Made by a program: the position numbers and the translations under genes
The notes under the pieces: model-generated
What the model was told of the DNA's origin: nothing
What the model saw: only the letters and a program-made list of their open reading frames with translations
Database searches by the model: none
In this document: positions 1 through 50,389 of the stretch, piece after piece
How the letters are laid out: each line of letters opens with the position of its first letter
Numbering within the stretch: the stretch's first letter is position 1
DNA from: a virus
Lineage: Duplodnaviria > Caudoviricetes
DNA length: 50,389 bases
Reading direction: 5' to 3' (one strand)
Virus record (IMG/VR): IMGVR_UViG_3300044878_000071
Span: 1 to 50,389 of that record

Positions 1-74
1 TGCTTGCCGTCGACCATAAAGCTGATCTCGATACTGCTTTTCGATGCCGCACGCACCCCGCGCTTCGCAGCCAT
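1..74 (-). CDS. N-terminus (cut by window edge) of a protein with an integrase-type Arm DNA-binding domain (DUF3596-like); may be a full integrase or a stand-alone Arm-domain protein
   Basis: Minus strand reads AGGGGT RBS then MAAKRGVRAASKSSIEISFMVDGK, resembling the 'GVRA-S-SSIEI-F' start of Pseudomonas phage tyrosine integrases; only 24 codons visible. Confidence 0.5.
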   Translation of the reverse strand, partial: MAAKRGVRAASKSSIEISFMVDGK

Positions 75-144
75 ACGCCACCCCTGACGATTCGTTTAGT
101 TGGCCGACAGTTTAGACCTGTCGGCGCCCGCGGAGGCAGAGAGC

Positions 145-498
145 TCAGTCGTAGCTGGAGCTCGAACTGCTATCGCTGGAACTGGACGAGCTGCAACTGT
201 CGCTCGACGAATAGCTGCTGCCGCTGTCGTAGCTGCCGTGATCGCTTCGGCTATGGCTGGAACAGCTGCTGCTATGCGATCGGCTTGGCTCGTAGCTGTC
301 GAACTGGCTCACCGGGCTGAACGGGCTGAGTGGGTTCATCGGGTTCGACAAGCTCATCGGGTCGGACGAATGGCAGGCTTGACCCTGCGAAGGGCTGACG
401 CCGCGCCCGTACCCGGTCGACCTTCTCGGCTGAACGTAGTCCGGTTGAGGTTTCTGTTTCGGCTTGCGCTTAAAGAGGCGTGACAGGAAATTGAACAT
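145..498 (-). CDS. Hypothetical phage protein with Ser-rich low-complexity C-terminus
   Basis: Start MFNFLSRLFKRK at 498 after GAGGA RBS; tail SSSSSSDSSSSSSYD. Confidence 0.65.
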   Translation of the reverse strand: MFNFLSRLFKRKPKQKPQPDYVQPRRSTGYGRGVSPSQGQACHSSDPMSLSNPMNPLSPFSPVSQFDSYEPSRSHSSSCSSHSRSDHGSYDSGSSYSSSDSCSSSSSSDSSSSSSYD

Positions 499-548
499 GG
501 GGAGTCCTCGCCCGCCGATCACCGGCAGGCTCTTGTGTGGGGTAGGGG

Positions 549-725
549 TTAGGCTAGGAAGTGGTGGCCGATGGCGACAGATGCCGCTTCGGCTTCGGTG
601 CTGAACATCAATTCGCTGGTGCTGGGCGATCCCCAGCTTTCGTATCGGACCTTTCGCCACCATTTGCCGTAGGCTTCGTATGGCTCGCCGATGATTTCCG
701 TGACGTAGCAGTCGACGAGGTTCAT
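549..725 (-). CDS. Hypothetical phage protein
   Basis: ATGA-coupled to the upstream ORF in the leftward operon. Confidence 0.6.
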   Translation of the reverse strand: MNLVDCYVTEIIGEPYEAYGKWWRKVRYESWGSPSTSELMFSTEAEAASVAIGHHFLA

Positions 726-907
726 AGGCACCCCGCGCAGTCTTCGAGCAGGCCTTCATAGTCCTTCTTCAGCCGGTCGCGCTCACGGGTCAGCGCCTCA
801 ACCTTGCGATGGATGTACCGGGCGATTGTCTCGCCTGGGCGCATGTCGGCGGCTGGTGTGCCTCGCAGGACGGCTTCCCATTCGTGGACGGTCAGTTGTT
901 CGGTCAT
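722..907 (-). CDS. Hypothetical phage protein
   Basis: 4-bp overlaps with both neighbours. Confidence 0.6.
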   Translation of the reverse strand: MTEQLTVHEWEAVLRGTPAADMRPGETIARYIHRKVEALTRERDRLKKDYEGLLEDCAGCL

Positions 908-1365
908 GGCTTCACCTCCAGGCTACCGAAAACTTCGATAAGCTCCCGCTCAAGCTGTTCGGCCAGGCTCTCGTAGTCGATTAGGCGAATGGTCCGCATG
1001 CACTTGTTGATCTCGTCGAAACCGGACGGAACGCCGCACTCAGCCCACCAGCTTCTGGCATAACGGAACACGTTCATGGCCGCCTCGGTGCGGAATTCGT
1101 AGGCGTTCCCGGGGCGCCCGCACCAGTGCAGAACGTCACCGTGGATCAATGCCTTAAGGCGTCGAGCCAACTGTCCATTGCTCAACTGGATGCCGAGACC
1201 GCCGCGACTGATCATGCTCTGGTACTGGGCAAAGTGGCGGTCTTGATCCCTATCGCCGGTCAGCCCTTTGCTGCCGCCGACGTAGTTGGTGATCACGCCG
1301 CGAGCGGTTCGCTTGACCTGTGCGCGCCATACGGCCTTGAGGATTTCTGCGTCGGTTACTTTCAT
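904..1365 (-). CDS. Hypothetical phage protein
   Basis: 153 aa, translationally coupled in the operon. Confidence 0.7.
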   Translation of the reverse strand: MKVTDAEILKAVWRAQVKRTARGVITNYVGGSKGLTGDRDQDRHFAQYQSMISRGGLGIQLSNGQLARRLKALIHGDVLHWCGRPGNAYEFRTEAAMNVFRYARSWWAECGVPSGFDEINKCMRTIRLIDYESLAEQLERELIEVFGSLEVKP

Positions 1366-1736
1366 GCCTTCACCTTTTCGAAGTGGAAGACCACCGGTGC
1401 GCCGGTCTCGGCTATCAAGCCGTAGGACTTGGCCAGTCGGTAGATGGGGTGGTAACTGTTGAGGGAGTTGACGTGTCCGGCGATCCAGGCACGCCAGCCT
1501 TCCAGGGTGTACGAACTTTTACTCAGGTTGCAGGGGATGCAGGCCGGCATCATGTTCGCCAAGTTATGGTTTCCCGGGCGCAGTGCAGGGACCAGCTTCG
1601 CCTCGTCGCCCCAGTTGCGCACCACGGGTTCGAAGTGATCGGCGTGCCACTTCTCACCCAGCAGCACGCCGCAATATGCGCAGCAGCCTTCGTACTTCAG
1701 TCGAACCTGTTCGCGCTCAGCCTTCTTCAGTCTCAT
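1362..1736 (-). CDS. HNH endonuclease
   Basis: CAYCG...ADH...N...PACIPCNLSK zinc-finger HNH pattern. Confidence 0.85.
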   Translation of the reverse strand: MRLKKAEREQVRLKYEGCCAYCGVLLGEKWHADHFEPVVRNWGDEAKLVPALRPGNHNLANMMPACIPCNLSKSSYTLEGWRAWIAGHVNSLNSYHPIYRLAKSYGLIAETGAPVVFHFEKVKA

Positions 1737-1888
1737 GCCTTAACACTCCAAACGCTGCCGTCTACCAGGTCACCGCGGCGAACAAACTTCGCCCCGCCCG
1801 TCAGGTGATGCAGGATCGCGAACTCGGCAGAAGTGCGAGCAAGCGAGTAGGTGCGCCCGGTCGGGCGGTGGGTGTAGATCGTTTCCAT
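1733..1888 (-). CDS. Small hypothetical protein
   Basis: AGGAG RBS then METIYTHRPTG; coupled to the HNH gene. Confidence 0.55.
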   Translation of the reverse strand: METIYTHRPTGRTYSLARTSAEFAILHHLTGGAKFVRRGDLVDGSVWSVKA

Positions 1889-1893
1889 GCGGG

Positions 1894-2289
1894 TTACTCC
1901 TGGCTGAGGATGTCGAGCTGGGCCTTGGCGCATTCGTCCGGGCCGTGCGGCAGGCGGGTTGGCTCGACTACTTCGTACTCACTGTCATCACTGTGATGAC
2001 CGGCTTCACGTCGCGACTCGTTGTCGAACTTGTCGCGCAACGTTTTGCTGATCGTGATTTCGTGCCGCGGGACGGCAAGGAAGGCCAGAAGCTCGGCGTC
2101 GGTCATCGCGTCCATCTTGAGGATGGCCAGTTGCAGGACTTCGCTGATTTCTTCGGTGCCTGATCGCGTCCGGATGCGGTCCATCGCCTGATGGATGCCG
2201 GGTCGGACCTTATGTCTCAGCTCTTTCTCTCCGAGCCTTTCGCGTTTCTTCGCGGCCTTTGCGTGCCGCTCCTGAGTTGTCTTCGCCAT
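1894..2289 (-). CDS. Hypothetical phage protein
   Basis: Start MAKTTQERHAK with GAAGG RBS. Confidence 0.7.
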   Translation of the reverse strand: MAKTTQERHAKAAKKRERLGEKELRHKVRPGIHQAMDRIRTRSGTEEISEVLQLAILKMDAMTDAELLAFLAVPRHEITISKTLRDKFDNESRREAGHHSDDSEYEVVEPTRLPHGPDECAKAQLDILSQE

Positions 2290-2290
2290 G

Positions 2291-2749
2291 TTATGCCGCC
2301 TTCCGTTGGTTCCATGCCCCGGCGGCCTCGAACAGCTGAGCCGCCTGTTTTTCTTCCAGTGATGTTTCGTAGGGAATCGCAATCCAGCCGCTCGCGACCA
2401 GGTGCAGGGCGTTGCATGAATCGCGCAGATCGATATAGAAGTGCTCGATCACGTCCGATATGTTGGCCGCCAGATGCACGCCTGTTGGCGAGACCTCTAC
2501 TGACTTGCAGTATTCTGCGCCGGCCTGGTCGATGCACATGCAGCTGATATAAATTGTCCACCGGTGCGATATCTCAAAGATGGCGCTACCGATTTGATGG
2601 CTGACAATTCGCCGGGAGTTGACCGCGTTGAACAGCGACTGCTTGCCGCTCGGATCGATGTTCACGATGCAAGTGTGGTTGGTCCGGAGCAGCGCCCGAC
2701 AGGAACGCTCGACCCTGGCCCGCATGTTGTTCGGCTTGCGCTTTTTCAT
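2291..2749 (-). CDS. Hypothetical phage protein
   Basis: Start MKKRKPNNMRAR; co-oriented in the operon. Confidence 0.7.
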   Translation of the reverse strand: MKKRKPNNMRARVERSCRALLRTNHTCIVNIDPSGKQSLFNAVNSRRIVSHQIGSAIFEISHRWTIYISCMCIDQAGAEYCKSVEVSPTGVHLAANISDVIEHFYIDLRDSCNALHLVASGWIAIPYETSLEEKQAAQLFEAAGAWNQRKAA

Positions 2750-2821
2750 TCGATAACCCGCTCGCTGGCAGATGGTGTTGGATGAGGCGCGCACGCTGGC
2801 GCACCCCTGATCGGAGTCGCA

Positions 2822-3316
2822 TTACTTGCGCGTCCCCTGGAATCGAATCTGGTAGGTGTCGACCAGTCGAGTCATCTTGTGCCAGCCGACTTGCAGGTGG
2901 GCGCCGGCCTGGCGCTTTGACACCCCGATCTCAGCCATCGCGCGAAGCCGCTCGACCAGCTTCGCGTCCTCTTCCGGGTCGATGATGTAGACGCCCTTCT
3001 TCCCCGAGGCACGCCCGGCGCCGGACTTGAGGTTGATCCCGAACTGCTTGCAGATCTTCGTCACGCGGTCTTGAGAAATGCCAAGGTGCTTGGCCAGGTC
3101 CAGCTTGATCATCGTCACGCTCAGCGTTCGGATTTGATCGGCCATCTGTCGTAGCTCGATCTCTTCCTGCATCAGCCGAGGCTCGATGCGCGGTGGTAGT
3201 GGCTTGAATTCGAAGGTTTGCAGCACGTCGATCTTGCCGCCCGAGCGCAGGAACGCTTCTTGTGCAGCGGCCAGTGTCGATCGGTCCATCACTCGGAGGT
3301 CGTTGTATTGGTTCAT
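2822..3316 (-). CDS. Hypothetical protein with two HTH-like segments
   Basis: LAKHLGISQDRVTKICKQFGI and SKRQAGAHLQVGWHKMTRLV. Confidence 0.65.
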   Translation of the reverse strand: MNQYNDLRVMDRSTLAAAQEAFLRSGGKIDVLQTFEFKPLPPRIEPRLMQEEIELRQMADQIRTLSVTMIKLDLAKHLGISQDRVTKICKQFGINLKSGAGRASGKKGVYIIDPEEDAKLVERLRAMAEIGVSKRQAGAHLQVGWHKMTRLVDTYQIRFQGTRK

Positions 3317-3381
3317 TTGGCACCCAAAAGAAAGGGCGCTCAATTGGCGCCCAGTTGGTTGGATTTGACTAAAAGTCGGGG

Positions 3382-3864
3382 CTAGAAGGGTATGTCGTCG
3401 TCGAACGAGTCGAAGTCAGGAGCCGGCTGTGGGGCTGCCTGCTGCGGCCTTGGCTGCTGGCTACCGGTGCGCGGCGCCTGCTGTCTCGGCTGCTGGGCTT
3501 GCGATTGGCCGCCATCCTGCGGCTTTCCGCCCAGGAGCTGCATGGTTCCTTGCATGTCGACGACGATCTCGGTCGTGTAACGCTTGATGCCGTCCTTCTC
3601 CCATTCGCGGGTGACCAGCTTCCCCTCGATGTACACCTGCGAGCCCTTGCGCAGGTATTCGCCGGCAATCTCCGCGACTTTGCCGAACATCACAACGCGA
3701 TGCCATTCGGTCTTTTCGACCTTCTGACCGGTTTGCTTGTCAGTCCATTGCTCGCTGGTGGCCAAACTCAGGTTGGTTACCGCGCTTCCGCTAGGCGTGT
3801 AGCGAACTTCCGGATCTTGTCCGCAAGTGCCCACAAGGATGACTTTGTTAACTCCGCGTGCCAT
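3382..3864 (-). CDS. ssb: Single-stranded DNA-binding protein
   Basis: [12 protein letters not shown]...EWHRVV...[11 protein letters not shown]; acidic tail FDDDIPF. Confidence 0.97.
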
Positions 3865-3913
3865 GTTTCTCTACCTCGATTAGATGCCCCGGCGTCTGCC
3901 AGGGCTTGAATGG

Positions 3914-5566
3914 TTATGCCGCTGCTTGTTCCAGCGTTACGCCGGCCATGCTGAAGTTCGCGCCCTGTTCGGCGACCAGTGCGTCGAGCGTTTCCCAGTT
4001 GACCGTCAAAACCGACAGCGGAGCATCGCCAGCGGCCACGGCCTTGACCAGCGCTTCCAGGTCGAAAACATTGGCTTGCAGGGGCGGAGCCTGATGGGTT
4101 GGTGTGGCAACAGGTTTCGCGGCCGACTGAACGACTGGCGAGGTCTTCACCGGCGCTTGAGCCGCTGGCGCAGGAGTCGCCACCGGTGTCGGCTCAGGAG
4201 CAACCTCGGCCGCCTGCTTCGCCTTGGTCTCGTCATCGATCCTTTTCAGCTCTTGCTGGCGGATTTGCTCGCGCAAAGTTTCATCCTTCGCTTCCTCGGC
4301 CTTTTTGTGCTCGTCGATCCGGACCTTGATCAGCGCGACCAGATCGTCGTTGGCCTTCATGACCAGTTGCTGGGCGTCAACGAACAGGAAGGCATGGTCG
4401 ATCGCGAGGGCGCGCAGGCTTTCCAGGTTCAGGCGGATGGCGTCGGCCTTTTGGCTGGCTTCGATCTTCGCCCGGGCCAGCTCGGTGTCGACCGCGTCCT
4501 GCAAGCTGGCGATGGTGCGCTTGTTCTTCATGGCGCCCGCGAAGTCCGCGGCAATCGACGGCATGACGACCTTGCCCAGCGTCTTGTTGATCGCCGCGAT
4601 GTGATCCGACAGCGACTGCTCGGCCTTCAGCTTTATGTTGTTCTTAACGACCAACTCCTGAGCCTTAACCAACTTGTCGACCTTCAGACGGGTTTCGCGG
4701 GCGTGCTTGCTGATCCGGTCCAGCGAGCTGAACAACTCGTCGATGGTCTGGGTTTGCGCGAGCGCCTGCTTCTTCGCGGCAGTCACGGCGTCTTCAACGT
4801 CGCCGCACCACTTCACGGCCTTTTTCGCGTCGGCGAAGTCCTGGTCGGTGGTCAGCTCGGTTTTCACCGAGTCGATGACCGCCAAGGCCGATTGTTCGAA
4901 CACCTTCAGGTTGCTGGCGGTAACCATGCCGGTCAGTTCGATGCGCAGCGCTGGCAGCTCATCCGGGGCCTTGCCGACGACGATTGAAGGCGCGTCGGCG
5001 ACTTCGTGCCCGACCAGATCCGCTTCGAACTGCTTCCAGCCTTCGATCAGCTGCTCGAAACGACCGGCTACCGGGCGATATTCCATGCTGACGAAGTTTT
5101 CCGAGGTGCCATCGGAGCACACGAAGATCACCCGTTCAGCGCCGCTCACCAGCAACTGCTGCTCCAGCTGCCAGTAGTAGTGCGGGGTCAGGTCTTCGGC
5201 TTTCACCTGGGCGACCAGCGATTCGTTCCAGAGCTTGTGCTCGAACAGCGTCTCGCCGAGCATCGTCGCGCCGTCCATCGAGGCGAGCAGGTTGCCCGAG
5301 GTGCCCACGACCGGGTACAGCTCTTCGCCGATCATCACCTCAACCAGTGGCCGGGCCAGCGCCTCGGTGGCGTGCCCTCGGTCGAAGATGTGTTGCTGCG
5401 AAGGCGTAACGTCCGGCGCAATGCCGGTCTTCTTCAGGGTCAGCAGGTCGGTGCGGGTCTGGTACTTCGAGGCGCCCATCATGGCCGGGGCCTCGGAGGC
5501 AGTGAAGTGCTGAGCGCGCAGGGCGTGCCACTCGGCGGAACCTTGAGCTACGTTGTGAATTTTCAT
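3914..5566 (-). CDS. YqaJ-like (lambda Exo family) exonuclease with long coiled-coil C-terminal extension
   Basis: QGSAEWHALR...TASE...RGH..E...ASMDG...EHK...YYWQLEQQL; adjacent to bet. Confidence 0.9.
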   Translation of the reverse strand: MKIHNVAQGSAEWHALRAQHFTASEAPAMMGASKYQTRTDLLTLKKTGIAPDVTPSQQHIFDRGHATEALARPLVEVMIGEELYPVVGTSGNLLASMDGATMLGETLFEHKLWNESLVAQVKAEDLTPHYYWQLEQQLLVSGAERVIFVCSDGTSENFVSMEYRPVAGRFEQLIEGWKQFEADLVGHEVADAPSIVVGKAPDELPALRIELTGMVTASNLKVFEQSALAVIDSVKTELTTDQDFADAKKAVKWCGDVEDAVTAAKKQALAQTQTIDELFSSLDRISKHARETRLKVDKLVKAQELVVKNNIKLKAEQSLSDHIAAINKTLGKVVMPSIAADFAGAMKNKRTIASLQDAVDTELARAKIEASQKADAIRLNLESLRALAIDHAFLFVDAQQLVMKANDDLVALIKVRIDEHKKAEEAKDETLREQIRQQELKRIDDETKAKQAAEVAPEPTPVATPAPAAQAPVKTSPVVQSAAKPVATPTHQAPPLQANVFDLEALVKAVAAGDAPLSVLTVNWETLDALVAEQGANFSMAGVTLEQAAA

Positions 5567-6381
5567 GCTGCGTCTCCGTCGAGGGCTTTCAGGTTGGTGA
5601 TCTGTTCTTTTTGCGCATCGGTCAGCGTGTATTTGCTGCAGATGGTCGCGATCAGGTGTTCGGGGCTGGTGCGGTTGGCGTCAATCAGCGGCTGCCACTT
5701 GACGAGGTTTTCTTTGAGCACGTCGTCCGGGTAGGTCGGTAGCGCTTCGGGCGCTGGCTCGGGCTGCTGTTGCTGCGGGCTGACGTCGCGAGCCACTTCC
5801 TCGAACGACTTGCCTTCCATTTCGTCAGCGGTGGGGGCCGACCCGACCTCGGGGAAGGCTTTACGCAGGGCCTGGGCCTCGGCGCACTTGGCGAGCTGGG
5901 CGAAGGCGCGGCGCTTCCACATGGCGTTCGGCGCGATGCTGTCCTTGCTCGACGTCGCGTAGTTTTCAAGCCAGCGCTCATTGGCGGTGAACTCGGCCAC
6001 CAGCCCGTTTGCCATCTGGCGCTTGACCGTGACCCGGCACCATTCCGGATAGGTGACTTCAACCCCGGCCATGGTGGCGGTGATCGACGGGCCGTATTCA
6101 GGGTCGCTGATGCCGGCGTATTGCCCGGTGCGTGCTGCCTGGATGCGGTACAAGCCAATCCCAGGCATGACCACGTCGACCATGCCGCGGCCTTTCTGGT
6201 AGATCGGAACGATGTGCACCGGCTTCAGCATCGGGTCCAGGTGCGCGGCCTGGCAGTAGGCCAAGACCATGACGACCGAGTTATGCGCGGCGCCCGGGTA
6301 TAGGCTGCCGCTCAAGACCTCGACAAGTGCTTGCTCCGACATGGCCGGCGCATGGTCGGCCTGCTTCATTACTGCGCTCAT
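5563..6381 (-). CDS. bet: Phage recombination protein Bet (single-strand annealing)
   Basis: LDPMLKPVHIV...GIGLYRIQAARTGQYAG...MWKRR..QLAKCAEAQALRKAFP. Confidence 0.9.
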   Translation of the reverse strand: MSAVMKQADHAPAMSEQALVEVLSGSLYPGAAHNSVVMVLAYCQAAHLDPMLKPVHIVPIYQKGRGMVDVVMPGIGLYRIQAARTGQYAGISDPEYGPSITATMAGVEVTYPEWCRVTVKRQMANGLVAEFTANERWLENYATSSKDSIAPNAMWKRRAFAQLAKCAEAQALRKAFPEVGSAPTADEMEGKSFEEVARDVSPQQQQPEPAPEALPTYPDDVLKENLVKWQPLIDANRTSPEHLIATICSKYTLTDAQKEQITNLKALDGDAA

Positions 6382-6421
6382 GGTGATACCCCTTGGTCCT
6401 TTGGAAGAGACCCTGTGTGAG

Positions 6422-6541
6422 TTAAATCGGCGCGACCAAATCAGCCAGCGCGATGATTGTGAGAAGGAAAAGCCATGGCGATACGCCGATGAGCGACCCG
6501 GTCCAGATCAGCCGGCGGCGCCTTGATTGGCGGGCGGTCAT
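6422..6541 (-). CDS. Small membrane protein (39 aa)
   Basis: MTARQSRRRRLIWTGSLIGVSPWLFLLTIIALADLVAPI; ATGA overlap. Confidence 0.5.
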   Translation of the reverse strand: MTARQSRRRRLIWTGSLIGVSPWLFLLTIIALADLVAPI

Positions 6542-6774
6542 GCCTTCACCTCGTTGTACCCGAAGAAGTCTCCGATCTGCTCGACCGCCGCATTGATCCG
6601 CGCCTGGGCGGCCTTGCGTTCGGCCAGTCGGATCGCTTCCCGCTCAGCGCTCCGGGCGGCGCTCGCCTCGTAGTCGTGGAATAAGTCAGCCGAAGCCTGC
6701 TTTGGTCTGCCCCATGCGTCATACCGTCGATCCCATTCCCGGGCCTGGGCGCTATCTGCGTAGCTTGTTGACAT
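6538..6774 (-). CDS. Hypothetical phage protein
   Basis: AGGAGAGG RBS; in the operon. Confidence 0.65.
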   Translation of the reverse strand: MSTSYADSAQAREWDRRYDAWGRPKQASADLFHDYEASAARSAEREAIRLAERKAAQARINAAVEQIGDFFGYNEVKA

Positions 6775-6787
6775 GATTGCCTCCTAC

Positions 6788-6919
6788 TCAGGCGATGTAT
6801 CCGCCTGGCATGGTGGTCACTACGCGCTTTGCTACCGGCTCGTGCATCCGACCCTTGGCGCAGTCGTGCAGATCGGGGCGTGGTTGCTTTCGTACTGTCT
6901 TGCGTGGGTTTGCGTTCAT
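6788..6919 (-). CDS. Small hypothetical protein (43 aa)
   Basis: MNANPRKTVRKQPRPDLHDC...; ATGA overlap fills the gap. Confidence 0.5.
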   Translation of the reverse strand: MNANPRKTVRKQPRPDLHDCAKGRMHEPVAKRVVTTMPGGYIA

Positions 6920-7299
6920 GGCTCAGCCCTCAGTAGCTGGTCCCCAATGATGCGCAGGCGGTTGCGGATGCGGGCGCCTTGGGCGTTGATCTCTTTGCGC
7001 TCGTCGAGCAGCTTGGCCATCGATCGGTAGATGTTGTCGTCTTCGAGTTCCTGGCCATCCCATGCTTGGCAGGTATCGACCGCATGGAGCCAGCCGTGCC
7101 AAACGATGCTGCAGTCGGGGTCATCCGTTACTTCGCCGCTCATGTAGCGATTGCGGAAGGGCTTCAGGTCGACAAAGCCCAAGGTGTCACAGTCGCTGAT
7201 CACAGATTTGCGGGCCTTCTCGTTATCGCGAAGGGCCTTTCGGTGCTTCGAATAGGCCTTGGCCAGCTCGACAAGCTTTGCCTCTGCTGTCTGCGTCAT
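6916..7299 (-). CDS. Hypothetical phage protein
   Basis: Coupled ORF, 127 aa. Confidence 0.65.
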   Translation of the reverse strand: MTQTAEAKLVELAKAYSKHRKALRDNEKARKSVISDCDTLGFVDLKPFRNRYMSGEVTDDPDCSIVWHGWLHAVDTCQAWDGQELEDDNIYRSMAKLLDERKEINAQGARIRNRLRIIGDQLLRAEP

Positions 7300-7490
7300 G
7301 GCCGAGCTCTCACGGCAATCCTGTTGCCTTTCTGCGTGGCCGAGAGCTGCACCTTGAGGTCGCAGACCTTGAATTCTGGCGACTTGCCGATCACCTGATA
7401 GAACGGGATGCCGTGGGCGATGATGGCCAGGCCGCGCTCGATCTCTTCGAGCTGTTCGTCGATCAGCGATTTAACGATTGGCGTGGTCAT
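7296..7490 (-). CDS. Hypothetical phage protein
   Basis: MTTPIVKSLIDEQL; GAGG RBS; ATGA overlap. Confidence 0.65.
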   Translation of the reverse strand: MTTPIVKSLIDEQLEEIERGLAIIAHGIPFYQVIGKSPEFKVCDLKVQLSATQKGNRIAVRARP

Positions 7491-7729
7491 GCGTGCATCC
7501 TCTCGGCGGTTCCGCAAAGGCGGGACACTCGCAGGGCGCGAGCGGCGTTGATGTGGTCGTGCATCTGCCTCGACTCTTCGTGCTTTATGTCGCCCGAGAA
7601 AAGTGCGTAGGTGACCAGGCCGGCCAGGTAATTCAGTTCCGACTCGCTGCCAACCAGATCACCGGCGGGCATGGCGTGGATCTTTTTCAATCGTTCATCG
7701 AAAAGCACTCTTGCTGATGAGTTGAACAT
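7487..7729 (-). CDS. Hypothetical phage protein
   Basis: GAGGG RBS; first clearly coupled gene of the leftward operon. Confidence 0.65.
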   Translation of the reverse strand: MFNSSARVLFDERLKKIHAMPAGDLVGSESELNYLAGLVTYALFSGDIKHEESRQMHDHINAARALRVSRLCGTAERMHA

Positions 7730-7774
7730 TTGAGTTTCCCTCGGTGACGTGGAAGAGACCGCTAATTGCGTACT

Positions 7775-7969
7775 TTAAAGGCGGCTGTGATGGCGGAAAG
7801 TGCGGGCCGAGTTGCTGCCGTGCATGCGCTGCTGGGATTGGCGATACGTCCTGGCTCCCGGATATACAGCCGAGTCGCCCATCGCCTTGGTGACGAACAG
7901 GCCGCGAAGGCTCAGTGCGTCAAGTTCAATTTCGTCGCCCAACAGGGCTACACCCGTTTCATTTTTCAT
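7775..7969 (-). CDS. Possible small hypothetical protein
   Basis: AGGGG RBS then MKNETGVALLG. Confidence 0.4.
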   Translation of the reverse strand: MKNETGVALLGDEIELDALSLRGLFVTKAMGDSAVYPGARTYRQSQQRMHGSNSARTFRHHSRL

Positions 7970-8534
7970 GTTTGCACCCCTGCTTGCGTTGATTGGTTGG
8001 TTTCCCACTGCCGACTCATCGAATCGGCACTGGTGAAAGGGTCCAGGCCGCGCTACTGGCGACCGGCCTGGATTGCTGCGTCAAGTTGTCCGTGTGCTTT
8101 GGGTTGGCCTACCGGTACTCCGGCCGATCCGCGGTGAGATCGACGACCCGCTGTCCGCTGCCTGTCCGGTGTTGGGCGCAGCCTTCAGGCTTGCTGCGCC
8201 ACGCAGATGAATCGCCCTTGTTAGTCCATGATGCAATCTCCTATCGCTCGCTCACTGGGTCGGCAGTGGCCACCTGTTGAATCCTATTGAATCTTCAAAC
8301 TGTTCACCCCATTACCGCCTGGATGTGGCGGGGCGCATCGCTTGCCGGGTCATTCGCGCGGTTAAGGCTTTTGCCATCGATCAGCCGCAAAGGGTTTTCC
8401 CTTTCGTGGGCAGGCTTTCGGGCCTGTCTGATCGCCGGTCGCCGACAGAGGCGGTGCGGTCTATTGGTTGTTGCGCAGATTGTATAAAGAGCGAATCGTT
8501 CTGGTCTCTAGCAAGGGACCGTCTCGATGGATTG

Positions 8535-8563
8535 AAAGGTAACTCACGGTTGCGAACCTGTAA
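8535..8563 (-). promoter_or_regulatory. Leftward promoter pL with overlapping operator OL
   Basis: Minus strand TTTACA-17bp-TACCTT; spacer holds CGCAACCGTGAGTTACC (8538-8554). Confidence 0.7.
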
Positions 8564-8631
8564 AGTCCTTTCCATGAAATAATTTTTAAGTTGCAGGCCC
8601 CCTCAAAGGGACTAGACTTGACGTAATACCG

Positions 8632-8660
8632 TTGAAGACTCCGCAACCGTTAGTTACCAT
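8632..8660 (+). promoter_or_regulatory. Rightward promoter pR with overlapping operator OR
   Basis: TTGAAG-17bp-TACCAT; spacer holds CGCAACCGTTAGTTACC (8642-8658), 16/17 identical to OL; core palindrome GYAAC-N5-GTTRC. Confidence 0.7.
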
Positions 8661-8688
8661 GGGACATCAACCAGCGTGGGAGTCGTTC

Positions 8689-8892
8689 ATGCAAGGTGTT
8701 CCGCTAAAGCAGTTGGTTGCAGAGCTTGGCCCGGCCAAGGTTGGGAAAATGCTCGGCGTTAGCCACCAGGGAATAACGAAGGCGGTAGAGGCAGGACGGG
8801 AAATTCTCGTCACGATGCTACCGGACGGAAAGGCAAAAGGGACCGAGCTTAGCGACTTCCCGAAAGCAAAGAAGAAAGCAGCACCAGACTGA
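8689..8892 (+). CDS. cro: Cro-family repressor
   Basis: 67 aa; GPAKVGKMLGVSHQGITKAVEAGREILV..ELSDFP lambda-Cro-like alpha+beta pattern; first gene after pR. Confidence 0.85.
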   Translation: MQGVPLKQLVAELGPAKVGKMLGVSHQGITKAVEAGREILVTMLPDGKAKGTELSDFPKAKKKAAPD

Positions 8893-8918
8893 TAAACGTA
8901 AAACAAAGGGGCTTATAT

Positions 8919-9122
8919 ATGGTGTACGTACCAGAAGAACTGATGCACGAAAAACAGATAAAAGTCCGACTCGTAGAAAGCGAGTACAAAGAGTGGAAAG
9001 AAATGGCTCACGCGGAGGGACAGCTGCATTCCGTTATGGCTAGAATTGCCATGCGGGCCATCCTCGAAGAGTACCGCAGGACCGGACAGCTGCCTGAATT
9101 CATCGCCAAACAGCGCGCATAA
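8919..9122 (+). CDS. Ribbon-helix-helix-like regulator at the cII position
   Basis: KQIKVRL strand, ESEYKEWKEMAHAEG helix, HSVMARIAMRAIL helix. Confidence 0.65.
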   Translation: MVYVPEELMHEKQIKVRLVESEYKEWKEMAHAEGQLHSVMARIAMRAILEEYRRTGQLPEFIAKQRA

Positions 9123-9151
9123 CATTCACGAATTTTTATGGGGTGATCGCT

Positions 9152-9298
9152 TTGACCAGGGAAGAAATTGTAGATGTTGCCGGCGATGATTTCGCCGTCG
9201 TTGTAGTAGCCGCTGCAGTCCAGGGCCTGGCCAGGCTTTACCGGGTCGAGGCGGTTATGCCTTCAGTGCGTTCGATCAGCAAGGGAATGAATCCATGA
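9152..9298 (+). CDS. Small hypothetical protein (48 aa)
   Basis: TTG start after GGGGTG; MTREE start shared with next ORF; ATGA overlap. Confidence 0.4.
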   Translation: MTREEIVDVAGDDFAVVVVAAAVQGLARLYRVEAVMPSVRSISKGMNP

Positions 9299-9687
9299 CC
9301 AGGGAAGAGTATTTTCAGTGGACTGGCGCCGAACGCGCTGAAATCGAAGCAGCTGCAGCCTCCAGGAACATGACCGGCCAGGAGCTGGTCGAAATCCTGA
9401 TGGGTTGCAGCGCGGAGAAGCTTGCAGAGATCGGTCAGCAACAGGGCGCGCCGCGCAATGCGGTCGTCGCCCAGGTCAGCGGGAATGTCATTCAGGTCAA
9501 CTTCAGCGCCCGGGCGGCAGCTTCTTGGACTGGCCGGAAGGCATACCAGGATCCATCAAAGCGCCTCCAGTTCGCAAACCGCGTCAGCCTCATGCCCCTC
9601 ATAGTCCCTTCCACGTCACCAAATCCTACTTCCGACGGGGTCCCTTCCACGTCACCTGACACTGTTGTTCCATACAGTAGCCGTTAA
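9295..9687 (+). CDS. Hypothetical protein
   Basis: AAGGGA RBS; 3' end carries two regulatory repeats and a LexA-like box. Confidence 0.6.
   Translation: MTREEYFQWTGAERAEIEAAAASRNMTGQELVEILMGCSAEKLAEIGQQQGAPRNAVVAQVSGNVIQVNFSARAAASWTGRKAYQDPSKRLQFANRVSLMPLIVPSTSPNPTSDGVPSTSPDTVVPYSSR
9662..9677. promoter_or_regulatory. LexA (SOS) box-like site
   Basis: CTGT-TGTTCCAT-ACAG matches gammaproteobacterial CTGT-N8-ACAG. Confidence 0.55.
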
Positions 9688-9779
9688 CTTAACAGACCGT
9701 ACATTTGCGCGCCACGTTTTACGCGTCAATAAAACGTAGCGCGACATCATATAGACCATTTTCAATCAGGGGTTATTAA

Positions 9780-10190
9780 ATGACAGGTGGAATATCAATC
9801 GGGACGGTTGAGGTGAATTGCAGCGACCTGGTAGGCCCGGCTCTGGACTGGGCGGTCGCGAAGGTCGAGAACGTGTTTGTGCATATCGGCGATCCAGAGC
9901 TGGGCGATGAGCTTCGCGTCTTCTACATTCGCGGCAAATGCCTGCCGTCCGTTGTGAGGTTTTGCCCATCCACCGACTGGAGCCAGGGCGGCCCACTGAT
10001 CGAGACGCACCAGATCGAACTGGAGTGGGACGGCGTCGACGGCAAAGCCCTATGGTGGAAGGCCGCGCACCAGGACATCGTCCAATTTCAGATGGGTGAA
10101 ACCCCGCTTGTCGCCGCCTGCCGCGCCATCGTTTCCGCGCACCTGGGCGAGGTCGTGAGCGTGCCGGCTGAGCTGGTCGAAAATAAATAA
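9780..10190 (+). CDS. NinX/DUF2591-family protein
   Basis: LVGPALDWAVAKVE...PSTDWSQGGPLIE...GETPLVAACRAIV. Confidence 0.8.
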   Translation: MTGGISIGTVEVNCSDLVGPALDWAVAKVENVFVHIGDPELGDELRVFYIRGKCLPSVVRFCPSTDWSQGGPLIETHQIELEWDGVDGKALWWKAAHQDIVQFQMGETPLVAACRAIVSAHLGEVVSVPAELVENK

Positions 10191-10230
10191 GTGCTTAAAC
10201 ATTGCAATGCAGCGTTTAAGCACCTAGTAT
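10191..10230 (+). promoter_or_regulatory. Promoter with inverted-repeat operator upstream of the TrfB-like gene
   Basis: TTGCAA-17-TAGTAT overlapped by GTGCTTAAAC (10191-10200) and GTTTAAGCAC (10214-10223). Confidence 0.65.
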
Positions 10231-10252
10231 CAGCTCGACAAGGGGGTGACAT

Positions 10253-10456
10253 ATGAGACTTGAGCAATTCGAGGCGATCTCCGAGCTGATCAGGGCTCGA
10301 GGTGGCGTCAGTGAGGAATCGGCAAAGCTGGTTCTTGTTGAAGGGCTAACCGCCCGTCAGGCGGCCGACATGCTTGGCTGTCCGACTCAGACCGTGTACA
10401 GCGGCGTTCAGAGATTCACTAAGGCGCTTGAGTTGGCGAAAACAGCCGTCCAGTAG
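10253..10456 (+). CDS. TrfB/KorA-like HTH repressor
   Basis: EQFEAI...AKLVLVEGLTARQAADMLGCPTQTVYSGVQRF resembles the KorA/TrfB DNA-binding domain. Confidence 0.65.
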   Translation: MRLEQFEAISELIRARGGVSEESAKLVLVEGLTARQAADMLGCPTQTVYSGVQRFTKALELAKTAVQ

Positions 10457-10521
10457 CCTAGATTTTCGTTTCAAGGCGGTATACCGTGCAAACCAGTCTC
10501 TCTGAAGGGACCGGACCGCAC

Positions 10522-10553
10522 AAAAAAATGCCCCGGCGGATCAGGCCGGGGCA
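10522..10553 (-). terminator. Leftward intrinsic terminator
   Basis: TGCCCCGGC/GCCGGGGCA stem with A7 on its 5' side on the plus strand. Confidence 0.7.
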
Positions 10554-10582
10554 GATGGATCTATTACTCGCGAGGGAAGTAT

Positions 10583-11170
10583 ATGTCACTTTTAAAGGAA
10601 TGCGAACAGGCTTGTCTTGAGGCTGTCGGGGCGGATCGATTTGCGGTGCTTAAGGCTTCCGCAGAGCTATGGGTGAAGGATATCCAAGCCGATAATCGGG
10701 AGCCAATCCGATGCCTGGATATTCCTGAATTGGCAATTGCAATTCGCGCAGCCAGGATACATGGCGATAGCGCGTATGACGCGGCTCGAGAATACCTTGG
10801 CGCGGTAGCAGATCTGGTATTTCCACCGTCCCCAGCTCTGCCTTACAGCCCAGCCAAAGGAAAAAAATACGAAACGCCAAAGCGGCCAGGCTTCGTGTAT
10901 GTGTTAACCAACCCTTCGCTTGATGGGATGGTGAAGGTCGGAATGACAACCACCTCTGTCGAGCGACGAGCCAAGCAGCTATCTCAGTCGACCTCGATCC
11001 CAACTCAGTTCGAAATACATGCCAGCTTCGAAAGCGATGACCCCTCAGCTGATGGGCAGAAGGTTCACCTAGCTCTCCAGGATCACCGAGTACCTTCCAG
11101 TGAGTTCTTCATGGTGTCTGCCGCTAAGGCCGCTGAAATGTGCGCGCAGGTTATCGGGGGTGCTCAGTGA
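10583..11170 (+). CDS. T5orf172/MUG113-type GIY-YIG domain protein
   Basis: GFVYVLTN..MVKVGMT....RAKQL...H..L...EFF. Confidence 0.8.
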   Translation: MSLLKECEQACLEAVGADRFAVLKASAELWVKDIQADNREPIRCLDIPELAIAIRAARIHGDSAYDAAREYLGAVADLVFPPSPALPYSPAKGKKYETPKRPGFVYVLTNPSLDGMVKVGMTTTSVERRAKQLSQSTSIPTQFEIHASFESDDPSADGQKVHLALQDHRVPSSEFFMVSAAKAAEMCAQVIGGAQ

Positions 11171-11916
11171 GTGAAGACATCAAGCGTCAGTTTCAGGGCG
11201 TATGGATACCGGCTGCTCTCTGGCTTGATGAGAGCCTGCCGATCAACGAAAAGATCATGCTTGTTGAGCTGAATAGCCTCCAAGACCCGGAGCGTGGTTG
11301 CTACGCCAGCAATGCCCACTTCGCAAAGTTCTTTGGCTTGTCGAACTCGCGTATTTCCGAGCTGATCAGTTCACTAGCCAAAAAGGGCTTCGTGACTGTC
11401 GAGCTGATCCGGCAAGGAAAGCAAATTGTCGAGCGAAGAGTTCGGGTTGTTGACCTCTTCGGAAAATCGAATACCTATTCGGAAAAGGCTTTTAACCCTA
11501 TTCGGAAAACCGAAGAACCCCCTTCGGAAAAGGCGAAGGGAAGTAATACAACTAATAACAATACAAAAAGCAGTAAAAAACCTATGGCCGACAAGCCGGC
11601 CGAGGCGTTCGATTTGTTCTGGTCTGCCTACCCCAAAAAGAAGGCCAAGGGTGATGCCGAGAAGGCCTGGGCAAAGATCAAACCTGATCACACTCTTTCC
11701 GAACTGATCATCGCTGCGGTTCTGGCGCAGAAGCTGTCGGCGGACTGGACGAAGGATGGCGGCAAGTTCATCCCGCACCCGGCTACCTGGCTGAACGCCA
11801 AACGCTGGGAGGACGAGGTAACGCCCGCCACTGACCAACCGGCTGCGAAGCCGAAGTCGTCCGGGCCTGACTTCTTCGACGAATCCTGGCGAACCGATAC
11901 GAGTGACGACCTATGA
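11167..11916 (+). CDS. Replication initiator (lambda O-like, N-terminal winged HTH)
   Basis: GVWIP...CYASNAHFA; C-terminal FDLFWSAYPKK...IPHPATWLN..RWEDE; internal iterons. Confidence 0.85.
   Translation: MSEDIKRQFQGVWIPAALWLDESLPINEKIMLVELNSLQDPERGCYASNAHFAKFFGLSNSRISELISSLAKKGFVTVELIRQGKQIVERRVRVVDLFGKSNTYSEKAFNPIRKTEEPPSEKAKGSNTTNNNTKSSKKPMADKPAEAFDLFWSAYPKKKAKGDAEKAWAKIKPDHTLSELIIAAVLAQKLSADWTKDGGKFIPHPATWLNAKRWEDEVTPATDQPAAKPKSSGPDFFDESWRTDTSDDL
11454..11580 (+). repeat. Replication origin: four iterons plus AT-rich tract
   Basis: TTCGGAAAA at 11458, 11478, 11501 and 11523 followed by A-rich 11541-11580, inside the initiator gene as in lambda ori. Confidence 0.8.
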
Positions 11917-12647
11917 AAAACGTCACTCAGCTAATCCCGCCTGCTGCGCGTGCGCTGCGCGTCAGCCAGCCATTGCCCGTGGCTACTCAGCCGCTCGGCG
12001 TGGTGGACGACCAGACCGGCGTGATCGTCGAGAAGATTTTCCGCCAGTTGCAGGCGATCTTCCCGGCATGGAAACAGGCCTGGCCCGATGACAAGGCGCT
12101 GTCGTCTGCAAAGCGCAGCTGGACCAAAGGGTTCATGGATGCCGGTATCAACGACCTGGACCAGGTCCGCTACGGGGTCGAGGAATGCCGTCGCAGCGGG
12201 TCACCATTCGCCCCGAGCATCGGCCAGTTCATTGGCTGGTGCTCGCCCGGGCCAGCGAGCTTTGGCATGCCAGTCGTAGCGGACGCGTGGCTTGAAGCGC
12301 TGATGGGCACCTACAGCCATGAGGCGGTGCGACTTGCCGCCAATGCCACCGGACTGTTCGACCTTCGCGCCTCCAAGCAGGACAACAAGGGTCTGCGCGA
12401 GCGCTTTGATCGCAACTACGAGGTGATATTGCGCCGTGCTCAGGCTGGCCAGCCGCTGAACGGAGAAATCCTGGCCGGGATTGGTCACGACAGCAAAAAG
12501 CTGGAGACCGATCTGGCCAACGACTACGCCGAACAGCGTCACGCCCGAGTTCGAGAGGCGCAGGGCATACCAAAATCAGGAGCTGACGCGCGGGCGCAGC
12601 TGCTGGCGAAACTGAAGATCAAGCGCGACAACGGGGCGACAGCATGA
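11913..12647 (+). CDS. Replication protein P-like helicase loader
   Basis: IFRQLQAIFPAW...KRSWTKGF..GI...PFAPSIGQFIGWC; follows initiator. Confidence 0.85.
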   Translation: MKNVTQLIPPAARALRVSQPLPVATQPLGVVDDQTGVIVEKIFRQLQAIFPAWKQAWPDDKALSSAKRSWTKGFMDAGINDLDQVRYGVEECRRSGSPFAPSIGQFIGWCSPGPASFGMPVVADAWLEALMGTYSHEAVRLAANATGLFDLRASKQDNKGLRERFDRNYEVILRRAQAGQPLNGEILAGIGHDSKKLETDLANDYAEQRHARVREAQGIPKSGADARAQLLAKLKIKRDNGATA

Positions 12648-13186
12648 GCACGAAAAAGACGATAAAAGTGAAAACCGCCGACCTGGTTGGCCGGGAGCTG
12701 AATTGGGCCGTGACGAATGTCGTTGAGGGCGATTACGATTTTAAGACATATCATCCTTCCGTCGATTGGAGCCATGGCGGCCCCGTGATCGAGAGGCTGC
12801 TAAAAACCGGGCAGTGGGAGATCGTTCAAGGGGTCCGAGCTGGCGAGGTAATGGTTCAGAACTACAACGCGGAATGCCTGCCGGTGGACGGAGAAAGCTA
12901 CGACCAGCCGAGCATGTGCTTCTCATCCGATAGTCTGCTGATCGCTGTCTGCCGGGCAACCGTCGCTGCAAAATACGGCGACACCCTGCATGTTCCTGCC
13001 TACTGGAGCACAATTAATTTTCTCCACACCGTAAAGGGCGTGCAGGGAACAACCACCCAATTGGCCGAGCACTTCGGGGTGGTTCGACCAAAGATTGCAT
13101 TAGACCGAATCGCCCGAAGAGGATGGTCGGTTGAGCGTGCAGTCACCGAGCCGCCGAATGAGAAAATGGCGAGGCCCAAGCTATGA
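12644..13186 (+). CDS. Second NinX/DUF2591-like protein with C-terminal HTH-like extension
   Basis: LVGRELNWAV..YHPSVDWSHGGPVIE..LIAVCRA, then QLAEHFGV..RIARRGWSVERAVTEP. Confidence 0.7.
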   Translation: MSTKKTIKVKTADLVGRELNWAVTNVVEGDYDFKTYHPSVDWSHGGPVIERLLKTGQWEIVQGVRAGEVMVQNYNAECLPVDGESYDQPSMCFSSDSLLIAVCRATVAAKYGDTLHVPAYWSTINFLHTVKGVQGTTTQLAEHFGVVRPKIALDRIARRGWSVERAVTEPPNEKMARPKL

Positions 13187-13350
13187 CCGCTGCCCAGCGC
13201 GCCACCGTCAACCAGCTCGTCGCTGACGGCTTCAAGGTCGTCGAGACCTGTCGCGACATCATCCGGCTGACCAAAGGCGCAGATGCTCGCCTTGTTCGCC
13301 CTGACGGCAGCCAGAAGCGAGCCAATCATGCCGAGCACAAGCGCGCCTAG
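13183..13350 (+). CDS. Small hypothetical protein (55 aa)
   Basis: MTAAQRATVNQLVADGF...RLVRPDGSQKRA; ATGA overlap. Confidence 0.55.
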   Translation: MTAAQRATVNQLVADGFKVVETCRDIIRLTKGADARLVRPDGSQKRANHAEHKRA

Positions 13351-13450
13351 TCCCGTGTGGATAAGCAAGCGCGATGGTTGCTCGCAAAGCGGAATAGAGC
13401 CTGCCTGGCGCGATGTCAGGCAGGATCAACGGGATATAGGGGTATATGTG

Positions 13451-13921
13451 ATGAGTGATAATTCAAAGTTGAAACAATTTTGCGAGGCAGTCGAAAGCAC
13501 CTATGCGGACCTATGCCGACATGGTGGCGACGAATGCGCCGAGGCCTGGCACAAAGCAGAAACGGAGTTCGCTGACGCTGCGAGCCCGGAGGCAGTCCTG
13601 GGCCTGCTCGCGGAGATCGAGGAGTGGAAGGCAAAATACGCAGAATGTGCCGAGTTCATCGACGAGGCGACGATTGAGCATGTCGATATCGATGATCTGA
13701 GCAGGGAAGCCGAGTTTTACAAGCAAGTTCAGCGTGGCGCGGGCGAGTTGCCAGAAGGCTGGGAAATCCTGATCCGCATCGAGAGGGATGCAGGTAATGC
13801 TGAGCTGATCGATCCAGAAGGAAACGAGGTCGATTACCCGAGCAATCATGAGTGCTTGGCCGACTCAATTTCTGATGCTATCGACGAGGCGTTGAGTCTG
13901 GCAGGCGTGGCGACTAAGTGA
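13451..13921 (+). CDS. Ead/Ea22-like hypothetical protein
   Basis: AASPEAVLGLLAEIE motif; AGGGG RBS. Confidence 0.6.
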   Translation: MSDNSKLKQFCEAVESTYADLCRHGGDECAEAWHKAETEFADAASPEAVLGLLAEIEEWKAKYAECAEFIDEATIEHVDIDDLSREAEFYKQVQRGAGELPEGWEILIRIERDAGNAELIDPEGNEVDYPSNHECLADSISDAIDEALSLAGVATK

Positions 13922-13952
13922 GTACAGGGCGCACCGCGAGTATCATGCTCAC
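13918..13952 (+). repeat. 35-bp tripartite repeat, copy 1 (candidate parS/ParG operator)
   Basis: GTGAGT-N12-GCGAGT-N5-GCTCAC; aligns with copies at 15655 and 16684. Confidence 0.6.
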
Positions 13953-13966
13953 GGATAGCGCCTCGA

Positions 13967-14086
13967 TTGCGCGAAGTGGTTTCGCCCTGTATGCTGCGCC
14001 TACGTGAGTGCTCCCTGTGAGAAGTGGCCCCAGCTTTACTAACTGAGGCCGAAACGAAAAACCGCCAATCCTTAGGCGGTTTTTTA
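13967..14086 (+). ncRNA. Putative stand-alone small RNA (about 85 nt) with its promoter and terminator
   Basis: TTGCGC-17-TATGCT promoter (13967-13995), internal hairpin, terminator 14057-14085, no convincing ORF. Confidence 0.5.
14057..14085. terminator. Bidirectional intrinsic terminator
   Basis: AAAAACCGCC-loop-GGCGGTTTTTT between convergent units. Confidence 0.8.
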
Positions 14087-14096
14087 TGCTTGCGAT

Positions 14097-14513
14097 TCAG
14101 TCATCCCGGTCAACCAGGTAGTGAGCTTTGTGCCACTCATACTGCTTTTCCCGATCCTCTATCTCGCGGTAGTAGTCGGACGGCTCCCCGTCGTAGTCGG
14201 CTATTTTCATTTTGCGCAGCGCTTCCAGTTCGCGCAGGTTGCGAGCGGCCCACTGTCGTCGCTCCTGGATCATGTCCCGGCAGGTCGACATAAACACGGG
14301 GCAGCTTTCGGTGTATCGGTGATACCAGCGCGCCATCTGCAAGAAGGCCAGCAAATGCTCATCGTCAAAGTTGCTCAGGCTGTCGCCGCGGAATTGCCAT
14401 GTGCTGCCGTTGTACAGCGACAGTACGAACGACTGAAGACTCAGGGCGGATGAGTAGTCCGAGCCGATCAGTTTGCTGCGGTGAACTGCGAACGGGTTTT
14501 CAGTGGTGCTCAT
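14097..14513 (-). CDS. Hypothetical protein, last gene of the par operon
   Basis: AAAGGGG RBS; FVLSLYNG...LSNFD core. Confidence 0.7.
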   Translation of the reverse strand: MSTTENPFAVHRSKLIGSDYSSALSLQSFVLSLYNGSTWQFRGDSLSNFDDEHLLAFLQMARWYHRYTESCPVFMSTCRDMIQERRQWAARNLRELEALRKMKIADYDGEPSDYYREIEDREKQYEWHKAHYLVDRDD

Positions 14514-14552
14514 GGCGTGACCCCTTTCTGTTTTCGTTGGGCATAGAAGTCG

Positions 14553-14783
14553 TTATTCGCTGATCGGCAGGCTTTCGCGAACCTCTCCGTGGGTTTCGTT
14601 CAGCTCGGACATCAGCGCGTCGAATGTTGGGCGATCTACCAGCCCCTCCGTGCGCAGCGCTGCCAGCCAGCCCGAGGCGACGGCATACCGATAGACAAGG
14701 TCGCCCGGGTCGGTTGAATCATGAAGCTGATCGATTTTCTTTCGTGCCGTCGCCACTGTTTGGGGCTTGTTCTGCTCGATCAT
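14553..14783 (-). CDS. Hypothetical protein in the par operon
   Basis: AAAGGAG RBS, 76 aa. Confidence 0.65.
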   Translation of the reverse strand: MIEQNKPQTVATARKKIDQLHDSTDPGDLVYRYAVASGWLAALRTEGLVDRPTFDALMSELNETHGEVRESLPISE

Positions 14784-14826
14784 GCGATGGCTCCTTTCTG
14801 ACTTGTGAGTACGGTGATGCCGGTAA

Positions 14827-15045
14827 TCACCGTGAGTTTTTGGTGAGATACTCGTCGATAAACCGCTCGATCTCCGTCGTCATGTCCGACTCGTTGCGCA
14901 TGCAGGCCCGGCGGAACTTGTCGTGTTTCTCCGCATCGATGCGAACGTTCAGGCGCTTTTCCTCTGCGACTGGCTTGCTGGCCTGGGCCAGGATCTTCGG
15001 CGCCCTGTCGGCGACCTTGCTGGGTGCTGTGGTGAGTAGTGCCAT
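14827..15045 (-). CDS. parG: ParG-like ribbon-helix-helix centromere-binding protein (type Ib)
   Basis: 72 aa; flexible N-tail with Arg, then KRLNVRIDAEKHDKFRRACMRNESDMTTEIERFIDEYL; 2 bp downstream of parA. Confidence 0.85.
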   Translation of the reverse strand: MALLTTAPSKVADRAPKILAQASKPVAEEKRLNVRIDAEKHDKFRRACMRNESDMTTEIERFIDEYLTKNSR

Positions 15046-15047
15046 GA

Positions 15048-15656
15048 TCAGGCCTCCAATAGTTTCTTGACGGCTTCAGCGAAGCGTAGCGACTCCAGGC
15101 GTATCTGGCTGTCGCCGCTTCTCGTTGGGGTTCTCCCTCTGGCGATGGCTGTCGGGTATCCGATCCGGTCGCACAGGGGCACGCTGAGAACCGGCAGGCC
15201 GTAGCCGTTCAGGGCCTCGGCGATGTCCCGACCCAGCAGCGTGTTCTGGTCCAGTCGATTGACGTACAGCGCGGCGATGAACGCTGGCCGGTGCGCCTGG
15301 TGGGCCTTCAGCAGTTCGATGGTGTCGGCTGACGACCAGATGTCGAACAGGCTCGGCGGGCATGGCAGCAGCGCCAGATCGAGCGCCGGCAGTGCATCGG
15401 CAGACAGTTCGCCCTTCGTATCAATCACCGCATAGTCAAATCCCTTGAGCCGTTTTAGGTCGGCAATGCTGTCGGCGCTGAATATCTCCAGGGTTGTCGG
15501 TAGGTTCGCCATTCCGCTCCAGCGCTCCAGGCTGCCTTGCGGATCAAGATCGACCAGCGCGACCCGGTGCTTCTGTGCCAATGCCCCGGCCAGGACGACA
15601 CAGCTTGTCGACTTGCCGACCCCGCCTTTCTGGTTGATCAGCCCGATCTTCTTCAT
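15048..15656 (-). CDS. parA: Short ParA/ParF Walker-type partition ATPase
   Basis: NQKGGVGKST deviant Walker A, LVDLDPQGS, DYAVIDT; about 200 aa with no N-terminal HTH. Confidence 0.93.
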   Translation of the reverse strand: MKKIGLINQKGGVGKSTSCVVLAGALAQKHRVALVDLDPQGSLERWSGMANLPTTLEIFSADSIADLKRLKGFDYAVIDTKGELSADALPALDLALLPCPPSLFDIWSSADTIELLKAHQAHRPAFIAALYVNRLDQNTLLGRDIAEALNGYGLPVLSVPLCDRIGYPTAIARGRTPTRSGDSQIRLESLRFAEAVKKLLEA

Positions 15657-15689
15657 GAGTACAGTGCCCATCGTGAGTATTTGACTCAC
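15655..15689 (+). repeat. 35-bp tripartite repeat, copy 2, over the parA start/promoter
   Basis: ATGAGT-N12-GTGAGT-N5-ACTCAC. Confidence 0.65.
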
Positions 15690-15799
15690 AGGATATACGA
15701 ATGTGCGGAAATCGCTTTGCTTATTCGCGATCATCGCCTATAGTCCCTCTACAGTCCCTGCGTAGGGACCAGAAAATAAACTGATCAGGGGTGATCGAT

Positions 15800-16069
15800 A
15801 TGAGCGAAGAAACTGCAGTTTGCCGAGGGTGCCGATCCAAGCTGCGCGGCCAGCCGTACTACAAGGGCGGGAACGCCTACAGCCTGGAGACGGGCAAAGA
15901 GGCGAAGAAGTGCCATTACGGCGGATTCGTCTGTTCCAGGCAGTGCGATATCCGGGCTTGTGTCGAACTGGAAGGAACCATGCCCGGTTGCCGCACCGTC
16001 AATGCCTACGACCGGCTCAGCCCGTACGCCAAGGAACGAATCAAAAGCAATTGGCCCGAGGGGCAATGA
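15800..16069 (+). CDS. Cys-rich hypothetical protein
   Basis: CRGC..CS.QC motifs; AGGGG RBS. Confidence 0.65.
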   Translation: MSEETAVCRGCRSKLRGQPYYKGGNAYSLETGKEAKKCHYGGFVCSRQCDIRACVELEGTMPGCRTVNAYDRLSPYAKERIKSNWPEGQ

Positions 16070-16275
16070 TGAAGCTGGACCCAAGCAAGTTAAGCAGTGA
16101 CCCGGCACACATCAGGCAGCTGATCGCATCGTCCGGGATGACGCAGAAGGAAACGGCCGCGGCATTGGGTGTCGGTCACCGAACGATCGGCGACTGGCTC
16201 GGCGGCAAGATCAAGTGGTCCTACCCGGCGCAGTACGCGCTGGAGTGTCTGGTTCGATATGGGGTGAAGAAATGA
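16066..16275 (+). CDS. Small XRE-like HTH protein
   Basis: SGMTQKETAAALGVGHRTIGDWLGG..YPAQYALECL. Confidence 0.75.
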   Translation: MMKLDPSKLSSDPAHIRQLIASSGMTQKETAAALGVGHRTIGDWLGGKIKWSYPAQYALECLVRYGVKK

Positions 16276-18059
16276 GCGCTACAGAATGGAAGTTTGTACC
16301 GGTTGAGCCGACGCGAGAAATGCTGGTCGCGGCACTGAAGACCAACGGGGCCTGCCCGGTTTATGCCGCCATGCTCGACGCCGCACCGGTGCCGCCATCG
16401 GTTGAAAGCCTGCTGGAAAACTGGACGCCGAGCGATCAGCAAGCATTCGCCAAGTTCCTCGGCCAGCGCTTCCCGGGCGAAATGGACAGCTACGCCATCC
16501 AGTCGCTGGGTTCGGCCTGGAAGGATGGCCAAGCCAATGCGTCGACCGAAGTGCCGCAATACACCGGCACCGGCAGCGATTCCCTCGACTGCATCCTGGG
16601 CGTTGGCGGCTTTGCAAGTTTCGGCCCTCTGGATGCGCAACCCGCCGCCCACCTGACCATCCCCGGCGCGCTGGAGTGGGATGGTGATAATGGTACTCAC
16701 GGTGTTGTTGGTACTCACGGTGCGGGCGGTGAGTCAGGAGCTCCGGCAGTTTGCCCGCGTGAGGCGGTGCGTGACGCAATCGCTGAAGCTCTCGGCGATG
16801 CCTACGACTGCACTCGCGTTTGGTCTGCGTGGGGTGTCGGCACCATGAGCGAGGACGACTTCAGCCCGGTTTGCGATGACGAAAGCCGGCTCCAAGAGCT
16901 GACCGAGGCGGCAATTCAGGCATATGACGGCGCAGTGGTAGATCGCCTGCGTGCCCAGCTGGCCAACCATTCCGGCGACGCCAACGAAAAGGCCGCGCCC
17001 GTGGCTGGGCGCCAAGACATTCAAAATTGGTCTATTGATCATTCTGCCGGCCGCCCCATCCTGACCTTGAAAGGATGCAGCGTGATTGAGGCGGAAGACG
17101 CTGACTATGTCCTCTCCCTTGTCCTTCGGGATCAAAACCCGCCCGCGCCGGTATCGACATACACCGCTGTCGACATGACAACCGCTGCGGCTGGCGGTTT
17201 CCGTGATGGGCAAAATGCGGCGACCGACTCCCTGAAGGCCTTTGCCAACGAAATGATCAGCGCGGCCTTCGAGGGCGGCAGTTTCGACGGTGGCGACATC
17301 CAAGACATCGCCGTCAAGCATGGCCTGTTGCAGGTCGAGCAGCGCACCGAGGAATGCGGCGAAGTCTGCGCCTGCCGTGAATACGGGTTCCCTGCTGAGT
17401 GCTACCGCAAGACCGATCTGCTCAAGCCTGCCGATGAGCCATCCGCCCCCGCCGAATGCGAAGCCTGCGGCGACTGGGGGCACATCGAAACCGAAGACAG
17501 CGCCCATGACTGCCCTGAGTGCGGGCCGAGCGTGATCGAGCGCGCTGTCGAGGCTGGGGTGATGAATGCGCCGAAGCCATACGTGGCCATGACCGAGGCA
17601 GAGGCTGACGAATTCCTGTCGTCGTTCGGCGGAGGCAGCGGCAACAAGGCGAAGCGCCGGATCGCGGAAATCGAAAAGGCGAAGGCCGAAGCCTCGGTGA
17701 GCGGCTGCAACTATTCCGTTGGTGACTGGGATTGCCGCGAAGGCGGTTATCTGTATGACGCTGGCAGCGGTGAAGGCTGGGACCCAGAGGATTCGACCTA
17801 TATCTGCCCGCAGTGCCGGACCGCCGATTACCTGGAGGCCGCCAAGGACGAAGCCGAGTCTTGCAGCAGCTATTCCAACAACGGCAGCAGCGGCACGGGC
17901 CTGACCATCTGGACTACGGCCGAGGCAGAGGCATTGGCAGCCAATCGCCCCGAAGCGCTGAAGGCTCTGGCCGCACTTGGCCCGGTCGCCGCGCTGGAAG
18001 CCGACGACAGCCCAGAAGGGTATTCCACAGTTCTCTGCAACGTGCAGGTGGCGCCATGA
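16272..18059 (+). CDS. Large mosaic acidic hypothetical protein with several CxxC motifs
   Basis: 595 aa; WKFVPVEPTREML start; several short modules. Confidence 0.7.
   Translation: MSATEWKFVPVEPTREMLVAALKTNGACPVYAAMLDAAPVPPSVESLLENWTPSDQQAFAKFLGQRFPGEMDSYAIQSLGSAWKDGQANASTEVPQYTGTGSDSLDCILGVGGFASFGPLDAQPAAHLTIPGALEWDGDNGTHGVVGTHGAGGESGAPAVCPREAVRDAIAEALGDAYDCTRVWSAWGVGTMSEDDFSPVCDDESRLQELTEAAIQAYDGAVVDRLRAQLANHSGDANEKAAPVAGRQDIQNWSIDHSAGRPILTLKGCSVIEAEDADYVLSLVLRDQNPPAPVSTYTAVDMTTAAAGGFRDGQNAATDSLKAFANEMISAAFEGGSFDGGDIQDIAVKHGLLQVEQRTEECGEVCACREYGFPAECYRKTDLLKPADEPSAPAECEACGDWGHIETEDSAHDCPECGPSVIERAVEAGVMNAPKPYVAMTEAEADEFLSSFGGGSGNKAKRRIAEIEKAKAEASVSGCNYSVGDWDCREGGYLYDAGSGEGWDPEDSTYICPQCRTADYLEAAKDEAESCSSYSNNGSSGTGLTIWTTAEAEALAANRPEALKALAALGPVAALEADDSPEGYSTVLCNVQVAP
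16684..16718 (-). repeat. 35-bp tripartite repeat, copy 3 (inverted, inside a CDS)
   Basis: Minus strand GTGAGT-N12-GTGAGT-N5-TATCAC. Confidence 0.55.
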
Positions 18060-18163
18060 TCATTCTCTCTATCTGGCTGGCAATCCAGCTCCCGCTTGGC
18101 CACCTGATCGGCAAGGCTCAGCGCCAAAAGCGCAAGTTTGACGAGGCGTTCAGGCATGGCTAG
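18056..18163 (+). CDS. Small membrane peptide
   Basis: MIILSIWLAIQLPLGHLIGK; ATGA overlap. Confidence 0.45.
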   Translation: MIILSIWLAIQLPLGHLIGKAQRQKRKFDEAFRHG

Positions 18164-18683
18164 CGCTCCGAAGTCAGCGCCAAAGCCAAAGCCGATGCCG
18201 GTCTACCTGCTGCTGCGCCGCCTTGTTGATCCGGCCACTGGCAAGGAGATCGCCGCGTTCGTGCCGGCCTCCGATGCCGACAAGTCGATCCTGGGCGAGA
18301 AGGGCTACCGGTGGAACGCCAAGGTGCGGGCCGACCTGAAACAGCCGCGCAATGAGCGGTTCAACAAGTTGGTCCACGGCCTGGGCAAGATCCTGGCGCA
18401 GAACATCGACCGATTCAGCGGCAAGCAATCCCACGCAGCCATCAAGGCGCTGCAAACCGAGTCGGGAATCTACTGCGAGGAAGACCTGCTAGAGGTGCCC
18501 GGCATCGGCTCGCTGATCATCAAGCGCCCGCAGAGCCTGTCCTACGACTCGATGGGCGAGGAAGTGTTCCAGGACTTCTGGGCGAAGGTCTGCGGCTACC
18601 TGGTGCTGAAGGACTGGCCGACGCTCACAGAGGAAAGGCTTACGGAAATGGCGGAATTTGAAGGGTTTAGGGAGGCGGTGTGA
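18156..18683 (+). CDS. Nin-region protein (NinB/DUF1367-like)
   Basis: QPRNERFNKLVH...PQSLSYDSMGEEVFQDFW. Confidence 0.65.
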   Translation: MASAPKSAPKPKPMPVYLLLRRLVDPATGKEIAAFVPASDADKSILGEKGYRWNAKVRADLKQPRNERFNKLVHGLGKILAQNIDRFSGKQSHAAIKALQTESGIYCEEDLLEVPGIGSLIIKRPQSLSYDSMGEEVFQDFWAKVCGYLVLKDWPTLTEERLTEMAEFEGFREAV

Positions 18684-19012
18684 GCGAGATTGATTGGTAT
18701 GTCTATTGGGTGATTCTGTGCGGGATCGTGCTGAATGCGTGGCTGGCCCTGAAGCTGGGGCGTGTAGCTGGCCACCTGATCTATGCCGCAATCGCGGCCT
18801 GTTCGTTCACTCGATTCGCCTGGGCTTGCGGTCGTGAGCATGGGTTTCGCCCGATGCCGTGCCCGCGCTGGCTGTATGCGCCCGCTGTCTGGTTCGACAT
18901 TTTCGTCGCCCTATCCGGCGGGACGAAGGGGTCGGTCACGCACATGGGCGGTGCTGGCGTGTGGAGAGGCATCGGAAACTGGACGGTATTCCCTCGCAAG
19001 GAGGCGGCATGA
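18680..19012 (+). CDS. Putative membrane protein
   Basis: Hydrophobic N-terminus; coupled on both sides. Confidence 0.55.
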   Translation: MSEIDWYVYWVILCGIVLNAWLALKLGRVAGHLIYAAIAACSFTRFAWACGREHGFRPMPCPRWLYAPAVWFDIFVALSGGTKGSVTHMGGAGVWRGIGNWTVFPRKEAA

Positions 19013-19215
19013 ACACTCTCAGATGCGAGTGTCATCGATGCATCGACGAGCACAAGATTGGCGTTACAGGCCCATTCGGATGGATGCCACTGTCCTCGAC
19101 GAAAATGATCCTTTGCCCGATTTGCGGCTGCAAGCGATGCCCTCGGGCAAGCGATCACGATCTCGCCTGCACCGACAGCAATGAGCCTGGCCAACCGGGG
19201 AGCGTGTACCAATGA
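19009..19215 (+). CDS. Cys-rich small protein
   Basis: CECHRC...CPICGCKRCPRA; AAGGAGG RBS. Confidence 0.65.
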   Translation: MNTLRCECHRCIDEHKIGVTGPFGWMPLSSTKMILCPICGCKRCPRASDHDLACTDSNEPGQPGSVYQ

Positions 19216-19511
19216 GCAAACAGGACAAGATCACCAAGGCGGCCCGGGGCCGGGATTGCCAGGTTCGTTTGCCGGGCTGCCCGAACAACACCGAAACGAC
19301 CGTGCTCGCCCATTACCGGCTGGCGGGTACGTGCGGGATGGGTATCAAGCCCAACAACCTGCAGGCGGCGTTTTGCTGCGCCTGGTGTCACGACCGTATC
19401 GACGGCCGCGCCAAGTACGACATGCCCCGCGACGAGATCCGGCTGTACCACGCAGAGGGTGTTTTCCGCACTGTCGACATTCTGGTCGCTGAAGGCAAAG
19501 TGGCTGCATGA
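19212..19511 (+). CDS. DUF1364/YbcO-like putative nuclease
   Basis: AARGRDCQVRLPGC..ETTVLAHYRLAG.CGMGIKP..CHDRID. Confidence 0.85.
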   Translation: MSKQDKITKAARGRDCQVRLPGCPNNTETTVLAHYRLAGTCGMGIKPNNLQAAFCCAWCHDRIDGRAKYDMPRDEIRLYHAEGVFRTVDILVAEGKVAA

Positions 19512-19666
19512 TCCGCCGCCCATCCATGTTCCAGCAGCCAGCGCCATCGCCCTGGTACGTCAACAAAACCAAATGCACCGAGTGCGGCAAGTCTCGCGCC
19601 ACTGGCAGTCATGCGAAGTGCAGCCGGGCGCGGCAGATGCGGTTTTCGGGGGAGAACAAGGCATGA
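19508..19666 (+). CDS. Small Zn-ribbon protein
   Basis: CTECGKSR...H.KCS; coupled on both sides. Confidence 0.55.
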   Translation: MIRRPSMFQQPAPSPWYVNKTKCTECGKSRATGSHAKCSRARQMRFSGENKA

Positions 19667-19911
19667 GCCAGTCGAGAAAAGGCAGTGCCGTCGAAGCGCT
19701 GACCAATGTGGCAGTAGGTCTGATCGTCAGCATGATCGCCAATGCCTTGGTATTCCCGCTGTACGGGTTCCATCCGTCGCTGCTCGATAACGTAGGGATA
19801 ACCCTGATCTACACCGTGATTTCCCTGTGCCGGTCCTACCTGCTGCGCCGGGCGTTCAACATGCTTGCCAGGGGTGATCGGCGGTCGGCCGAGGTAGTCG
19901 AAAATAAGTGA
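19663..19911 (+). CDS. Two-TM phage membrane protein
   Basis: QSRKGSAVEALTNVAVG...SLCRSYLLRRAFN. Confidence 0.75.
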   Translation: MSQSRKGSAVEALTNVAVGLIVSMIANALVFPLYGFHPSLLDNVGITLIYTVISLCRSYLLRRAFNMLARGDRRSAEVVENK

Positions 19912-20000
19912 TGTCATTTTGATTATTGCGGTCCCTCTGAGGGGACCGAATCGGTTATCATGACGCGCGTACGCGATATAAATTTCAGGGAGTGGATTGC

Positions 20001-20441
20001 ATGAGCGAGTTGAAACCATCGAATCCAAAGGATCTGGTCGGAAGCGGAAAGCTGCCCCTGCACCTTTGGCCTGTAACGGCTACCGCCCTGGGGAGTCTCG
20101 GCTTGCTCGACGGCATGCTGAAGTACGGGCGATCCAACTTCCGGGCGGTGGGCATTCGCGCATCGATCTACTACGACGCTGCAAGCCGCCACCTGAATGC
20201 ATGGTTCGAGGGGGAGAGCGTAGATCCGGACAGCGGCCTGCCTCACTTGGCGCATGCTCTGGCCTGCCTGGCGATCATCGTTGACGCCGAGGCGGCCGGG
20301 AAACTGAATGATGACCGCATGCACCCTGGCGGCTATCGCGACCTGATCAACAGCCTCACGCCTCACGTCGATCGCCTGAAGTCCATGCACGCGGGCAAGA
20401 ATCCTGAGCACTACACCATCGCAAAGGCGGCTGACCAATGA
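20001..20441 (+). CDS. dATP/dGTP diphosphohydrolase-like protein (DUF5664)
   Basis: GSGKLPLHL..G.LKYGRSNFR...RHLNAWFEGESVDPDSGLPHLAHALAC. Confidence 0.85.
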   Translation: MSELKPSNPKDLVGSGKLPLHLWPVTATALGSLGLLDGMLKYGRSNFRAVGIRASIYYDAASRHLNAWFEGESVDPDSGLPHLAHALACLAIIVDAEAAGKLNDDRMHPGGYRDLINSLTPHVDRLKSMHAGKNPEHYTIAKAADQ

Positions 20442-21571
20442 AGGCGAAGGCGACCGACGATCAATTGCGCGAGGCGCTGGCCACCATGACCGTGGCGCAG
20501 ACCGCTGAGCACTTCGGCATGAACGAGCGCACCGTCTGGTCGCGCAAGGCCAAGCTGGCCCGCCAAGGCTGGAGCCCCGAGCACGATATGACCAAGACTG
20601 TCCCGGACGGGTTTCACCTGAAGGGCACTTCGACGCTGTACGACGAAGGCGGAAAGGCCAAACTGCAATGGGTCAAGACCTCGATCGACCATGAGCGCCA
20701 GGCCGAAATGATGCGCGAGGCGGTGTCGGCGCTGTCCGCCGAGATCGTTCCTGAGATCGCGGTAAAGGCCCCGGCCCACACCCTGGATCAGCTGCTGAAT
20801 TGCTACGTCATCACCGACTACCACCTGGGCATGAACAGCTGGGGCGAAGAGACCGGCGGCGACTGGGACATGAAGATCGCCGAGGACTTGCTTGTGAACT
20901 GGTTCGGCGCGGCGATCGCCCAGGCCCCCGACTCCCGGTCCGCCGTATTCTCCCAGCTCGGCGACTTCCTGCACTGGGACGGCATCAGCGCGGTAACCCC
21001 GACATCCGGCCACATCGTTGACGCTGATACCCGGTTCCAGAAGGTTGTTCGGGTTGCCATTGGCGTGATCCGCCGTATCACCTCGATGCTGCTGGCCAAG
21101 CATGAGCGCGTCGTTCTGCTGATGGCCGAGGGCAATCACGACCTGGCGTCGAGCATGTGGCTGCGCGAGCTGTTCGCCGCCCTGTACGAGAACGAGCCGC
21201 GAATCGAGGTCATCACCCGGCCAGATCCGTACTACTGCCTCGAGCACGGCCTGACTTCCCTGTTCTTCCATCACGGTCACAAGAAGCGCATCGACTCCCT
21301 CGAGACCGTGTTCATTGCCAAATTCCGCGAGGTTTTCGGCCGCACCAGGTTCAGCTACGCGCACACCGGCCACCTGCACCACAACGTATTGCGCGAAACC
21401 AACACCATGCAGCTGGAGCAGCACCGGACACTGGCGGCGCCAGATAGTCACGCGAGCCGCGGCGGCTGGATGTCCGGGCGTGACGCCAAGGTGATCACCT
21501 ATCACAGCCAGTACGGCGAGGTAGGCCGGACCACGATCAGTTACGAAATGCTCGCAGGGGATGCGGTATGA
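20438..21571 (+). CDS. Calcineurin-like metallophosphoesterase with N-terminal HTH
   Basis: TDYHLG, LGDFLH, EGNHD, HHGH, GHLHH. Confidence 0.85.
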   Translation: MKAKATDDQLREALATMTVAQTAEHFGMNERTVWSRKAKLARQGWSPEHDMTKTVPDGFHLKGTSTLYDEGGKAKLQWVKTSIDHERQAEMMREAVSALSAEIVPEIAVKAPAHTLDQLLNCYVITDYHLGMNSWGEETGGDWDMKIAEDLLVNWFGAAIAQAPDSRSAVFSQLGDFLHWDGISAVTPTSGHIVDADTRFQKVVRVAIGVIRRITSMLLAKHERVVLLMAEGNHDLASSMWLRELFAALYENEPRIEVITRPDPYYCLEHGLTSLFFHHGHKKRIDSLETVFIAKFREVFGRTRFSYAHTGHLHHNVLRETNTMQLEQHRTLAAPDSHASRGGWMSGRDAKVITYHSQYGEVGRTTISYEMLAGDAV

Positions 21572-21957
21572 CCCAGGCGCCCGAGCTGATCCCGGCTCCG
21601 GAAGGGTTCACGATCGATCTGCCGTGGCCACCGAAAGAGCTGAGCCCAAACGCCCGCGTCCACTGGCGGAAGCGCCACAAGCACGCCAAGGCGTATCGGC
21701 TGGCATGCGGGCTCATCACCAAGGCGGCAGGCTTCAAGGCGCCGGAAGGCAAGCTCTATTTCTGGGTAACGTTCTTCCCGCCCAATCGCAGAAAACTGGA
21801 CGACGACAACCTCATCGGCCGATTCAAGGCGGGTCGCGATGGCGTGGCTGACGGCCTGGGAATCGACGACGCTCGATTCATGACAACAGTAAACATTGGC
21901 GATCCGGTCCCGGGGGGATCGGTTCGGGTTCACATACGCGGTCAAATTCAGGGGTGA
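21568..21957 (+). CDS. RusA-like Holliday junction resolvase
   Basis: LPWPP..LSPN...PPNRRKLDDDNL..K..DG.ADGLGIDD. Confidence 0.8.
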   Translation: MTQAPELIPAPEGFTIDLPWPPKELSPNARVHWRKRHKHAKAYRLACGLITKAAGFKAPEGKLYFWVTFFPPNRRKLDDDNLIGRFKAGRDGVADGLGIDDARFMTTVNIGDPVPGGSVRVHIRGQIQG

Positions 21958-21960
21958 ATT

Positions 21961-22485
21961 ATGAAAAACATGGATCTGGATGCAATTGCAGGGCTGTCGC
22001 ACTCGACTTTGCGAAATTACATTCTGCCGGGGCTTGATAGCTCTCTGCTGGGGGCAACAACGCGGATATTCACCAATACCCGCGAAAGCAGCGGGATGAT
22101 CACGCCACACAGCCACCGCTTCGACTTCCAGTGCTTGGTGATGCGCGGATCGGTGGTGAACACCATTTACGATGTCGATGAATCCGGTGATGCCTACATG
22201 ATGTTGTCACTGCGATACATGGGCGAGCCTGGCGCATACGAAAAGCTGCAGGGGGTCGACGGCCTGTTCAGCGCGAGGAAGGCCACCTACGAGGCGGGGG
22301 AGTGGTACGGGATGCGGCATGACGAGATTCATTCGATCAGCTTCTCGCGTGATGCCGTGGTGCTGTTCATTGAAGGCGTCCGGGTTACTGACACCTCCGT
22401 GTACCTTGAGCCGTTTGTGCGCGGCGAGGTGATCCCGACAATGAACACTGAGCCATGGATGTTCGCCAAGGAGGCAGGTCAATGA
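21961..22485 (+). CDS. Cupin-fold hypothetical protein
   Basis: HSHRFDF...HDEIHSI metal-binding pattern. Confidence 0.6.
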   Translation: MKNMDLDAIAGLSHSTLRNYILPGLDSSLLGATTRIFTNTRESSGMITPHSHRFDFQCLVMRGSVVNTIYDVDESGDAYMMLSLRYMGEPGAYEKLQGVDGLFSARKATYEAGEWYGMRHDEIHSISFSRDAVVLFIEGVRVTDTSVYLEPFVRGEVIPTMNTEPWMFAKEAGQ

Positions 22486-23027
22486 TCTATCGCAGCGTAA
22501 TCGCAGCAGTCGTCCGGGCACTGGCAGCGGAAACCATGAGCGGCACCGGTGGCCAGGACTTCGAGCCGAAGGTGCAGGCGGCCAAGCAGAAGGGGGCGAT
22601 TGTCGGGAAGGATGCGGCGCTGCTCGTTGACTGCATGCTGTTCAGCCGGCTGCACAAGAACCTGAGTGCGCCGCACTGGCTCGCACTGGTGGCCAAGTTC
22701 TCGACGCATACCGACCGTAAGCACGACGCCATCAAGGAGTTGACGAGAGCGGTCAGATCGCCAGCGCCTGAGCAGTTCCGCAAGTGCGCCGTAGTGACCT
22801 GGGCAATCCCAAAGCTGCCAGGCGCAGAAGGGAAGCGCAGCGTGAACACCCTGCAGGCCAAGTGGTACGAAATGGACAACTGGAGCGATGACCCGGCGCC
22901 GATCAAGACCCAGGAGCGCTGGCGGCGTGATATCCGCAAGGCGTTAGAGCGGCAGGTAGATGAGGCTTTATCGGAGGCTCAGGTGATTCTCGACAATGAA
23001 GGCCTTTTGCTTGCAATGGTCTCTTGA
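22482..23027 (+). CDS. Late-gene regulator (Q/AlpA-like antiterminator)
   Basis: 181 aa at the Q position before the late promoter, terminator and holin; C-terminal TQERWRRDIRKAL helix. Confidence 0.65.
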   Translation: MIYRSVIAAVVRALAAETMSGTGGQDFEPKVQAAKQKGAIVGKDAALLVDCMLFSRLHKNLSAPHWLALVAKFSTHTDRKHDAIKELTRAVRSPAPEQFRKCAVVTWAIPKLPGAEGKRSVNTLQAKWYEMDNWSDDPAPIKTQERWRRDIRKALERQVDEALSEAQVILDNEGLLLAMVS

Positions 23028-23053
23028 CAGGGACTGAGCCGGTGAGCCATTCT
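23024..23053 (+). promoter_or_regulatory. Late promoter (pR'-like)
   Basis: TTGACA at 23024, CATTCT at 23048; -35 lies inside an 18-bp motif. Confidence 0.55.
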
Positions 23054-23059
23054 ATGTCC

Positions 23060-23405
23060 ATCCTGCGGTAATTGCGGATCAGGTAGATGCAATAGGGTCT
23101 CTTGCGAGGGACTGAAAAGATCAACCAACGCCACCGACGCGGATAAAACCGCCAGCCCGCACACGCGGAATCGTCTACATCGGAATGCCAGCTCGATCGA
23201 CAGGAAGCGCTCACCCCTCGCGGAATGTTGATTGAGCTGGCACCCCAATGCAGATGAGACAAGCCCGGAAGAACCGTAGCGGAAGCCGGCCAACTTCGCA
23301 GGGATAGCAGTCAGCGTGGGGACTGAAGGGAAGCGCCACGACAGCGGCCTGAAAGGGTTGCCGTCTGCATCAATCACAGAGCCCGGCCGTTGCGTCGGGC
23401 TTTCT
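23060..23405 (+). ncRNA. Structured GGA-rich late-leader RNA
   Basis: 10 GGA in 23141-23331, long G-U-containing stems, ends at an intrinsic terminator. Confidence 0.6.
23378..23405 (+). terminator. Intrinsic terminator (tR'-like)
   Basis: AGCCCGGC...GTCGGGCT followed by T-rich tail. Confidence 0.7.
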
Positions 23406-23491
23406 CGTTTTCGGCCTTTGTGCATCCCTTAATCGCTGCGGCGGGGCACTGCATGAGAGCCGGATCTAATTCAGCCCCGAGGGGCCAGAGA

Positions 23492-23821
23492 ATGCGCCCC
23501 ATGAACGAAAGCCCTGACAACCTGTCGCGCCTGATCGCGTGGATGAGCGTCAACTCACCGATGCTCTACGCCGCCGCTCTGTCGTGCTGGATCGCCTTCT
23601 TGCGCGTTATGTACAACCGCGGCGGGTGGCGCCAGTCGATCCTTGAGGCTGCATTGTGCGGCGCGATCACGGCCGGGGCATTCCCGCTGCTGGAATACCT
23701 GGGCCTGCCGCTGAACCTTGCGGCTGCGCTGGGGGCAATCATCGGCACGCTGGGCGTGAAGAAAATCGTTTCCATGGCCGAGCAATACGCCGACCTCAAA
23801 TTCCCGGGAAGAGGGCAATGA
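23492..23821 (+). CDS. Holin, lambda S family, with dual-start motif
   Basis: Three TM segments; Met-Arg-Pro-Met start (23492/23501); IAFLRVMY..LEAALCG..IGTLGVKK. Confidence 0.85.
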   Translation: MRPMNESPDNLSRLIAWMSVNSPMLYAAALSCWIAFLRVMYNRGGWRQSILEAALCGAITAGAFPLLEYLGLPLNLAAALGAIIGTLGVKKIVSMAEQYADLKFPGRGQ

Positions 23822-23822
23822 C

Positions 23823-24017
23823 ATGCAACTGATCGACAACTGGAAAGACGCCTGGAAGCTGAGCAGCGTTCAAGCAGGAGCGGTCATCACTGCGCTGGGC
23901 GTGGCGGAGCAGGTATTGCCAGCACTGCAAGCGGCACTGCCGACTGGTATCTACGCGATCCTGGGCGCTCTGGTCATGATTGCTCGCGTCGTTCTTCAGC
24001 CGAAGCTGAGCAAGTGA
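23823..24017 (+). CDS. Second small two-TM holin-like protein
   Basis: MQLIDNWKDAWKLSSVQ...IARVVLQPKL. Confidence 0.7.
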   Translation: MQLIDNWKDAWKLSSVQAGAVITALGVAEQVLPALQAALPTGIYAILGALVMIARVVLQPKLSK

Positions 24018-24202
24018 GTTCGCCGCCGTTATCGCTCGGCGTACTCGTCAAGTGGGTGACGGCATGGGCTCGCCTGTGTAAGCGCCCGCCACAAGCGGCT
24101 CTCGGAATGCTGGACAAGTGGGCAGTCATCTGGCCATCCAAGCGCGCTGCGTTCAAGGCGGTCGAGCTGATTGCTCATGACCGGATCCTGAGAGGTAAGT
24201 GA
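24014..24202 (+). CDS. Cationic Trp-rich small protein
   Basis: GTGA overlap with previous gene; 11 K/R versus 3 D/E. Confidence 0.4.
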   Translation: MSSPPLSLGVLVKWVTAWARLCKRPPQAALGMLDKWAVIWPSKRAAFKAVELIAHDRILRGK

Positions 24203-24203
24203 C

Positions 24204-24326
24204 ATGCCGTCCTACACCCTGACCCACTTTTGGCTTGGGTTCCTGGTAGCGATGTTCTGCGTGGTCCTGTATGGGATTCACCGGTTACAGCGCAGGCACA
24301 GGAAGGCGATGGGCCTGGGTCGGTAA
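24204..24326 (+). CDS. Single-TM peptide with basic tail (40 aa)
   Basis: GAGG RBS; FWLGFLVAMFCVVLYGI then HRLQRRHRK. Confidence 0.5.
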   Translation: MPSYTLTHFWLGFLVAMFCVVLYGIHRLQRRHRKAMGLGR

Positions 24327-24381
24327 TGGCGCGCTACGAATTCACGACGCGCGAAATGTAGCGCGGATTTCAGGAGGCAGA

Positions 24382-24645
24382 TTGAGAGTTCTCATTCTTG
24401 GGTGTGCCGCTCTCGGCCTGGCTGCTGCGCTAATGGCTGGCGGGCATCAGGTCGTCGACCATGAGCAGCTGACCGCTGTAGAGCCGCACTATGAATCCCT
24501 GATGATTGGGTCGGTCTCCGTGATCGACGCCGAAGACGCCCGGGTCATTTTCGAGCGGCGCAAAAAGTATCCCCCGCGGCAAGTAGCCGAAACCGAAGAT
24601 CAACCCCGTGACGCATGGGATCGCGACCATAAGGCGGTCGTATGA
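24382..24645 (+). CDS. Hypothetical protein
   Basis: AGGAGG RBS, TTG start. Confidence 0.5.
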   Translation: MRVLILGCAALGLAAALMAGGHQVVDHEQLTAVEPHYESLMIGSVSVIDAEDARVIFERRKKYPPRQVAETEDQPRDAWDRDHKAVV

Positions 24646-24709
24646 ACCATGGATGCGGGGGCATTTACTGAGGCGGTCCGAGTGGCCGCCGTATCAAAGG
24701 GGTAAAAGC

Positions 24710-24829
24710 ATGGACTTCAAGCTTGAGCGTATTTTCACTGTGCTCTGCATCGTCGCGGCCGTAGTTGGCTGGGCAGTGATTGAGAGCGCTATCTGGATCG
24801 GCTCGCGCATCATCGGGCTACTGGTATGA
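24710..24829 (+). CDS. Small membrane peptide
   Basis: AAGGGG RBS; hydrophobic 39 aa. Confidence 0.5.
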   Translation: MDFKLERIFTVLCIVAAVVGWAVIESAIWIGSRIIGLLV

Positions 24830-25017
24830 GCAACGTCACCCGACTACATCACGCATTGCCGCTGTCTCCGGATGTCCATGGGGCGCTGAATAATCTGGAT
24901 TTCGCCCTGGTGCAGGCCCTCAAGGCGGCAAAGGAAGCCGGCCTGCCTCAAGGCCTGATCGTCGCAGTGCTGCATGGTCACGCACACAGCGAGACGGCCA
25001 AGATGGTTGGCGCATGA
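24826..25017 (+). CDS. Hypothetical protein
   Basis: AKEAGLPQGLIVAVLHGHAH; coupled. Confidence 0.65.
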   Translation: MSNVTRLHHALPLSPDVHGALNNLDFALVQALKAAKEAGLPQGLIVAVLHGHAHSETAKMVGA

Positions 25018-25080
25018 CCGTATCCCCTGAGCGCATTCGCTGAGTGCGCTGACGAGATACCAACACCAAGGGGGTCGCCA

Positions 25081-25704
25081 ATGGAAAGGCCGCGGCCTCC
25101 TGCATCACTGCTTGAGCTGTCCGAGCTAGCCGAATTCGGCATGCGGGTTACACCGGCGCCGGAAGTGTGGGATTGGCTCCAGTCCGAGATCCTTGCCGAC
25201 ACGGGCAGGATTCACAACGAAGACCATGCGCACCTGATTGACTCAGGCGTCAAGGTCATGTGGGCATCGTCACACTTCGAGAAGCAGGGTCGCACGGTCC
25301 TGGGTCAGGCTGAGCAGGTAGCGTTCCGCGCCGGCGGCTGGCAGAAGGCCCGAATGGAACAGCAGATGCTTGATTGGTTCGGCGAGGTGCCGACCTTCAT
25401 CATCACCTTGGCTGCCGACTACTGCGACCAGTGCAGCGACCTTGAGTTCTGCGCCCTGGTTGAGCATGAGCTCTATCACATCTGCCATGCGACGGATAAG
25501 TACGGCCAGCCAGCCTTCACTGAAGACGGAATGCCCAAGCTGAAGATGCGCAGCCACGACGTGGAAGAGTTCGTCGGCGTGGTTCGTCGCTATGGTGCGA
25601 GCGCTGATGTCCAGGCGTTGGTGGATGCAGCAAACAGTCCTGCCGAGGTGGGGAAATTGAACATTGCGAGGGCCTGCGGAACCTGCCTGCTGAAGTCGGC
25701 TTGA
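25081..25704 (+). CDS. Putative phage metallopeptidase
   Basis: ALVEHELYH and HDVEEF..VVRRYG motifs. Confidence 0.85.
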   Translation: MERPRPPASLLELSELAEFGMRVTPAPEVWDWLQSEILADTGRIHNEDHAHLIDSGVKVMWASSHFEKQGRTVLGQAEQVAFRAGGWQKARMEQQMLDWFGEVPTFIITLAADYCDQCSDLEFCALVEHELYHICHATDKYGQPAFTEDGMPKLKMRSHDVEEFVGVVRRYGASADVQALVDAANSPAEVGKLNIARACGTCLLKSA

Positions 25705-25735
25705 AATAGACAGGCAATAGACGGAATCCAATCCT

Positions 25736-26197
25736 ATGGCAGCTCTGAACACTGAGGTGAAGGCCTTTATCGTTCAAGCGTTGGCCTGCTTCGATACCCC
25801 TTCTCAAGTGGCGGAGTCCGTCAAGCGTGAATTCGGCATTGATGTAACGCGCCAGCAGGTAGAAGCGCACGACCCAACAAAGCGCTGCAGCAAGACGCTG
25901 GCAAAGCGCTGGGTGACCCTGTTCGAAGATACCCGTGCGCGCTTCCGCGAAGAGACGGCAGAGATCCCGATCGCCAACCGAGCGTTCCGCCTCCGCGCCA
26001 TGAATCGATTCGTGGAGAAGGCCGAGACCATGAAGAACATCGGCCTGGCCATGCAGATCCTGGAGCAGGCTGCCAAGGAAGTCGGCGACGTGTACGTCAA
26101 CCGGCAGACCAAGAATGAAAACCCACACGACAATCTGGCGCCCACTCGGGTGCAGGTCGACGTAGTGGACGCGAGGAAGACTGATGCCGAGCCTTAA
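25736..26197 (+). CDS. Terminase small subunit (DUF2280-like)
   Basis: FIVQALACFDTPSQVA..LEQAAKEVG; directly before TerL. Confidence 0.85.
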   Translation: MAALNTEVKAFIVQALACFDTPSQVAESVKREFGIDVTRQQVEAHDPTKRCSKTLAKRWVTLFEDTRARFREETAEIPIANRAFRLRAMNRFVEKAETMKNIGLAMQILEQAAKEVGDVYVNRQTKNENPHDNLAPTRVQVDVVDARKTDAEP

Positions 26198-27485
26198 TGT
26201 GCCTCAGGCCAACTTCCTGCGCATGGATACCAAGTTCCGCGGCTTTGTTGCTGGCTTCGGCTCGGGCAAGACGTGGGTAGGCTGCGCGGCACTGTGCAAG
26301 CACGTATGGGAGTGGCCCCGGATCAACTCCGGCTACTTCGCCCCGACTTACCCGCAGATCCGCGACATCTTCTTCCCGACTATTGAAGAGGTCGCCTTCG
26401 ACTGGGGCCTGAAGGTCAAGACGAAGGAGAGCGACAAGGAGGTCGAGTTCTACAGCGGCGGTCAGTACCGCAGTACGACTATTTGCCGATCTATGGAGAA
26501 GCCGCAGACCATCGTGGGCTTCAAGATTGGTCACGCTCTGGTCGACGAGCTCGACGTTCTGCCGAAACTCAAGGCCGAGCACGCCTGGCGCAAGATCATT
26601 GCCCGGATGCGCTACAACGAGCAGGGCCTGAAGAACGGCGTGGACGTAACGACGACCCCTGAGGGGTTCAAGTTCGTGTACCAGCAGTTCGTGAAGCAGC
26701 TGCGCGAGAAGCCGGCACTGAAGGGTATGTATGGGCTTGTGCAGGCCAGCACGTTCGACAACGAACTGAACCTGCCTGCCGACTACATCCCATCGCTGAT
26801 GGAGTCGTACCCGCCACAGCTGATCCTGGCCTATCTGAACGGCCAGTTCGTCAACCTGAATGCCGGGTCGATCTACCACGCCTACGACAGGAAGCTGAAC
26901 GCTTGTTTCGACACCGTAGAGCCTGGCGAGCCGCTGTATATCGGCATGGACTTCAACGTCGGCAAGATGGCGGCGATCACGCACGTCAAGCGCGCCGACA
27001 ACAGGCCTCGCGCAGTGGACGAGCTGATTGATGGCTTCGACACCCCGGACATGATCCGGCGCATCAAAGAGCGTTACTGGAAGTACAACGGCAAGGACTA
27101 CGAGAAAACCTGCGAAATCCGGATTTACCCGGACGCCTCGGGCGGATCGCGTAAGTCTGTGAATGCCAGTGAAACCGATATCGCAATCCTTCGCCAGGCT
27201 GGATTCAGCGTGATCGCGCCGGATTCAAACCCGCCTGTGAAGGACCGCATCAACGCCATGAACGCGATGTTCTGCAACGCCAACGGCGAGCGCCGGTATC
27301 TGATCAACCCTCTACGCTGCCCGACCTATGCGGACGGCATTGAGCAGCAGGTGTGGGCGGCCAACGGCGAGCCTGACAAAAAGTCCGGCGTCGACCATGC
27401 GAACGATGCGGGCGGCTACTTCATCCATCACGACTACCCGATCAGCAGACCGATCACGCATATCCCCGTCACATTCACCTTCTGA
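26184..27485 (+). CDS. Terminase large subunit
   Basis: AGFGSGKT Walker A, LVDE Walker B, TTTP, GMDFN, DHANDA. Confidence 0.95.
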   Translation: MPSLNVPQANFLRMDTKFRGFVAGFGSGKTWVGCAALCKHVWEWPRINSGYFAPTYPQIRDIFFPTIEEVAFDWGLKVKTKESDKEVEFYSGGQYRSTTICRSMEKPQTIVGFKIGHALVDELDVLPKLKAEHAWRKIIARMRYNEQGLKNGVDVTTTPEGFKFVYQQFVKQLREKPALKGMYGLVQASTFDNELNLPADYIPSLMESYPPQLILAYLNGQFVNLNAGSIYHAYDRKLNACFDTVEPGEPLYIGMDFNVGKMAAITHVKRADNRPRAVDELIDGFDTPDMIRRIKERYWKYNGKDYEKTCEIRIYPDASGGSRKSVNASETDIAILRQAGFSVIAPDSNPPVKDRINAMNAMFCNANGERRYLINPLRCPTYADGIEQQVWAANGEPDKKSGVDHANDAGGYFIHHDYPISRPITHIPVTFTF

Positions 27486-27493
27486 GGCCATCC

Positions 27494-28909
27494 ATGGCGA
27501 ATTACAGCGACACCCGGCAGGAATATGCCGACGCCTTGCCTGGCTGGCGTCTGGTGAAGCGATGCGTCAAGGGCGCGCGCGAGGTACGCAAGCACGATAT
27601 CTACCTGCCGATGCCTGACCCTACGGACAAGTCTCCGGAAAACCTGGCTCGGTACGAACAGCTCAAGAAGCGGGCGATGTTCCTAAACATCACTGGCCGC
27701 ACCCGGGCCGGACTGCTGGGTGCTGTGTTCCGCGAGACTGCCGAACTGGCCTTGCCGACTGAAGTCGAGTATTTGAAAGAGAACGCCAGCGGCGACGGCA
27801 CCAGCCTTGAGCAGCTGTCGAAGAAGGCGGTCGGCGAGTGTTTGGACACCGGGCGCGGCGGCTTCCTGGTCGATTACCCGAAGGTCAAGGCGGCCAGCGG
27901 CGTTTCATCCATGGCGGATGCGGCCAAGCAGAAGGCCCTGATCCACTTCTACGACGCCGAGTCGATCATCGACTGGGACGAGCAAGTCATCGACGGCGTG
28001 AAGCGCCTGGTCTATGTCAACCTTCAGGAAAGCGTGTCGGTGTTCGACGCCGCTCAGTTGTCACGCGAGGAAGAGAAACAGAATCGAGTTCTGCTGCTGA
28101 TCGATGGGCAATACGTCCAGCGCCTGTACAAGGAAGGCGACCCGAATCCAGCCGACAGCACGCCGACCGACAAGGATGGGAAGCCATTCGACCACATCCC
28201 GTTCAGCTTCTTCGGCTCCGAGAACAACGACGCCGACATCGACAAGTCGCCGCTCGAAGACCTGGCCGACGTGAACATCCTGCACTATGGCAACTCGGCC
28301 ACGGTGGAAGAGGCAGGCTTCATCAGCAGCCAGCCAACCCTGTTCCTGACCACTGACATTTCCCCGGATGAGTTCGTAAAGCTCAACCCGAACGGGATGC
28401 GCATCGGCAGTCGCCGCGGTTACAACCTCGGCAAGACTGGCAGCGCCTCGCTGGTGCAAGCCAAGGAAACGCAGCTTTCCCTTGAGTTGATGCGCGACAA
28501 GCAAGACCAGATGGTCATGATCGGCGCTCGTATCGTCCTGAAGGCGGGCGGCAACGAGACGGCTGAGGCTGCGCGCCTCCGGTACAGTTCGGACAATTCG
28601 ATCCTTAGCACCGTGGCTGGCAACGTCTCCGAGGCGCTGAAACGGGCCATCCTGGACGCTGAGCGCTTCATGATCGGCGAGCCGAACGAGAAGGACACCG
28701 TGTTCTGGCTGAATCAGGAATTCTTCGATGAGGTTATGACCGCTCAAGACATCCTGGCCCGGGTCCAACTCTGGCAGCTTGGCGTCACCGCCAAGAAAGA
28801 CTTGCGAACCAGTCTGCGCCAGTCCGGCGCGATTGAGGCTGATCGCACCGACGACGATATCGACGCAGACATCGAGGCGGCCGCTCCGGTGGTTGGTAGC
28901 GACGTATGA
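27494..28909 (+). CDS. Portal protein (DUF4055-like)
   Basis: 471 aa after TerL; RAMFLNITGRT..LLGAVF; IPFSFFG. Confidence 0.88.
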   Translation: MANYSDTRQEYADALPGWRLVKRCVKGAREVRKHDIYLPMPDPTDKSPENLARYEQLKKRAMFLNITGRTRAGLLGAVFRETAELALPTEVEYLKENASGDGTSLEQLSKKAVGECLDTGRGGFLVDYPKVKAASGVSSMADAAKQKALIHFYDAESIIDWDEQVIDGVKRLVYVNLQESVSVFDAAQLSREEEKQNRVLLLIDGQYVQRLYKEGDPNPADSTPTDKDGKPFDHIPFSFFGSENNDADIDKSPLEDLADVNILHYGNSATVEEAGFISSQPTLFLTTDISPDEFVKLNPNGMRIGSRRGYNLGKTGSASLVQAKETQLSLELMRDKQDQMVMIGARIVLKAGGNETAEAARLRYSSDNSILSTVAGNVSEALKRAILDAERFMIGEPNEKDTVFWLNQEFFDEVMTAQDILARVQLWQLGVTAKKDLRTSLRQSGAIEADRTDDDIDADIEAAAPVVGSDV

Positions 28910-29952
28910 GCGCCGAAGGGTTCTTAGCGGATGCGGCAACCCGGCATCAGATCTACGTCCAGCGCTATGCCGGCGGCAACCTGAAACGGGCGGCCAAGTT
29001 CATCAGCAAGGCGATCAATACCGCCAAGGAGCGCGTAGCGGCTGGATTGAGCGCCTACGGCACCAAGCGGTACGCCTCACAGATTAACGCGCTGTCCGGC
29101 AATCTGGCGGCCATCTACGGAGACATGAAGGGCCAGGTCGTCATGGATCTGACCGAGTTCGGCGCCTACGAGGCCGAGTTCAACGCGACCATGCTCGGCA
29201 AGGTGGTCAAGGCGGTCGTTCAGTTCAATGTCCCGGCGCCCGATATGGTCGCCGCGGCTGCACTGGCCGACCCGCTGGAACTGGAGGCGCGCAAGGGCCT
29301 GCAACGGATCAGCATCAGCGGTGCGCTTGACCAGTTCGGGACCAAGAAGGCTGCCGAGATCATCGGCGAAATTCAGAGTGGTTCAGCCTTGGGCGAGACC
29401 AGTCAGCAGATTGGCTCCAGGCTCAATAGCGTTCATCAACTGCAACATGACCAAGCAACTGCGCTGGTCCGCACCATGACCAACCATATCGCCTCTACAG
29501 CGCGCGCGCAGGTTATGGAGTCCAACGACGACATCCTCAGCGGGTGGCGATGGATATCGACGCTCGACAAGCACACGACACCAATGTGCCAGGATCGAGA
29601 TCAGCGCCTCTACGGCTGGGATGACCCTAAGCCTCCTGGGCACTGGAACTGCCGATCATCGTCTGTGCCAGTGCTCAAGGCCGAATACGCCCGAGAGATC
29701 AAAGGCTCCACGCGCCCCGCTGTAGGGCCGGACGGGGTCGAACTGGTATCGAGCAAGACCACCTATCAGGAATGGCTATCACGCCAGCCTGCATCGTTTC
29801 AGCGCGACGTGCTGGGGCCTAATCGTTACGAGCTTTTCACGAAGGGCGAGTTAACCCTGGATAAGTTCGTGGACGACGCTGGTCGCACGCTCACGTTGAA
29901 ACAACTCAGGGAGAAAGAGGCTGCTGCGTTCGAAAGGGCGGGGATGATCTGA
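28906..29952 (+). CDS. Head morphogenesis protein (SPP1 gp7/Mu gpF family)
   Basis: WISTLDKHTTPMC...PPGHWNCRS. Confidence 0.9.
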   Translation: MSAEGFLADAATRHQIYVQRYAGGNLKRAAKFISKAINTAKERVAAGLSAYGTKRYASQINALSGNLAAIYGDMKGQVVMDLTEFGAYEAEFNATMLGKVVKAVVQFNVPAPDMVAAAALADPLELEARKGLQRISISGALDQFGTKKAAEIIGEIQSGSALGETSQQIGSRLNSVHQLQHDQATALVRTMTNHIASTARAQVMESNDDILSGWRWISTLDKHTTPMCQDRDQRLYGWDDPKPPGHWNCRSSSVPVLKAEYAREIKGSTRPAVGPDGVELVSSKTTYQEWLSRQPASFQRDVLGPNRYELFTKGELTLDKFVDDAGRTLTLKQLREKEAAAFERAGMI

Positions 29953-30027
29953 GGTAGAATGAATGAGCCGACTCAGCGCTGGTAACGCTGAGTCGGCTCT
30001 AACCAATATGATCAGGAGACGATCAAT

Positions 30028-30735
30028 ATGGCTTCCGCCATTCTACGTGCATACACGGTTTACGGTCTACGCGACTCTAGAGATGGGGTTATTCGCTATG
30101 TCGGGCAAACAACAAGCCCGGTGAATAGGCGTCTCTCATCTCACCTCTGTGAAGCCAATCGCGGCAGCAAGCCAAAAGATGAATGGATAAAGTCCGTCCG
30201 ACTAAGCGGGGCGCAGGTCGAGATCGTTGCGCTCGTTGATCGGGCGGAAAAGGATATTGACGAGGTCGCCCAGATTGCCATCTACAGCAGTCAAGGCGTT
30301 GAGCTTTTCAATATTACTGGCGGCGGTGCAGGCCTATCCCACTGCAATGACGCTACTCGCGATCAGCTTTCCGCCTCCACCGTAGCTCGGTTTTCTAATC
30401 CGTCCGAAAGGGGAAAGACCTCATCTGCAACCCGAGAAGCAATGCAGCGCGGCGAGGTTAAGGAAAAGCTGTCCGTTGCGGCTGTGGCCCGATGGGGCGA
30501 CAAGGGTAATAGGTCTGAGCAGTCTCTGAAAGTTACCGATCGATTCTCTCGGCCAGAAGAAAGGGCGGCTCAGTCTGATCGCACGTCAAAACTTACGAAT
30601 CAGCAAGTAATTGAGGCCCGCCGCATGAGGCGGTCAGGCACCAGCCTGAAGGATCTGTGCCAGATGTTCGGCCTAGCCAAAGCCTCAATGAGCGCACTCT
30701 GCAACGGGAAGACATTCAAGCATCTCCCGATGTAA
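30028..30735 (+). CDS. Free-standing GIY-YIG homing endonuclease
   Basis: VYGL..RYVGQT..R...H...E...N; NUMOD3-like repeats; C-terminal HTH. Confidence 0.8.
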   Translation: MASAILRAYTVYGLRDSRDGVIRYVGQTTSPVNRRLSSHLCEANRGSKPKDEWIKSVRLSGAQVEIVALVDRAEKDIDEVAQIAIYSSQGVELFNITGGGAGLSHCNDATRDQLSASTVARFSNPSERGKTSSATREAMQRGEVKEKLSVAAVARWGDKGNRSEQSLKVTDRFSRPEERAAQSDRTSKLTNQQVIEARRMRRSGTSLKDLCQMFGLAKASMSALCNGKTFKHLPM

Positions 30736-30753
30736 CCATCACCAAATCAAACC

Positions 30754-30779
30754 AGCCTCGCCAAGTGCGGGGCTTTTTT
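30754..30779 (+). terminator. Intrinsic terminator
   Basis: AGCCTCGC/GCGGGGCT plus T run. Confidence 0.7.
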
Positions 30780-30822
30780 ATGTCCGCAGGCAGGGCCTGC
30801 ACCAAGTCTCTGGGAGACAGCA

Positions 30823-31533
30823 ATGACCTTGAAATTCACCTTGGACACCCTCGAAGGCGTCGACGATTCCGTAAAAGCTCTGTACGTCGAGAAGGACGGC
30901 AAATTCGTGCTGGGCATCGAAGGCCTGCCGCAACCCGAAGACGTGAGCGGCCTGAAGTCGAAGGTCGAGGAACTGCTGAGCGAGAAGAAAGCGGCCGAGA
31001 AGGCCCGTCGCGAAGCTGAGGAAGCGGCCCGCACCGAGCGTGAAGAGGCGGCCCGCAAGTCCGGCAACGTCGAGGAACTGGAGAAGTCCTGGTCCGAGAA
31101 GTACGCCCGCCGCGAGGCTGAGCTGTCCGGCCAACTGGAAAGCACGAACAGCGCCCTACAAGGCCAGATCCGGGATCTGACTGTAGGCCGCACCGCTACC
31201 GATATCGCCACCACTCTGGCTATCCCGGGCAGCGCCAAGGCATTGCTCCCCCACATCGAACGCCGACTGAGCGTCGAGCAACGTGACGGCAAACCCACCG
31301 TCGTCGTGCTGGACGCCTCCGGCAAGCTCTCGGCGTCAACGCTGGACGAGCTGAAAGCAGAATTCACCAACGATCCGGCCTTTGGTCCGCTGATCGCTGG
31401 TAGCAAAGCATCTGGCGGCGGGGCCGGCGGTGCAGGTAAAGGCGGCGGGGCCGCACAAGGCAACATCGGCGGCAACAAAGACGAGCGCACCAAAGCGATC
31501 GCAAGCAAGTACCCAGACCTCCCCCTCAAGTAA
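30823..31533 (+). CDS. Capsid scaffolding protein
   Basis: Coiled coil with Gly-rich tail, before the capsid gene. Confidence 0.85.
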   Translation: MTLKFTLDTLEGVDDSVKALYVEKDGKFVLGIEGLPQPEDVSGLKSKVEELLSEKKAAEKARREAEEAARTEREEAARKSGNVEELEKSWSEKYARREAELSGQLESTNSALQGQIRDLTVGRTATDIATTLAIPGSAKALLPHIERRLSVEQRDGKPTVVVLDASGKLSASTLDELKAEFTNDPAFGPLIAGSKASGGGAGGAGKGGGAAQGNIGGNKDERTKAIASKYPDLPLK

Positions 31534-31545
31534 AGGATTGACTTT

Positions 31546-32514
31546 ATGTCCCTGTCTCAAATGCAAGTGTTCAACGAATACATCATGCCAGCCGCGCTGG
31601 AATCTCTGGACCAGATGACCGCAGCGTTCAACGCCGCGAGCAATGGCGCGATCATCCTGTCTCCGGACGGCTTCACTGGCGACTTCCTGCAAGAGTCGTT
31701 CTTCCAGACCCTGGCCGCCGCCCAGCGCCGCGTGGATCGCTACGCTGCCAACGGCGCAGCAGCCATCACTGACCTGACCGAGCTGAAAAACGCCACGGTG
31801 AAGGTTGCCGGTGGTTTCGGTCCGATCCGCTACGAGCCATCCCAGATGACCTGGCTCCAGCGTCCAACCGTGCAGGGCATCGAGGTTGCTTCGCGCGCCT
31901 TCGCCGAGATCCTGCTGAAAGACCAGCTGAACACCGCCATCGCTGCGTTGGTTGCCGCGATCACCGCTCAGGCATCCGCCACCAACGATGTGTCGGCCAC
32001 CCTCGGTATCACTCAGGCCGCCCTGAACAACGCTCACGCCAAGTTCGGTGATGCCTCGCAGAACCTGGTCGCCCAGATCATGCAGGGCACCACCTACCAC
32101 AAGCTGGTAGGTCAGAACCTGGTCAACGCTGCACAGCTGTTCCAGGCTGGCAACGTGCGCGTAGTCGACATCCTCGGCAAGGTCTCCGTCGTAACCGACG
32201 CCCCTTCGCTGGCTCAGGCTGGTACTCCGAACAAGGAGATCATCCTGTCTCTGGTGTCGGGCGCCGCACTGGTTCACGACGCCCGCGACCAGATCTCGAA
32301 CGTCGACACCTCGAACGGCAAGGAACGCATCGAGACCACCATCCAGGTCGATTACACATTTGGCCTGGGCCTGAAGGGTTACACCTGGGATGTCACCGCC
32401 GGTGGCAAGTCCCCAACCGACGCCGAGCTGGCCACCGGTACCAACTGGGACAAAACCGCTACCAGCATCAAGCACACCGCCGGTGTCGCTCTGATCGGTG
32501 ACGCTTCCAAGTAA
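31546..32514 (+). CDS. Major capsid protein
   Basis: 322 aa; AFNAASNGAIIL..LKGYTWD..GGKSPTDAELATGTNW; strong codon bias. Confidence 0.9.
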   Translation: MSLSQMQVFNEYIMPAALESLDQMTAAFNAASNGAIILSPDGFTGDFLQESFFQTLAAAQRRVDRYAANGAAAITDLTELKNATVKVAGGFGPIRYEPSQMTWLQRPTVQGIEVASRAFAEILLKDQLNTAIAALVAAITAQASATNDVSATLGITQAALNNAHAKFGDASQNLVAQIMQGTTYHKLVGQNLVNAAQLFQAGNVRVVDILGKVSVVTDAPSLAQAGTPNKEIILSLVSGAALVHDARDQISNVDTSNGKERIETTIQVDYTFGLGLKGYTWDVTAGGKSPTDAELATGTNWDKTATSIKHTAGVALIGDASK

Positions 32515-32562
32515 CCCACTGAATGCCGCGCCGGGGCAGCCTGGCGCGGCTGAGGATCAAGC

Positions 32563-33069
32563 ATGACCGATAAGAACATCTGGTATCTGCCAGGCCCGTT
32601 TCACCGCTACGAAGACGACGTGAAGGCCATCGCCAAGAAGGCCGGACTGATCATCGTCGACGCCAACGTGACCGAGAGTCGCGACGGCGAGTGCGAGAAG
32701 CCGCCGAAGGTGAAGCTCAAAGAGCTGCCGGCACCGGCTGAGCTGGTAGTCGAGGTTTCGCTGTCGCAGGTCGAGGTCGAGCTGAAAGAGGCGATCGGCA
32801 ACCTGAATGCAGAGCGTGACGGCATGCGCGGCCTGATCGAATCCCTCGAAGGGGAGAGCCCGCTTGAACATCCAGGCGCTGGCGAGCTGCCGATCCGCCT
32901 GTTCGACGCGCTGACCAAGATCCACGTCGGTTTTACCGAGCTGGCAGAAAGTCGCGATCAGATCACCCAGGAGTGCAACGCCCTGCAGGTAGAGGTCGAG
33001 GCGCTGAAGAAGGCAGAAGCCGAGCGCGCCGAGAAGGCCGGCAAGGCCAAGCCTGACGCCAAGGCGTAA
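32563..33069 (+). CDS. Hypothetical head-associated protein
   Basis: Synteny after the capsid gene. Confidence 0.7.
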   Translation: MTDKNIWYLPGPFHRYEDDVKAIAKKAGLIIVDANVTESRDGECEKPPKVKLKELPAPAELVVEVSLSQVEVELKEAIGNLNAERDGMRGLIESLEGESPLEHPGAGELPIRLFDALTKIHVGFTELAESRDQITQECNALQVEVEALKKAEAERAEKAGKAKPDAKA

Positions 33070-33108
33070 CACCGGGGCTACGGCCCCACTCATTCAACCG
33101 GAGGCCGG

Positions 33109-33498
33109 ATGGCTACCTACATCACCGTGGCCGACGTGGACACCATCCTCGGCACTGACTGGACGACTCCAGATAAGAAAGACCGCGCCGTCATGCAGGC
33201 CAATGCCTATCTGACCTCGCTCAATCTGACTGGAATCGACATGGACGCGATCCCTGACGAGGTCAAGCAGGCAGGCGCCGAGCTGGCCAAGTGCGCCGCT
33301 GACGGCGTTCTCTATCAGCAGCAGTCGTCTGGTTCGCTGGAGGCCAAGACCGTCAAGGCGGGATCGGTAACGACCTCGAAGACGTTCGGCACGATCGATT
33401 CCAGTTCCACCAAGGCCCAGGCCGAGGGCATCCAGTTCGCCTTGGCGCTGCTGAATCCCTGGCTTCGGTCGTCCTTCGGCTTCGACGTGTACAGGTGA
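33109..33498 (+). CDS. Head-tail adaptor
   Basis: YITVADVD..IPDEVKQAGAELA; synteny. Confidence 0.75.
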   Translation: MATYITVADVDTILGTDWTTPDKKDRAVMQANAYLTSLNLTGIDMDAIPDEVKQAGAELAKCAADGVLYQQQSSGSLEAKTVKAGSVTTSKTFGTIDSSSTKAQAEGIQFALALLNPWLRSSFGFDVYR

Positions 33499-33501
33499 CC
33501 C

Positions 33502-33858
33502 ATGGGAATGCGCGAAGAGATCCAGGCCGATCTGGCCGAGGCGTTCGACACTGACCTGGCCGACGCGGTTGTGCCATTCAGTGGTGGCATTACGCTGCCA
33601 GGCACCTGGGACCCGGTCAATGAAGAGTCGACTGACCCTGTTGTCATCGCCTACGCCGGGCGCGGCGTGATGGATGCCTTCAAGGCTCAGGCCGTGGACG
33701 GAATCAACATCCTGGCGACCGACCAGCTGCTGATCGCGCTCACCAACGAAACGACCGGAACGCCTGCCGTGGGTCACACGATCAACGGTTTCAGCGTGAT
33801 CAACGTCCAGAAAGACCCAGCCGACGCTCACTACGAGATCCAGCTGAGGAAGACGTAA
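33502..33858 (+). CDS. Head closure protein
   Basis: Synteny; DPADAHYEIQLRK C-terminus. Confidence 0.7.
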   Translation: MGMREEIQADLAEAFDTDLADAVVPFSGGITLPGTWDPVNEESTDPVVIAYAGRGVMDAFKAQAVDGINILATDQLLIALTNETTGTPAVGHTINGFSVINVQKDPADAHYEIQLRKT

Positions 33859-34434
33859 ATGAACGCCAAAGCCGGATGGAGCCATAGCCTGCGCGACTTC
33901 GCCGACCAGATCGACGAGGACGTGACCCAGCATGTGCGGGTGATCGCCATGGCCATGCTGACCGAAGTCGTCAACCGCTCGCCCGTGGGTAACCCGGACT
34001 TGTGGAAGGCCAACACCGAGCTTCGAGCGCAGAACACGGCTCTGGCCGATGCCTACGACGCCAACGTCGATGCCCGCAACGCGACCAACACCGGCAAAAA
34101 GCAATTCAAGAAGCTGACCCAGCGTGAGCGAAAAGAGAACTTCTTTGTCGATGCCAAGGCCGCTGGCAAGGGCTACATCGGCGGGACGTTCCGCGGCAGT
34201 CACATCGTATCGGTGGGCTCGCCTGACTTTACGGTCGCCGAAAACGTCGATCCGTCCGGCCGCGACACCATCAACAAAGGCGCGATGATGATCAAGGCGT
34301 CAGGGAATTACCCCGTGATCTACATCCAGACGAACAGCCCCTACGGCGAAATGCTCGAACTCGGGCATTCGACCCAGGCTCCGGGCGGCGTCTATGACCT
34401 GGCCTGGATCGGCGTATCAGAGGCCTACCGATGA
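33859..34434 (+). CDS. Tail completion/neck protein (HK97 gp10-like)
   Basis: SPVGNPDLW..G.FRGS..PYGEMLELGHSTQAPGG. Confidence 0.8.
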   Translation: MNAKAGWSHSLRDFADQIDEDVTQHVRVIAMAMLTEVVNRSPVGNPDLWKANTELRAQNTALADAYDANVDARNATNTGKKQFKKLTQRERKENFFVDAKAAGKGYIGGTFRGSHIVSVGSPDFTVAENVDPSGRDTINKGAMMIKASGNYPVIYIQTNSPYGEMLELGHSTQAPGGVYDLAWIGVSEAYR

Positions 34435-34823
34435 CCTATGAAGACATCCGCAAGCTGATCACGGCGCGCATGGTCGCCTTTTCCGTCCTGCCGCAGTCGA
34501 GCATCGACTACCCGAACACCTCGACCTTCACGCCGCCGGCTGACGGCCTCTGGTGCCGCCTGAACATCCAGCACGCAACGGCCTTCATGGCTGGCATGGC
34601 TGACAAGCCATACACCCGCAAGCCAGGGCAGATCAGCATCCAATGCTTCGCCAGGATCGGCACTGGTACCAAGGCGCTCAACGTTCTGTCGGATCAGCTT
34701 GAAGCGCACTTTGCCTACTGGCAGTCGGGCGACCTCGAATGCCTGGAGGCAAGCCAGATCCCAGCCGGCGAGTTCGAAGGCTTCTATCAGGTCAACGTCA
34801 ACGTCCGGTTTCGTGCCGGCTGA
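34431..34823 (+). CDS. Tail terminator (DUF4128-like)
   Basis: YPN..FTPP..LWCRL; precedes the tail tube gene. Confidence 0.75.
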   Translation: MTYEDIRKLITARMVAFSVLPQSSIDYPNTSTFTPPADGLWCRLNIQHATAFMAGMADKPYTRKPGQISIQCFARIGTGTKALNVLSDQLEAHFAYWQSGDLECLEASQIPAGEFEGFYQVNVNVRFRAG

Positions 34824-34840
34824 CACAAACAATCCAGTAT

Positions 34841-34865
34841 GACCCGCCGAGTGCGGGTTTTTTTA
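34841..34865 (+). terminator. Intrinsic terminator
   Basis: ACCCGC/GCGGGT plus T run. Confidence 0.7.
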
Positions 34866-34890
34866 TGTCCGCACCGTGGAGAATTGAACA

Positions 34891-36051
34891 ATGAGTTCAG
34901 GCGCCAAAGTTACCAGCTACATCATCCCCGAGGTGACGCCCGGCGTTACTCCCGGCTCCGGCACCTGGGACACGCTACGGCTGACCGGCAATGCCATGAC
35001 CCCGACCGTCAACACGGCGACCAGCGACGAGATCACTGACTCGCGGATCGGCCAGGGTTCGGTCGTGACCAGTACCGACATCGGTGGCGACCTGACCGCC
35101 GAACTGTCCTATGGCAGCTTCGACAAGCTGCTGGAGGCCGCTTTCTACGGCGCCTGGACCAGCAACGTGCTGACCGTAGGTGACGTGCGCCACACCTTCA
35201 GCATCGCCAAGAACTACATGGACGTGGGTGTTTACTCCCTGTTCAAGGGTGTGCACATCCCGACGTTCGCCCTGGATATCCCGAGCGACGGCAAGGTCAC
35301 CGTGACCTTCGGCACCGCCTGCCTGGACTACACCGACAGCAACGCGCCGATCGTACTCGCGCCGGCGGCCCCGACTTCAACCCCGTTCATGAGCAACGGC
35401 AACGTCGGTACTCTCCTGGTCGATGGCGTGTCGATGGAAGGTCAGGCCTGTGTCTCGGCCATGACCATCAGCCTGGATAACGGCCTGCAGGCTCAGCGCT
35501 GCATCGGCACTGACAAGATGGGCCCGGGCGCGCAGATCGCCACCGAGGCGGCCATCACCGGCACTATCACGCTGGCCTGGTCGGCAACGGCCTGGGGCAT
35601 CTGGAAAAACACCTTCACCCGGAAAACGGTTGCGGTTGAGTTCCCGATCACCGACAGCGCGGGCAACAAGTACACGTTCGCCTTCCCGGCGGTGGAAGTC
35701 GACGGCGAACTGCCGAGCGGCGGCAAAAAGGATCTGATCGAGGTGACGCTGAATTACACCGTGGCCAAGCTTGCCCCGACCATCACCCGCGCGCCATACG
35801 TGGCACCGACCAGCGTCACCGTGGCTCCAGGCACTGCGACCATTGCCGTAGCTGGCACTCAGCAGCTGACCGCGACCGTTGCCCCGGCCGGCGCACCGCA
35901 AGGCGTCAACTGGACCAGCAGCGCCCCGAGCAAGGCGACCGTCAGCTCGACCGGTCTGGTCACTGGCGTGGCATCCGGCTCGGCCACCATCACCGCGACC
36001 AGCAAGTACGACGGTACGAAGCTCAGCACGTCGACCATCACCGTTTCGTAA
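34891..36051 (+). CDS. Major tail tube protein with C-terminal Ig-like (Big_2) domain
   Basis: MSSGAKV start; QQLTATVAP..VNWTSS..ATVSSTGLVTGVASGSATITAT. Confidence 0.9.
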   Translation: MSSGAKVTSYIIPEVTPGVTPGSGTWDTLRLTGNAMTPTVNTATSDEITDSRIGQGSVVTSTDIGGDLTAELSYGSFDKLLEAAFYGAWTSNVLTVGDVRHTFSIAKNYMDVGVYSLFKGVHIPTFALDIPSDGKVTVTFGTACLDYTDSNAPIVLAPAAPTSTPFMSNGNVGTLLVDGVSMEGQACVSAMTISLDNGLQAQRCIGTDKMGPGAQIATEAAITGTITLAWSATAWGIWKNTFTRKTVAVEFPITDSAGNKYTFAFPAVEVDGELPSGGKKDLIEVTLNYTVAKLAPTITRAPYVAPTSVTVAPGTATIAVAGTQQLTATVAPAGAPQGVNWTSSAPSKATVSSTGLVTGVASGSATITATSKYDGTKLSTSTITVS

Positions 36052-36128
36052 TACCGATTCACCCCTTGACTGCCCCGGCACCAACGCCAGCCGGGGCGGT
36101 CCTTTTCGGCGTGGCGTGAGGATTTACC

Positions 36129-36599
36129 ATGGCTTTGCGACTGACCAAGAAAGACCAGAACGTCTCGGAAACCAAATGGGTTGCCTATGACGACGACACC
36201 AAAGTGTTGCTGGCACGGATTGATAACCCTGAATACGCTGTCGCCCTTGAGCGAGAACGCCGCAAGCTGCGCAATGCTGATGCCCAGTTCGGCACCGGTG
36301 TTGTGGGTGTGATCGACGGCGAAAAGACCGAGACGCAGACCCAGTACAAGCTGTTGAGCCAGTTCGTGATCAAGGACTGGGCCGGCGTGCAGGACGCTGA
36401 CGAAAACCCGCTGCCGTACAGCCCCGAAGTAGGCGAGCAGATGCTCGATGCCAACTTCGGCTTCTTCATGTTCGTTCTGCGCGAGGCATCGGCATCGGCA
36501 CTGGAGGCGCAACAGGCCCTGGCTGAGACCGTGGGAAAGTCGTTGCCCGCTTCGAGTGGGAAAAAGAGTGGGGCGGCGAGACAGAAAAGCGCCGGCTGA
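36129..36599 (+). CDS. Tail assembly chaperone (gpG-like)
   Basis: Between tube and tape measure genes; DWAGV..PLPYSPE. Confidence 0.85.
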   Translation: MALRLTKKDQNVSETKWVAYDDDTKVLLARIDNPEYAVALERERRKLRNADAQFGTGVVGVIDGEKTETQTQYKLLSQFVIKDWAGVQDADENPLPYSPEVGEQMLDANFGFFMFVLREASASALEAQQALAETVGKSLPASSGKKSGAARQKSAG

Positions 36600-36856
36600 T
36601 CTACCAGCGGCTGAGAATGGCGGTCCCGGATGAGCCGGAAACGGACCCGATGACCGACTACCTGCTGAGCACGTTCCGTAACATCACCCGCGGGCGACGG
36701 TTCATCGCAACGATGGCCGGTGCATTCCCGCTGCCATTGTCAGCCAGGGAAATATCGGATTGGCTGGAGGCGCACCCGCCGGCCATGCCCAGGGCAGAGA
36801 TTGACGAGGTGGTTTTCACGCTCGATGCGCTCTGCCTGGAAAAGCAGGAAGACTGA
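36533..36856 (+). CDS. gpT-like extension reached by programmed -1 frameshift
   Basis: In-frame G-GGA-AAG at 36533-36539; the -1 frame is open (VVARFEWEKEW...MAVPDEP) to 36856. Confidence 0.85.
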   Translation, partial: GKVVARFEWEKEWGGETEKRRLIYQRLRMAVPDEPETDPMTDYLLSTFRNITRGRRFIATMAGAFPLPLSAREISDWLEAHPPAMPRAEIDEVVFTLDALCLEKQED

Positions 36857-36909
36857 CGAGGCCCCCTAAGTGATGCTAAATTGATTGCATCACCATGGAG
36901 GTTTTACCA

Positions 36910-37260
36910 ATGAATATGATTGCGGTCGCTGTCGGCCTGATGCTGGCTTGTGCGAATGCCAGCGCGGACCCGGTTGTCGATGCGTATGACGCACTGATGG
37001 CGGCCGGGAAGGTCACCGCGCAGCGTGGCGAGGCCTGCGAGGCATCGGTCCAGAAGGATGACCTGGCGCCATGCCGGGCCTTCACCAAGGCAAACGATGT
37101 GTACCGGGGAAAGATCAAGACGTTTCTTGCGACAATCGATCCGAGGACGGACAGCTTGCTGAACCACATCACCAAGCAGGACGTGCAGGCCTACATGGAG
37201 CAGAACAAGAGAATTGAGCGCTCCATGGATTACGTGATCGCGCACTCAGAAGCGAGCTAA
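36910..37260 (+). CDS. Secreted/periplasmic moron protein
   Basis: GGAGG RBS, signal peptide MNMIAVAVGLMLACANASA, own terminator at 37298-37323. Confidence 0.7.
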   Translation: MNMIAVAVGLMLACANASADPVVDAYDALMAAGKVTAQRGEACEASVQKDDLAPCRAFTKANDVYRGKIKTFLATIDPRTDSLLNHITKQDVQAYMEQNKRIERSMDYVIAHSEAS

Positions 37261-37342
37261 CCAGGGCGCATCCTCTGGTCGCAGAAGATCCACCAAAGAG
37301 CCGGGCATTTAGCCCGGTTTTTTATTGACCGGAGAAAAGTAA

Positions 37343-40300
37343 ATGGCCCAAACATCCCGCCTCGTCATTGAGCTTGACAGCCGAGACGCTGAAGCAAAGG
37401 CCGCGGACACCCGCAAGGCGCTTGAGGCGCTGGAAGACGCGGGCCTGAGCATTCAGCCGGCGCTGAACAAGGCTGGCGCCGGCATGGAAAAGATGGGCAA
37501 GGACGCCGAAAAGGCTACCAAGTCCATCGAGGGTGAAGCTGACGAACTGGAGAGGCTGCTGGGTCAGATTGATCCGGTGGTGCGCCGCCTTGGCGAGCTG
37601 GACAAGCAAGAGCAGGACCTAGCCAAGCATCGCAAGGCGGGCAAGCTTGATGTCGCCACCTACAACGAGTACCAGTCGAAGATCGCCGCAACCCGTGCCG
37701 ATCTCGGCCGCTTTAATGCTGATCTGGGCAAGACCGGTATCTCCGCCAAGCAGACGGCGGCGGCCCTGCGCGGCGTTCCAGCGCAATTCACCGACATCGC
37801 CGTATCGCTTCAGGGCGGGCAGAACCCGCTGACCGTATTCCTGCAGCAGGGCGGCCAGCTAAAAGATATGTTCGGCGGCGCCGGTCCGGCGGCCAAGGCA
37901 CTTGGCAGCTACGTGCTGGGCCTGGTCAATCCGTTCACCGTCGCAGCCGCAGCAGTCGGCACTCTGGGCCTGGCCTACTACCAAGGATCTCAGGAGGCGG
38001 ACGCATTCCGCCTGTCTCTTGTCACCACCGGCAATGGAGCGGGGACTACAGCGCTCGCATTGGCGGGTATGGCCACCACCATCAGCGCTACCGTTGGGAC
38101 CACTGGCAAGGCTGCCGAGACGCTGGCTTTGCTGGCATCGAACGGCAAGATCGCCAGCTCCAGCTTCGAGCAGATTGCCACGGCAGCCATCAGCTTCGAA
38201 AGCGCCACTGGCAAAGCGGTATCGGCTACCGTGGCAGAATTCGCCTCGCTGGCTGATGATCCGGTCAAGGCGCTGGCGACTCTCAACGAAAAATACAATT
38301 TCCTCACTGCTTCGGTTTACGAGCAGGTGCGCGCAGCCCAAGAAATGGGCGAGAAGGACGCGGCGGCAGCGATCGCCCAAGAAGCCTATGCCAAAGCGCT
38401 GGAGGATCGCGCCAAGACCATCAAGGAAAGTCTCGGCACCATCGAGACCGCCTGGAACGCCATCACGGGCGCAGCGAAAAGCGGCTGGGACGCCATGCTC
38501 GGCGTAGGCCGTCAGCAGTCTCTCGATGAGCAGATCGCCAACACCAAACAGCTGCTGGAGGATCGCAAGTCCAGCTTTGCGGCGAAAATGTTCCCCGATA
38601 CGCTCGGAGAAGGCAGCGATTCGACCAGGTTCCTACAGGATCGGCTGAATCTGCTGGAGAAGCAGAAGCTGCTGCTTGCTGATCAAGGCAAGGCCGAAGG
38701 CGACAATTCTCGCATCCAGCGAGACGGGCAGAAGGCGTATGAGGAATTCCAGAAGAGCATCGAGGCGAATTTCACCAAGCGCCAGAAGATGAGCAAGGAG
38801 CTTGCTGACGAGGAAAAGCGCATTGCTGCGGCGCGGGCTGCGGGCTACACCATCACCGCGGAGCAGGAAGCGGCATCCCTAAAGGCCATCCGGGAAAACG
38901 AGAAATACAAGGAGGCCAAAGGGCCAAAAGCCAAGGCCTACAGCGAAGACGCGGGCATGAAAATGCTCGACTCGTCGCGCCAGGCTTACGCCGTGCTCGT
39001 CCAGCAGAACGCGGCGATCAGCGAGCAGGGCACCAAGAACGAAAAGCTCGGCGCCCAGGCTCAGGCCCTGATCCGCTGGGAACAGCAGCTGGCCGAGATC
39101 AAGTCGAAAGGCACGCTCACCGCCGATCAAAAGGCGCTACTGGCCAGCCAGGACCTGATCACCGCCCAGCTTAAGAAGAACTCGGCGCTCGAGAAGGAGG
39201 TTGAGCTACGCAAGGCATCCAAGGAAGAAGCCGAGAAGCTGGCCGCCTTCCAGGCCAACCAAAACAGCCGGCTCGGTACCGCTCAGGATGGGCTTGATTC
39301 GCAGGTTGCAGGGATGGGGCTTGGCAGCGAGGCGCGGGACCGGCTCAAGCAGGACTTGGCCATCCAGCGCGATTACGCCAGGCAGTCGGCAGAGCTCCTG
39401 GAGCAGCGGAACACCGGGAGAATCACCCAGGACCTGTACGACAAGGAAAGCGCGGTAATTCAGGACGGCCTGAACAAGCGCCTCGCCATGCAGCAGAACT
39501 ATTACAGCCAGATCGACACCTATCAGTCGAACTGGCTCAATGGTGTGACCGCGGGCTGGAACAGCTACGCCGAGATATCGCAGAACACGGCGCAACAGAC
39601 CCAGGATATCGTCACCGGATCGCTCGACACGATCACTACGGGCTTCGGCAACTCGTTCTCGGCCATGGCCCTGGATGGGGAGACCCTTGGTAGCGTACTG
39701 AGCAACACGTTCGAGGGCCTGGTCCGTGGCGTGCTCGATGGCCTTGGCCAGATGGCGGCGCAGTGGCTGATCAACCAGGGCATTCAGCTCGCGTTCGGGC
39801 AGACCGAAACGGCGCTGCATGCGACCAAGCTGGCGATGATCAGCACGGAAACCGCCGCCGAGACTGCCGGCGCAACAACGGTCGCGGCAGCGAAGGTCAC
39901 CGCGGACGGCGTGGCTACTGCGTCGTCTCTGACGGCTACAGCTACCACCACGACCGCCCAGGTCGCGGCGGCGGGCACCACGCTCGCATCGTGGCTGCCG
40001 GCGGCATTGGTGGCATCGATCGGCTCGTTCGGTGCTGCAGCGGTCGTCGGTGGCGGCGCACTGCTCGCGGCCTTCGCCCTGATCAAAGGATTCTCCAATG
40101 GCGGATATACCGGCGCCGGCGGCGTCAATGAGCCAGCGGGCACCGTGCACAAGGGCGAGGTCGTCTGGAGCCAGGCGGATATCCGCAAGGCTGGCGGTGT
40201 GGCTACGGTTGAGGCGATGCGCAAGGGCAATGTCTCAGTGGGTAGTTCGTCATCTGGCGGCGGTTCGTCGTCGAACGGTGGCGGCAGCGTCACCACTCAG

Positions 40301-40474
40301 GAAAGACCGATGACGGTCCAGCTGGTCGAGGATGCCAGCAAGGCCGGCCAAGTAAGCAGATCGCAGCTAACCGATCGCGATGTCATCCGCATTTGCGTGG
40401 CGAACATCTTCCAGGAAGGGGATCTGCACGAAGCCAACAAGACGAAGTACGGTCTGCAGCCGCAAGGCGTCTAA
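37343..40474 (+). CDS. Tail tape measure protein (lambda H-like)
   Basis: 1043 aa Ala-rich; PAQFTDI..GGQNPLTVFLQQGGQLKDMFGG; GGYTG..EPAG.VHKGE. Confidence 0.95.
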   Translation: MAQTSRLVIELDSRDAEAKAADTRKALEALEDAGLSIQPALNKAGAGMEKMGKDAEKATKSIEGEADELERLLGQIDPVVRRLGELDKQEQDLAKHRKAGKLDVATYNEYQSKIAATRADLGRFNADLGKTGISAKQTAAALRGVPAQFTDIAVSLQGGQNPLTVFLQQGGQLKDMFGGAGPAAKALGSYVLGLVNPFTVAAAAVGTLGLAYYQGSQEADAFRLSLVTTGNGAGTTALALAGMATTISATVGTTGKAAETLALLASNGKIASSSFEQIATAAISFESATGKAVSATVAEFASLADDPVKALATLNEKYNFLTASVYEQVRAAQEMGEKDAAAAIAQEAYAKALEDRAKTIKESLGTIETAWNAITGAAKSGWDAMLGVGRQQSLDEQIANTKQLLEDRKSSFAAKMFPDTLGEGSDSTRFLQDRLNLLEKQKLLLADQGKAEGDNSRIQRDGQKAYEEFQKSIEANFTKRQKMSKELADEEKRIAAARAAGYTITAEQEAASLKAIRENEKYKEAKGPKAKAYSEDAGMKMLDSSRQAYAVLVQQNAAISEQGTKNEKLGAQAQALIRWEQQLAEIKSKGTLTADQKALLASQDLITAQLKKNSALEKEVELRKASKEEAEKLAAFQANQNSRLGTAQDGLDSQVAGMGLGSEARDRLKQDLAIQRDYARQSAELLEQRNTGRITQDLYDKESAVIQDGLNKRLAMQQNYYSQIDTYQSNWLNGVTAGWNSYAEISQNTAQQTQDIVTGSLDTITTGFGNSFSAMALDGETLGSVLSNTFEGLVRGVLDGLGQMAAQWLINQGIQLAFGQTETALHATKLAMISTETAAETAGATTVAAAKVTADGVATASSLTATATTTTAQVAAAGTTLASWLPAALVASIGSFGAAAVVGGGALLAAFALIKGFSNGGYTGAGGVNEPAGTVHKGEVVWSQADIRKAGGVATVEAMRKGNVSVGSSSSGGGSSSNGGGSVTTQERPMTVQLVEDASKAGQVSRSQLTDRDVIRICVANIFQEGDLHEANKTKYGLQPQGV

Positions 40475-40518
40475 TGCGTTAATATATGGTCTCTTGCTAG
40501 GGACCGCATGGAGCCCCA

Positions 40519-41004
40519 ATGAGCAACCCTATCAACATCGCCTACGCCTCAGTCGGCAACGACTTGTTCGTCGATACGATCGAGGCGACCTGTTCCGCGT
40601 GGGCGGCACCGATCCTCATCTGCTCCGGCTATGAGGATCGCGTCTGCGTAACAGAGGACGCGCGCACGCTCGTCTTTTTGGCGATGGCGGTGGAGGAAGC
40701 ATTGCCTGTAAGTGACAACAGCGGATACCAGAACCTGAACATTGCCTTGGACAACACCGACGGCAAGGTCCAGACGGCGATCGAACTGGCGCGCGCAGCA
40801 GGGGCACGCATCGTGCTGACGAAGCGTCGATACCTCGAAAGCAATCTGACCTACCCGGCAGAGCGCTATCGGCTATCGGTGCTTAACCGGCAGTACGCCA
40901 ACGACACGGCAACGCTGACGTGCGGAATGTTCGACCTGTTGGGCACAGGGTTCCCGCGCAACAAGCTGACTTCTTCCGTCGCACCTGGGCTGATCTTCAT
41001 ATGA
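40519..41004 (+). CDS. Tail tip protein (DUF1833-like)
   Basis: GYQNLNIALDN..FPRNKLTSSVAPGL. Confidence 0.8.
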   Translation: MSNPINIAYASVGNDLFVDTIEATCSAWAAPILICSGYEDRVCVTEDARTLVFLAMAVEEALPVSDNSGYQNLNIALDNTDGKVQTAIELARAAGARIVLTKRRYLESNLTYPAERYRLSVLNRQYANDTATLTCGMFDLLGTGFPRNKLTSSVAPGLIFI

Positions 41005-41384
41005 AAGACATTGCGGATTACCTGTCGGCACCTTACCGGGACGGCGCGCGCGGGCCGCTGGCTTTCGATTGCTACGGCTTGGTCAACGCTGTGCGGCACG
41101 AAGTGTTCGGTCTGCCGCTGTTGCCATCACTGGGCGGTGTCGGTCGGGCCAAGTTGCGCGAGAACACCAAGGCCTACCGAGAGGTCAGCGCCGGTCTGGA
41201 AGAGTGCCTGCCAGAGCCTGGCGCCATTGCCTCGGCACTGATTGGCGAGTTCCTGGATCACGTCGGCGTGGTCGTATACCTGGACGGCCAGCTGAAGGTG
41301 TTCGACACCAATCCGGGCGGCCCCCGCATTCGCACCGTGCGTGACTTCGAGTTGCGCTATCAAAAAGTGGTGTACTACAAATGA
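41001..41384 (+). CDS. NlpC/P60 tail assembly protein
   Basis: RGPLAFDCYGLV...HVGVV. Confidence 0.85.
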   Translation: MKDIADYLSAPYRDGARGPLAFDCYGLVNAVRHEVFGLPLLPSLGGVGRAKLRENTKAYREVSAGLEECLPEPGAIASALIGEFLDHVGVVVYLDGQLKVFDTNPGGPRIRTVRDFELRYQKVVYYK

Positions 41385-44300
41385 CCGTTGAATTCTTCCC
41401 CAACAAAATGGCCGGATGCCAGCCGCTGGCCACCTACACCACGCGTGAGCGCATGACGATTGAGGCCTGGATCAGCGGCATGACGGAACACTACCGTCGC
41501 GCCCCCGTGCAGCCGGTCAGCGTCGAACTCAATGGCGAGATGATCTGCCCGACGCTCTGGCACAAGGTCAAATTCAAGCCATCCGATCACGTCCAAATCT
41601 GGAACGAGCCGAAAGGTTCCGACCCATTCACCATCACGGCCCTGCTGATTGTTGCCGCATTTGCCGCGACCAAGCTGCTCATGCCAAAAATGCCCGGGAT
41701 GCCGTCAAATACCGGCACCGCCCAGGGCAGCCCGCTCGATGAGGCCAGTGCCAAGGGCAACAAGGTCAAGCTCGGCGAGCTGATTCGTAATATCGCAGGG
41801 CACCAGAAGGTGTACCCGTCGTACCTGGCCGAGCCGCGCACCTGGTTTGCCGCGCCGCGTGAAAAGTGGGTGGAGATGTTGCTGTACGTCTCCGAAGGCA
41901 TGGTGGACATCCCCATCAACAAGCTCAAGGTGGGCGAAACCCCGCTGATTTCCCTTGGCTCCGATGCTCAGGTGTCGATCTACGCGCCCGGCGCTGACGT
42001 GTCCGCCGACACCGCCTCAATGCTGTGGTTTAACGCCAAAGAGGTGGGCGCCAGTTCCAGCGGCACTTCCGGACTGGAATTGACCATATCGACCAACCTC
42101 ACCCCGTCAGCCACGGCCTCCGCCTACCAGTTCAATGGAGACACGATTGCAATACCGGCCGGTGTGGGCAGCTTCCCGGCAGACTGGGAAACAGGCCTGG
42201 TTATCCGTGCACTCACCCCGTACACGTACACCGTCGTGGATGGCGGGGCGGGCCGCGACATCGTGCAGGGTCCGCTGGAAATGCTCGACCCAGTGCCGGG
42301 CATGCTGATTGAAGTCGCTGGGGCGAACGCGGGCAACTACGTCGTCAACACCTTTACGCCGTATGCTCCAGCCGTACCGCCGACCTCGGGCACCGCTTCG
42401 ACAATCCTGGGATCGAGCATTCCGGCGCGCTATGACTTCGACGTGACGCCGCTGTCGGTCACCGTAACACTGGGCAGCACGCCGTATGCGGTCAACCTGA
42501 CAACGGCAACGACCGATCTTGCCGGCCTGGTATCGGCATTCAACACGGCCAAGGGTTCGGCACCATTCTTGGCCAGCGCTTCATCCGGCCTCCTACTGAT
42601 CACTCAATTCGGCACCTTTGGCGGCGAGAGCATGGTTGCCACCGGCGGCGCCGATATCCTCGGCAGCAGCCCGACCAATACCACCGGCACGCCCGCCAGT
42701 GCCGGCACGCCAGAAGTTCCGGCGCAAATGACTTTGGACTACGACGGCGGCGCACCGGTTAGTGGTCTGGCCCTGGGTTCTGGCCTGGCTACCATCGGGC
42801 CGCGCGGCCTGCGCTACCGGATCACGGCGTTTTCAACCTCGATCATGACGGTTGACCGGCTCACCGCGTCGGGCTCGGTTGATGCCGGATGGATCGGTTT
42901 CAATGCGATGGAGACCGTAAACGGTCTGGTCACCCTGGACTCGTCCAGCCTGGAAGGCGGCTATCGAGGACCGTACTCTTGCGCGCCCGAGGCAGAACTG
43001 GTGACGCACATCGAGTACACCGTGACCTACGCCAATGGCCTGATTGGCCTGGGCCGCAAGGGCGACGACTACGCGATCTACTCGCAGCATCAGTTCGAAT
43101 ATCGCGACATGGATGCTGCCGGGGCATGGACCGTGACCACGCAATCTGTCACCGGCCACACGCGGGACGCGCAAGGCTTCACCTTTCGAATCGAGCTGCC
43201 CTACCCGATGCGACCGGAATGCCGAATCAAACGCCTGCCCAAGGGTGGCGGCGCCAACAGCAGCGAGTGGATTGATAGCCCGGCCTGGGATAGCTTGCGC
43301 GGCTTGCGTCAAACTCGACCGACCAGCTACCCGGGCATGACCGTCATGTCGGTCAAGATTCGCGGCGGTGATCGGCTCTCTGCGCAAGCGGAAAGTCAGG
43401 TCAACGGCGAGGCCACTCGCGTGCTGCCGGTTCGCTCTGGCGGGTCTTGGCAGGCGCCGGTAGCTACGCGCGGCATCGTGCCCTGGTGCCTCAATGCGCT
43501 GAAGTCGCTGGGCTATGAAGACGGCGACATCGATCTGGAAGAGTGGGACCGGCTGGACCTGGTATTCGATGCCGCCGGCCAGTATTACGACGAGACCATC
43601 GACGACAGCAGTACCGCCAAGGATCGGCTCAACGATGCATTGGCGTGCGGGTTCGCCGAGCTGACCATCAAGAACGGCCTAGTCAGCTTGGTGCGTGATG
43701 AGCCGCGGGCGATATTTGATATCACCTACGGCCCGAAGACGCAGACCTACTCCCCGCAGAACATGACCAAAAAGCTGGCCATCGCCGGGCCGCTGACCTC
43801 GCTCAACGACATCGACGGCGTGGATGTCGAGTACTACTCGAATATCACTTGGGCCTGGGAGACAGTGCCGTGCCGTTGGCCAGGCGATGCCGGCAACAAG
43901 GTCGAGAAGGTCAAGTTGCCGGGCGTGAGCGACAGGGATCGCGCCTACCGGTTCGGCATGCGTCGTCGCGGACACCAACTGTTCCGTCAAGACACCTACA
44001 CCTGGGAAACCGAACTGGCCGGCATGAACTCGGGTTACCTGAGTTTCTGCGCGGTGGCCAGTGATACTCCAGGGCAATGCCAGAGCGCCGAGCTTGTCAG
44101 CGTTACAGCGGTCAGCGGGGGCTTCCTGCTGGAGTCGTCAGAGCCGATCGACTGGTCAGCGCCTGAAATCTACAAGGTCGGTATTAGTCGTGCCGATGGC
44201 TCTCTCTCCGGTCCCTACCAAGGGACACAAATCGACGAATACCGCGTCCAGATCGCCGATCTCGACTTTGTGCCCGACACCAGCATGAGCGGAAACATGT

Positions 44301-44449
44301 CGCTACCTCAGTTGCTGATCGGGCCTGCGTCGAAGTGGGCCTACCCGGTACTCGTCACGCGCTCCGACCCATCCAACGGCAACGTCGCGCTCAAGGGCAT
44401 GCCATACGACGCCCGCGTTTACACCTACGACAGCGCCACGGCGCCATAA
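41381..44449 (+). CDS. Central tail hub/host-specificity protein (I/J-like)
   Basis: 1022 aa; GNKVKLGE..YPSY; VRDEPR; YDARVY.YD end. Confidence 0.85.
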   Translation: MTVEFFPNKMAGCQPLATYTTRERMTIEAWISGMTEHYRRAPVQPVSVELNGEMICPTLWHKVKFKPSDHVQIWNEPKGSDPFTITALLIVAAFAATKLLMPKMPGMPSNTGTAQGSPLDEASAKGNKVKLGELIRNIAGHQKVYPSYLAEPRTWFAAPREKWVEMLLYVSEGMVDIPINKLKVGETPLISLGSDAQVSIYAPGADVSADTASMLWFNAKEVGASSSGTSGLELTISTNLTPSATASAYQFNGDTIAIPAGVGSFPADWETGLVIRALTPYTYTVVDGGAGRDIVQGPLEMLDPVPGMLIEVAGANAGNYVVNTFTPYAPAVPPTSGTASTILGSSIPARYDFDVTPLSVTVTLGSTPYAVNLTTATTDLAGLVSAFNTAKGSAPFLASASSGLLLITQFGTFGGESMVATGGADILGSSPTNTTGTPASAGTPEVPAQMTLDYDGGAPVSGLALGSGLATIGPRGLRYRITAFSTSIMTVDRLTASGSVDAGWIGFNAMETVNGLVTLDSSSLEGGYRGPYSCAPEAELVTHIEYTVTYANGLIGLGRKGDDYAIYSQHQFEYRDMDAAGAWTVTTQSVTGHTRDAQGFTFRIELPYPMRPECRIKRLPKGGGANSSEWIDSPAWDSLRGLRQTRPTSYPGMTVMSVKIRGGDRLSAQAESQVNGEATRVLPVRSGGSWQAPVATRGIVPWCLNALKSLGYEDGDIDLEEWDRLDLVFDAAGQYYDETIDDSSTAKDRLNDALACGFAELTIKNGLVSLVRDEPRAIFDITYGPKTQTYSPQNMTKKLAIAGPLTSLNDIDGVDVEYYSNITWAWETVPCRWPGDAGNKVEKVKLPGVSDRDRAYRFGMRRRGHQLFRQDTYTWETELAGMNSGYLSFCAVASDTPGQCQSAELVSVTAVSGGFLLESSEPIDWSAPEIYKVGISRADGSLSGPYQGTQIDEYRVQIADLDFVPDTSMSGNMSLPQLLIGPASKWAYPVLVTRSDPSNGNVALKGMPYDARVYTYDSATAP

Positions 44450-44458
44450 GGACGGCAC

Positions 44459-44914
44459 ATGATCCAGTACCCGGAAGGCCTTCCGTATCCGCTGCGCGAC
44501 GGCTACGACATGAACACGACGGACCCGGCCGCTCACACCCCGCTGAGCAACGGCCAGATCATATCGCGCCGTAAGTTCAGCAATGTTCCGACCTTCCCGT
44601 CAGTCACCTGGGAAATGGACGACGGCCAGGCGCAGCTTTTCATGGCCTGGCACCAGTACACCCTGAACGACGGGGTCGAGTGGTTTGACTGCCCGCTCAA
44701 GACGCCGATCGGCATTGACACCTATCAAGCCAGATTCAAAGAGATGTACAGCGGGCCAACGCTGGTTGGGATTTCCCGCTGGCGCTTCAGGGCCGTCCTG
44801 CAGCTGCTTAAGCGACCAATCATCGGCAAGGACTGGCTGATCTACGCGCCCGAATACGTCTTGCACTCGAACATCATCGACATCGCCGCCAACCGCGAAT
44901 GGCCGGAGGCATGA
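44459..44914 (+). CDS. Distal tail protein (lambda gpM-like)
   Basis: YPEGLPYPLRDGY..LNDGVEWFDCPLKTPIG..ARF. Confidence 0.75.
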   Translation: MIQYPEGLPYPLRDGYDMNTTDPAAHTPLSNGQIISRRKFSNVPTFPSVTWEMDDGQAQLFMAWHQYTLNDGVEWFDCPLKTPIGIDTYQARFKEMYSGPTLVGISRWRFRAVLQLLKRPIIGKDWLIYAPEYVLHSNIIDIAANREWPEA

Positions 44915-44972
44915 CCGTGACCCCACAAAAAACCATTTCGCCCATCGGGCTACGCATGCCTGGAGCTAACGC

Positions 44973-47045
44973 ATGACAATTTACGCAACCGGCAACGCGG
45001 TCGGCTCGACCAACCCGAAAGACCTGCTCGACAACGCGCAGAACATCGATTACTGGGTCTTGGGTCCACTGCTCAGCTACCCGGATCGACTCGGCGCGAA
45101 TCGCCCCTCATGGGCAGGCATCGAGGCGTCGTTTGCTGCCGCTCAGACTCAGCGAACATCTGATTTCAATGCTGCGCAGGATCAAAGGGCCGCCGACTTC
45201 AGTGCAGCCCAGGCCCAGCGTGCATCTGACTACGCCGCATCAGAGGCGAGCCGAGGCTATGAAACCCCGGTGCCGTATGTTGCCGGCATCGCCCTGACTC
45301 GCGTAACGCAGCTCGTTCAGTACAACTCCGAGCTGTACAAGGCGAAAGCTGGCACTCTGCCATGGACGACAACTGGAGTGTGGGCGACCGATTCGGCCAA
45401 GCTGGTATCGGTAGGCGATGCGGCGCTGCGGCAAAATCTTGCTGACCCGTCAATAGGCGCCAGTATTGTCGTCGTGAAGCAGGTCGGAACAGGCGCGGCA
45501 ACCCGAACCGCTAAGGACAAGCTTAATGAGTTCCCTTCGCTAGCCGATTACGGTGGCGTTGCTGACTGGAACGGCACCACCGGGGCTGACAACAAAGCCG
45601 CCCTTGATAAGTTGTTTGCAGCGCATGACGCATGTTACGTCCTCCCTGGGCGCTGGCGATGCAACTCATCCGTCGATGTTCCGGCTGGGAAAAAAGTGAT
45701 ATTCCTCGGGGGCGGCGAACTTGTGTTTACAACCGGCTCCCTGCGGATGGCCGCCAACACTTTGGCCGACCATGCATTTGTATCCGGTAACGGTAAGACC
45801 AACGCGGCCAGTGGTTTCTCTATTCTTGCTGGTGCGGATAACGTAACGCTGAATTACCCTAAAGTTAGAAGCGTCTATAACAATGGCGTGGACAACGGTT
45901 CGGGCGCGGACAACTTAAAGATTCTAAAACCAGACTTTGACGACATCGGCGGAACCGGGATTAACCCGACCTTTCAAGGGATGGGTGTGTACTCGCAAGG
46001 CGGGGACGATTTGCTCGTTGAGGGTGGCGAAATTCAGCGCACTTATGGAGAGGCCGCAGTCTTCATTAATGGTGGCGCCAACCCCTCGGTGTGCAGAGTG
46101 TATATCCACGACACCTTCTATCGTGGCATTGAGTTGTTTGGAAGCCCTACCAATGCCCTGCTCGGTTGGAACATAATCCGCAGAACCGGCGCGATAAACA
46201 CCACCACCAGTGGGGTCGGTTGCAACGGCATTTACAGCATCGTTGCAAGCCAGCGAGACGCATGGATTGTTGGTAACGATATTGAAGACGTTGCGGAAAA
46301 TGGCATTGAAGGCAACGGCACTATCGAGCACAACAAGGTAAACCGAACCGGCTACCGAAACTTAACCACTCCAAGCAAGGAAGGGATTTTTCTAAACACT
46401 CGGGCTGCATGCAGGTTTAATACCGTTAGCAACGCACAGGGTGACGGCATCAAAGCGTTCTCATCCGTAAGCGGTCAGGAAAACGACATAGCATGGAACA
46501 CTATCAACAACCCGGTAGGTGCCGGTGTTACCGTTCAGGTTGACGGTGCAGGGGTAGTGTTTGGCAAGCTTAACGTAGTGGGAACTACGGTATACGGCGC
46601 AAACGACCCGTCGAAGCTGGGGCTTAACATTTTTCGCTCTAACGGTGCTGTATTCGACCTGAACAACTCTTCCGTAACGGATAACACTGTATTCGGGCGG
46701 GCGAACAACGCGATTTCCAGCTTCATCGGAGTAGTGGGTAGAAACTCGTTCGACCCGACATTGGAGTACTTTGGCGACGTTACCGGAACAGCTAGCAAGG
46801 CTAAGTCGTTCACGATGATATTTAACGCGCCGATCACCGTCGCCAGAGCGGCTTTGGCTAACACGGCAAACCCGGCCAAGGGTGACATCTTGCGCGTAGT
46901 GCGTGCCGCGACAGCCACCGGGGCCTTTTCGATCAACGTCCAAGGCTCGGCGGGGACGATCAAGGCGCTATCCGCTGCCGGACAATGGGCCGACTTTGCA
47001 TACGACGGTGCCACATGGGCCTTGGCCGCGTTCGGTAGTCTTTAA
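44973..47045 (+). CDS. Tailspike with parallel beta-helix (pectate-lyase-like depolymerase)
   Basis: Anchor YATGNAVGSTNPKDLLDNA; DYGGVAD..DNKAA start of beta-helix; N/G-rich rungs. Confidence 0.85.
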   Translation: MTIYATGNAVGSTNPKDLLDNAQNIDYWVLGPLLSYPDRLGANRPSWAGIEASFAAAQTQRTSDFNAAQDQRAADFSAAQAQRASDYAASEASRGYETPVPYVAGIALTRVTQLVQYNSELYKAKAGTLPWTTTGVWATDSAKLVSVGDAALRQNLADPSIGASIVVVKQVGTGAATRTAKDKLNEFPSLADYGGVADWNGTTGADNKAALDKLFAAHDACYVLPGRWRCNSSVDVPAGKKVIFLGGGELVFTTGSLRMAANTLADHAFVSGNGKTNAASGFSILAGADNVTLNYPKVRSVYNNGVDNGSGADNLKILKPDFDDIGGTGINPTFQGMGVYSQGGDDLLVEGGEIQRTYGEAAVFINGGANPSVCRVYIHDTFYRGIELFGSPTNALLGWNIIRRTGAINTTTSGVGCNGIYSIVASQRDAWIVGNDIEDVAENGIEGNGTIEHNKVNRTGYRNLTTPSKEGIFLNTRAACRFNTVSNAQGDGIKAFSSVSGQENDIAWNTINNPVGAGVTVQVDGAGVVFGKLNVVGTTVYGANDPSKLGLNIFRSNGAVFDLNNSSVTDNTVFGRANNAISSFIGVVGRNSFDPTLEYFGDVTGTASKAKSFTMIFNAPITVARAALANTANPAKGDILRVVRAATATGAFSINVQGSAGTIKALSAAGQWADFAYDGATWALAAFGSL

Positions 47046-47050
47046 TGATT

Positions 47051-47072
47051 GCCCGCTTCGGCGGGCTTTTTT
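47051..47072 (+). terminator. Intrinsic terminator
   Basis: GCCCGC-TTCG-GCGGGC plus T run. Confidence 0.8.
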
Positions 47073-47088
47073 ACGCCTTGGAGAAACC

Positions 47089-47703
47089 ATGGTCACTATC
47101 ACAAGGCAGCAGTTGCTGCAGATCCTCCCGAACGCCGGCCCAGTTGCCGGCGTTTTTGTGTCCGCGCTGAATGATGCGATGGCACGCTTTAAGATCGACA
47201 CCCGCCTGCGTGTGGCCGCGTTCTTGGCGCAAGTCGGGCATGAGTCAGGCCAGCTGCGCACCCTGGTCGAAAACCTGAACTACAGCGTCGAAGGCTTGAT
47301 CCGCACCTGGCCGAAGCGCTTCAGCCTGCTGACGGCCACCGCTGCCGCCCGAAAGCCTGAGCATATCGCGAACATCGTCTACGCCTCACGCTTGGGCAAT
47401 GGACCTGCGGTGACCGGTGACGGCTGGAAGTACCGAGGGCGCGGATGCTTTCAGGTGACCGGCTGGGTCAACTATCAGGCGTGCGGCTCAGCCCTCAACC
47501 TGGACCTGCTGACCAAGCCGGAACTGCTGGAGCAGCCAGCCTATGCCGCGCTGTCGGCCGCCTGGTTCTGGTCGAGCAACGGCCTGAGCGAACTGGCGGA
47601 CGCCGGGCATTTCGAGGCGATCACCCGCAAGGTGAATGGTGGATTGAATGGCCAGGCCGATCGGCTGGCAATTTATGAGCGTGCGCTGAAAGTGCTGGGG
47701 TAG
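47089..47703 (+). CDS. Endolysin, glycoside hydrolase family 19
   Basis: AAFLAQVGHES..ENLNYS..YRGRG..Q.TG..NY..SAAWFW..NGG.NG..DR. Confidence 0.93.
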   Translation: MVTITRQQLLQILPNAGPVAGVFVSALNDAMARFKIDTRLRVAAFLAQVGHESGQLRTLVENLNYSVEGLIRTWPKRFSLLTATAAARKPEHIANIVYASRLGNGPAVTGDGWKYRGRGCFQVTGWVNYQACGSALNLDLLTKPELLEQPAYAALSAAWFWSSNGLSELADAGHFEAITRKVNGGLNGQADRLAIYERALKVLG

Positions 47704-47761
47704 TTTTGCCGGCAGAACGCCGTAGATGGGGCGCCCGAAGGCGCCTTGTGTGGCGGGAGGC

Positions 47762-48502
47762 TTACTTACGATTGCGCAGGACGTACAGGAAAAACATCGG
47801 GATGCCGATGACATAGCGCTGAAACATCCGGCGCGGCTCCTTGTACAGGCGGTACAGCCACTCCATGCCGGTCTTGCGCATCCACATCGGAGCCCGGTCC
47901 ACGCGTTTGGCGGCAAAGTCGATGATCGCGCCGCCGCAGATGATCACCGCGGCGCCGCTCAGGCGGTCTTTCAGCAGCTGGGCGACGCGCTCCTGCTTCG
48001 GCATGCCCATAGCCAGGACTATGACCGGCATGTGCCCAGGCTGATGGTTAGCGCTGAGAAAATCGACATAGGCCTGATCATCCTGAAACCCGTCGATGAT
48101 GTGCGCGGCATCGGATTCAAACAGCGCTGCAGCACCCTGGCTCAGCCATGGCTCCTGGGTGCCCATGGCGAAGTACTCCAGCTGCTGCTGCGAGCTGGTG
48201 CGCAATTTGGTCAGCAGCTTAGGGATGAAGTCGGTTCCGTTTAGGTTGAGGCCGGGGTCTATGCCGTTAAGTTTGCAGGCCATCTTGATGCCGATACCGT
48301 CGCGCAGCAGGTAGTCCATGTCATGGAACGGCTTGAACAGTCCGGGCTGCCGCTCAATAAGGTTGTAGCCGTGCTGGTTTAGAAAGCCTACAACAAGACC
48401 CTTGTTCGTCCGACTCACCTGATTCAGCATGCGCTCATAGCCGTCGGTATCCAACAGGGTCAGTTGGTTTAGTATTGCGTCACTGCTCATCATTTCTGTC
48501 AT
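47762..48502 (-). CDS. WecB/TagA/CpsF-family glycosyltransferase (moron)
   Basis: DGIGI..NGTDF, LAMGMPKQE, GGAIIDF, RAPMWMRKTGMEWLYRLYKEPRR. Confidence 0.92.
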   Translation of the reverse strand: MTEMMSSDAILNQLTLLDTDGYERMLNQVSRTNKGLVVGFLNQHGYNLIERQPGLFKPFHDMDYLLRDGIGIKMACKLNGIDPGLNLNGTDFIPKLLTKLRTSSQQQLEYFAMGTQEPWLSQGAAALFESDAAHIIDGFQDDQAYVDFLSANHQPGHMPVIVLAMGMPKQERVAQLLKDRLSGAAVIICGGAIIDFAAKRVDRAPMWMRKTGMEWLYRLYKEPRRMFQRYVIGIPMFFLYVLRNRK

Positions 48503-49022
48503 GGTCGATTCCAGTCAACAAGGCAAGCCCATTGCAAGGGCTTCATCCGTGAGAAAACGCAAGATTGCGCTGGTTATGGTATTAGGTTTTCAGGGGCTTC
48601 CGCTATAGACGGAGCGCCCGCAGGCGCCTGAGGCGTGGGTTATGATATAAACAAATTGCTCGCTTCCAAGACTCCCATCATTGCCTGGATTCGTTCCGGT
48701 TTAATTTTATCCTCTCTTCCGCCATCAGAGCCCTGTCAATCCTCAGTTTAAGTCCGCCCGTTATTACATTGCCGCGAATAGGGTTTGGAAGCATGTGGCA
48801 AACCCCTTGGCGATCGTTCGTCATGTCTGGACTGATTGCAGTCCATCCATTCCCGTGAGGGTTGTGCGTCCAGGTCACCTCCTCGGCGCACTTCTCTGGG
48901 TTTTGGCATGAGCCATTCATCATGGTTTCATCCTGGTCAGTTATTGATTGTCGCGAATCTTAGCCGCTGTGGTTGCGATGCGCTCGGCCACGTTCTCACG
49001 CCGGAAGGTAAATTGTTTTCAT

Positions 49023-49098
49023 CCGGGGGATTTAAACCCCCGGTCGGTCGTTGTATTCCGTGGCCTGTAGCGGTGCGGTAGCTGAAAAGCTGCTGAAA
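49023..49098. other. Attachment-site-like element
   Basis: CCGGGGG-ATTTAAA-CCCCCGG (7-bp spacer) plus GCTGAAA direct repeats at 49081 and 49092. Confidence 0.4.
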
Positions 49099-49132
49099 CC
49101 GCATTTGGGCGTGACTGATAGTCCCTTTCGAG

Positions 49133-49630
49133 TCACCCGTTTTTTTCGATGCCGGCAGCGCGCTTCATGAAGGTGATCCAGTGAGTATTTCCGCGCTTAC
49201 CCGACTTGTGTCCAAACAGGGGCTTTTCGTCGGTCAGTGCCAGCAGCTCGCTTACAGCCACTTGAATTTCATTCCACTTGAAAATCAGAAACCCTTCAGG
49301 CTCCAGCACTCGGAAGCATTCGGCAAATCCCTTTCGGATGTCGTCACGCCAGTCATTGGTCAGGACGCCGTATTTTGCGCGCATCCAACTGTCGACTCCG
49401 GCCCGGGTCAAGTGCGGCGGATCGAACACGACCATTCGGAACGTGCCGCTATCGAAGGGGAGCTGGCGAAAGTCCATCAGAACATCGGGCTCAACCTTCA
49501 GCACGCGACCATCACAAAGCAGGTGATTTTCGTCGCGGATGTCGCCGAACAGGGCGCGCTGGTCGTCCTTGTCGAACCACATCATCCGACTAGCGCTGCA
49601 TGGGTCGAGAATTTTTGCCGCTGCACTCAT
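49133..49630 (-). CDS. Small SAM-dependent methyltransferase-like protein
   Basis: ILDPC..SRMMWF, VVFDPPH, ECFRVL..LIFKWNE. Confidence 0.85.
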   Translation of the reverse strand: MSAAAKILDPCSASRMMWFDKDDQRALFGDIRDENHLLCDGRVLKVEPDVLMDFRQLPFDSGTFRMVVFDPPHLTRAGVDSWMRAKYGVLTNDWRDDIRKGFAECFRVLEPEGFLIFKWNEIQVAVSELLALTDEKPLFGHKSGKRGNTHWITFMKRAAGIEKNG

Positions 49631-49857
49631 GGCTCAAGTCCTCGCTCAATCTGGTGTTGCATCAGGTTGGCATTGATCAGGCCGCGCAAAGGATGCTCTT
49701 GCGGAACGTGCTCGCGGGCCTGTTTGAGCAGATCGGCCAGTTCGTCGATCCTGGCTGACGCGGCATCAAAGTCGGTGGCCAGCACGCATTCACCATCCTT
49801 GTTTGGGAAGTGTTCCTGCATGTGCCAGTTGGCCATCCAGCGCTTCACGTCGCTCAT
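49627..49857 (-). CDS. Hypothetical phage protein
   Basis: MSDVKRW..DGECVLATDFDA; coupled. Confidence 0.65.
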   Translation of the reverse strand: MSDVKRWMANWHMQEHFPNKDGECVLATDFDAASARIDELADLLKQAREHVPQEHPLRGLINANLMQHQIERGLEP

Positions 49858-50306
49858 TGCTCACTCTCCTTGCTCACGGCGTACTTCAGCGCCTCGGCCA
49901 CCTGATCAGCCATATCGCCAGAGTCGCCAAATTCCTCGTCGACAGTTTCGCCACTTGCGTCTAGCAAGCTCACGGTGCCGGCATCGCGCTCTATCTCAAT
50001 AACAACCTGCCACCCATCAGGGAGACTGCCAGCCGCCATCTGGACGTTCTGGTACAGCTCTGCCTGCCGTTGTGTGTGCCGATGAAAAAAGGCGTCCTTG
50101 CGTAGCGCCTCGACCTCACCCTTCAGATGGTCGCGCTCGGCAGTCACATCGATCAACTGAGCGGCCAAGCAATCGCACTTCCCGAGCCATTCGCCGTCGA
50201 GCTGGTGCACGTCGCCCGAATCGCCACAGCTCCAGCACGACGGGCCGTGTCGCCAAACCTCAAGCTCTTGCTCAAGTTGTTGGTAGGTCTGTTTGGTCTC
50301 GCTCAT
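49854..50306 (-). CDS. Hypothetical phage protein
   Basis: AAGGAG RBS; shares its C-terminal domain with 13451..13921. Confidence 0.7.
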   Translation of the reverse strand: MSETKQTYQQLEQELEVWRHGPSCWSCGDSGDVHQLDGEWLGKCDCLAAQLIDVTAERDHLKGEVEALRKDAFFHRHTQRQAELYQNVQMAAGSLPDGWQVVIEIERDAGTVSLLDASGETVDEEFGDSGDMADQVAEALKYAVSKESEQ

Positions 50307-50389
50307 TGCGCGATCTCCTTTTTCGGCGTAAAGCGCGACGGCGCCCAGTCGCACACTTCATCCTCGGGGATATGCCCGAACATCATCGT
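50303..50389 (-). CDS. 3' end of a small phage protein cut by the window edge
   Basis: ...TMMFGHIPEDEVCDWAPSRFTPKKEIAQ*; stop overlaps next ATG. Confidence 0.5.
   Translation of the reverse strand, partial: TMMFGHIPEDEVCDWAPSRFTPKKEIAQ

Follow-up and report, generated by a model that had tools for sequence, protein, structure and literature searches.

The window analysed here, a single-contig IMG/VR record taken over its whole length of 50,389 bp, is the near-complete genome of a temperate lambdoid siphovirus that has no CI repressor, whether adjoining cro or elsewhere, and that carries a plasmid-derived partition cassette of type Ib, ParF/ParG-like. To judge by its closest relatives, its host may be a Pseudomonas. 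We put at about even the chances that the prophage is kept at least partly as a low-copy plasmid, with a Cro-autoregulated O/P module resembling that of lambda dv, segregation by ParA and ParG, and an integrase serving in resolution or occasional integration. The extrachromosomal state is favoured only indirectly, by the IMG/VR 'provirus' class (0/48 records of the lineage against 27/39 of an outgroup) and by a degenerate attP-like element. A sequence-only reading had proposed that CI and integration were both swapped for partitioning; CI loss together with par gain, as one event at the level of the lineage, is supported by comparison with relatives, whereas the supposed loss of integration is not.

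Genome ends, integrase and attP-like element

The record is classed as 'linear' by IMG/VR and rated at 99% by CheckV, and its ends hold no terminal repeat. PHROG families were matched by 9 of the 10 siphovirus-module proteins submitted, including the large terminase (26184-27485), portal (27494-28909), major head (31546-32514), tail (34891-36051), tape measure (37343-40474), J-like (41381-44449) and fibre (44973-47045) proteins; with a holin (23390-23821) and a Glyco_hydro_19 endolysin (46903-47703), these bear out the morphogenesis and lysis set described earlier. The genome also encodes a WecG glycosyltransferase and a DNA methyltransferase, which are typical lysogenic-conversion genes.

Genes are cut at both contig ends, and about 1.8-2.9 kb of the phage genome is absent from the contig. 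On the right, positions 50306-50389 (minus strand) hold the last 27 codons of a small gene, translated by eye from the end sequence, with 84-86% identity by tblastx to a gene at 33868-34056 of relative G004. On the left, positions 3-74 (minus strand) carry the start of the gene for an arm-type tyrosine integrase, 24 codons in length (MAAKRGVRAASKSSIEISFMVDGK). No Phage_integrase domain lies within the window because the contig breaks at codon 24, and the earlier statement that there is no integrase was mistaken. Compared with the 388-389-aa proteins of four relatives, the 24 residues equal the N-termini of the G004 and G006 integrases, differing at one residue from that of G002, which has Arm-DNA-bind_2 and Phage_integrase domains, and at two from that of G001. 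A full arm-type integrase is present in all 11 relatives with the same ParA, with no stop codons and a median dN/dS of 0.115 over 55 pairs; the integrase of the lineage is intact and under purifying selection, and integration has therefore not been exchanged for partition. A lambdoid phage-plasmid devoid of both CI and integrase, to which the missing Phage_integrase domain would lend support, is already contradicted by a window that begins inside the integrase gene, and we regard it as scarcely credible.

No att-like site was found within 8500-16720, where one had been reported. The sole such element is a tmRNA-3'-like stretch at 49013-49150 (minus strand), with the T-loop TTTAAAT and without an acceptor end, for which Rfam gave no match. 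It is conserved in 4/4 relatives, has the same form in 10/10 metagenome contigs, and aligns with tmRNA fragments adjoining integrases of 74% identity. All 13 copies seen are degenerate, lie 2.3-3.1 kb from int and contain an inverted repeat whose 7-bp arms match perfectly and stand 7 nt apart. Both the T-loop C and the acceptor end are lost, so the element could not restore a tmRNA gene. Beside the 74%-identical integrases lie genuine tmRNA 3' fragments, in long records of prophage size and at their ends or close to them. Together with the intact and selected integrase, the invariant inverted repeat and the lysogenic-conversion genes, this argues for an ordinary integrating prophage, which we consider possible though doubtful: Int would insert the phage at an attB that corresponds to the tmRNA-like element or lies elsewhere, lysogeny would be maintained by a small protein or RNA not recognised as a repressor, and par would be an accessory moron, for instance stabilising the excised circle, excluding plasmids of the same par type or acting in replication. 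The element's inability to rebuild a tmRNA gene stands against this, as do host junctions in 0/10 metagenome contigs and the failure to find a candidate repressor, to which we now turn.

The early control region

The claim that the window contains no cI was confirmed: Peptidase_S24 found no match at E<=10 over the whole record, and 19 CI-like queries recovered no CI remnant. The lambdoid cI position is occupied by an ORF-free gap (7970-8688) containing the early control region and without a match in Rfam. Thirteen aligned gaps of 377-873 bp hold no conserved ORF, and only 7972-8038 and about 8476-8688 are common to all. To its left lies the leftward early operon (549-7969, minus strand; gene list based on Pfam, PHROGs and GC3), which begins with g64 (7775-7969), conserved in 12 relatives and without family assignment, and includes RecT (5563-6381), a YqaJ exonuclease (3914-5566), SSB (3382-3864), HNH (1362-1736) and small unknown genes, all on the minus strand.

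To the right of the gap is Cro (8689-8892, plus strand; PF09048, 44.7 bits), whose structural relatives are lambda Cro (1cop, E 4.9e-8) and Pfl 6 Cro (2pij). Two 15-bp palindromes, GTAAC-N5-GTTGC (8539-8553 and 8643-8657, plus strand), flank a putative PR, a promoter-like site picked out by eye (-35 TTGCAG 8591-8596, -10 TAGACT 8613-8618, plus strand). Both palindromes are kept in 9/9 relatives of the same Cro type, and GTACC-N5-GGTAC stands at the corresponding positions in 4/4 loci of the other type. This covariation (9/9 and 4/4 loci) makes Cro their putative binding protein; no other protein was seen to covary with operator type, in a screen that is weak because the second type comprises only 2 genomes. 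The left palindrome is adjoined by a heptad-pair site, GGTCTCT-AGCA-AGGGACC (8503-8520, plus strand), retained in 14/14 aligned sequences and altered on both arms in L023.

Downstream, at the cII position, is an Arc-like ribbon-helix-helix (RHH) protein (8919-9122, plus strand; phrog_3431, E 9.3e-5), present in 13 relatives and diverged to 45% in one. A 67-aa protein (10253-10456, plus strand) had been taken for a KorA/TrfB-like repressor; it matched HTH_23 only (25.3 bits, cut-off 24.6), and neither Pfam nor PDB yielded a KorA/TrfB family or a solved relative. The lambda-O/P-type iteron origin proved correct, with an O-like initiator (11140-11916), a P helicase loader (11913-12647; both plus strand; phrog_270 2.2e-48, PF06992 3.5e-29, phrog_109 4.6e-46) and four iterons spaced 20-23 bp inside the O gene (11453-11536). 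The rightward early operon and the par operon converge on an inverted repeat, AAAAACCGCC-N8-GGCGGTTTTT (14057-14084), which reads by eye as a two-way terminator and was not listed by a terminator scan.

Control by Cro together with an RHH protein is plausible. The suggestion that host LexA might also take part found no backing, as CTGT-N8-ACAG occurs twice against 0.57 expected, with neither site at the early promoters. No candidate repressor was found in the window or in lineage comparisons, and nothing among the features found explains how the lytic genes are silenced without one. Because cI mutants of lambda are virulent, this phage may have a repressor from a family that went unrecognised.

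The region resembles lambda and lambda dv, of which Cro is the autorepressor, in its lambda-family Cro and in an O-type initiator with four iterons in its gene, followed by P. It differs in belonging to a natural, complete phage from which the cI gene is entirely absent, in two operators flanking the promoter as against three overlapping ones in lambda, in the added partition system, and in the RHH gene at the cII position. Cells with lambda dv1 showed little or no cI transcript, according to the available portion of PMC3349717. The nearest named Cro proteins, at 43% identity, are those of the F116-like Pseudomonas phages F116 (genus Hollowayvirus in its record) and phiC725A. In F116, unlike here, a CI-like repressor adjoins cro, and the virion type is different. 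F116 is extrachromosomal, with no partition system detected, and phiC725A occurs in both states, as described in the accessible part of PMC7969092.

The par cassette and the dispersed heptads

The par operon (14097-15656, minus strand) comprises parA (15048-15656; Walker A KGGVGKST; CbiA/VirC1/phrog_164), parG (14827-15045; PF09274) and two variable small genes downstream (14553-14783 and 14097-14513), all on the minus strand. Among solved structures the best matches were ParF 4dzz and ParA 5u1g (both about 1e-17) and ParG 1p94 (2.2e-6); the closest plasmid ParG (53% identity) is from Pseudomonas syringae-group plasmids. The cassette forms an operon of its own that converges with the early operon; its operator consists of two direct and one inverted heptad, (A/G)GTCCCT, at 11-bp spacing (15738-15771), and overlaps the par promoter -10. 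The same arrangement stands upstream of parA in most of 22 relatives' loci, L020 having the inverted pair only. The type Ib parA-parG cassette with repeats had thus been rightly recognised.

Next to it, 15791-16275 (plus strand) encodes a Cys-rich protein of 92 aa and then a 68-aa Aca1-like HTH_3 protein (Aca1 7c0g, E 3.5e-5), a candidate anti-CRISPR operon in which the HTH gene is present in 22/23 loci and the preceding gene in 2/23. This is the sole HTH_3 match in the window and the only constant HTH_3 protein of the lineage; it was considered as a CI and rejected on its likeness to Aca1.

As in ParF-ParG-parH of TP228, a small ParA (202 aa, Walker A) without an N-terminal DNA-binding domain is paired with a 72-aa RHH ParG with a flexible N-terminal tail, and repeats lie upstream of parA. 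The present cassette is, however, in a phage; its ParG beta-strand has NVR in place of NVN, and its repeats are GGTCCCT heptads at 11-bp spacing, with further pairs dispersed over the genome, whereas parH consists of ACTC tetramers. In the window the heptad-pair motif is matched 14 times, at 9 sites, where 0.32 matches would be expected, and none of 100 shuffles reached 14; each of 9 genomes has 6-9 sites, and the motif is absent from 502 kb of other phage loci. Seven of the nine sites are intergenic, as against 9.7% of the genome. The motif links the par operator with other control regions.

These sites raise the idea, in our view an unlikely one, that ParG is the maintenance repressor in place of CI, binding the centromere and repressing phage operons globally through dispersed heptad pairs, as omega does in pSM19035. 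Besides the enrichment, the motif makes up the par operator, occurs beside the Cro operator and in the late-gene leader, and in G002 and G006 occupies the spacer of a promoter-like site, picked out by eye, that follows int; of the DNA-binding proteins found throughout the lineage, only ParG is encoded outside the early operons. The ParG beta-strand RLNVR is invariant in 22/22 relatives, NVN holds that position in the plasmid and TP228 relatives, and heptads of this kind are absent ahead of parA in the plasmid relative. Yet binding of ParG to the heptads is a prediction from sequence, most sites overlap no recognisable promoter, and about 70 bp separate the 8503 site from the cro promoter -35 downstream of it. 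Moreover, all six clearly asymmetric sites keep a T.G-compatible arm order; five are on the sense strand of the operon around them, the sixth being the 8503 site ahead of cro, and the pairs could therefore be RNA hairpins instead; their binder could also be another conserved regulator. In the available section of the source on pSM19035 delta/omega, the RHH protein acts on 7-bp repeats, direct or inverted, at several promoters and its sites double as centromeres (PMC9499535). The heptads there are contiguous, 7-10 per site, unlike the 2-3 heptads with 4-bp spacers here.

Lineage comparison and maintenance of the prophage

The lineage was compared by Fisher tests with 39 phages that share its P loader, the P module being all that this outgroup has in common with the window. 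The S24 domain is found in 0/12 lineage genomes (the window and 11 relatives) against 37/39, and ParA in 12/12 against 0/39, although the entire contrast may be a single evolutionary event; 36 further records of the lineage likewise lack S24. The 'provirus' contrast, which opposes the integrating prophage, is to be read with the lineage being represented by environmental assemblies only and 16 of the 27 outgroup proviruses coming from other record-name series; among like-named records it is 0/12 against 11/23. Circular-type assemblies with terminal repeats account for 5/11 relatives. The 'linear' and 'terminal repeat' classes are compatible with free virion DNA too.

These caveats count against the plasmid reading, as does a silence of the lytic genes that nothing found accounts for. 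Strong conservation of the integrase and an attP-like element kept intact are the pattern of an integrating phage. A near search of PLSDB gave no match, a ParA scan of 185,579 species genomes gave one unrelated hit, and these searches and the metagenome contigs yielded no lysogen, plasmid record or host junction, so that the episomal state is unobserved.

Precedents exist in part. P1 and N15 also unite a phage gene set with partition genes, and P1 shares the dispersed operators and a tyrosine recombinase, which there resolves dimers; no sequence relation to them was seen, and they differ in their dedicated plasmid replicons and master repressors. The cluster A mycobacteriophages with parABS keep an immunity repressor, and their par type is another. 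In the excerpt available, these phages (RedRock and others) are temperate siphoviruses with an extrachromosomal prophage stabilised by the par cassette (PMC7157519). That cassette replaces the one for integration, whereas the present lineage retains its integrase and lacks CI. Recombinases of phage-plasmids may be retained for dimer resolution or state switching, according to the portion of PMC7969092 at hand.

On the plasmid reading, the prophage would spend some or all of its time as a plasmid of low copy number, replicating from an O/P-iteron origin driven by a Cro-autoregulated promoter, as in lambda dv, with Cro acting on the two palindromes flanking that promoter. Copies would be segregated by ParA and ParG, with ParG on the GGTCCCT heptads; the late genes would be shielded by the putative terminator together with the par operon, which runs against the early one; and Int may resolve multimers, or occasionally integrate the phage through the degenerate tmRNA-like site.

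Gene content and the early control region

The window is a single contig of 50,389 bases, placed by IMG/VR in the class 'linear', for which CheckV estimates a completeness of 99%; no terminal repeat was found at its ends. Since the window is the entire record, the contig has no unseen part, and missing DNA can be inferred only from relatives. PHROG and Pfam families bear out the siphovirus morphogenesis and lysis set recognised in the sequence-only reading, with large terminase, portal, Mu-F-like head protein, major head, tail, tape measure, J-like tail-tip protein and fibre, together with a holin and a Glyco_hydro_19 endolysin; by these families and the CheckV estimate the phage gene set is complete. 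The same searches identified NinB, RusA and two NinX-like proteins. The leftward arm encodes HNH, SSB, YqaJ exonuclease and RecT proteins, and its first gene (g64, 7775-7969, minus strand) belongs to no family, its top Atlas match of 0.76 being below use. The rightward early operon encodes Cro (PF09048), an Arc-like RHH protein, a 67-aa HTH protein, a T5orf172 protein, an O-like initiator and lambda P; with these last two and four iterons inside the O gene at 11453-11536, the lambda-O/P-type iteron origin is confirmed. The 67-aa protein had been described as a KorA/TrfB-like repressor, a label it does not keep, since it matches only HTH_23, Sigma70_r4_2 and HTH_29 and its best PDB matches are sigma-factor domains (E 0.25).

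ARAGORN found no tRNA in the window, and no Rfam family exceeded its threshold in the whole window, the ORF-free gap (7970-8688) or the tmRNA-like element at 49013-49150; weak sub-threshold Rfam matches (snoRNA, H19 and others) were dismissed as chance. A near-identity search of 8500-16720 against phage and plasmid records returned no match. At 10519-10606 a leftward promoter-like site (10606-10578) is accompanied by a strong terminator hairpin (10553-10529), also leftward, that includes a T run; the two would together yield an RNA of about 50 nt, positioned like lambda oop. The protein encoded at 25081-25704 is a 'transposase' in PHROG (phrog_513) and a putative phage metallopeptidase in Pfam (PF18894, 1.8e-43); the PHROG annotation seems to mislead.

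Temperate lambdoid phages are the textbook example of lysogeny based on CI, and the early region of the window resembles lambdoid immunity regions except that CI is missing. Two 15-bp palindromes, GTAAC-N5-GTTGC, at 8539-8553 and 8643-8657, flank a promoter-like sequence identified by eye (TTGCAG, 16 nt, TAGACT). Both palindromes are retained in 9/9 relatives with the same Cro type, while all four relatives whose Cro shares just 54-55% identity carry GTACC-N5-GGTAC in the corresponding positions. The operator sequence thus changes with the Cro type, so that Cro and its sites define two immunity types, and the lambdoid arrangement in which Cro has cognate operators at early promoters is present in the form of these putative sites. 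A screen for proteins changing with Cro type flagged two ORFs, one in the wrong frame and one encoding a small hydrophobic protein; no other protein varying with Cro type was found in this screen, which is weak in comprising only two second-type genomes. Control by host LexA had also been suggested and was rejected: CTGT-N8-ACAG sites are neither enriched nor located at early promoters.

Absence of CI and retention of an integrase

No S24 domain was found in the window or in its 11 relatives with the same ParA (eight of them at least 89% complete, five with terminal repeats), nor in 36 further fragments carrying the lineage ParA (12) or an integrase at least 92% identical (24). The gap between cro and the first leftward gene (377-873 bp) lacks a conserved ORF in 13 genomes and contains only two conserved blocks; 19 CI-like queries from other phages produced nine weak matches (E at least 0.016), none in the gap. 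The claim that CI is absent has therefore held, for remnants as well as for genes, and for want of CI the early region departs from a defining lambdoid feature, the HTH-plus-S24 repressor divergent from cro that is present in F116 and in 37 of 39 outgroup phages. These 39 records share only the P module with the window (loader identity 45-74%); 37 encode an S24 protein of CI size, none a ParA, and 27 are classed as proviruses, whereas S24 occurs in 0/12 lineage genomes, ParA in 12/12 and the IMG/VR provirus class in 0/48 records, a contrast that may represent a single evolutionary event because the lineage is one clade. Loss of cI and gain of par coincide in this comparison; the combination of CI absence with par holds for the whole lineage and is unusual.

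The sole HTH_3 match, a 68-aa protein encoded at 16072-16275, was considered as CI and rejected, its best solved relative being Aca1. Its gene is found in 22/23 related loci and the preceding 92-aa gene in 2/23. Together they occupy 15791-16275, divergent from parA, as a small variable gene (in the window Cys-rich and 92 aa long) and then a conserved Aca1-like HTH gene, which looks like a candidate anti-CRISPR operon and not an immunity repressor.

The integrase, also reported missing at first, was lost only to the contig end. No Phage_integrase domain was found in the window; its positions 3-74 (minus strand) encode MAAKRGVRAASKSSIEISFMVDGK, residues 1-24 of an integrase, after which the contig stops. 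This N-terminal stretch recurs in the four relatives compared, two being identical over the 24 residues, one differing at one residue and one at two. A ParA scan of viral contigs yielded 23 related loci at 76-98% identity, and all 11 larger relative records carry a tyrosine integrase with an open frame of 395-435 aa. In one of them (G002) the protein has an arm-binding domain (PF12167, 71.8 bits), a SAM-like domain and a catalytic domain (PF00589, 58.1 bits), so that the lambda Int-type architecture is found in relatives where the window retains the first 24 residues alone. Median pairwise dN/dS is 0.115 (11 sequences, 55 pairs), with no stop codons. The missing integrase is hence a contig-end artefact, and the idea that integration had been exchanged for partition is refuted.

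The right contig end also interrupts a gene, and in a related genome (G004) about 2.9 kb separates the positions of the two ends, comprising the remainder of int and approximately 1.8 kb of variable genes; the missing DNA is put at 1.8-2.9 kb. Further lineage contigs likewise break in or beside int. The best-matching sequencing run (X1) contains the window exactly (pieces of window 1-20000, the part examined, with 0 differences and a depth of ~150-235). It also contains, at depths several times higher, related variants that differ by many indels and by exchanged modules. The breakage of other contigs at int and this swarm of variants identify the break as an assembly effect in a hypervariable island. 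An organism-labelled run (X16) contributed an 11.2-kb contig of a ~90% relative, another such run (X2) likewise contains a relative, and contigs from these runs do not distinguish an episome from an integrated copy. One relative classed 'linear' (G003, 55,868 bp), in which the first 4.2 kb and last 3.3 kb repeat each other at 92-97% identity, is longer than one unit and is probably two strain variants joined during assembly.

A stretch of ~140 bp at 49013-49150 (minus strand), 2.3-3.1 kb from int, is conserved in 4/4 relatives among variable surroundings, with sharp borders between variable gene cassettes. It aligns to tmRNA 3' fragments that directly follow 74%-identical integrases in other contigs and are recognised there as tmRNA by Rfam (E 3e-7 to 6e-5). 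The window element has the T-loop TTTAAAT and has lost its acceptor end, which accounts for the lack of an Rfam match, and as judged from its sequence it could not rebuild a tmRNA gene. This degenerate form is also present in 10/10 metagenome contigs found by pattern, none of which has a host junction. The element retains a 7-bp inverted repeat without mismatch, the arms 7 nt apart, and may therefore still be a recombination site; its plus-strand end is a hairpin with seven T after it. Candidate identities for the element are a decayed attP, a site for recombination and a small RNA.

Other features adjoin int. Downstream of it lie genes for a WecG/TagA-family glycosyltransferase (47762-48502, minus strand) and a DNA methyltransferase (49133-49630, minus strand), likely lysogenic-conversion or anti-restriction genes. 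In a set of related loci (L048-L079), the first 100 bp past the integrase stop contain interchangeable strong promoter-like sites (TTGC.., 17 nt, TATAGT), whose spacers hold differing perfect palindromes (TTGGTGCACCAA, TAGGAACA.TGTTCCTA or GACATACAATGTATGTC) or the heptad pair, and each of which precedes a variable small gene, some encoding HTH or RHH proteins; the region resembles an island of cassettes that regulate themselves.

The par cassette and a dispersed heptad-pair motif

The proposed type Ib parA-parG cassette with matching repeats was substantiated, and on sequence and structural matches the genes are members of the ParF/ParG family. ParA (202 aa from Met27) has KGGVGKST and, as is typical of type Ib, no N-terminal DNA-binding domain; it belongs to the CbiA/VirC1 families and its best solved match is ParF (4dzz, 1.4e-17, residues 1-186). 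The parG gene lies 3 bp after parA and encodes the predicted RHH centromere-binding protein of such systems (PF09274, 35.3 bits against a cut-off of 21.4; solved relative ParG 1p94, 2.2e-6). The ParF/ParA and ParG of TP228 are the best solved relatives of the two proteins. Both genes, with two variable small genes, are transcribed leftward, and an inverted repeat at 14057-14084, accompanied by runs of A and of T and placed between the par operon and the rightward early operon, was read by eye as a two-way terminator; because the operons share it, the par cassette forms a unit of its own that converges on the early genes. The plasmid maintenance genes of a phage-plasmid are therefore represented by parA and parG, beside replication genes of phage O/P type; no plasmid Rep family was found among the proteins scanned.

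The closest plasmid ParG proteins, 53% identical, are in plasmids of the Pseudomonas syringae group, for example the conjugative pHelC. The terminase has 78% DNA identity to phage Medea1, Int is 70% identical to that of phages MR13 and MR15, and the nearest Cro is that of F116. From these four ties we infer a Pseudomonas host. A tRNA-Ala call in one of the 48 loci (L059) was rejected, as it lies inside coding sequence flanked by phage DNA.

Upstream of parA, at 15738-15771, two direct and one inverted heptad (A/G)GTCCCT with 11-bp spacing overlap the -10, an arrangement that recurs upstream of parA across the loci of 22 relatives, one of which (L020) has only the inverted pair. The inverted pair GGTCTCT-N4-AGGGACC gives 14 matches at nine sites in the window, against 0.32 expected, and none of 100 shuffles reached 14. 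The sites are 6395-6412 (minus strand), 8503-8520, 10495-10512, 15753-15770, 19930-19947, 23018-23035, 23096-23113, 40488-40505 and 44210-44227; seven are intergenic, where intergenic DNA makes up 9.7% of the genome, one is 18 bp away from the left Cro operator, and two fall between the Q-position gene and holin. Nine genomes have 6-9 sites each, and the pair is absent from 502 kb of other phage loci. In two relatives (G002 and G006) it makes up the spacer of a promoter-like sequence, identified by eye, directly after int. At 9605-9621 and 9641-9657, at the 3' end of a 130-aa ORF, there are two copies of GTCCCTTCCACGTCACC, 36 bp apart, each including half a heptad.

Several observations suggest that ParG binds the heptad pairs. 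Its beta-strand RLNVR is invariant in 22/22 relatives; the ParG of TP228 and pHelC reads NVN, and heptads of this kind are missing upstream of the pHelC parA. In one relative that still has heptad pairs, the Arc-like protein is diverged. The omega protein of pSM19035, an RHH regulator that is also the centromere protein at heptads (PMC9499535), is a model for the double role that ParG may have. All six clearly asymmetric sites retain an arm order compatible with a T.G pair, and five are on the sense strand of the surrounding operon, the sixth (8503) being upstream of the cro promoter, so that a role as an RNA hairpin is also possible. The lineage-specific pair is thus either a DNA operator/centromere or an RNA hairpin.

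A proposed plasmid lifestyle and its rival

The lineage lacks CI and combines an integrase, an O/P-iteron origin, Cro with its cognate sites and an independent ParF/ParG cassette whose operator consists of heptads; what stood of the original proposal is the lineage-wide pairing of absent CI with par, and what fell is the absence of integrase. We propose that the prophage would persist, at least part-time, as a low-copy plasmid, in which Cro would limit its own promoter, and hence O and P, as in lambda dv; copies would be segregated by ParA/ParG, late genes would be shielded by the terminator and the convergent par operon, and Int would serve multimer resolution or occasional integration. Extrachromosomal maintenance is favoured indirectly by the provirus class, which covers 0/48 lineage records against 27/39 in the outgroup. 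In one account of cells with lambda dv1, cI transcript was scarce or undetected (PMC3349717), and phage-plasmids may retain recombinases for multimer resolution or occasional integration (PMC7969092). Cluster A mycobacteriophages have par cassettes in place of integration cassettes (PMC7157519), whereas this lineage has both par and integrase. The Pseudomonas phages F116 and phiC725A have extrachromosomal or dual states (PMC7969092), although F116, unlike the window, has a CI-like repressor beside cro. Our literature search found no published CI-less lambdoid phage-plasmid; the supplementary lists of PMC7969092, outside its scope, may include relatives.

A weak point of the plasmid proposal is that nothing was found to account for silencing of the lytic genes. 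The main rival is a prophage that integrates in the usual way and has an unrecognised repressor, with par as an accessory cassette; the conserved integrase suits this rival, and the failure to find a candidate repressor does not. No lysogen or plasmid record of the lineage was found in plasmid records or reference genomes, the ParA scan of the latter returning only one unrelated 41-residue match and no host, and the environmental assemblies may simply represent virion DNA. We consider it unlikely, taken as a whole, that a lambdoid lineage deleted cI, acquired ParF/ParG from a Pseudomonas plasmid and runs lysogeny by plasmid logic, with a Cro-autoregulated O/P replicon (a natural lambda dv), with ParG on 6-9 dispersed GGTCCCT heptad pairs as both centromere protein and omega-like global repressor, and with a conserved Int that uses a degenerate site of tmRNA origin to resolve multimers, not to integrate into the chromosome.

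For genome scans the lesson is that a 'missing integrase' can be a contig-end artefact, and that such calls need relatives. What has emerged is a well-sampled natural lineage (12 near-complete genomes and ~36 fragments) that lacks CI but carries Cro, O/P, an integrase and a partition cassette of plasmid type. Its heptad-pair motif suggests a link between partition and gene control that can be tested directly. If the plasmid proposal is confirmed, the lambda-dv circuit, familiar from the laboratory, would exist in nature as a lifestyle, and the lineage would be a test case for the conversion of a phage into a phage-plasmid, or the reverse.

Follow-up and report, generated by a model that had tools for sequence, protein, structure and literature searches.

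A structured late-leader RNA of a Pseudomonas phage carries a conserved C-rich loop that may pair with early-gene ribosome-binding sites

Introduction

The closest described counterpart of the locus studied here is the StxS/lambda pR'-tR' leader ('6S' RNA) of lambdoid coliphages, a late-promoter RNA ended at a terminator that is overridden by Q. StxS arises by termination at tR' and is processed to a stable sRNA acting by base pairing (PMC7547250), a precedent that bears out the premise of an initial annotation of our sequence, namely that late leaders can double as regulatory RNAs. AlpA of Pseudomonas aeruginosa binds between the -35 and -10 elements and bypasses a downstream intrinsic terminator, and its target promoter PalpB has a required -10-like pause element at -1 to +5 (PMC9371919). 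The Pas sRNA genes of E. coli lambdoid prophages lie near Q and beside the holin/lysozyme operon, and tRNA genes are often close by (bioRxiv 10.64898/2026.05.13.724894). They encode Hfq-type RNAs with single-stranded seeds, in enterobacterial hosts.

The present locus lies in a 50,389-nt stretch of viral DNA (IMG/VR record IMGVR_UViG_3300044878_000071, hereafter the window), which belongs to a temperate, lambda-like phage of a Pseudomonas host. It shares with the StxS/lambda leader the order of antiterminator, leader, terminator and lysis genes, and with the Pas genes a location by the antiterminator and holin genes with tRNA genes often close. Unlike the StxS/lambda leader, to which it has no sequence or Rfam relationship, it has a Pseudomonas host, an antiterminator with an AlpA-like fold and a modular leader of ~345 nt with a swappable cassette and a tRNA slot, and its proposed seed is an apical C-rich loop that would be aimed at ribosome-binding sites; its sequence is also unrelated to those of the Pas RNAs. 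Another kind of leader-derived regulator is found in P1/P7 c4 and P4 CI, where the RNA is cut from an operon leader, a tRNA-like closing stem is used by RNase P, and the loops base-pair with phage genes at ribosome-binding or target sites. Unlike in those phages, the targets proposed here share a Shine-Dalgarno (SD) variant and are not dedicated sites, and the Rfam model of the C4 antisense RNA family (P1 c4, P4 CI) is absent from the four weak matches obtained at E<=10.

Results and Discussion

An untranslated late leader behind an AlpA-like antiterminator gene

Region 23060-23405 is the untranslated, structured leader RNA of a Pseudomonas phage late operon. According to the initial annotation, a late promoter and a terminator enclose a structured leader, and this setting is right, with the promoter itself a candidate: an antiterminator gene is followed by the putative promoter, the ~345-nt leader, an intrinsic terminator and the holin gene (Table 1), with the terminase gene downstream of the holin at 26184. 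The holin has a dual-start motif, M-R-P-M (ATG 23492 and ATG 23501). The leader was also said to hold neither a plus-strand ORF nor a tRNA, and we agree: the only plus-strand ORFs of at least 30 aa overlapping it are one of 38 aa and the TTG-extended holin frame, and ARAGORN found 0 tRNA genes across the window.

Table 1 Coordinates of the late leader, its modules and its neighbours in the window.
Feature	Position	Strand	Basis or remark
Antiterminator gene (by predicted fold), 181 aa, PHROG 3412 'unknown function'	22482..23027	+	PHROG match, Q/AlpA-like fold
Imperfect palindrome GGTCTCT-TGAC-AGGGACT	23019..23037	.	overlaps putative -35 TTGACA (23024-23029); read from sequence
Putative -10 element, CATTCT	23048-23053	+	read from sequence
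Candidate -10-like pause element, CATCCT	23059..23064	+	at -1 to +5 of the putative start
5' stem-loop of the leader	23060..23079	+	6 pairs in the 16-leader consensus fold, one changed on both sides
Second palindrome copy, GGGTCTCTTGCGAGGGACT	23096..23114	.	contains GGA 23109; found in 16 aligned leaders
Two small G+C hairpins, GCGG-AUAAAA-CCGC and CCGC-ACAC-GCGG	23139..23168	+	predicted folds
89-nt hairpin with a 17-bp stem, an internal loop of purines and an apical stem of 3 bp	23170..23258	+	fold, alignment, covariance model
Apical loop CUCACCCCU, 9 nt	23210..23218	+	anti-Shine-Dalgarno-like; P_unpaired 1.00
Cassette 'type A', four-way junction, five GGA	23248..23370	+	37 pairs (1 compensatory) in the consensus of 6 homologues
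Intrinsic terminator, tR'-like	23378..23412 with tail (core 23378-23403)	+	10-bp stem, 6-nt loop, T-rich tail
Holin (Phage_holin_3_1), first late gene	23492..23821	+	Pfam 83 bits

The AF2 model of the protein encoded just upstream of the leader (pLDDT 80) was compared with solved structures by VIA-align, and the best matches were the AlpA chains 7xya_G and 7xyb_G (Z 12.7 and 11.8), followed by Q-lambda 7ubn_Q and 7ubm_Q (Z 7.8 and 5.1); the row after these had Z 4.0. The best match, to AlpA, aligned 137 residues with an rmsd of 3.8 and a sequence identity of 11%, and no HMM-level match of the protein to any solved chain was found. In six sister loci the same slot is occupied by a Pfam Phage_antitermQ gene (35.9 bits against a cut-off of 26). 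Judged by the model, the gene directly 5' of the leader is a Q-family antiterminator gene, as is characteristic of Q-type late leaders, and PHROG 3412 would thereby gain an assigned function, that of a Q/AlpA-like antiterminator. The protein has 411 homologues at E<=0.001, and among the 120 of these that were listed, every one with a named organism is from Pseudomonas.

Because a promoter scan with the sigma-70 consensus did not call the late promoter, we infer it from the sequence elements in Table 1, with A23060 as the probable start of transcription. The -35 element is overlapped by a palindrome, and the same palindrome overlaps the -35 of PF06530-type loci. As at PalpB, a pause-like motif occupies the presumed -1 to +5 positions; unlike at PalpB, the sites of binding, pausing and transcription start are candidates here, and the excerpted AlpA report describes no structured-RNA function for that system (PMC9371919). 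ATCCTG at the pause site is nearly invariant across 16 aligned leaders. Similarity between loci of different antiterminator subtypes begins at 23057/23058, and the -35/-10 spacer varies with the subtype while ATCCTG stays constant.

The leader is modular in build, consisting of a 5' stem-loop, a palindromic hairpin, two small G+C hairpins, the 89-nt hairpin and a swappable cassette. A terminator lies 3' of the 89-nt hairpin in 25 of the 26 loci that carry it, the exception being a truncated locus, L024. Rfam searches of the window at the gathering cut-off, and around the leader at E<=10, gave nothing meaningful, the four matches at E<=10 being at chance level. Patterns for the exact hairpin and for the antiterminator protein had no match in bacterial species genomes, and a search of a phage collection gave a single, partial match, MT121966. 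Of 24 public sequencing runs listed for the locus, four were compared with it; all were contigs of relatives, two of them labelled 'probably DNA', and not transcript data. Minus-strand coding was considered and rejected: most loci have a frame that runs open through the hairpin, yet its length ranges between 48 and 332 aa, it is shifted by a 1-nt indel in three loci (L009, L010 and L013), and the window ORFs have no PHROG match.

A conserved hairpin that presents a nearly invariant loop

The 89-nt hairpin folds with -45.5 kcal/mol (z -6.8). The 17-bp stem that had been noticed by eye (23186-23202/23226-23242, with two G-U pairs) was reproduced by both the fold and the alignment columns, and so was the symmetric internal loop of two GGAA (23203-23206 and 23222-23225) that it closes. 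Mean column identity is 95% among 24 distinct copies, and 99.4% of the 720 cells in the alignment are paired, although the search patterns that yielded these copies had fixed parts of the sequence. Three pairs are changed on both sides, the apical stem covaries, and the covariation score of 0.085 was reached by none of 500 shuffles (0.048±0.004). A looser pattern run on metagenomes gave 56 loci, of which only 7 have the hairpin by covariance model; as no divergent copies came from it, the covariation stays thin.

Of the 24 distinct copies, all but one have the same apical loop, CUCACCCCU (23 of 24). In L015 and L016 the large hairpin is replaced by a mini-hairpin that presents the loop UCCACCCCU, also with P_unpaired 1.00. 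Three other loci (L014, L020 and L022) match 23169-23257 alone, so that the boundaries of the module are the ends of the hairpin. We propose from these comparisons that the part under selection is the 9-nt apical loop, but a mechanism involving only the loop gives no account of the near-invariance of both stem strands.

The loop is complementary to a Shine-Dalgarno variant of early genes

The loop is similar to the anti-SD sequence of 16S rRNA. Its complement, GGGGUG(A), is the SD sequence of many early genes, and the early-gene form AGGGGUGA(G) is the exact complement of the loop. This complementarity was found after the fact, and some degree of pairing is expected between any anti-SD-like loop and any SD-like sequence. 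On the plus strand of the window GGGGTG occurs 11 times, always within 1446-21951, and 8 of the 11 copies are placed 4-8 nt before a start codon. Compared with second- and third-order Markov expectations, there are 7 copies in the left arm (1.0-1.4 expected), 10 in the early region (3.1-3.7) and 0 in the late region (2.8-3.3). Of all GGGGNN hexamers, only GGGGTG and GGGGGG are missing from the 27-kb late region, and the depletion of GGGGTG (0 against about 3 expected) reaches only P~0.05.

When the window and 15 loci were taken together, 56 copies were upstream (37 of them SD-positioned) and 9 downstream (3 SD-positioned), and a GGGGTG-type SD stood before the antiterminator gene (11 loci) or the gene abutting its start (9 loci) in all 20 loci, across four different upstream gene arrangements; since the loci are related, neither the 20/20 nor the 56 versus 9 can be read as independent counts. 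The sequence aauaucAGGGGUGAuagAUG stands in 12 of 22 antiterminator 5' regions. The duplex predicted between the loop and the region before 21961 has -14.9 kcal/mol. At automatically picked start codons, duplexes of -8 kcal/mol or lower were found for 9 of 36 early or left-arm starts versus 2 of 29 late starts, a contrast kept weak by the many true starts that such picks miss. In MT121966, used as a comparator, the GGGGUG census gave 4 SD-like sites of 29. Pairing in cis between the loop and the holin SD was also considered and set aside, as its CGAGGGG match does not covary with the CCCCUCG and CCCCUGG variants of the loop flank.

Because the conserved C-rich loop matches early-gene ribosome-binding sites, the leader looks, on our tentative assessment, like a base-pairing regulator and not like a protein sponge. 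The reading that we consider best, and that we put forward with less than even confidence, is that of an StxS-like terminated leader RNA that would mask G-tract ribosome-binding sites. RNA polymerase would start at ~23060, just 3' of the antiterminator gene, make ~345 nt of structured RNA and then stop at the terminator core, unless it had been modified by the antiterminator, in which case it would read through into the holin and structural genes. The terminated leader may accumulate like StxS, or it may work in cis on early read-through transcripts. Its hairpin loop would pair with G-tract ribosome-binding sites and damp the translation of early genes and of the antiterminator, the targets including the antiterminator gene or a gene translationally coupled to it; candidate 5' regions are those at 21961, 15800, 16272 and 11167 and the aauaucAGGGGUGAuag-type antiterminator 5' region. 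Damped translation of the antiterminator would set a threshold for late-gene expression. If this is true, the idea behind StxS, that an RNA by-product of Q-type antitermination serves as a regulator, extends beyond Shiga-toxin coliphages to Pseudomonas phages that are environmental or plant-associated, and it does so in a different mode, by a conserved anti-SD-like loop matched to an SD variant that marks early genes and the antiterminator. The hypothesis is testable by compensatory mutations.

A more far-reaching version, which we think rather improbable, makes the late leader an RNA-based threshold and immunity device, whose anti-SD-mimic loop would hold down the whole class of messages with the SD variant, both in the resident prophage and in incoming relatives. 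The leader would be made from the late promoter with or without antiterminator, and its loop would pair perfectly with the G-for-A variant AGGGGUGA, where 16S rRNA pairs only via a wobble. The variant is used by early genes and the phage's own antiterminator gene, and late genes avoid the motif entirely; the block would last until early mRNA outruns leader RNA. We know of no description of a phage RNA that reads a class-wide SD code, our literature searches having been aimed elsewhere.

The cassette, its closing stem and the tRNA slot

The long-range stem that the initial annotation had pointed out (23248-23256/23362-23370) is the closing helix of the type A cassette in a consensus fold of six homologues. 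The fold energy of this cassette is ordinary (z only -1.4), and a related cassette family has 8 compensatory changes among 31 pairs. The 3' strand of the closing stem, C[AG]TCTGCA, was found in 20 of 25 loci, around non-homologous cassettes and often followed by A and CCA/UCA-like tails, and every cassette folded in isolation has the closing stem (8-9 bp) shut. ARAGORN detected tRNA genes within the leader slot of 8 of 27 sister loci, and in L008 a tRNA-Asn begins 2 nt inside the 3' end of the hairpin. MT121966 has a type-A-like cassette without the large hairpin. The leader slot is thus a platform for stable RNAs, namely tRNAs and a covarying four-way-junction RNA without an Rfam family.

Apart from the ordinary fold energy, these features of the slot also fit a leader that has no target in trans, in which the hairpins stabilise and direct the processing of the late transcript and the stable RNAs embedded in it. 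The closing stem would then resemble a tRNA acceptor stem or an rRNA processing stalk (RNase P/RNase III), and the C-rich loop would be a protein-binding or processing determinant. We regard this cis-acting or cargo role as possible, if on the unlikely side. It leaves unexplained the invariance of the 9-nt loop, the retention of the loop in the minimal, cassette-less leaders of L015 and L016, and its match to the antiterminator SD, and it is further weakened by the lack of any ARAGORN tRNA in the window and by the ordinary fold energy of the type A cassette.

The closing stem also raises the thought of a riboswitch or attenuator, since the strand AUGCAGAUG (23248-23256) can be read as pairing alternately with CGUCUACAU (23172-) or with its near-repeat CGUCUGCAU (23362-), so that termination would be tuned, on top of the antiterminator, by a ligand or factor that binds the cassette. 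The cassette is indeed a multi-helix junction with a P1-like closing stem, and the 3' strand of this stem lies 8-11 nt 5' of the terminator stem in 13 of 20 loci, with a similar spacing in MT121966. In the other 7 of 20 loci, however, the gap is 77-412 nt and is filled by tRNAs, ORFs or further modules, and the cassette can be replaced by tRNA genes. By inspection we saw no antiterminator pairing with either strand of the terminator, no riboswitch match was found in Rfam, and a Q-type system requires a constitutive terminator, all of which makes this explanation improbable.

Strand assignment of the hairpin

We judge it similarly improbable that the inverted repeats act at the level of DNA, as protein-binding sites or as recombination joints for the exchange of mosaic modules. 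Two findings mentioned above, the 19-bp palindrome and the coincidence of module edges with the hairpin ends in L014, L020 and L022, would suit such a role. The palindrome occurs at -35 and again at +37, and in many of the 16 aligned leaders the second copy is the reverse complement (AGTCCCTCGCAAGAGACC); being present in either orientation, it fits a dyad DNA site or a hairpin indifferent to orientation, and for this short palindrome alone a DNA-level reading may hold. For the 89-nt hairpin, three invariant G-U pairs and five varying one-sided positions, all still paired via G-U, fit plus-strand RNA only, since in a cruciform or on the opposite strand each would turn into a C-A mismatch; the covariance model scores 113 bits on the plus strand versus 50 on the minus strand, and the covarying apical stem also speaks against DNA. 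The minus-strand hairpin folds about as well (z -5.3), so the strand argument depends on the types of substitution in a low-diversity set.

GGA motifs in the leader

The initial annotation had drawn attention to ten GGA (23141, 23167, 23182, 23203, 23222, 23267, 23281, 23302, 23320 and 23329), seven of them GGAA, with no TCC between promoter and terminator, and had proposed a sponge for Rsm/Csr proteins. All ten were found at these positions, the count of seven agrees, and 23100-23380 contains no TCC; within 23060-23405 there are two more GGA (23076 and 23109) and one TCC (23061). The resulting 12 GGA and 1 TCC per 346 nt compare with a window mean of 4.9±2.4 GGA, and at least 10 GGA with at most 1 TCC is seen in 0.4% of sliding windows, the leader being the most GGA-over-TCC-skewed stretch of the window. 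The leader region is poor in T, and in shuffles that preserve its dinucleotides 8.1±2.0 GGA are expected (P=0.046 for the 12 found), 5.0±1.7 TCC (P=0.016 for the 1 found) and 2.3±1.3 GGAA (P=0.003 for the 7 found). GGA ties with AGC, CGG, GCC and GCG as the commonest trinucleotide of the leader, and its enrichment over leader composition is weak.

In the predicted fold at least one G is paired in 9 of the 12 GGA, and none of the motifs lies within a small apical hexaloop. Both G's are mostly unpaired only at 23203, 23222 and 23329, two of which form the internal loop of the 89-nt hairpin. This internal loop is the most variable part of the hairpin, its GGA being kept in 21 of 24 distinct copies and its 3' GGAA in 11 of 24. 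GGA 23141 and 23167 stand at the stem ends of the two small G+C hairpins with their G's paired (P_unpaired <=0.01), and covariation makes the G's of several GGA helix residues, the motifs at 23267 and 23302 falling in consensus helices. Across loci the spacers contain 0-16 GGA. Cassette types A and B and the L006 type have 4-6 each, 6 of 25 loci carry alternative cassettes with 0-1 in the same place (among them L008, L010, L018, L019 and L033), others have 2, the leaders of L015 and L016 have 0, and the MT121966 cassette retains 2 of 5. The motifs are not conserved in homologous leaders, an outcome that the initial annotation had itself named as refuting its proposal, and the sponge reading is therefore not supported.

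GacA-dependent promoters of RsmX/Y/Z carry an upstream box, TGTAAG-N6-CTTACA. With 3 mismatches allowed, this box had 2 matches in the window (13704 and 23502) versus 6.9±2.8 by chance, and none lies 5' of the leader. The Rsm/Csr models of Rfam had no match at E<=10 in 22800-23700, and RF00166 (PrrB_RsmZ) had none at E<=10 in the record, as was the case, above the cut-off, for 14 control genomes, a set without a Pseudomonas positive control. The leader thus resembles RsmX/RsmY/RsmZ and CsrB in being a GGA-rich non-coding RNA that ends at an intrinsic terminator in a Gac/Rsm host, and differs from them in that its GGA are mostly helical and not conserved and that it has neither a model match nor a GacA box. 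That the leader titrates RsmA/RsmE (CsrA family) through repeated GGA and so shifts host exopolysaccharide and biofilm output is for these reasons very unlikely, despite the Gac/Rsm system of the host genus, the extreme skew, the excess of GGAA and a CAGGGAU at 23299 that we take to resemble high-affinity CsrA sites. Should only the ordinary part of our analysis hold, what is left is a Q-type leader that is well documented, and the Rsm idea may be abandoned. The GGA motifs appear mostly structural, as stem ends before A-rich junctions, as parts of the purine-purine internal loop and, at 23281, as a GGAA tetraloop in the consensus fold.

The late leader and its antiterminator

The record is a complete-looking IMG/VR virus of 50,389 bp, and the named homologues of its proteins come from Pseudomonas (syringae, savastanoi, putida, reactans and others). 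The gene directly upstream of the ~345-nt untranslated leader encodes a 181-aa protein, whose AlphaFold model (pLDDT 80) aligned over 137-141 residues with P. aeruginosa AlpA in RNA-polymerase complexes (Z 12.7 and 11.8) and matched lambda Q at Z 7.8 and 5.1, with unrelated structures from Z 4.0 down; Foldseek gave a probability of 0.99 for AlpA. Sequence-based methods found nothing linking the protein to solved antiterminators. As modelled, this PHROG 3412 protein has an AlpA/Q-lambda-like fold, and it is placed in the antiterminator slot. It has 411 homologues at E<=0.001; among the matches listed (120 of 411), every organism-named one is from Pseudomonas and the annotation is hypothetical or 'phage-like protein' throughout. 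An insertion of ~45 residues is present in some subtypes. In six sister contigs the slot is occupied by a 109-124-aa Pfam Phage_antitermQ protein (35.9 bits, cut-off 26), which also matches PHROG 79 'anti-termination protein Q-like'. The leader is a Q-type late leader.

Contigs with differing antiterminator subtypes become similar from 23057/23058 onwards; upstream of that point the -35/-10 spacer varies by subtype, and the ATCCTG downstream is nearly invariant. PMC9371919 describes the PalpB promoter as having its binding element between -35 and -10, with a pause element resembling a -10 at -1 to +5; by analogy we tentatively place the transcription start at A23060 and the pause element at CATCCT (23059-23064). 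A consensus promoter scan called none at the leader start. A 19-bp imperfect palindrome, GTCYCT-N4-AGRGAC, lies over the -35 (23019-23037) and again at +37 (23096-23114), the downstream copy being in either orientation among related loci; this suggests a candidate dyad-symmetric protein site. The adjoining 23115-23138 (AAAAGAUCAACCAACGCCACCGAC) is CA-rich and apparently unstructured, and it is conserved in leaders that follow either type of antiterminator.

Gene order around the leader and contents of the cassette slot
Feature	Position in the window	Detail
Exonuclease gene	20438-21571	
RusA gene	21568-21957	
PHROG 8313 protein gene	21961-22485	
181-aa PHROG 3412 protein gene	22482-23027	'unknown function'
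Non-coding stretch	between PHROG 3412 gene and holin	465 bases
Lambda-S-type holin gene	23492/23501-23821	
Second holin-like gene	after lambda-S-type holin	
Terminase gene	26184	
Cassette type A		window, L004, L007, L009, L013, L020
Other cassettes		type B; L006/L017 type; others
tRNA genes in cassette slot		Asn, Thr, Ser, Val-like; 8/27 loci

The holin (start region 23470-23503) has two starts in the manner of lambda S, M-R-P-M, with ATG at 23492 and 23501. In front of them lies a CCCC-GA-GGGG hairpin; it includes the holin SD and resembles the lambda sdi structure, which sets the holin/antiholin ratio. In six related loci (L003, L007, L012, L017, L020, L030), the interval between leader terminator and holin holds a ~100-aa gene that looks like a moron: its product begins MMKR... 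and has an N-terminus resembling a signal peptide, and the gene is followed by a separate terminator.

A conserved hairpin followed by a variable cassette

Homologous loci were collected via the antiterminator protein (20) and via the hairpin pattern (24); a loose metagenome pattern gave 56 matches, of which 7 were true hits, and 185,579 bacterial species genomes yielded no locus by hairpin pattern or antiterminator protein. Across loci, the 89-nt large hairpin (23170-23258) keeps 69-99% identity with the copy in the window, including loci whose holin has been replaced or is down to 75-83% identity and loci whose antiterminator protein is at 43-54%. An alignment of 24 distinct copies has 99.4% of its cells paired, with three covarying pairs and three unchanging G-U pairs, and one-sided changes remain paired via G-U. 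These features fit a plus-strand RNA, at a low diversity of copies; fold energy by itself did not distinguish the strands. DNA-level roles of the leader repeats are less likely. At the apex of the hairpin, 23/24 copies share one 9-nt loop, CUCACCCCU; the sister loci L015 and L016 have a 33-nt hairpin with the loop UCCACCCCU in place of the large one.

The module 3' of the hairpin differs among loci. In 20/25 loci it ends in C[AG]TCTGCA, which is complementary to the final bases of the hairpin; the long-range stem is therefore a closing helix that is conserved around modules unrelated to one another. Type B and the L006/L017 type form a common four-way junction with 8/31 pairs compensatory; type A follows this outline with 1/37. 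The slot thus looks like a site that houses stable RNAs transcribed from the late promoter. The tRNAs encoded there (Asn-GTT, Thr-TGT, Ser-TGA and a Val-like one; L005, L008, L011, L018, L020, L028, L030, L033) have their genes between hairpin and terminator, so that their synthesis would not need antitermination. In L008, the 5' end of tRNA-Asn overlaps the last 2 nt of the hairpin. A 79-aa ORF (MSHRMRCKMICHEV...), preceded by a terminator-like hairpin, occupies the slot in L043 (8341-8580) and L097. The cultured Pseudomonas phage MT121966 carries a diverged type-A cassette before its terminator without the large hairpin; its late leader (MT121966.1, 23360-23640) has two terminators with the cassette between, and its Pc helix differs from that of the window by covarying changes (GCGGCCU/GGGUUGC versus GAGACCU/GGGUCUC).

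The apical loop matches G-tract ribosome-binding sites

The apical loop is complementary to AGGGGUGA through eight Watson-Crick pairs, a match noticed post hoc. The ribosome, through the 3' end of its 16S rRNA, would need one wobble to pair with this SD. On the plus strand of the window, GGGGTG occurs at 11 sites, all within 1446-21951, and 8 of them lie 4-8 nt ahead of a start codon, including those of the replication-initiator gene at 11167 and of gene 21961, whose stop overlaps the antiterminator gene's start. Markov expectation was exceeded in the left arm (7 against 1.0-1.4) and the early region (10 against 3.1-3.7), and the 27-kb late region has none against 2.8-3.3 expected, a marginal depletion. 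Across the window and 15 related loci, 56 sites lie upstream (37 SD-like) versus 9 downstream (3). In each of the 20 loci, which are kin, a GGGGTG SD belongs either to the antiterminator gene (11) or to its abutting neighbour (9), and 12/22 antiterminator 5' regions carry aauaucAGGGGUGAuagAUG. In MT121966, which has no loop hairpin, 4/29 sites are SD-like; five GGGGTG copies at ~20-nt spacing lie just upstream of its 'replication protein P' gene (MT121966.1 19226-19319) and look like origin iterons. In early and left-arm genes (1-23000) the SD is often of the G-tract form (A)GGGGUG(A), and late structural genes (23500-50389) use GGAG/GGAGG, a class-specific ribosome-binding-site dialect inside one phage genome.

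We tentatively take the leader to be either an StxS-like terminated RNA or, within early read-through transcripts, a cis-acting element; its loop would mask the G-tract ribosome-binding sites of early genes and the antiterminator. StxS (PMC7547250) is the precedent for a terminated leader RNA. Against SD masking stand the post hoc match, the relatedness of the loci, the marginal late depletion and a weaker contrast in an energy census at start codons. A purely cis or cargo role of the leader is nearly as likely, and a riboswitch-like switch is less so. A keyword search of open-access text found no paper on this leader RNA.

GGA motifs of the leader

The initial annotation proposed that the leader titrates Rsm/Csr through GGA repeats. 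Its structural description held: the ten GGA and seven GGAA are at their claimed positions, 23100-23380 has no TCC, no tRNA was called, the terminator lies at 23378-23403, and folds and alignment columns recovered the 17-bp stem with two G-U pairs and the GGAA/GGAA loop, as the consensus fold did the stem 23248-23256/23362-23370. The leader as it was delimited holds two further GGA (23076, 23109) and one TCC (23061). Its GGA-over-TCC skew is the largest anywhere in the window, in a T-poor stretch (15.6% T); against dinucleotide-preserving shuffles of the leader itself the excess and shortage are modest (GGA 12 versus 8.1±2.0, P=0.046; GGAA 7 versus 2.3±1.3, P=0.003; TCC 1 versus 5.0±1.7, P=0.016), and four other trinucleotides match GGA in frequency.

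The sponge itself is a less likely reading. The leader matched no Rfam family, a GacA box was not present, and no paper on an Rsm sponge encoded by a phage turned up in keyword searches of open-access text. The hairpin-terminator spacer holds 0-16 GGA in 25 loci, the L015 and L016 leaders have zero, and the two internal-loop GGA, kept in 21/24 and 11/24 distinct copies, are the most variable part of the hairpin. Such a lack of GGA conservation among homologous leaders is what the initial annotation said would refute the sponge. In the ensemble fold, 9/12 GGA also have at least one G predicted paired, which leaves only 23203 and 23222 (an internal loop) and 23329 open. The consensus folds put the G's of the GGA at 23267 and 23302 in helices, and GGAA 23281 in a tetraloop with a C-G closing pair. 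A helix of the related cassette family, formed by the GG of CCAGGAUAC with the CC of GCCUGG, covaries (CCAGG/CCUGG, CCCGG/CCGGG, CACGG/CCGUG).
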